Made by a program: the position numbers and the translations under genes
Part shown: in pieces, positions 1 through 18,977 of the stretch
Layout: every line of letters starts with the position of its first letter
Position numbering within the stretch: position 1 is the first letter of the stretch
The notes under the pieces: generated by a model
Databases searched by the model: none
Seen by the model: only the letters and a program-made list of their open reading frames with translations
Told to the model about the DNA's origin: nothing
Origin: Microcoleaceae cyanobacterium
Lineage (GTDB): Bacteria > Cyanobacteriota > Cyanobacteriia > Cyanobacteriales > Microcoleaceae
Direction of reading: 5' to 3'
NCBI GenBank assembly: GCA_049647275.1
Contig: JBARXI010000674.1
Span: 1 to 18,977 of the forward strand
Length of the DNA stretch: 18,977 bases

Positions 1-250
1 GCATAATATCGAGTCGCAGTTTCCTTTGAGATTCGAGGCGATAAAATTTCTGCCTATCGAGAATATTTAGGCAGCAATGGTAAATCAAATTAGATGAAAT
101 AAAAGTTTGTTTCAGTTGTTCATAATATTAAGTCGTGGTTTCCTTTGATATTTGAGGCGATAAAATTTCTGCCTATCGAGAATATTTAGGCAGCAATGGT
201 AAATTAAATTAGATGAAATAAAAATTATTTCAGCCGTGCATAATTAAGTT
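1..250. repeat. Tandem direct repeat, 119-bp period: two full units (1-119, 120-238) and about 12 bp of a third. Each unit carries a 7-bp-stem hairpin.
   Basis: Unit 1 (gcataatatcgag...) recurs from 120/121 with 119-bp spacing. The central stretch gaggcgataaaatttctgcctatcgagaatatttaggcagcaatggtaaat is identical in both units. Hairpins CTGCCTA/TAGGCAG lie at 50-74 and 169-193. gcataat restarts at 238, then similarity decays. The array touches the window edge, so it may extend upstream. Confidence 0.85.
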
Positions 251-424
251 ATAAGAGTCTTAATTAAGAGATAGTATTTTTAAAATAAACGAGGTACACA
301 AGTTTGAAATTGTCAGGAATACCGAAGTACAGAATAGGCGAAAATATTGTATTTCATTAATATAACAACCGCTATATACTGACTATATAAATAGCTAAAT
401 TATTGAATATTGGTAGATACTGAA

Positions 425-3400
425 ATGTTTACTATTAACTCATACAATATTTTTTCTCTGAGAACTCCAGGAGGCGATCGCTTCACAGAATTTGTTGATG
501 CGTTGATTAGAGCTGAGGCATATTCTCAAGGTATCCCAATGTCAGGAATTTCAACTAATCTACGAACTAATCTAGGGGATGGGGGTGTTGATAGTGAAGT
601 TCGTCAAGCTATTCCCACCAGTCAAACTGGATGGTTTAGCGTACCCACCTGCTGGCAGTATAAGGCAACTCAATTTAAAGCAATTTCTGACTCGGAACTT
701 CTGAAAGAAGTTAACAACTATTATGCAAAAGAATTAATTCAAAAAAATTATGGTTATCGGTTTTGTATATGTGATGATTTAACTCCAACTAAGAAAAGTA
801 AATGGGAAAAAATTCTTAATGATGAAGTTAAAAAGCTCAATTCTTTAGCAGAAGCTCAGGTAGTTACTGCTTCTGATTTAGCTGCATGGGCTAGTCAATA
901 TCCAGCAGTTATCGTTCGATTTTTTAAACCAGAACTTTTAAGTTGTCTTACTTTTGAAGATTGGGGAGAAAGAATAACCGAATTAACTCCTAAATTTGTA
1001 GAAATAAAAAGTTGGGATTCTGTTGAACAGAGAATTATTGAACATACTAACTTTAACCTTCCTTGCCACAAAGTTATTTTGCCAATTCAAGGTGAATCAG
1101 GAGTTGGAAAAACCAGGTTAGTCTATGAATCATTATTAACTGTTGGGGCAATTTCATTAGTGGTCTATACGAAAGATAATCGAGCCTTAAAAATTGCCTA
1201 TTCATTAGTTCGGGATACCTCAACAAAAGCGATATTAATTGCAGATGAATGTTTGCCAGAAACTCAAGAAAAACTCAAATATATTCTGAACAAAATTAAA
1301 GACAGAGTACGGGTTATTTGTATTGATAATTCTGGAGAAGGTATTTCTTTTACAGAACAGGTTTGGCTAACTCGGATACCAGAAAATGAGCTTGATAAAA
1401 TATTAGAGCAAAATTTTGAAACAGTTTCTCCACAACGTCGTCTTACTTATGTCAGACTATCAAAAGGTTTTGTAAGATTAGCAGCAGACCTCTGTACTCA
1501 AGATGCTAATATTATTGCTCAAGGAAACTTCGGTTCGGTTTTGCAGGATGTGAGAAGTTATCTCAAACTAAGGTTGAATTATGACGATCAAAAGCTCAGG
1601 ATAATAGAAGCAATTTCATTATTTCAAAAAGTAGGATATCGTGACAATGTTAAAGCAGAACTCGAAGAACTGTGTCAAATTACAAGTCTGAAATTAGATA
1701 AAGAAAACCTTCTAGAAATAGCGAGCCGTTTGAAAGACATACCAGGTTTTTTTGCATTTGCCGGACGTTATATTTATATCACCCCAGAAATTATTGCTCA
1801 AGTGACATTTGAGGGAGCATGGCAGAGATGGATAGAATATGACCCCGATGCTTTTCTTTCACAAATTCCAGTATCTTTAATTGAGTCATTTCTCTATAGT
1901 GTTTCTACCAGAGCTTCCCAAGAAAATCGTAGTATTGTCGCTCGATTTTTTCGGAATTTGATTGCTGAATTTAAACCGAATGATTTAACTGATTTTGCCA
2001 AGGTTAACCGTCTAGTTATTTTAGTAAAAACTGACCCTGAATATTATTTTCCAAGGCTGGCACAAATAATTGATAAATCTTCAGAAGCAGAGCTGTTGAA
2101 AGTATCTGGTGGTTATTGGGAAAATTGGGGAACTAGAAGATTATTAGTATGGCTAGTAGAAAGTATAGCTGCATTTCCCGAATTTTTCTTTGATGCAGAG
2201 TCAATACTTTGGAAGTTAGCATTAGCAGAAACAGAACCTAATTTAGCTAATAATGCTACAAGAATTTGGCAACAACTATTTCAAATTTTAAATTCGGGAA
2301 CAGCAACTCCATTTATCACTAGAATTAAGAGACTAGAGGAAAGGTTATTTACTGAAAATAAAGAGGAAACATCTCTAGCGCTAGAAGGCTTAAGTAATAG
2401 TCTAAAAATAAACATAGTATGGAGTGTTGTTGATTTATCTGTATTTGCTGGTCGAATTGTACCTAAAAATTGGCAACCTGAAAATTCCTCAGAACTAAAA
2501 GAATGTCTTGACTTAGCAGTGAATCTTTTAATTAAAGTTGCCAGTGCCGATAATTCTTTTCTTCGTCTTAGTGCACTGCAAATAGCAATACAGCATCTCA
2601 GGACTTTGCTACTAAATAATTATCTAGACAAAATTAAGACAGTTTTCATACCAGAAAAATTACCAGAAGATATTCTGTTGTCTTTAATCAATAAATTAGA
2701 ATATTTTGTCCGATTCAATCCTAATTTAAATGTAGATATTCAGCAATGGCTTCAAAATTTAACTCCTAATAATTTACATGGCAGGTTAATTCAGATATTA
2801 AGTCAATCTCCTTGGTCTCATTCACGAATAGAAAATCAGGAATCTTGGTATCAAGAAATCGATGAAATTGCTCAACAGTTTTGCCAAAATCCAGAACTTC
2901 TTATATCGGAGATGAAATGGCTTTGCTCCCCTCAAGCAATTAGTTCTTGGGCATTAGGTAATGCACTAGGAAAATACGATACTCAAGCAGTTTGTTTAAA
3001 AGCAATTATGAATGGAGCTACAAACACATCGGCTACTGATTTAGCAAGAGAATATATCAGCAGTTTAGTAATTAATTATCCACGACATATAGCCTTAGTT
3101 AATAATTGGATTGACAAACTAGAAACCCAAGTACCAAAAATTGCCTATGAACTATTTATGGCAGGGGGTCATGCGACTAAAGCAATCGAAAGAACTTTAA
3201 ACCTAATTGATAAAGCAGTCTTGCCATTAGCATATCTTGATAGATTTAGTCTGATGATTGCTAAACATCAACTTTCAGCAGAAGACTTTGGTGAAATTCT
3301 TAAACCCTTGATTCAGTCTGTAAAAGAAGAGAAAAATATATCTGCAATTGAGACAACAATTAGATTAGTTTCCCATCAGCTTAGGATTGAAGAAACTGAA

Positions 3401-4102
3401 AAATCATCCCAATTTTTAGCAAAAACTACCATTCAGAATTTGATTTGGGAGTTATTAGAAGCTACTACAGAAGAAACTGGTAGAGAATATGAATCTTGGG
3501 CAGAGATTATCATAAAAATGGCAAAATATAATATTGAAAAAGTTGCTCGAATCACTAGCTCTGCACTGGTAACTAAAAATGATGAGCATAAATTTAGAGC
3601 CGAGGAAATATTAATAGACTTAGCAAAAGATTATCCAGAAATAGTAATAGAACAAATAGGAGAAATCATTTTATATGAACAACAAGGATGGCATTTTTTG
3701 ATTGCACAATACCCCTTCCTAATTCAACCTCTTCCACTTGATACTGTGAAAAAATGGCTTAGTTTAGTTGGTGTGGAGGGAGCTCGAAAAATTGCCGAAC
3801 AACTTCCTATTCCTTATATTAATCAAGACGGTAAAGCTGTCGTTCCCCCTCTTACAGAATTTGTTTTCTCAGAATTTAAAGATGATGATGAAACCTTCCA
3901 AAAATTTTGTTACAGCTCACATAACCTGCAGGTTTATTCTGGAGATATAAAAGCTCACAAAAAGAAGGAAGCTGAAGATGCTAAAAAATTTCTCAACCAT
4001 CCCCTGCGAAGAATAAAGGAATGGGCATTATATGAAATTGATAACTCTAAACAAGAAGCTGAATATTGGCATCAGATTGATAATGAAACTAGCATCCCCT
4101 AA
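425..4102 (+). CDS. Large multidomain protein: N-terminal Mrr/PD-(D/E)xK-like nuclease motif, P-loop NTPase, and a long C-terminal region inferred to be alpha-helical repeats (Avs/STAND-like candidate defence NTPase)
   Basis: Uninterrupted ORF of 1230 codons from TTG 410; the first ATG is at 425. GDGGVD (575-592) followed by WQYK (653-664) resembles the Mrr-type D...QxK nuclease core. Walker A GESGVGKT is at 1091-1114 and Walker B-like AILIADEC at 1229-1252. The remaining roughly 900 aa show no motif I can recognise, so the helical-repeat call is inference. Confidence 0.65.
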   Translation: MFTINSYNIFSLRTPGGDRFTEFVDALIRAEAYSQGIPMSGISTNLRTNLGDGGVDSEVRQAIPTSQTGWFSVPTCWQYKATQFKAISDSELLKEVNNYYAKELIQKNYGYRFCICDDLTPTKKSKWEKILNDEVKKLNSLAEAQVVTASDLAAWASQYPAVIVRFFKPELLSCLTFEDWGERITELTPKFVEIKSWDSVEQRIIEHTNFNLPCHKVILPIQGESGVGKTRLVYESLLTVGAISLVVYTKDNRALKIAYSLVRDTSTKAILIADECLPETQEKLKYILNKIKDRVRVICIDNSGEGISFTEQVWLTRIPENELDKILEQNFETVSPQRRLTYVRLSKGFVRLAADLCTQDANIIAQGNFGSVLQDVRSYLKLRLNYDDQKLRIIEAISLFQKVGYRDNVKAELEELCQITSLKLDKENLLEIASRLKDIPGFFAFAGRYIYITPEIIAQVTFEGAWQRWIEYDPDAFLSQIPVSLIESFLYSVSTRASQENRSIVARFFRNLIAEFKPNDLTDFAKVNRLVILVKTDPEYYFPRLAQIIDKSSEAELLKVSGGYWENWGTRRLLVWLVESIAAFPEFFFDAESILWKLALAETEPNLANNATRIWQQLFQILNSGTATPFITRIKRLEERLFTENKEETSLALEGLSNSLKINIVWSVVDLSVFAGRIVPKNWQPENSSELKECLDLAVNLLIKVASADNSFLRLSALQIAIQHLRTLLLNNYLDKIKTVFIPEKLPEDILLSLINKLEYFVRFNPNLNVDIQQWLQNLTPNNLHGRLIQILSQSPWSHSRIENQESWYQEIDEIAQQFCQNPELLISEMKWLCSPQAISSWALGNALGKYDTQAVCLKAIMNGATNTSATDLAREYISSLVINYPRHIALVNNWIDKLETQVPKIAYELFMAGGHATKAIERTLNLIDKAVLPLAYLDRFSLMIAKHQLSAEDFGEILKPLIQSVKEEKNISAIETTIRLVSHQLRIEETEKSSQFLAKTTIQNLIWELLEATTEETGREYESWAEIIIKMAKYNIEKVARITSSALVTKNDEHKFRAEEILIDLAKDYPEIVIEQIGEIILYEQQGWHFLIAQYPFLIQPLPLDTVKKWLSLVGVEGARKIAEQLPIPYINQDGKAVVPPLTEFVFSEFKDDDETFQKFCYSSHNLQVYSGDIKAHKKKEAEDAKKFLNHPLRRIKEWALYEIDNSKQEAEYWHQIDNETSIP

Positions 4103-4182
4103 TCTTTCTTGTTGAATAAATAAAGGTTGCATCCAGTAGATTTTTTCTCAATCTTCAAGTGATAAATTGCTATTCTTCAGTT

Positions 4183-4329
4183 ATATTATGTCCGGATAAT
4201 TAGGTATAAAAAAACTTTCTGTTTCCTATTCTCCTTGATCTTTATTTTTCCTCCCTGTTCCCTGTTCCCTGTTCCCTGTTCCCTATTACCTATTACCGTT
4301 TATTACAACTATTCAACCGGACATGATAT
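4183..4329. repeat. Hairpin element with 13-bp terminal inverted repeats enclosing an STRR-like heptamer array (CCCTGTT x4 plus degenerate CCCTATT/ACCTATT)
   Basis: atattatgtccgg (4183-4195) matches the reverse complement of ccggacatgatat (4317-4329) at 12/13 positions. Four perfect CCCTGTT heptamers span 4253-4280, with degenerate units to about 4301. The element lies between the convergent ends of the NTPase and VOC genes. Confidence 0.8.
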
Positions 4330-4334
4330 TACAT

Positions 4335-5351
4335 TCACTTACTAACTAAATTCCAAAAATATCCATCAGGAGCAACAAAAGAAAAACTCTGTTCCCCAAA
4401 CTCATTACTAACAATATCCGTCACCTTTTCAGCAACAGAATTTTTAACCCGATGAAAATAAAAATCTATATCCCCCACTCGATAAGTATACAAAGACATT
4501 CCCAAACAACCAGGATGCGACTTATCAAAACAACCCTCTAACTTAACCGCTTCAGGAAACCGAATAATATACATCCTACCCGACCGCGCCAACTGCCAAT
4601 TTACAGACGAACGCGGGTCATCAAAAGCAGTAACAGTAAACCTTTCCCCAGGTTGCAAATCAAAAATTTGCCTAGCCGCCTCCGAACTCTCATAACTCGT
4701 CTCATCATCATCCCGCGACCGTAACAACCCCAACACATCCTCATAAAACCGCAACGTTTCCTTACTATCATCCTGTACCACCATCCCTGCATGAGTCACC
4801 TGACTACTTTTAAAAGCAGATGCTTGATTAATATTGCCGTAGTCAGGCACATTATAATTAAAACGTTCAAACAACACCTGGCGCGTCAAGGGTTGCAACA
4901 ACATCATTTCCCGCACTCCCACCGCCGGATCGATAAATGGGCGACCCTTATCCATTTTATAAATGATCTCCCATTGGGGAGCAGTGTATTTAATAGGTAA
5001 ACCCCCCACTTTCGCATCTTCAGCATGATTATGAATATTCAAAACATCAGTCGTTAACATCGTCGCCCAACGGTTACCCTTCACTTTCATTGAACTCATT
5101 TGCAAGCCTTCATTAGTAGGGTTTTCCCAAACCATCAGCCGAATCAAACCATGATCGGAATTTTGGTGGTAAAGTCGAATAGACCGTAAACTGGAATTTA
5201 CCCCATATAAATTGTTCACTGTAGGGGCGGTTAATTCTCCTATTTGCCCGATGCGATAGCCAAACTGTTCCCAATATTGAATTATTAATAAGGGTTCGGT
5301 AATGCCAATACAGACTTCATAGATACCTTCGATAGTAGGATTTTGATTCAT
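4335..5351 (-). CDS. Two-domain VOC (glyoxalase/bleomycin-resistance/dioxygenase) superfamily protein
   Basis: Clean 338-aa ORF with an ATG start. Segments such as THAGMVVQDDSKETLRFYEDVLGLL and IEGIYEVCIGITEP...YWEQFGY resemble the beta-alpha-beta-beta-beta modules of VOC proteins. The family call is from memory of motif shape only. Confidence 0.55.
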   Translation of the reverse strand: MNQNPTIEGIYEVCIGITEPLLIIQYWEQFGYRIGQIGELTAPTVNNLYGVNSSLRSIRLYHQNSDHGLIRLMVWENPTNEGLQMSSMKVKGNRWATMLTTDVLNIHNHAEDAKVGGLPIKYTAPQWEIIYKMDKGRPFIDPAVGVREMMLLQPLTRQVLFERFNYNVPDYGNINQASAFKSSQVTHAGMVVQDDSKETLRFYEDVLGLLRSRDDDETSYESSEAARQIFDLQPGERFTVTAFDDPRSSVNWQLARSGRMYIIRFPEAVKLEGCFDKSHPGCLGMSLYTYRVGDIDFYFHRVKNSVAEKVTDIVSNEFGEQSFSFVAPDGYFWNLVSK

Positions 5352-5532
5352 ACTTTATACTTTTAGGACTTACGCAACAACTCTACATTTAGCGTTCTTT
5401 CTAAAGGACTTTACACCACTGCTAGAGTATAATAGAGCATTTTGGGTAAGTGTTGACTTTATACTTTTTTCTTAAACAGGATTTACTCTTAACTATACCA
5501 ATTCTCAAAAAAAATGCTATGCTTACATTCAT

Positions 5533-6027
5533 GTGACAACAGTAAAAAATATGGTATGTTTTGTTAAGCTAGAAATTATTGAATCGGCTAAAGAACTGAA
5601 AACAATACTAGGTCAACAAACAGAATGGAAGCAAAAACAAAGGATACAAGCTTTATACTGGCTCAAAATAGGAGCGGCTGAAACTATCGAACATATATCA
5701 GTATTATTAGGATGTCATCGTACTACTGTATCAAGATGGTTTACTATCTATAGAAAAGTTGGTATAGAAGGTTTATTGGAGAAAAAAAAAATTTCAGGTA
5801 GACCTAGAAAAATATCAGCTATAGCTGAGGAAAAGCTCAAATTTGAATTACAACAAATGGAAGGTTTTAGTAGTTATAGTGAAGTACAAATATGGTTGAA
5901 AGCAATGTGGGATATTGATTTACCATACTCAACAGTACATAGGTATGTTCGTTATGGTTTAAAAGTTAAATTAAAAGTGCAACCTCCCTTAAGAAGTAAA
6001 CAAAAACTAACGGATGTTGAATATTAA
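5533..6027 (+). CDS. IS630-family transposase N-terminal HTH fragment; the DDE catalytic domain is missing
   Basis: 164-aa ORF with a GTG start. Paired HTH region ...ISVLLGCHRTTVSRWFTIYRKVGIEGLLEKKKISGRPRKIS... and ...YSTVHRYVRYGLKVKLKVQPP.. are typical of IS630/Tc1-type OrfA. The ORF stops where the DDE domain should begin, and nothing DDE-like is readable downstream in any frame. It contains an A10 run at 5782-5791. Confidence 0.65.
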   Translation: MTTVKNMVCFVKLEIIESAKELKTILGQQTEWKQKQRIQALYWLKIGAAETIEHISVLLGCHRTTVSRWFTIYRKVGIEGLLEKKKISGRPRKISAIAEEKLKFELQQMEGFSSYSEVQIWLKAMWDIDLPYSTVHRYVRYGLKVKLKVQPPLRSKQKLTDVEY

Positions 6028-6042
6028 AAAATGGAGCGCCCG

Positions 6043-6061
6043 CTCGGAGGTTTCCTCCGAG
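6043..6061. other. GC-rich perfect hairpin (8-bp stem CTCGGAGG/CCTCCGAG, loop TTT) at the IS630 truncation point
   Basis: Read directly. It lies in a locally GC-rich patch (ggagcgcccgctcggaggtttcctccgag) and has no T-tract following, so it is not a canonical intrinsic terminator. Confidence 0.5.
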
Positions 6062-6182
6062 TAAAGACGCACCAAGAAAAATGCCATAACCTCTAGTGAA
6101 AGTGGTTAGTTAAAAAATTAAAAAAAATTAATTTATGGAAAAAGGTGATACTTAGGTGTTTATATGTTTGCGCAGTATGACC

Positions 6183-6290
6183 TAGTAGTCTGTCAACTTT
6201 GAAATGATGGATATATTTTTGTAACTTTTATTGTTGGGGTAATGCTTTTTGGGATTGGCTATCCCTCAAAACTATCTTGACAGACCACTA
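6183..6290 (+). mobile_element. MITE family A, copy 1 (about 108 bp, TIR tagtagtctgtcaa / ttgacagaccacta)
   Basis: The 14-bp terminal inverted repeats match at 13/14. The internal sequence is recognisably the reverse complement of 9181-9289 (shared aatgctttttgggatt.gcta.ccctcaaaactatcttgacagacc). Confidence 0.8.
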
Positions 6291-6908
6291 GGAAAACCAA
6301 TATCTGGTAAAAAAATCTCATAGTAAAAGTGGTCACTCTCAAATGTATAAAACCCAGACCCCTTAAAAATATAAATGTAAATATTTGCAGCTATAGCAAT
6401 CCTAAATCATTTGTAAAATTCTTGGACTTCTTAAAAACTTCCTACTTCTGCCTCCCCCCTTTCAAAGGGGGGTAGGGGGGATGCCTCCTGCCTTCCTATA
6501 GCAATAAATTTTAACGCCTACCTACTTAGTTAGCCTTAGCTGAAAAAATTCTCAAGTTAAGATAAGTAAGAGACAGAGGGCAAACATTTTATTGGTACTA
6601 ATCAGTAGTTAAGTACAAATAAATGTTTTCTACCGAATGCTGCAAAAAAAAATAAAAAATATGAAAATGAAGTTAGAAGCCAGTTTTTAAAAAGTTTTCA
6701 CTCTGGGAAATCTCCATCGCTATTTTACTAATAATGAAACCTACTTACTTATCTTTTGATGTACCTTATAACCTCTACCTAATGCTTAAGTTTTAATGAG
6801 TTATAACCAAATTTGGTTATTAAACAGTATTTATCTTCTATCCCCAAATCTTATTAGCCAAAGACTTTAACTATTTTGAATACCCTGTTACTAAGGCAAA
6901 CTTGGTAT

Positions 6909-7036
6909 TATAGCAATTCCCAAAAAGCGTGAGGTACAAAATTTTAGGTTTTAGGGAACAGGGAACACCGGAGCTGGGAACAGGGAATAAAAAGACCAAA
7001 AGATAACTGTACCTCACGACCTTGGGAAACGCTATA
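6909..7036 (+). mobile_element. MITE family C, copy 1 (128 bp): roughly 30-bp TIRs enclosing GGGAACA-type heptamer repeats
   Basis: tatagcaattcccaaaaagcgtgaggtaca (left) pairs with tgtacctcacgaccttgggaaacgctata (right). The interior is gggaacagggaacaccggagctgggaacagggaat. A second copy lies at 16357-16484. Confidence 0.8.
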
Positions 7037-7045
7037 TATAAAATT

Positions 7046-7181
7046 CAGGAATTTTTCATTCTAAACTGGGCTATTTTATCTATTTATCAAACTATATTAT
7101 TTCAAACTTTAGAGAATTTATCTTTTGCTGAGGTAAAAATCAATTTGATTCATTGGCAAAATCTAGAACGAAATGACCCTG
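7046..7181 (+). mobile_element. MITE family B, copy 1 (about 136 bp, TIR caggaatttttcattctaaa / tctagaacgaaatgaccctg)
   Basis: The element has terminal inverted repeats, and its internal blocks (tttagagaatttatctttt, attcattggcaaaatctagaacgaaatgaccctg) match the reverse complement of 9600-9733. Confidence 0.75.
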
Positions 7182-8092
7182 TATAAAATTCGATTCTACA
7201 GTTAGCCTAAAAAATTCCTTCTATAATGTAGTCTGAAAGTTCTAAAGTTAGTATCTACTTTCTCTACTGATATTCATTATAGAATATTCACTTTTTCCTA
7301 ATTCATGACTTCACTCATCACATAGTAAAGTAACTTGCTTGTCCAGATTTAATCTTAAAGACTATTCTATAGCAATATAAAAATAGTAATATAAAATGAT
7401 TTGTGAAAAATTGATGAGTTAGATAAAAAATCTGAAGCTCCTACCCCGGTAATGTAATGGTGTTTCCTAATGACAAGATATTTTTTTCACGATCGCGCGG
7501 AAGATTGCTATATGACACTTTTTGGTTGATTGAATAGTTTTTACAACATTGATTTACAGAAGCTTTAGATTTATTCGGTAAGCTCTAATTAGGATTTGCT
7601 GAAAAAATCTTTTTATGGAGGGTAAGAATTAGTCATCAGGAGCCAGGAAGAATGTGAACTAAAAAGGAGGTAATCACTAGAATTATCTGAGATTTTTTAG
7701 CCCTTATCTGTTCAAAATTATTACCTGGTTGAGCCTTTAGGAGCGAAAATCTTGCACACTCTTTGCTCCTAAAAGTACTAAAAGCTTTAGCTATTATTAC
7801 TTTCATATAGCATTTTTCAATCAGATGTAAACACACTTGTTGTTAGAAAAAGCAAAAAGCAGCAGGGAAAAAGCTAGAGGTAAAATAAATATAGAGTTTT
7901 ATTTGACAATAAAAAAAGAACTACTAAGTTGACATCTCATTTGGAAGCACTATAGTTTTTTAGCAATCCCCAATAATTCATTAACGTTTAAAAACTCTCC
8001 GCATTAAGCAAAAAAAAGAGAAAAAATTTTATTTTTAGTAGTTTTTTATGGAGAGGTTATTATGAATTATTAATTGTTGAACTACTATAAAC

Positions 8093-8226
8093 CTATCCCA
8101 GTCAGAAAATTTTTGCTCTTAACCCTAAATATTTTGAGAAAATATGTTGAGAGCCAAAAACGAAAACTTAAGCTTTTCAGACACCTTTTACTTAAACAAA
8201 TAAGCCTGTTAAAAATACTGGGATAG
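8093..8226. repeat. 134-bp segment bounded by 10-bp perfect inverted repeats (ctatcccagt / actgggatag); possible MITE just downstream of the fabD stop
   Basis: Inverted repeats read at 8093-8102 and 8217-8226. No second copy occurs in the window, so the mobile-element status is unproven. Confidence 0.4.
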
Positions 8227-8248
8227 CCTCACCAATGAAATATGATAA

Positions 8249-9124
8249 CTATATTTCCTCTAGACTACTGACATTTTTTAATTCTAAGTCTGGGCAAGTT
8301 CGTTTAATCAAACCTGTCAGAACTTTTCTCGGACCAACTTCCACCACTTTTTCTATTCCCATTTCTGATAATTTCAAGGATGTTTCTCGCCACCTTACAC
8401 CGTTTGTCATTTGTTGAGAAAGGCGCTGTTTTATTGTAGCTGCATCTGTAGTGGGACTCGGTTCAAAATTAGAGATTACTGGAACTTTTGCATCAGCGAA
8501 TTTTACAGATTCTAATATTTGTTGAAATTCTGTAGATGCAGACTGCATTAAAGGAGAATGAAACGCACCAGAAACATTTAATTTAACTGCACGTTTTGCT
8601 TTAACTTTGCTTAGTAAAGTTTCAACTGCTTCTGGTGTACCAGATATGACAACTTGAGCAGAACTATTATCATTTGCTAAAACTAGATCGGGGATTTTCT
8701 CAAGTTGTTCTTGAAGCTGTTTTTGGTCAAATCCAATTAAAGCAGCCATCTGACCGCTAGCCACATTATTCATTAATTCGGCACGTTTTTTTACTAAATT
8801 TAATCCTGTTTCAAAGTCAAATACTCCTGCCACATACAGAGCAACATATTCTCCTAAACTGTGACCGGCAACGAGGTTTGGTTGCAAAGAACGAGTCAAC
8901 ATTTCGTCTGCTAATATGCTTTCTACTACATATAAACAGGGTTGAGTATAGAGAGTTTGAGATAATTTTTCTTCTTCATTTTGGCAAATTTCTGTTATAG
9001 ACCAACCTAAAATTTGCTCGGCTTGCTCAAATTTTTCTTTGGCAGATGGCAAGTATAATAAATCTACTCCCATCCCTATTTTTTGAGAACCTTGACCGGG
9101 AAATACCCATGCTGTTTTTGTCAT
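8249..9124 (-). CDS. fabD: Malonyl-CoA:ACP transacylase FabD
   Basis: MTKTAWVFPGQGSQKIGMG N-terminus and active-site GHSLGEY are both diagnostic of FabD. The ORF track extends to a TTG at 9163, but the ATG at 9124 gives the canonical N-terminus. Confidence 0.93.
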   Translation of the reverse strand: MTKTAWVFPGQGSQKIGMGVDLLYLPSAKEKFEQAEQILGWSITEICQNEEEKLSQTLYTQPCLYVVESILADEMLTRSLQPNLVAGHSLGEYVALYVAGVFDFETGLNLVKKRAELMNNVASGQMAALIGFDQKQLQEQLEKIPDLVLANDNSSAQVVISGTPEAVETLLSKVKAKRAVKLNVSGAFHSPLMQSASTEFQQILESVKFADAKVPVISNFEPSPTTDAATIKQRLSQQMTNGVRWRETSLKLSEMGIEKVVEVGPRKVLTGLIKRTCPDLELKNVSSLEEI

Positions 9125-9180
9125 TTTGATATTATTTATATTCCTTTGATTTTGACTACTCAAATATTTTTTTCAAGCCC

Positions 9181-9289
9181 TACTGGTCTGTCAAGATAGT
9201 TTTGAGGGTTAGCTAATCCCAAAAAGCATTAGCCCAAAATCACGCGCCTGCAAAAATCTATCCATCATTTTAAATTTGACAGACTATTA
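9181..9289 (-). mobile_element. MITE family A, copy 2 (inverted relative to copy 1), 57 bp upstream of the fabD ATG
   Basis: TIRs are tactggtctgtcaa / ttgacagactatta. The interior is the reverse complement of copy 1 with scattered substitutions. Confidence 0.8.
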
Positions 9290-9599
9290 GATTTACAGTA
9301 AACAACTAATGATTTTTACAAGCTACCTCTTGAAAATGAAAAGGGTCGGTCGAGCAACAATACCAACTGGAAAAAAGTTTGCTACAAATTGGTAGGATGC
9401 ACCGAGTCAGAATGTAGAATGCTTGGTCTGGTGTTATTTCTTTTTCTTTAGACCTATATATATTATTTATTTTTTGTCTATTGACAGCTATTGAGCGTTT
9501 CAATGTGACAAAAATCAATATTAATTTAGGCAGGACATTCTACCCCGCATTTTTAAAAAATATTCACAGGGAAGTCTAAAAATAACTCCTATTATTTGT

Positions 9600-9733
9600 C
9601 AGGGTCATTTCATTCTAGATTTTAGCAATGAATTTACTTACTTTCAGATAGGGAAAGATAAATTGTCTAAAGCTCGAAATAACCTCTTTTCGTAAATACA
9701 TAACATGACACAGTTTAGAATGAAATAGCCCTG
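9600..9733 (-). mobile_element. MITE family B, copy 2 (inverted relative to copy 1)
   Basis: It starts cagggtcatttcattctaga and ends tttagaatgaaatagccctg. Its reverse complement aligns by eye with 7046-7181. Confidence 0.75.
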
Positions 9734-9919
9734 ATTATTTGTAGCATTGTTTGATTAAATTGGTATAAGCAGGTACACAAAATTAATTAAACATTTAGCA
9801 AAACGGAATTCTTTATGCTTTAAACATTACATAGAATAAAACGTTTTTCCAGAGTAGTTGTGGCAAATTAATAGTAAAGATCGGGCGACAGGCAAGAGAC
9901 AACAGGAAACAGTTTTTGA

Positions 9920-10290
9920 TTATTTCAATTGATTAACAAGAGAAATAATCATTCTGCTTTCTTCTTTTCGTTCATCTATGATTAATTCCACGTCATTAAA
10001 CGTACAAAACGTACATAACTTTATTTTTGTTGATAGAATGAAGATGTGTCTCTAATTCATTTACACCAAGCCCGAGCAATATTTAAAAATTGAGCATAAT
10101 CTCCCGCGGATATTCTGGCATCACCCTCGGCAATATTTGCGGGAAGAGAAACCGAAGCTCTTGTTATTTGTTGAATCATGCCATAAGTCTCTCCTTTTGG
10201 AAACTTTTTAGTTAGGGAATAATACTTTAAAGCAATTATCATTCCTTTTTCCCACATTTTTAAATCTTTAAAGTCTCTAATTTCATACAT
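9920..10290 (-). pseudogene. Four-helix-bundle protein (23S rRNA intervening-sequence protein / Avd-like family), disrupted by frameshifts
   Basis: The 77-aa ORF (10057-10290), FKDLKMWEKG...LTKKFPKGETYGMIQQITRASVSLPANIAEGDAR...FLNIARA, matches the family N-terminal half and then stops. The expected continuation (VNELETHLHSINKNK, then DVELIIDERKEESRMIISLVNQLK*) is readable in the other two frames down to a stop at 9920-9922. One extra nucleotide near 10060 explains the first shift. Confidence 0.6.
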
Positions 10291-10481
10291 TATTTATTCT
10301 TAGATCAAAATAGTCTGTTGCCTGTTGCCTTCTGGATATGTTGCCTCTTTTCGCTAAAAATTTATCATACTCAAAGCAAAATATCCAAATAAAACTAGGT
10401 AAATAATTTATTTTGTTTGGGTGCTTATCCTAAAATATTGAAGACTATCAAAAATTGTATTACTTTTGACGTTCAAACTCA

Positions 10482-11474
10482 TTAAACACCCCACTCAAAA
10501 ATTGCAGATCCCCAAGTTAAGCCAGCTCCAAAACCAGAAGCTGCAATAATATCTCCCGGTTTAACTTTACCTTCTCTGACTGCTTCATTTAAAGCTAAAG
10601 GTATGGAAGCTGCAGAAGTATTGCCATAATTACCAAGATTACTGATGACTTTTTCTGGGGGAATTTTTAGTCGATCAGCAACAGCATCAATAATTCTTTG
10701 ATTGGCTTGATGGAGTAACAACCAGTCAATTTTTTCCACACCGATATTAGCTCGGAATAAAGCTTTTTCTATAACTTCTGGTACTTTTTTCACAGCAAAG
10801 CGATAGACTTCTTTCCCATTCATCCTAATAGGTTGATAACTACCTTGACTAACAGTTACTCCCTCTATTATTTGTTTTGGTTGAGGTTGGTAAGAAAGAT
10901 TTAAACAACCATTTTGACTACCATCATTACGAAGTTCAAATCCCAGGAGACCGTCACGCTCCGAAGCTTGTAAAATTATTGCACCTGCCCCATCTCCAAA
11001 TAAAACACAGGTGCGTCGGTCTCCCCAGTCTACCCACCTGGACAAAATATCCGCCCCAATAACTAAGATATTGTGATAAACTCCAGTCCGGATAAACTGT
11101 GCCCCTGTGACTAGACCAAATATAAAACCAGAACAAGCTGCCGTTAGATCGAAGGCCACTGCCTTAAAAGCTCCTAACTCTCCTTGAATTTGACTGGCAG
11201 TACCAAATAAATCATCTGGAGTAGATGTCGCGAGAATTATTAGATCGATATCTGCGGGAGTAATATTTGCTTGGGCGATCGCTGCGAGAGATGCTTGAGT
11301 TGCGAGGTTGCATAATGATTCTGCCGTATTTGCCAGTCGTCGGTGATGAATCCCGGTGCGAGAACTTATCCATTCGTCTGAAGTCTCTACTATTTTAGAT
11401 AATCTGTGATTATCCAGAGAAACTTTTGGTGTAGCGGAGCCACTGCCTGTAATGGCAATACCAATATTTGTCAT
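10482..11474 (-). CDS. fabH: Beta-ketoacyl-ACP synthase III FabH
   Basis: 330 aa with active-site AACSGF, HQANQRI and GNTSAASIP motifs and a GFGAGLTWG C-terminus. These are canonical for FabH. Confidence 0.93.
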   Translation of the reverse strand: MTNIGIAITGSGSATPKVSLDNHRLSKIVETSDEWISSRTGIHHRRLANTAESLCNLATQASLAAIAQANITPADIDLIILATSTPDDLFGTASQIQGELGAFKAVAFDLTAACSGFIFGLVTGAQFIRTGVYHNILVIGADILSRWVDWGDRRTCVLFGDGAGAIILQASERDGLLGFELRNDGSQNGCLNLSYQPQPKQIIEGVTVSQGSYQPIRMNGKEVYRFAVKKVPEVIEKALFRANIGVEKIDWLLLHQANQRIIDAVADRLKIPPEKVISNLGNYGNTSAASIPLALNEAVREGKVKPGDIIAASGFGAGLTWGSAIFEWGV

Positions 11475-11550
11475 GTCAGTTTTAGCTTATCTGTTTTCTA
11501 CTACTTTCGACATAGTTGCCATCCACGAAACAAAAATGGGAGAATGGGAG

Positions 11551-11602
11551 CTGCGATGTTTTAACTCGCAGAGGAAATTCGACTCAGCTTGTTTTAACAA
11601 GC
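11551..11602. repeat. Two adjacent hairpins whose loops share the core TGTTTTAAC, between the iscB stop and the fabH start
   Basis: ctgcga-tgttttaac-tcgcag (11551-11571) and gcttg-ttttaa-caagc (11587-11602). They may be right-end structures of the IscB element or a weak terminator. Confidence 0.5.
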
Positions 11603-11613
11603 GTGAATCTTAT

Positions 11614-13089
11614 TTAGGAACTTAGTTGTTCACCATCTGTTCCTTTAAATTTGCGAGTGCGTTTAGATTTAGTCTTATGTAGGGGCGAATGGCCATTCGC
11701 CCCTACAACAGAAAACTCAGTAGTATCAAAAAGGTTAAGTTGAGTAGGAGTTATTAATTGATTAGTTGATTGTTTTACTACTTTGACTTTCTGCTTGACT
11801 AATTCACCAAAACTGTAGCTAAAACCATCAGACTTATGGATATGACGACAATATTTATGGTTAACATCAAAGGTTTGAGTTGATGTTTTGAGTTTAAAGC
11901 TTCCAGTTCTTCTAGTAGCAATTCTGCCAGTATGAGTGCCTGCATATTTGCCTTGAGGAATATCAGCTTTAACAATATCGCCAGTCATAAAACTATAGAA
12001 TGATTTTTGTCTGAGTTTTGGCTGGCCACGAGGAAACCCATATTTATCTGAATTGACCATTTGTCTGCTTCCATGCCCCATAGCTTTAATTAACAAAGGC
12101 TGATCACCTTGAACGTTCAAACTATCAGGAGTAGAAGTTCCGACACAAGCTGCATCTGTCCAATGAGATTTACTAATACCTAAGCGTTTTCGGTTATATT
12201 TGGTTAAACCACCAGAGCCTAATTCGACAGGCAAACCACTAGATTCTAATACTTCCTTAAGCTTCCAACGAGTGGCATTTACCGCAGCAGCATTAGCTAA
12301 TGGTTGTTTCCTCTGTTTGTCTATTAATGCTAATAATTTAGGTCGATCGGACAAAAAGTCTTCAGGTAATTGATGATCCTTTTTCTGGTTACAAGGTACA
12401 CAACTTAAAACTAAGTTAGAAACTCTGTTGCTACCACCTTTAGATTTTGGATGAAAGTGGTCAAGGTTAAATGGTACTTCTCTAGCTCCACAATAAACAC
12501 AAGTTCTGTTGAACTTTTCTAGAAGATACTGTCTAACTTCATAACCTGCTAGTTCGCCCTGCTGATATTCAGTGCCACTAATTTCTCGATTAACCATTTT
12601 CTGAGTATCAAAGCGGACTAATTCTTGACTAATAGCTGATACTGGAGCTAATCTACATAGTTTCTTAACCCAAGATTCTATGTTAAATACTCTGGACATT
12701 AAGCTAGGAGGCAACCAACCTTTAGGATGCTTACGATTGAGAAACCTTGGCTTACGATAACGAGTTTTGCGGTTTCTACGAGAACTTCTCAAAGTTCTAC
12801 GTTTAGTTAAAGCTTCCGAGATTTGAAAACCTCGATGTTCTAATTCTGCACACCAAACAATGTTAGTGTCTGATAACAAAGCTAATCCTGTGAAGCGACT
12901 TCCAGGGTCTAATTTTAGTCTTAATTCCTTTACTTCATTTGCTGATTCCTCCTTCAAAATAATGGTAAATGGATATCTACGAAACACTGCTGCATAGCCT
13001 AGCTTTAATAACTTTCTGGCTACAGCCGGATGTACTGGATTACATAGTTTTCTATTTGTATCCAGTACAAAGACGGAATTTTTATTCAT
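11614..13089 (-). CDS. iscB: IscB, OMEGA-system RNA-guided nuclease (PLMP-like N-domain, split RuvC, Arg-rich bridge helix, HNH)
   Basis: 491 aa. N-terminus SVFVLDTNRKLCNPVHPAVARKLLKLGYAAVFRRYPFTIIL. RuvC-I LKLDPGSRFTGLAL (D61, codon 12907-12909). Bridge helix RRTLRSSRRNRKTRYRKPRF. RuvC-II SQELVRFDTQ followed by EYQQGEL. HNH CVYCG..LDHFHPKSKGGSNRVSNLVLSCVPCNQKK (about 12379-12501). RuvC-III HWTDAACVG. Conserved SDGFSYSF lies near the C-terminus. No internal stops. Confidence 0.9.
   Translation of the reverse strand: MNKNSVFVLDTNRKLCNPVHPAVARKLLKLGYAAVFRRYPFTIILKEESANEVKELRLKLDPGSRFTGLALLSDTNIVWCAELEHRGFQISEALTKRRTLRSSRRNRKTRYRKPRFLNRKHPKGWLPPSLMSRVFNIESWVKKLCRLAPVSAISQELVRFDTQKMVNREISGTEYQQGELAGYEVRQYLLEKFNRTCVYCGAREVPFNLDHFHPKSKGGSNRVSNLVLSCVPCNQKKDHQLPEDFLSDRPKLLALIDKQRKQPLANAAAVNATRWKLKEVLESSGLPVELGSGGLTKYNRKRLGISKSHWTDAACVGTSTPDSLNVQGDQPLLIKAMGHGSRQMVNSDKYGFPRGQPKLRQKSFYSFMTGDIVKADIPQGKYAGTHTGRIATRRTGSFKLKTSTQTFDVNHKYCRHIHKSDGFSYSFGELVKQKVKVVKQSTNQLITPTQLNLFDTTEFSVVGANGHSPLHKTKSKRTRKFKGTDGEQLSS
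11678..11707. repeat. 30-bp perfect palindrome tgtaggggcgaatggccattcgcccctaca inside the 3' end of the iscB ORF
   Basis: Read directly; it is its own reverse complement. It is translated as VVGANGHSPLH in the ORF tail. Confidence 0.9.
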
Positions 13090-13345
13090 TGAAAAACTCC
13101 TATTGCTAGGGTAAAAGTCACATAAGCTATGTTATTAGTCGGTACTTTTCAAATAGCACTGTCTTACCCCTCGTAGGACCGTTTAACTATCTGATTCTAG
13201 AGCTTGAAACTTGTGAGGTATTTCAAGGTAGGACTTTTAACTCTTACTAATAACGTAGTCACTTAAGACTTAGCCTGGTTAGCATATCTAAATCAACGAT
13301 GCACGAAGCTCCGTCTCTTTAGAGCGGGGTGCTGACTAACTGTTG
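13090..13345 (-). ncRNA. Candidate omega RNA scaffold of the IscB element (boundaries approximate)
   Basis: In described IscB loci the omega RNA is encoded immediately 5' of iscB on the same strand and overlaps its start. Here a 279-bp ORF-free gap separates the plsX stop from the iscB ATG. It contains complementary 9-mers (13131-13139 gttattagt / 13246-13254 actaataac). It also contains a 7-bp stem (13203-13209 / 13221-13227) and a repeated GTAGGAC(N)TTTAACT motif (13173-13188, 13228-13242). No covariance model was run. Confidence 0.45.
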
Positions 13346-13368
13346 ACTCCTTTGGATCGGCTGCATAA

Positions 13369-14370
13369 TTAGAAATTAGAACTAATTCGTTCAAGCACTC
13401 TATTTTCAACCGCTTCTTTTGCCGAACGAACTGCATTATATATAGTCGCAGCTTGGGAAGAACCATGACTAATAATACAAACTCCTCCTACTCCCAAAAG
13501 TAATCCTCCCCCATGTTCAACATGGTCTATTCTTTGCTTCATTCGTTTTAAATTAGGTCGTAATATTGCAGTACCTATTTTGCCACTCAGCCCAGGTGTC
13601 AATTCTTCTTTCATCATTTGCAGCACAACATCACCCACTGCCTCAGCAAACTTTAACAAGATATTCCCGGCAAAACCGTCACAGACTATCACATCAAATT
13701 TACCCGAGAGAACATCACGACCTTCTGCATTGCCAATAAACCTAATTTGATTATTGTCTTGCAGCATTTGATAGGTACGCACTGCCAAATCATTTCCTTT
13801 AGATGGTTCCTCCCCAATATTCAACAGTCCCACTTTTGGCTCAGGTCTGCCCAAGACATATTCACTGTAAACTGTCCCCATAACTGCAAACTGCTCTAAA
13901 AATTTCGCACGGCAGTCTACATTTGCCCCAACATCAAGAATCAGGACTGGTTTTTTCGGAATCATCGTGGGTAAAACTGCCCCAATGGCTGGTCGATCTA
14001 TACCTCGTATTCGTCCCAAACGGAGCAAAGCTGAGGCCATAGCAGCTCCTGAGTGACCGGCAGAGACTACGGCATCGGCCTGTTTTTGTTTTACTAAGTC
14101 CATCGCAACGTTAATTGATGCTTTGGACTTGCGTCTAATTGCTGTCAGGGGTTCTTCGTGCATTTCTACCGTATCCTCGGCAGGAACTATTTCTGGTAGA
14201 GGTTGATTTGAATTTTGATGGATACAGGCTTTAATTTGCTGAGGGTCGCCGACTAATAATATTTTGACACCATAGGCTTCTTGTGCTTTTAGTGCTCCCT
14301 CAACAATTTGTGATGGGGCATGGTCCCCACCCATAGCGTCTATTGCGATTCGTGTAGGTATAGTTCCCAT
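13369..14370 (-). CDS. plsX: Phosphate acyltransferase PlsX
   Basis: 333 aa with the IAIDAMGGDHAP N-terminal motif, SAGHSGA and GHGSS-type motifs. Canonical PlsX. Confidence 0.93.
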   Translation of the reverse strand: MGTIPTRIAIDAMGGDHAPSQIVEGALKAQEAYGVKILLVGDPQQIKACIHQNSNQPLPEIVPAEDTVEMHEEPLTAIRRKSKASINVAMDLVKQKQADAVVSAGHSGAAMASALLRLGRIRGIDRPAIGAVLPTMIPKKPVLILDVGANVDCRAKFLEQFAVMGTVYSEYVLGRPEPKVGLLNIGEEPSKGNDLAVRTYQMLQDNNQIRFIGNAEGRDVLSGKFDVIVCDGFAGNILLKFAEAVGDVVLQMMKEELTPGLSGKIGTAILRPNLKRMKQRIDHVEHGGGLLLGVGGVCIISHGSSQAATIYNAVRSAKEAVENRVLERISSNF

Positions 14371-14658
14371 TGACCAAAGTTAAATAAACCTTCAAGATTT
14401 TAACAGTTTATTGATATTTGCTTACTTTTAATTTTTGACTGTTTAAAAATTGCTTTATAGCAAATTAAGTCATAGGTATAAAAGTAAAAAATATCATCCC
14501 AATCTAGACATTGGTTGAAATAAAGTATTTTCTTTTAACCTCTTGAATTTACATATTTCCGGGTGTTTTTTTTGATCCGAATTTGCTGACCAAGCCGTAC
14601 AGGTGGGAAGATATCTCTTGTTATTAAACTCGCTCCCTAATCAAACGCGATTCAGTAA

Positions 14659-15267
14659 CTATCTATTTAATTGATTAGCTGCCTCTTGTAATTTTTCTAC
14701 GATTTTTCGATTTTTAGGACTACGGCTGCCATAGAGTCTAGCACTAAAAATTTTGATTATTTCTAAAATATCTGTTGCTAAATCTTCTTCTTCTGTTGAC
14801 TCAGAAGCATGATTAATAATTACAATTTCTGTACCAAAAATCTCACAAATTGTAAATATTAGTTCGGAACCGAATCTTAATAAACGGTCTTTATTAGTTA
14901 ATACCAAACGTTCTACTTTTTCAGAGCAGATCATTTTAATTAACCTGACTAGCCCTCGTTTTCTGTAATTTATTCCTGAACCTAAATCCCGGATAATTTC
15001 TACTAACCAACCATGATTATTACAGTAGGCTTCTAATACCATTATTTGTCTTTCTAAATCAGCTTTTTGCTCGGAACTAGAGATACAGGCATAAGCAATG
15101 GTTTTACGCTCTCCAGACCTAAGTCCGAGAAGAGTAGCAACGTCATATCGGCGATGTCCATTCTTGGTTCTTTCGGATTGGAGCTTGCCTTCACGTTCCC
15201 ATCTTCTTAGGGTACTTTCTGCTACCCCAAGTAGTTCAGCAGCCCTTCCTATGGAAATTTTGCTCAT
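14659..15267 (-). CDS. tnpA: IS607-family serine recombinase transposase TnpA (MerR-type HTH plus resolvase catalytic domain)
   Basis: 202 aa with IGRAAELLGVAESTLRRWEREGKL..NGHRRY (MerR-like HTH), IAYACISSSEQKADLERQ (catalytic Ser region) and KDRLLRFG...FSARLYGSRS. It appears intact, but no tnpB follows it. Confidence 0.85.
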   Translation of the reverse strand: MSKISIGRAAELLGVAESTLRRWEREGKLQSERTKNGHRRYDVATLLGLRSGERKTIAYACISSSEQKADLERQIMVLEAYCNNHGWLVEIIRDLGSGINYRKRGLVRLIKMICSEKVERLVLTNKDRLLRFGSELIFTICEIFGTEIVIINHASESTEEEDLATDILEIIKIFSARLYGSRSPKNRKIVEKLQEAANQLNR

Positions 15268-15457
15268 TTTCAGAATTTAGCATATTCAATAAATAACTTT
15301 AGCAAACTATCCATACATTTTGATAACTGTTTAATAATTTTTTTCTGGAAATAAAAGTAACAAATAATACTTTAAATATGTCAGTATAAAATGAATATAT
15401 TTACAGCCACCACAAAGGTTCGGACAGTTTTGAAGAGTTGAAACGAAGGAGTAGAAG

Positions 15458-15550
15458 TAATTCCGCTTCAGGCTCCCGACCAGAATCTTCAGAAACATTC
15501 ACGGCTAGAAAATTTCCCATCATAAATTACCCCAAGTTGATGATTGACAA
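15458..15550. repeat. Direct repeat copy 1 (93 bp) of an unexplained non-coding element
   Basis: taattccgcttcaggctcccgaccagaatcttcagaaacattcacggctagaaaatttcccatcataaattaccccaagttgatgattgacaa recurs at 15647-15740 with about 5 differences, including a 1-nt indel. Weaker similarity extends about 30 bp upstream of both copies. Confidence 0.85.
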
Positions 15551-15646
15551 AGGTTTGATGCTTCACTATTGCGTATAGCAAAATAGTAATGAATATATTT
15601 TCTTTTTTTGATTCATAATTAGACCAGCTGTTTGAGTGAATCGAAA

Positions 15647-15740
15647 TAATTCCGCTTCAGACTCCCGACTCAGAATCTTCAGAAACATTCACCGCTAGAA
15701 AATCTCCCATCATAAATTACCCCAAGTTGATGATTGACAA
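15647..15740. repeat. Direct repeat copy 2 (94 bp), 189 bp downstream of copy 1
   Basis: See copy 1. The indel (cccgaccag vs cccgactcag) breaks any shared reading frame, which argues against a coding origin. Confidence 0.85.
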
Positions 15741-16356
15741 TAGTAAAAATAAGGTTGTTGTGAATTAGAAAATAGTCGAACTGGATGGGTTTCCAACTAT
15801 AAAACGCCGTAAAAATAAAATTGTCATAGCTAAATCTAAAACTAAGCTGATTTCTCATACCAATTCACTTAAATAATGTCAAATTTAAGTTAAATAATCA
15901 CCTAAAATTATTGTTAATTAAAGTTTTCAGTTTATATAATCTGACTTTTGACTTCCGTAAAAAGGTATAAGGAAGTTCTAACCGTCTTCAACAGATATCA
16001 GAAGTATACGCTGACAAATCCATTTGAGGAACTTACTAGTAAAATAATATCCATTGCACTGAACTACTGAACTTAAGAGAGCAGGAAGTAGTAAGTAGGA
16101 GGAGTCCAAGAATTGGCTAATTTATTTTTTGCTATTCCCTTAAGAGAAACATTACAAGACAATAGGAAGTGGATAAGGAAGCGCGTTATTGTTTAAATTT
16201 GGTATTGTATTACCAGCTTGGTATATAACTTTAACTTGACAATAACAATATTTGCCAAATGTTAAAACTACTGATATTAAGCCAACTGATAATAATAATA
16301 TTGGTATTGATTCTGGCGGACAAATATTTTGTTGCCTGTTCAGATAGAACAATGAT

Positions 16357-16484
16357 TATAACAATTCCCAAAAAGCGGGAGGTACAAGATGATAGTTTGT
16401 AGGAAACAGGAAAAAGGGAACAGGAAAAAAGGAATAGAGAATAAAAAAGACAACTGTACCTCAGGCTTCCTGAGAAACGCTATA
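16357..16484 (+). mobile_element. MITE family C, copy 2 (128 bp), inserted into the tnpB remnant
   Basis: tataacaattcccaaaaagcgggaggtaca ... tgtacctcaggcttcctgagaaacgctata. The interior is a degenerate heptamer array (ggaaacaggaaaaagggaacaggaaaaaaggaat). It has the same length and architecture as 6909-7036. Confidence 0.8.
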
Positions 16485-17190
16485 AACTTCTCAAGTTTTA
16501 TCGTCAAGCTGAAGATAAATTAAGTACATTACAGCCAAATAAATAAGTTCAAACTAAAAATCATCAAGCTAGACAAGGAAGACAATAGCAATTTAAGGAA
16601 TTAGGGTAATTATTAGATAACGTAGATGTCATATTTGTCGAAGATGTGCAAATAGTAAATATCTTAAAACCTCATCAGACTCAGCTCAAGAAAAATAGCA
16701 ACTATTTGCCCAATAATAAATCTACTAAATCTGGATTAAATAAATTATTTGCTAATGCTGCAATAGCAGGATTATTAAATGAAATGCTGACTGTGAAAGC
16801 TGGTAATAAAATAGTTGTAGATTTCATAAGGCTTCCTGAGAAACTCTATAAACTTCCCAAGTTTTATCGTCAAGCTGAAAAGAAATTAAGTATATTACAG
16901 CCAAATAAATAAGTTCAAACTAAAAATCATCAAGCTAGACAAGGAAGACAATAGTAATTTAAGGGATTAGGGTAATTATTAGATAACGCAGATTTCATAT
17001 TTGTCGAAGATGTGCAAATGGCAAATATCTCAAAACTTCATTAGACTCAGCTCAAGAAAAATAGCAACTATTTGCCGATTGATTATTCTGCTAAATCTGG
17101 ATGAAATAAATCATTTGCTGATGCTGAAATTGCAGGATTATTAAATGAAATGCTAACTGTGAAAACTGGTAATAAAATAGTTGAAATTAA
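16464..17190 (+). repeat. Tandem duplication, 366-bp period (copy 1 16464-16829, copy 2 16830 to about 17190), within the tnpB remnant
   Basis: ggcttcctgagaaac.ctataaactt starts at 16464 and again at 16830. The following roughly 350 bp align colinearly by eye with scattered substitutions. Both copies begin with the last 21 bp or so of MITE C. Confidence 0.85.
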
Positions 17191-17382
17191 TTCAGCAAGA
17201 ACATTTCAATATTGTGCAATTTGTTTAAATAGAGTTCCTAAAACATTAAGTAACAGATGAAATATTTGCTCTAATTGTGAAACCTTTATGTCTGGCGATC
17301 GCAACTCTGCCATATTAATAAAACAAGTGGGGTTGGGTATCGCCTCACTCAAAAACACAAACTCTCAAAAGGGAAGGATAAG

Positions 17383-17415
17383 CCTACACTAAAAGTTAAC
17401 TAACGTCAGTGTAGG
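17383..17415 (+). other. 8-bp-stem hairpin (cctacact / agtgtagg) just 3' of the tnpB remnant; possible right-end or omega-RNA terminal hairpin
   Basis: Read directly. It lies about 40 bp after the last recognisable TnpB residues and 13 bp before the dacB ATG. Confidence 0.4.
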
Positions 17416-17427
17416 AGTATATCACTT

Positions 17428-18738
17428 ATGTGGGAATTGTTCAGTTACGGAGTCATATCTCTCTGGCTAGAAATGGCAGGTATAGAAACTATTGGGCAAA
17501 ATACTGTACCGATACTAAAATGGCAAGCAGGTCTACCTCAATTAATTACACCTCAAAATTCTGACCAAATATTGACCTTAAAAGTAGATGAATATTTGGA
17601 AGGCTTGGCAGAGCGGGGATTACTAACTGCCGATTCTCAAGGTATCTGGCTTCAGTCAGAACTCAGACCTTTATATAGTAAAAACGGTACATTTCCCATA
17701 CCAGGGGCTTCTTTGACCAAAATCGCCACATCTTTAGCAGCTCTGGAAACTTGGGGGCCTCAGCATCAATTTGAAACCTTAATTAGTACAACCGGCCCAA
17801 TTACAAATGGAATATTGCGAGGAGATTTGGTCATTACTGGTGGCAGTGACCCATATTTTGTCTGGGAAGAAGCGATCGCCCTAGGCAACACTCTACAAAA
17901 ATTGGGAATTAATCAGGTGACAGGTAATTTGGTCATAGTTGGTGATTTCTCGATGAACTATCGCTCAGACCCAATAGTTGCTGGCCAATTATTACGAGAG
18001 GGTATAAATTCGGCAACTTGGTCGGCTAATGTGAGAAATGTCTATAACCGAATGCCACCAGGAACACTTCAGCCAAAAGTAGCGATCGCTGGTTCTGTGA
18101 TTTCCCAACAATCTGTCACAACAAAAATTCCAATTATTCGGCACAAGTCTTTGCCACTTATCTATATCCTTAAAACTATGAATGTGGAAAGTAATAATGA
18201 TTTGGCCGAGATATTGGCAAATAATTTGGGTGGGGCAAAAGTTGTGCAACGAAAAGCTGCCTGGGCTGCGGGAGTGCCTCAAGCAGAAGTTGAGTTAATT
18301 AATGGTTCTGGGTTGGGAGTGGAAAATCGGCTTTCCCCAAGAGCTGTAACTGGAATGTTGATGGCTATTCAAAGGTTTTTACAAACTTATAGGTGGTTTG
18401 TATCTGACTTATTTCCGGTTTCTGGTTATGACCGGGGAACTTTGGCAGACCAAGGACGCAATATTCCTAAAGGTACGATGGTTAAGACGGGTACTCTTAA
18501 TGATGTGATTGCTTTAGCTGGAGTGATTCCGACTCGCGAAGAGGGTTTGGTTTGGTTTACGATGATTAACCGCAGCCCCTATTGGGAAGAGACAAGAGCG
18601 GAGCAGGATAAATTTTTACAGGAATTAGTAAATCAGTGGGGTGCTATTACAGCTCCAGCAGCTATTACTCCTCAGATAAATGGCGAGCGGTTGGGTTTGG
18701 GGGCGAGCGAGCGAAATCAAGTTATTTCTGGAAATTAA
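17428..18738 (+). CDS. dacB: D-alanyl-D-alanine carboxypeptidase/endopeptidase, PBP4 (peptidase S13) family
   Basis: 436 aa with SxxK (GASLTKIAT), SxN (VESNNDLAE) and KTG (VKTGTL) motifs in the order and spacing typical of PBP4/DacB. The start could instead be the internal MAGIE Met. Confidence 0.85.
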   Translation: MWELFSYGVISLWLEMAGIETIGQNTVPILKWQAGLPQLITPQNSDQILTLKVDEYLEGLAERGLLTADSQGIWLQSELRPLYSKNGTFPIPGASLTKIATSLAALETWGPQHQFETLISTTGPITNGILRGDLVITGGSDPYFVWEEAIALGNTLQKLGINQVTGNLVIVGDFSMNYRSDPIVAGQLLREGINSATWSANVRNVYNRMPPGTLQPKVAIAGSVISQQSVTTKIPIIRHKSLPLIYILKTMNVESNNDLAEILANNLGGAKVVQRKAAWAAGVPQAEVELINGSGLGVENRLSPRAVTGMLMAIQRFLQTYRWFVSDLFPVSGYDRGTLADQGRNIPKGTMVKTGTLNDVIALAGVIPTREEGLVWFTMINRSPYWEETRAEQDKFLQELVNQWGAITAPAAITPQINGERLGLGASERNQVISGN

Positions 18739-18740
18739 GT

Positions 18741-18977
18741 TTGAGGAGAGCAGTAACTTGTCTCGCTTTTAATCCTGATGGTAAAACCTTGCTAAGTGGT
18801 AGTAGTGATGGAAAAATTCAGGAATGGACTGTCACTGGAAAACCATTGTCAACCTTTCCTGAAAATTCCGAACAACATTCTAGAGGTGTAACTTCTATTG
18901 CTTTTAGTCCTGATGGAGAAACCTTGATTAGTAGTGGTCGAGACCAAACTATCAAAATTTGGCAGCGAGATTTTTAA
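18741..18977 (+). CDS. Short WD40-repeat fragment (two blades); possible gene remnant
   Basis: VTCLAFNPDGKTLLSGSSDGKIQEW and VTSIAFSPDGETLISSGRDQTIKIW are textbook WD40 blades. There is no ATG after the dacB stop; the only plausible start is TTG 18741. The stop codon coincides with the window end. Two blades cannot form a propeller alone. Confidence 0.35.
   Translation: MRRAVTCLAFNPDGKTLLSGSSDGKIQEWTVTGKPLSTFPENSEQHSRGVTSIAFSPDGETLISSGRDQTIKIWQRDF

Follow-up and report, generated by a model that had tools for sequence, protein, structure and literature searches.

The nucleases of the STAND-type antiviral (Avs) receptors Avs3 and Avs4 are activated by tetramer formation, and their sensors recognise the phage terminase and portal, respectively. 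Both proteins form ligand-induced tetramers (bioRxiv 10.1101/2025.07.02.662641). PD-lambda-4, now named Avs8, binds the HK97-fold major capsid protein (MCP) and then degrades double-stranded DNA (bioRxiv 10.1101/2025.07.02.662641). Indeed, Avs8A, which consists of an Mrr nuclease and a STAND NTPase, binds lambda gpE and the Bas21 MCP (Kd 127 and 14 nM), degrades dsDNA in a manner dependent on Mg2+ and ATP, and loses defence when its nuclease active site is mutated, while Avs8B is dispensable (bioRxiv 10.1101/2025.07.02.662641). Avs8 is counted among the MCP-sensing Avs families, and some of its members (KpAvs8) carry degenerate Walker motifs (bioRxiv 10.64898/2026.01.04.697583). The Avs8A reference is the protein WP_000963924.1 of E. 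coli ECOR07 (Vassallo et al. 2022), and a DefenseFinder-based survey found PD-Lambda-4 confined to Proteobacteria.

The window analysed here, a stretch of 18,977 nucleotides from a Microcoleaceae cyanobacterium (contig JBARXI010000674.1), contains one long gene (Table 1) whose product is likely to act on its own as an antiviral STAND (Avs) receptor of the Avs8/PD-lambda-4A type. The ORF listing of the window confirms the intact frame at 410..4102 (+) reported in an earlier note on this DNA, and the four motifs that the note had pointed out are all present at the residues given in Table 1, which are counted from ATG 425 and place Walker B, as noted, about 45 residues past Walker A. This ATG is predicted to be the most likely start, ahead of the TTG at 410, because the product translated from it has the same 1225-aa extent as the corresponding NCBI protein and because homologues begin at an equivalent methionine. 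Indeed, it is 100% identical to the NCBI entry 'hypothetical protein WBA93_27040' of a Microcoleaceae MAG. Chance falls far short of explaining an open frame of 1225 codons in DNA of 34% G+C that is preserved along its whole length in hundreds of homologues. Pfam and NCBIfam scans of the protein returned nothing significant, scans for promoters and terminators around the gene performed no better than on shuffled sequence, and no notable inverted repeat was found flanking it. The G+C content of the gene (34.3%, vs 35.6% for the window) is weakly atypical and not decisive.

Table 1. Features of the putative Avs8-type gene and its product
Feature	Position	Strand	Residues and basis
Complete gene, predicted Avs8-like STAND nuclease	425..4102	+	1225 codons + stop; homologues colinear over whole length
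N-terminal effector domain, predicted restriction-endonuclease-like (PD-(D/E)xK, Mrr-type D...QxK)	425..949	+	aa 1-175; model
GDGGVD, putative metal-binding acidic residues D52 and D56	575..592	+	aa 51-56, just before beta2
WQYK, QxK of the predicted nuclease core	653..664	+	aa 77-80, in beta3
P-loop nucleotide-binding domain	1061..1378	+	aa 213-318; model and weak Pfam matches
Walker A GESGVGKT	1091..1114	+	aa 223-230
Walker B AILIADEC, acidic pair D274 and E275	1229..1252	+	aa 269-276
Helical domain (aa 319-405) and winged-helix domain (aa 406-454)	1379..1786	+	model
C-terminal sensor, predicted all-alpha HEAT/ARM/TPR-like solenoid, Avs8A sensor homologue	1787..4099	+	aa 455-1225; model and profile alignment

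The N-terminal domain is predicted with high confidence (pLDDT 90.4) and its elements (H18-34, E42-44, E57-59, E75-80, H89-106, E110-115) follow the order alpha-beta-beta-beta-alpha-beta. The PD-(D/E)xK fold that the earlier note expected at the N-terminus is therefore present in the structure model, where D52, D56, Q78 and K80 map to beta2 or the residues just ahead of it and to beta3. D52, G54 and Q78 do not vary across 74 homologues, and the conservation of D56 and K80 is complete or at least 90%. The four putative catalytic residues align with D52, D56, Q79 and K81 of the Avs8A-like family, in which DGGEDG is invariant at the position of GDGGVD and FQxK aligns with WQYK. On the basis of the model, this domain would thus carry an Mrr-type PD-(D/E)xK nuclease with its catalytic residues intact.

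The resemblance to EcoKMrr and Mrr_cat (PF04471) consists of a GDGG(I/V)D motif followed by QxK, within the same predicted alpha-beta-beta-beta-alpha-beta fold: (i) GDGGVD aligns with GDGGIDG of EcoKMrr, (ii) WQYK resembles its VQAK, and (iii) an Mrr-domain protein is found among the structural matches of the window protein (rank 18, TM 0.43). Foldseek searches with the N-terminal model gave as best matches the Can2 nuclease, MspJI, Avs4, phage restriction endonucleases and an Mrr-domain protein, with probabilities of at most 0.96 and E>0.01. Unlike EcoKMrr, the window protein has 20 rather than 14 residues between the two motifs, lacks the N-terminal winged-helix reader of DNA modification, and would carry the nuclease as the effector module of a STAND protein rather than as a free-standing enzyme. 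Alignment of the N-terminal profiles with EcoKMrr by hhalign was not significant and recovered the DGG(V/I)D motif alone (E 0.077, 12 columns), Mrr_cat was absent from the first 25 families, ranked by member count, among the Pfam families matched at E<=1 (29 + 27 members of the two families), and no other nuclease HMM was significant for the domain. Sequence searches of solved structures with the full-length and N-terminal profiles found no relatives. The label 'Mrr-like' of the earlier note consequently holds for the motif and the fold but not at the level of the Mrr_cat HMM or the EcoKMrr profile; since these profile matches are not significant, the label denotes here motif and fold resemblance together with the published assignment of Avs8A.

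The nuclease domain is followed by the features of a STAND NTPase as defined by Leipe et al. (2004), namely a nucleotide-binding domain with a two-acidic Walker B, then helical (GxP) and winged-helix domains, with effector and repeat sensor regions in the same chain. The P-loop domain of the model comprises beta218-223, alpha229-240, beta246-250, beta269-274, beta295-301 and beta313-315, and the helical and winged-helix domains comprise H320-398 and then H411-418, H426-436, E444-446 and E449-451. G226, G228, K229 and D274 are invariant among the 74 homologues and E275 is at least 90% conserved. Pfam matches of the STAND type are weak but recurrent: AAA_16 in 26 of the 29 clade members, nSTAND_NTPase5 in 9 (best E 1.4e-5), NB-ARC in 3, and nSTAND3 and nSTAND6 also among the weak matches. 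The exception is the proline of the GxP motif, as residues 348-350 read GFV where the Avs8A-like family has the STAND motif GFP, a proline-to-valine change found in the clade. In the sequence before Walker A, no hhGRExE motif could be recognised. Unlike those of KpAvs8, the Walker motifs of the window protein are intact.

The remainder of the protein, about 770 aa, is made of helices only in the AlphaFold model (pLDDT mostly >85), with structural matches to CAND1, karyopherins and HEAT subunits of condensin. The earlier description of the C-terminus as some 900 aa without recognisable motifs is correct in that no Pfam repeat family matches the last ~770-900 aa, and the model now adds a predicted all-alpha solenoid to it. 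As a whole, the model (pLDDT 89) is composed of a nuclease domain, a P-loop domain, a helical domain with winged helix, and the solenoid; its best PDB matches are Avs3 (8.7e-8), SAMD9 (2e-6) and CED-4 (8.6e-5). The combination of effector, STAND module and helical sensor is that of Avs3 and Avs4 (AVAST; PDB 8dgc, 8dgf), Avs3 ranking first among the structural matches to the full model and an Avs4 chain being among the matches of the N-terminal model. Unlike this shared architecture, sequence similarity to Avs3 and Avs4 is undetectable and global TM-scores are 0.16, low values that are expected because multidomain proteins are flexible.

A nuclease fused to a P-loop NTPase could also belong to an NTP-dependent type IV restriction enzyme, in which the NTPase would drive the Mrr-like nuclease on DNA in the manner of McrBC or SauUSI, without any protein sensing. 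The resemblance of GDGGVD...QxK to EcoKMrr and the location of some homologues beside restriction-modification (R-M) genes are in line with such an enzyme. This explanation is nevertheless very improbable: helical and winged-helix domains of the typical STAND kind come after the NTPase, the structural matches are Avs3, SAMD9 and CED-4 and not translocases or helicases, a reader domain for DNA modification is absent from both the Pfam scans and the model, the 770-aa solenoid would be left unexplained, and a protein ligand is what switches on its homologue Avs8A.

To assess the relationship to Avs8, the PADLOC model and a PADLOC-defined sister family stood in for the E. coli Avs8A sequence. A PADLOC run, which the earlier note had suggested as a check, matched the PD-Lambda-4_A model to the window protein (E=1.1e-17, 61 bits; residues 19-728 of the protein, positions 18-748 of 1283 in the profile), and the same model matches all 29 members of the clade (best 3.2e-29). 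The Thalassobaculum protein and the Pseudanabaena plasmid protein of the sister family match it end to end (5.8e-111 and 6.7e-78; 260-370 bits). By hhalign, the clade aligns with this Avs8A-like sister family over its full length (Prob 100, E=5.9e-90, 1196 aligned columns, 1-1237 vs 7-1265), with a profile-level identity of 18% and a high posterior confidence in each of the domains. No E. coli record was found in the plasmid tblastn, nor is one named among the 120 homologue matches listed. The partial match to the PADLOC model, taken together with the full-length profile alignment to the sister family, places the window protein as homologous to Avs8A yet outside the core family as delimited by the model. 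By these comparisons the gene product is a distant, full-length relative of Avs8, in a divergent sister clade. The earlier note had been unable to assign the protein to a named family and had thought it perhaps undescribed; it can be assigned to Avs8, so the architecture is not an undescribed one.

Like Avs8A, the window protein falls in the size class of ~1220-1280 aa and shows, in the same order, the D..D...QxK nuclease, the STAND NTPase with Walker A and B, the helical and winged-helix domains and the all-alpha sensor; it is also proposed to act as a single gene, as Avs8B is dispensable in Avs8. Unlike Avs8, the clade is found mainly in Cyanobacteria, Planctomycetota, Acidobacteriota, Firmicutes and archaea and not in Proteobacteria, it has GFV for GFP in the helical domain, and it has no Avs8B-like neighbour. 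Indeed, no Avs8B/PD-Lambda-4_B gene lies beside the gene in the window, of which 409 bp are visible upstream, and no window neighbour matches the PD-Lambda-4 models of PADLOC. The missing Avs8B is not an argument against function, because Avs8B is dispensable for defence.

Since the similarity to Avs8 is remote and the PADLOC alignment ends at profile position 748, trigger specificity may differ from that of Avs8. The clade could keep the Avs architecture and the nuclease output while its sensor reads another conserved protein of phages or archaeal viruses, which would make it a distinct Avs family by trigger, with a solenoid remodelled for another viral protein or for cyanophage or archaeal-virus capsids that no characterised Avs detects. 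The identity of just 18% between the profiles and the limit of the PADLOC alignment at residue 728 of the window protein agree with this, as do the presence of the clade in archaea and in phyla whose viruses are poorly known, and the fact that Avs families can have related NTPases and yet sense quite dissimilar proteins, several triggers being possible for one Avs (10.64898/2026.01.04.697583). Against it, the sensors are colinear and confidently aligned throughout, including the C-terminal helix region: in the hhalign comparison, residues 455-1225 align with the Avs8A-like profile with a mean posterior confidence of 7.0-7.9 in all three thirds. Furthermore, Avs8 recognises the fold and so accepts MCPs that share less than 15% identity, and HK97-fold capsids are, to our knowledge, universal in tailed phages and tailed archaeal viruses. 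A different trigger is therefore regarded as possible, although clearly the less likely reading, and an Avs8-type receptor is preferred.

An Avs8-type receptor would work as follows. At rest, the NTPase would keep the nuclease at the N-terminus inactive and the protein as a monomer. Once a phage infects, the C-terminal alpha-solenoid would wrap a freshly synthesised, still monomeric copy of a conserved phage protein, most likely the HK97-fold MCP by homology with Avs8; activation by monomeric MCP followed by ATP- and Mg-dependent dsDNA degradation is known for E. coli Avs8A only. With the ligand bound, autoinhibition would be lifted, and the protein would oligomerise, probably as a tetramer, driven by the binding or turnover of ATP at the Walker A and B motifs. 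Brought side by side, the Mrr-like PD-(D/E)xK domains (D52, D56, Q78, K80) could then degrade dsDNA indiscriminately, and the infection would be aborted. The defence activity, trigger, oligomeric state and DNA substrate are thus proposed for the clade by analogy. The result reveals no new principle of immunity; it offers a testable hypothesis of cyanophage sensing, with capsid protein as input and DNA degradation as output, and ties an unannotated cyanobacterial protein of 1225 aa and several hundred 50%-identity clusters to a receptor, Avs8, whose mechanism is understood.

Homologues are rare and scattered: at least 83 loci were counted in 185,579 species genomes, distributed over archaea and more than 15 phyla. 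The genome scan was pattern-limited, which makes the count a minimum. Of 1.84 billion representatives of 50%-identity clusters, 545 belong to the family at E<=1e-30, and 2273 do so at E<=1e-3. The occurrence of homologues in cyanobacteria and archaea means that the Avs8-type architecture extends well past Proteobacteria. Synteny is absent among the 92 loci compared; no neighbouring ORF family is common to more than 6 of them and none is shared with the window. Four of the eight close-family loci inspected lie in a defence-island or plasmid context, and one in a prophage-like context. In brief, these neighbourhoods include: a Carboxydothermus locus adjoining BrxC/D, a PLD nuclease, toxin-antitoxin pairs and Wadjet; a Peribacillus homologue inside a methyltransferase/helicase island bounded by integrases; a Methanothrix homologue adjoining an EVE/NmeDI restriction gene and Fic; and a homologue on a 20.6-kb plasmid that also carries type I R-M genes and an NTase/HEPN pair. 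No phage-encoded copy was found by tblastn against a phage collection. The distribution is accessory, patchy and linked to defence or mobile genes.

This distribution bears on whether the protein could be a STAND protein without a role in defence, for instance a scaffold or an ATPase in signalling or regulation, carrying a degenerate nuclease-like domain. Many STAND clades are not immune-related, the neighbourhood in the window is largely housekeeping, and nuclease HMMs are not significant. Such a function is nonetheless hardly probable, given that D52, D56, Q78 and K80 vary hardly or not at all between phyla, that homologues are rare, patchy, non-syntenic and embedded in defence islands and plasmids, and that the protein is homologous to an experimentally validated defence nuclease. 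The conserved, syntenic housekeeping role against which the earlier note had weighed its proposal is likewise not what the homologues show. The proposal itself, a single-gene Avs-type protein made of a nuclease, a P-loop STAND module and a large helical sensor, is borne out by the full-length PD-lambda-4A/Avs8A homology, the model matching Avs3, the patchy spread and the homologues in defence islands and on plasmids.

The surroundings of the gene retain most of the accessory-region context that had been described, namely the upstream tandem repeat, the STRR element and the IS630 fragment; no notable hairpin was detected downstream. No obvious defence island is apparent among the neighbours, which show mobile-element debris only. 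Upstream lies a 119-bp direct repeat (2.1 copies, 1-244), which was considered as a CRISPR and rejected on its period of 119 bp and its ~2 copies. Downstream, a 232-bp gap without any ORF of at least 50 aa separates the gene from a convergent VOC/glyoxalase gene, and the STRR heptamer TCCCTGT is repeated 4.7 times at 4252-4284. Further neighbours are the N-terminal fragment of an IS630 transposase at 5533-6027 (NF033545, E 7.6e-17, profile positions 11-122 of 299) and the genes fabD-fabH-plsX.

The window contains one long open reading frame, and its translation carries all four motifs named in the earlier note (Table). An ATG at position 425 is the likelier start, rather than the TTG at 410, because the homologues begin at the equivalent methionine in the alignments; the 1225-aa product from this ATG is found unchanged in NCBI as 'MAG: hypothetical protein WBA93_27040 [Microcoleaceae cyanobacterium]'. 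The G+C content of the gene is 34.3%, that of its housekeeping neighbours slightly higher (36-43%).

Pfam and NCBIfam scans of the window protein gave no significant match (AAA_16 at E 0.18). The PADLOC library, which the earlier note had suggested consulting, returned the Avs8A model PD-Lambda-4_A (E 1.1e-17, 61 bits), with residues 19-728 aligned to profile positions 18-748 of 1283. PD-lambda-4 was reportedly discovered by Vassallo et al. in 2022. A database search yielded 201 homologues; among the matches listed, length is nearly always 1215-1260 aa, alignments are colinear across 98-100% of the query, and identity ranges from 59% to 35%. The PD-Lambda-4_A model matches all 29 members of an alignment of these homologues (A1; best E 3.2e-29). 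Remoter relatives, with 21-23% identity, turned up on plasmids by tblastn; two of them, a Thalassobaculum protein (1266 aa, E 5.8e-111) and a Pseudanabaena protein (1250 aa, E 6.7e-78), match the model end to end. When A1 was compared by hhalign with an alignment of 27 members of the family of these two plasmid proteins (A4), the probability was 100%, with E 5.9e-90 and 1196 aligned columns spanning 1-1237 against 7-1265, at 18% identity. In a local rerun, posterior confidence was high in all regions (means 7.0-8.7 on a scale of 0-9), including all three thirds of the C-terminal part. Because the profile match is full-length with high confidence throughout, these alignments place the window protein in a sister clade homologous to the PD-lambda-4A family end to end, beyond the NTPase alone. 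By the same profiles it lies outside the core family as defined by the PADLOC model, since it scores 61 bits with partial coverage whereas the sister family scores 260-370 bits with full coverage.

Homology throughout to the Avs8A-like family, together with the defence-linked contexts of the homologues, supports the proposal of a candidate single-gene Avs/STAND-like antiphage sensor. As for the suggestion of a 'diverged or undescribed variant', divergence is borne out by the low profile identity, but the protein is of a known kind, being a PD-lambda-4A homologue. It is thus a divergent addition to the already known Avs8 type and no new kind of system.

PD-lambda-4 has been renamed Avs8, and Avs8A (WP_000963924.1 in E. 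coli) joins an Mrr-family nuclease to a P-loop NTPase of the STAND type and a C-terminal domain that is repeat-like (10.1101/2025.07.02.662641). Its ligands are HK97-fold major capsid proteins in monomeric form, bound with a Kd of 127 nM (lambda gpE) and 14 nM (Bas21). Once bound to its ligand, Avs8A degrades linear dsDNA, a reaction that depends on Mg2+ and ATP; defence is lost in nuclease active-site mutants (10.1101/2025.07.02.662641). Avs8 is one of three MCP-sensing Avs families in a systematic STAND survey, in which the Walker motifs of some Avs8 proteins are degenerate; that survey clusters sensors at TM >= 0.4 with 80% coverage and divides its STAND phylogeny into 589 clades (10.64898/2026.01.04.697583). 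Unlike Avs8A, the window gene has no Avs8B neighbour, but this second gene is itself dispensable (10.1101/2025.07.02.662641). The STAND GxP motif also differs, being GFP in the sister family and GFV in the window clade. By homology with Avs8A, from which we infer defence role, trigger, oligomeric state and substrate, the Avs8 mechanism is the most likely one for the window protein. The solenoid would bind a conserved phage protein in monomeric form (best guess, an HK97-fold major capsid protein), which would relieve autoinhibition; ATP-dependent oligomerisation, probably to a tetramer, would then bring the nuclease domains together, and these would degrade dsDNA so that infection aborts. A trigger different from that of Avs8 is a serious alternative for the window clade, possible rather than probable, since profile-level identity to the Avs8A-like family is just 18%.

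The residues expected of an Avs8-type nuclease-NTPase are conserved. Among 74 homologues, D52, G54, D56, Q78, K80, G226, G228, K229, R231, D274, R294 and R296 are invariant, as are about 20 more positions scattered as far as W1200. In a wider N-terminal set including the sister family, D52, G54 and Q78 remain invariant, and conservation of D56 and K80 is 90% or higher. The window copy carries every conserved residue and so shows no sign of decay.

Two AlphaFold2 models were built from the 74-sequence alignment. The model of residues 1-200 (pLDDT 90.4) comprises a helix (18-34), three strands (42-44, 57-59, 75-80), helices (89-106) and a further strand (110-115), the predicted alpha-beta-beta-beta-alpha-beta core of restriction-endonuclease-like nucleases, with D52 and D56 directly before the second strand and Q78-x-K80 within the third. 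Foldseek searches of this model against the PDB and viral models gave no match at E <= 0.001; above that value, restriction-endonuclease-like folds dominate the top of both lists, namely Can2 (prob 0.96), MspJI, an Avs4 chain, Mus81/XPF and a Holliday-junction resolvase in the PDB, and two phage 'restriction endonucleases' (prob 0.96), an Mrr-domain protein (TM 0.43), RPB5 and ERCC4 among viral models. The same motif occurs in EcoKMrr (GDGGIDG...VQAK), but a profile comparison with that protein was not significant (E 0.077, 12 columns) and Mrr_cat is absent from the Pfam families listed for A1 and A4 members. The Mrr/PD-(D/E)xK nuclease proposed at the N-terminus is therefore supported by motif, predicted fold and the published Avs8A assignment, and not by a significant sequence match to Mrr.

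The model of residues 1-1200 (pLDDT 89.2, pTM 0.67) bears out the suggested layout of a P-loop NTPase and a large repeat sensor, with a predicted NBD-HD-WHD module followed by an all-alpha solenoid. Its closest PDB match is terminase-bound Avs3 (E 8.7e-8), followed by SAMD9 (2e-6) and CED-4 (8.6e-5), and the remaining matches are HEAT/ARM solenoids (CAND1, karyopherins and condensin subunits among them), consistent with a STAND subtype and HEAT content. Weak but recurrent Pfam STAND matches were found in A1 (AAA_16 in 26/29, nSTAND_NTPase5 in 9/29, nSTAND3 in 5/29, NB-ARC in 3/29). The HD-WHD module and solenoid make it unlikely that the protein is a type IV restriction enzyme driven by NTP independently of a ligand.

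A scan of 185,579 species, one genome per species, found 83 loci, a lower bound since it rests on two peptide patterns. About ten are cyanobacterial and many belong to Planctomycetota and Acidobacteriota; others are from Firmicutes, Chloroflexota, Verrucomicrobiota, Actinomycetota, WOR-3 and Myxococcota, and from the archaea Methanothrix, Micrarchaeota and Bathyarchaeia. Against 1.84 billion representatives, an exhaustive phmmer search returned 545 proteins with E <= 1e-30, a number that rises to 2273 with E <= 1e-3. A DefenseFinder-based survey had reported PD-Lambda-4 in Proteobacteria only, so with the window clade the known range of the Avs8-type architecture takes in cyanobacteria and several further phyla as well as archaea. 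When all ORFs lying up to 3 kb from the gene were clustered over 92 loci, the largest neighbour family was present in at most 6 and the window's neighbours were common to none of the other loci, which indicates neither synteny nor a conserved partner. Rare and scattered, the gene is clearly no universally conserved, syntenic housekeeping gene.

Several contexts are defence-linked. In Carboxydothermus, BrxC/D ATPases, a PLD nuclease, a Cas3-like helicase, toxin-antitoxin pairs and a Wadjet JetABCD operon flank the gene. The Peribacillus copy belongs to an integrase-bounded island that also holds a methyltransferase and a helicase, and it adjoins groESL. An archaeal copy, assigned to Methanothrix through its match to locus L068, adjoins an EVE/NmeDI restriction gene, Fic and DUF433. 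Cyanobacterium sp. Dongsha4 carries the gene on a 20.6-kb plasmid, together with a type I restriction subunit, methyltransferases, integrases and an NTase/HEPN pair. The Trichocoleus gene adjoins a prophage-like block, the Scytonema gene follows a CHAT protease and a Gp49/HTH pair, and a Chloroflexota MAG copy follows a patatin gene amid housekeeping genes. The Pseudanabaena sister-family copy adjoins phosphorothioation-associated genes and an integrase. Such defence islands, with the invariant nuclease residues, render a non-defence STAND protein unlikely.

Remoter cyanobacterial relatives were also observed: L085 2955-5456 (Nostoc sp. FACHB-280) and L090 6001-7371 (Nostocales LEGE 12452), both with 24% identity to the window protein, and L010 5947-9696 on Pseudanabaena plasmid pPg_05, which belongs to the Avs8A-like sister family as it matches PD-Lambda-4_A end to end (E 6.7e-78). 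With these relatives in the phylum, both clades may coexist within cyanobacteria. In-frame stop codons are present at the 5' end of L062 6001-6600 (Bryobacteraceae MAG) and L075 6001-6600 (cyanobacterial MAG), which may be frameshifted, pseudogenised or assembly errors.

The window's own neighbourhood, with only 409 bp visible upstream, is less telling than the contexts of homologues. Downstream lie a convergent VOC/glyoxalase gene, for which no NCBIfam or PADLOC match was found and which is beside none of the other 91 loci, an IS630 fragment and, further on, fabD, fabH and plsX with mobile elements in between. The tandem repeat upstream, the STRR element downstream and the nearby IS630 fragment described in the earlier note were all recovered. 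Within each copy of the 119-bp repeat lies a short palindrome (CTGCCTA...TAGGCAG). The gene is also present in a second public assembly (L002), which ends inside this repeat, 231 bp upstream of the start; this points to a dispersed repeat at which assemblies break. CRISPR was rejected because of the period and copy number. Three intergenic regions of the window hold cyanobacterial heptamer arrays of the STRR type.

Features of the window and of the window protein (residues counted from the ATG at 425)
Feature	Position	Strand	Basis or remark
Very long ORF, window protein gene	410..4102	+	ORF call on window
GDGGVD	residues 51-56
WQYK	residues 77-80
Walker A GESGVGKT	residues 223-230
Walker B AILIADEC	residues 269-276
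P-loop domain	strands 218-223, 246-250, 269-274, 295-301, 313-315		1-1200 model
Helical domain	residues 320-400		1-1200 model
Winged helix	residues 411-451		1-1200 model
All-alpha solenoid, uninterrupted	residue 455 to end		1-1200 model
Direct repeat, 119 bp, 2.1 copies	1-244		88% matches; contig edge, just upstream of gene
TCCCTGT array, 4.7 copies	4252-4284		then CCTATTA, array region to 4297
Convergent neighbour, 338 aa	4335-5351	-	weak glyoxalase/VOC match, C-terminal half, PF00903, E 4.4e-4
IS630 transposase, N-terminal fragment	5533-6027
AGGGAAC array (reverse-complement-like), 4.9 copies	6953-6987		intergenic
77-aa ORF between fabD and fabH	10057-10290	-	'23S rRNA-intervening sequence protein', PF05635, E 1e-21
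IscB RNA-guided endonuclease ORF, 491 aa	11614-13089	-	NF040563, 427 bits vs cut-off 175
HEARO RNA, complete, directly upstream of IscB ORF	13111-13336	-	RF02033, 132 bits vs gathering score 83
IS607-family serine-recombinase transposase, upstream of plsX	14659-15267	-	NF033518, 199 bits
AGGAAAC array, 3.9 copies	16401-16434		intergenic
Tandem duplication, 366 bp, 2.0 copies	16463-17183		92% matches; ~1.2 kb beyond IS607 transposase

Among other mobile elements, an apparently intact IscB/omega-RNA (OMEGA) unit lies between plsX and fabH (11614-13336, minus strand), its ORF matching RRXRR (2.3e-69) and HNH in Pfam. The 77-aa ORF covers just positions 1-67 of 106 of its profile and may be truncated. 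Inside the 366-bp repeat, an 88-aa ORF (16646-16912) is weakly similar to the C-terminus of Cas12f/TnpB (PADLOC E 6e-5) and thus looks like a decayed TnpB.

Follow-up and report, generated by a model that had tools for sequence, protein, structure and literature searches.

IscB proteins were first described in cyanobacteria and are abundant in this phylum, and the HEARO RNA (Rfam RF02033) is recognised as the omega RNA of IscB. The solved IscB complexes (OgeuIscB and others; PDB 7utn, 7xht, 8csz, 9liq and 9k30) have a common domain order, comprising the PLMP domain, RuvC-I, the bridge helix, RuvC-II, HNH, RuvC-III and the TAM-interacting domain, and the omega RNA gene lies directly upstream of the nuclease gene. 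At the level of the mobile element, the ISC transposons (Kapitonov et al. 2016, PMC4810608; for example ISC2-1_GS of Geitlerinema) are non-autonomous, measure ~1.3-1.8 kb and encode IscB alone. They start with GTCA or CA, carry subterminal hairpins and insert at GT|GG, GT|GA or GT|GT without duplicating their target (PMC4810608). The functional logic of such elements has been worked out for the Geobacillus ISGst IscB element (Meers et al., bioRxiv 10.1101/2023.03.14.532601), where the guide is taken from the flank of the transposon right end (RE), the TAM is the TnpA target at the left end (LE), TnpA is provided in trans and the orientation of the element matches that of the upstream gene. According to the same study, the HEARO end corresponds to the transposon RE while the TAM lies next to the other end, iscB is seldom linked to tnpA (1.5%), no association between iscB and a serine TnpA was found, the orientation of iscB is biased to match that of the upstream gene, and both IscB and TnpB have a role in retention and homing of their elements.

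Here we describe an IscB locus on contig JBARXI010000674.1 of a Microcoleaceae cyanobacterium, of which 18,977 nucleotides (the window) were analysed. The locus is a routine member of the known IscB-omega RNA family, and an identical protein is already named IscB in GenBank (homology database). Very probably it is a complete but non-autonomous element of the ISC type (IS200/IS605 superfamily), in which an omega RNA gene is followed by iscB and by a distal end bearing hairpins. It shares the size, coding content and insertion mode of the ISC transposons described above but belongs to a different sequence family, and it follows the guide, TAM and orientation logic of ISGst with a presumed GTGG TAM in place of an AT-rich one, the TAM of the window clade being predicted from sequence.

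The iscB open reading frame (positions 11614..13089, minus strand) encodes 491 amino acids from an ATG start. As originally noted, it is fully open and its catalytic residues are present. Profile and structural tests agree that the protein is an IscB. The NCBIfam profile NF040563 (guided_IscB) matched residues 6-317 over its entire length (positions 1-314 of 314) with 427.6 bits against a cut-off of 175, and Pfam RRXRR matched with 233 bits, also over its full length (positions 1-174 of 174). The Pfam models HNH, HNH_5 and HNH_4 all match residues 197-246, and a match to PHROG 2214 spans residues 3-426. Solved IscBs were matched by sequence as well (TbaIscB, E 9e-33; OgeuIscB, E 2e-22). An AlphaFold model of the protein (pLDDT 74.6) gave the IscB-omega RNA-DNA complexes 8csz, 9liq and 7xht as best Foldseek matches, and the top seven matches comprised six IscB complexes and one IsrB complex (E 1e-17 to 1e-23), with a TM score of ~0.5, a moderate value that is expected for a multi-domain protein modelled without RNA. 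The catalytic residues and domain order are those of the solved IscBs, while the identity over structural alignments is 17-20% and the protein of the window carries an extra disordered tail of ~60 amino acids.

The RuvC site is formed by D61, E156, H309 and D312, and the HNH domain by D210-H211, N225 and N234 together with a CCCC zinc site (C197, C200, C230 and C233). All of these landmark residues except D210 fall into invariant columns among 52 homologues and are at least 95% conserved among 110 homologues; D210 is absent from both lists. D61 and E156 align with the RuvC-I aspartate D60 and the RuvC-II glutamate E192 of a solved 495-residue IscB (PDB 11hr chain A). The full-length RRXRR match accounts for the N-terminal PLMP domain and the Arg-rich bridge helix. 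The latter is recognisable from invariant arginines within residues 97-119 (52 homologues), and the AlphaFold model predicts a helix at residues 87-105. Thus, the RuvC-I, RuvC-II, RuvC-III, HNH and bridge helix landmarks of the original prediction all stand, but its PLMP motif has to be amended, as the first proline, found in 96% of relatives, is a leucine here (P15L). Altogether, 144 of 148 highly conserved positions are kept, the exceptions being P15L and three other positions of at least 95% conservation; D266N is among the deviations noted. Pairwise dN/dS values of 0.05-0.08 against relatives, from which the terminal branch cannot be isolated, indicate that iscB is under purifying selection.

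A covariance-model scan of the 279-bp ORF-free region upstream of iscB (13090..13368), where an omega RNA had been anticipated, returned a full-length HEARO match at 13111..13336 on the minus strand. It covers model positions 1-211 of 211 and scores 132.3 bits (E 9.7e-28), the gathering score being 83. The scaffold lies on the same strand as iscB, directly 5' of this HNH-encoding gene, and ends 21 nt before its ATG. Eight related loci likewise have a HEARO match upstream of iscB, and the score of the window copy falls inside the range of the other copies (119-164 bits). In the minus-strand fold proposed as a check, the single sequence did not fold significantly better than shuffles (z -1.3); in an alignment of 12 related sequences, 19 of the 35 pairs predicted by RNAalifold had changes on both sides (compensatory). 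Since single-sequence folds are not significant, the omega RNA assignment is based on the covariance model and on covariation. Between the scaffold and iscB lies a conserved terminal hairpin, CCUAGCAAUAGG (13090..13110, minus strand). It overlaps the ribosome-binding site of iscB (GGAG), and four of its pairs (alignment columns 268-271 with 276-279) are invariant in all 12 sequences. The RNA differs from those of the solved complexes in its 5' part, where the second hairpin of the Rfam consensus is replaced; the hairpin following P1 differs in the window clade. Two non-canonical pairs are specific to the window copy; one G-to-A change breaks a P1 pair (GCTAAC versus GCTGAC) and another breaks a pair in the first hairpin.

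To delimit the element, we compared nine independent copies, inserted in unrelated contexts, that have the 5' end GTCAGCACCCC and/or the 3' end ...TTTTC in common, several of their contigs being cut at one end. They set the element at 11527..13336 (1,810 bp, minus strand), which is shorter than the whole spacer assigned to it previously. The first base of the HEARO scaffold (13336) is also the outermost base of the transposon at its omega RNA end (RE in TnpA terms), where no separate DNA hairpin stands out from shuffles (DNA fold, z -0.05). The iscB-distal end (LE in TnpA terms; 11527..11613, minus strand) contains two subterminal hairpins with TTAAAA-type loops, which are kept in independent copies with compensatory stems (GCTTG/CAAGC versus GGCGG/CCGCC, and CTGCGA/TCGCAG versus CCGCGA/TCGCGG).

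At the opposite boundary, the independent copies share sequence only from GTCAGC (13336) inward, while the flanks upstream of GTCAGC are unrelated between copies. That similarity starts exactly at 13336 bears out the proposal that the guide derives from the 3' end of plsX. By analogy with characterised IscBs, from which the length of 16 nt was assumed, the flanking segment AAGGAGTCAACAGTTA (13337..13352, minus strand), a stretch of former plsX coding sequence that abuts the scaffold, would serve as the omega RNA guide. Its only match in the window with at most two mismatches is its own site, and the one other match has three mismatches, which corresponds to chance level.

The sequence GTGG (11523..11526, minus strand), lying outside the element, is the native transposase target site and the presumed IscB TAM. 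All nine independent copies show GTG followed by G, A or T after the element end. In one of them (L003), the rejoined flanks best restored an AcpH gene when exactly these 4 nt were kept (Pfam 198.9 bits versus 187.9 and 192.0). This scarless restoration, together with the nine copies, indicates insertion without target-site duplication. The motif agrees with the published ISC target GT|GG, also GT|GA (PMC4810608). The junction is ambiguous by 2 nt, as element and target both begin with GT. In analogy to the Microcystis case verified by Kapitonov et al. (PMC4810608), we assigned all of GTGG to the target and none of it to the element. The element-free (rejoined) sequence would read ...AAGGAGTCAACAGTTAGTGGATGGCAACTATG.... 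The presumed GTG(G/A/T) TAM differs from that of OgeuIscB, given as NWRRNA in PMC12660989. The locus provides a worked example in which ends, guide and GTGG target or TAM can be read straight from comparative data, and IscBs of the window clade might be worth trying as compact editors that use a simple G-rich TAM.

The element is flanked by plsX on its 5' side (13369..14370, minus strand) and by fabH on its 3' side (10482..11474, minus strand), both on the same strand as iscB. The sense orientation reported earlier is correct, but the site is not a neutral spacer: the comparison with relatives indicates that the element sits at a GTGG that belonged to the final codons of the ancestral plsX reading frame. 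The present plsX stop, 32 nt before the element, results from a frame shift by a 7-nt tandem duplication in plsX (TCTAATT TCTAATT; 13367..13380, minus strand); relatives have a single TCTAATT copy and a longer PlsX tail. In an independent Logan assembly of run SRR28062982 we found two contigs that are base-for-base identical to the window, one leading from plsX into iscB (15544..11680) and the other from the iscB 3' end into fabH (11706..10217), together covering both junctions. Given these contigs, which may derive from the same reads, we rejected the possibility that the 7-nt duplication and the QLSS ending of the protein (see below) are assembly errors.

The element is absent from this locus in all 19 closest relatives (Dapis, Okeania and Trichodesmium), pointing to a recent, lineage-specific insertion, and no element remnants were found in their plsX-fabH spacers. 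These spacers measure 157-2,077 bp and are alignable at their ends alone. The relatives' AGTCAATAGTTA GTAATCAG can be aligned with AGTCAACAGTTA GTGGATGG, the flanks of the window copy after rejoining; elsewhere the spacer divergence is too great to prove an exact empty site, and no empty allele was found even among the closest relatives (plsX 86-90% amino acid identity). Comparing the plsX-fabH junction in close relatives, as had been suggested, therefore confirmed that the element is missing there, but this divergence kept it from yielding an exact empty site. The 2-kb plsX-fabH spacer of one genome (L017) contains no ORF of at least 70 amino acids. In another, distant cyanobacterium (L036), the same spacer holds a decayed IscB, with an in-frame loss of approximately residues 94-258, next to an intact HEARO.

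A search of the minus strand at 11300..14700 gave no promoter- or terminator-like sites, which is weak evidence as cyanobacterial promoters are poorly covered. This result and the published orientation bias are consistent with co-transcription with plsX and with read-through into fabH. The essential plsX-fabH operon tolerates a sense insertion of 1.8 kb in place of the non-conserved tail of PlsX, so that fabH must be expressed through the element or from inside it.

From these data, we propose that transcription of plsX enters the element and that an RNA started in the flank supplies the ~16-nt guide AAGGAGTCAACAGTTA fused with the HEARO scaffold, which would bind IscB. The resulting complex would recognise the element-free allele through the guide match and the GTGG TAM, and the HNH and RuvC sites would cut it. 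With the occupied chromosome copy as the repair template, recombination would then reinstall the element, in keeping with the role in retention or homing that Meers et al. showed for IscB and TnpB. The occupied site itself would escape cutting, as it presents GTCA in place of GTGG beside the guide match. Moves to new GTG(G/A/T) sites would require a Y1 TnpA from elsewhere in the genome. Among the ORFs of at least 80 amino acids in the 19-kb window we found no Y1 TnpA, in line with the description of a solo IscB, and the element is non-autonomous on this ground.

Two readings would explain the setting of the element by other means. Located 1.3 kb upstream of the element and on its strand, a gene for an IS607-type serine recombinase (14659..15267, minus strand; NCBIfam transpos_IS607, 199.5 bits) could suggest an IS607-type unit mobilised by this enzyme. 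However, plsX is located between the recombinase gene and the element, and 13 Dapis and Okeania genomes without the IscB element carry the recombinase gene in synteny, upstream of plsX. Across six compared genomes, the dS (0.47-0.75) and dN/dS (0.06-0.11) of the recombinase gene agree with the plsX values, and an association of iscB with a serine TnpA is unreported (bioRxiv 10.1101/2023.03.14.532601). We therefore rejected the recombinase as the mobilising enzyme on the basis of synteny and substitution rates; it is a vertically inherited host gene, unrelated to the element, and the IS607-type unit is effectively refuted. A chimeric join is conceivable given that the source is a metagenome-assembled genome and that a palindrome lies inside the element, but with two Logan contigs (SRR28062982) identical to the window and both junctions spanned, it is exceedingly improbable.

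Two further readings accept the element and differ on what it still does. It might be an immobilised relic, stranded in the fatty-acid operon, passively transcribed, starting to decay and no longer capable of homing or transposition. The G-to-A changes in two omega RNA stems, P15L and the three other deviations at positions of at least 95% conservation, the terminal QLSLF degraded to QLSS by several substitutions, the lack of a TnpA in the window and the clearly decayed IscB in the same spacer of L036 are compatible with such a state. On the other hand, all 491 codons remain open in a genome region with a G+C content of 37%, every catalytic residue is kept, and the HEARO match, at 132 bits, is inside the 119-164 bits of the other copies, which makes a relic unlikely, albeit the most serious of the alternatives. 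Far less probable is that the host has recruited IscB and its omega RNA as an RNA-guided factor, for instance to control or safeguard the plsX-fabH operon. The sense orientation within an essential operon and the occurrence, in the distant lineage of L036, of a decayed IscB with an intact HEARO in the same spacer would fit this idea, but 19 of the 19 closest relatives do without the element, it has the ends, target site and guide logic of a mobile ISC element, and both nuclease sites are intact, unlike in known domesticated TnpB-type regulators. A complete ISC element thus remains our preferred reading.

The C-terminal tail of the protein (residues 430-491; 11617..11802, minus strand) is specific to a cyanobacterial IscB subclade and predicted to be disordered (pLDDT ~30). 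Throughout this subclade the C-terminal QLSLF is invariant, and many members have a second QLNLF(D) ~30 residues upstream. The window copy keeps the internal QLNLF (residues 450-454; 11728..11742, minus strand) but ends in EQLSS*, in contrast to EQLSLF* in relatives, its terminal LF being lost through several substitutions. Across 15 distinct copies the QLSLF codons vary synonymously (CAA/CAG; CTA/CTT/TTA/TTG; AGT/AGC; TTA/TTG/CTG/CTA; TTT/TTC) and are followed by several unrelated end sequences. We therefore rejected a DNA constraint from the nearby transposon end as the cause of QLSLF conservation; the synonymous variation and the different downstream ends show that the peptide, not the DNA, is under selection. 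The dN/dS of the tail is 0.14-0.19.

QLSLF is the consensus of the beta-clamp-binding motif QL[SD]LF. Beta-clamp-binding tails are known from transposases, including a predicted C-terminal motif on cyanobacterial IS200/IS605 OrfB (Gomez et al. 2014, PMC3971601). Those tails likewise have a short motif of the QLSLF type at the very C-terminus, in a non-homologous and fast-evolving context; here, the predicted motif is on IscB rather than on TnpA or TnpB, and the window copy is without the terminal LF. In this subclade, the tail might serve to attach the RNA-guided nuclease to the beta sliding clamp, a suggestion that we make tentatively from the motif and its conservation. Such a tether would place IscB at replication forks, where single-strand excision of the IS200/IS605 type would create the empty donor joint and the sister copy would be at hand as a repair template. 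If QLSLF does bind the clamp, an OMEGA nuclease would be physically linked to the replisome, and this link would offer a direct test of the time and place of homing cleavage. Our literature search found no paper linking IscB with the sliding clamp, and the clamp-motif tail is possibly a new point. Scattered members of distant IscB clusters also have C-terminal endings similar to the QLxLF type (QLSLF, QLHLF, QMKLF and QLQLL), carried on unrelated linkers, pointing to repeated gain.

Finally, the tail of the window copy includes a 40-nt palindrome with the core GGGGCGAATGGCCATTCGCCCC (11673..11712, no strand; inverted repeat I11). It marks an in-frame insertion of 18 nt (6 amino acids) that is missing in the related copies L001-L003 and present in the homologue P0041, and the Logan contigs break at this palindrome.

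The 491-aa ORF (11614..13089, minus strand) is an IscB by every test run. It matches the Pfam RRXRR model over its full length (233 bits), three HNH models and the NCBIfam guided_IscB model (427.6 bits, cut-off 175), while PHROG 2214 spans residues 3-426. Solved IscBs match it by sequence (E 9e-33 to 2e-22), and the top Foldseek matches of its AlphaFold model (pLDDT 74.6) are IscB-omega RNA-DNA complexes. The catalytic landmarks named in the original prediction are kept. D61, E156, H211, N225, N234, H309 and D312, together with four zinc cysteines, do not vary across an alignment of 52 homologues and are present here, as is D210, the residue before H211. Of 148 positions with at least 95% conservation among 110 homologues, the protein retains 144 and deviates at the other four (P15L, I60L, D266N and G366S). 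The full-length RRXRR match bears out the proposed PLMP-type N-domain, although P15L replaces the first proline of the motif itself. The dN/dS of the gene against its relatives is 0.05-0.08 (with dS saturated), which points to strong protein-level selection on the lineage. GenBank already has an identical protein, 'MAG: RNA-guided endonuclease IscB [Microcoleaceae cyanobacterium]'. The element belongs to a known kind and is already machine-annotated.

The 279-bp ORF-free stretch between plsX (13369..14370, minus) and iscB, where an omega RNA had been anticipated, yielded a full-length HEARO (Rfam RF02033) at 13111..13336 on the minus strand (132.3 bits, gathering score 83), the single Rfam match in the whole window. 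HEARO is the RNA family that subsequently proved to be the IscB omega RNA. Eight related loci also have it upstream of iscB (119-164 bits), and compensatory changes affect 19 of the 35 predicted pairs in 12 related sequences. Folded on its own, the window RNA did not significantly outperform shuffles (z -1.3), so the support for a structured RNA comes from the covariance model and the covariation. Just before the iscB ATG, a hairpin of GNRA type, CCUAGCAAUAGG, is conserved and overlaps the ribosome-binding site GGAG. Two G-to-A changes break pairs in the window copy, where P1 reads GCTAAC for GCTGAC and the first hairpin CGGAG for CGGGG.

The ends of the element were mapped from close homologues (66-82% aa identity) fetched with their flanking DNA. 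In nine independent insertions, some on contigs cut at one end, similarity to the window is confined to the stretch from GTCAGCACCCC (13336) through ...CATTTTTGTTTC (11527), so that the element (13336..11527, minus) lies within the predicted 11475-13368 but is shorter at both ends. The upstream flanks of these insertions are unrelated to each other, in agreement with the expectation that the DNA outside the 5' end, here the plsX 3' end, supplies the guide, which would be AAGGAGTCAACAGTTA (13352..13337, minus). The downstream flank of every independent copy opens with GTG, followed by G, A or T. In one contig family (L003-L010) the element breaks an acyl-carrier-protein phosphodiesterase gene, whose frame is restored in the rejoined flanks only when they retain 1, 4 or 7 nt from the conserved end. 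The best Pfam score came with 4 nt, GTGG (198.9 bits vs 187.9 and 192.0). GTGG is therefore native target sequence, and no duplication took place. The window element, followed by GTGG at 11526..11523 (minus; the presumed target-adjacent motif, TAM), shares the published GT|GG, GT|GA, GT|GT target of ISC transposons, including cyanobacterial ones (Kapitonov et al., PMC4810608). Element and target both begin with GT, which leaves a 2-nt ambiguity in where the junction falls. The order of flank guide, element and GTGG fits the iscB layout in which HEARO lies at the transposon RE and the TnpA target site beside the LE serves as TAM (Meers et al., bioRxiv 10.1101/2023.03.14.532601). The distal end carries two hairpins with TTAAAA-type loops, the stems of which vary in a compensatory way between copies.

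The element is absent from the plsX-fabH locus of all closest relatives examined (Dapis, Okeania and Trichodesmium; PlsX 86-90% identical). The proposed comparison of this junction gave element-free loci whose spacers align at their ends only, and the element ends come from the copies at other sites. The PlsX of these relatives is 8-11 residues longer, ending for example in ...SKYVPESKKSIVSNQ*, and their DNA, AGTCAATAGTTA GTAATCAG, aligns with the rejoined flanks of the window, AGTCAACAGTTA GTGGATGG; the element therefore interrupts the ancestral plsX frame within its last codons and does not occupy neutral spacer. The predicted placement between plsX and fabH (10482..11474, minus), in the orientation of both, holds, but with the insertion point within the ancestral plsX 3' end. 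A 7-nt tandem duplication, TCTAATT TCTAATT (13380..13367), shifts the plsX frame and gives rise to its present stop, 32 nt ahead of the element. TCTAATT is unduplicated in relatives, and a PlsX reconstructed without the duplication would run 12 codons into the omega RNA. In an independent Logan assembly of run SRR28062982, two contigs identical to the window together cover both junctions as well as the duplication and the end of the ORF.

The plsX-fabH spacer of Dapis, Okeania and Trichodesmium (L011-L029) is swollen and highly variable (157-2,077 bp), and that of the other cyanobacteria fetched is roughly 60-430 bp, mostly 100-300 bp. No ORF of at least 70 aa was found in the 2-kb spacer of locus L017, and the spacer in these three genera seems to collect non-coding insertions. 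Locus L036 (Oscillatoriales MAG KTt_bin-1839) has an independent IscB element in this spacer (6170..7165), ~127 nt past the plsX stop, with a full-length HEARO (126.5 bits) and an IscB that has lost approximately residues 94-258 in frame, comprising the bridge helix, RuvC-II and HNH. Group I intron matches (Rfam RF00028, 64-69 bits) occur away from the element in related loci L027 (10691..10941) and L002 (576..837).

A gene for an IS607-family serine recombinase (14659..15267, minus; NCBIfam 199.5 bits) was considered as a partner of the iscB element and ruled out by its synteny and rates: 13 genomes of Dapis and Okeania without IscB have it upstream of plsX as well (89-92% aa identity), and its dS (0.47-0.75) and dN/dS (0.06-0.11), calculated for six of the 13, are both like those of plsX. 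With no tnpB beside it, and absent from the Trichodesmium loci, the recombinase gene behaves like part of the host genome passed on vertically, and it looks domesticated. There is no Y1 TnpA among window ORFs of at least 80 aa, in line with a solo IscB, and transposition would rely on Y1 TnpA in trans. Small blemishes of the window copy count towards its being an early-stage relic, a reading that we regard as unlikely, if far from negligible. The original observation is confirmed, and its interpretation is supported. We see an ordinary and apparently intact ISC/IscB-omega RNA transposon that is non-autonomous and has the published target specificity. Given that no sigma-70-like promoter or intrinsic terminator was predicted on the minus strand of 11300-14700, and that iscB elements tend to point the same way as the gene upstream of them (Meers et al., bioRxiv 10.1101/2023.03.14.532601), we infer expression by read-through: transcription from plsX would cover the omega RNA and iscB, and would reach fabH through the element. 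The ribonucleoprotein would then cut an element-free allele, consisting of the guide match and the GTGG TAM, and repair from an occupied copy would put the element back.

The sole lead that might surprise a specialist is a possible clamp-binding tail. Cyanobacterial IscBs in the hit list are mostly ~428 aa long, and the subclade of the window copy has an extra tail of ~35-65 aa (here residues 430-491; 11617..11802, minus), specific to this subclade and described from the window copy and homologues P0002-P0058. The tail lies beyond the PHROG profile and is predicted to be disordered (pLDDT ~30 over residues 438-491). Its linker is variable, its last five residues are invariably QLSLF, and many members have a second QLNLF(D) or QLSLF(D) ~30 residues upstream of the end. 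QLSLF is the consensus beta-sliding-clamp-binding pentapeptide, a motif used to screen transposases by Gomez et al. (PMC3971601), who noted that cyanobacterial IS200/IS605 OrfB carries a putative clamp motif at its C-terminus, the position it has on the subclade IscB. As its five codons vary synonymously in 15 distinct copies and the transposon ends after them fall into several unrelated sequences, QLSLF is conserved as a peptide; the tail dN/dS is 0.14-0.19. In the wider family, 4 of 150 representatives (50%-identity clusters) end, on other linkers, in QLSLF, QLHLF, QMKLF and QLQLL. Judging from these sequence patterns, the subclade tail possibly binds the beta clamp. We found no report linking IscB to the clamp in the open-access literature, and the clamp-type tail may be a new observation. 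The window copy keeps QLNLF (residues 450-454), and several substitutions have turned its terminal motif into QLSS*. The tail of the window copy also has an in-frame insertion of 18 nt (6 aa), marked by a 40-nt palindrome (11673..11712; core GGGGCGAATGGCCATTCGCCCC) that encodes VVGANGHSPLHK and recurs in homologue P0041. The palindrome, which is single-copy within the window and at which the Logan assembly breaks, is probably a small dispersed cyanobacterial repeat.

Elsewhere in the window, fabD (8249..9163, minus) is bracketed by inverted repeats, several segments of 40-86 nt with 78-93% complementarity (6182..7181 and 9179..9739), resembling a repeat or MITE-like element present in two inverted copies. 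The unusually long fabH-fabD spacer (1.3 kb) contains, in truncated form, the gene of a 23S rRNA-intervening-sequence protein (10057..10290, minus; 77 aa, profile positions 1-67 of 106). A 1,230-aa ORF (410..4102, plus) has no Pfam or PHROG match, and a 164-aa ORF (5533..6027, plus), whose sole domains are transposase-type HTH (HTH_32, HTH_29, HTH_23), is probably an IS fragment. Close to the latter are TCCCTGT heptanucleotide tandem repeats (4252..4300), and across 4250..5250 the G+C is raised and the GC skew strongly negative. Two direct repeats at 16463..17128 (300 nt each, 92% identity, 366 nt apart) overlap an 88-aa ORF without family match, and another repeat pair, ~100 nt long and 190 nt apart, lies at 15449..15740.
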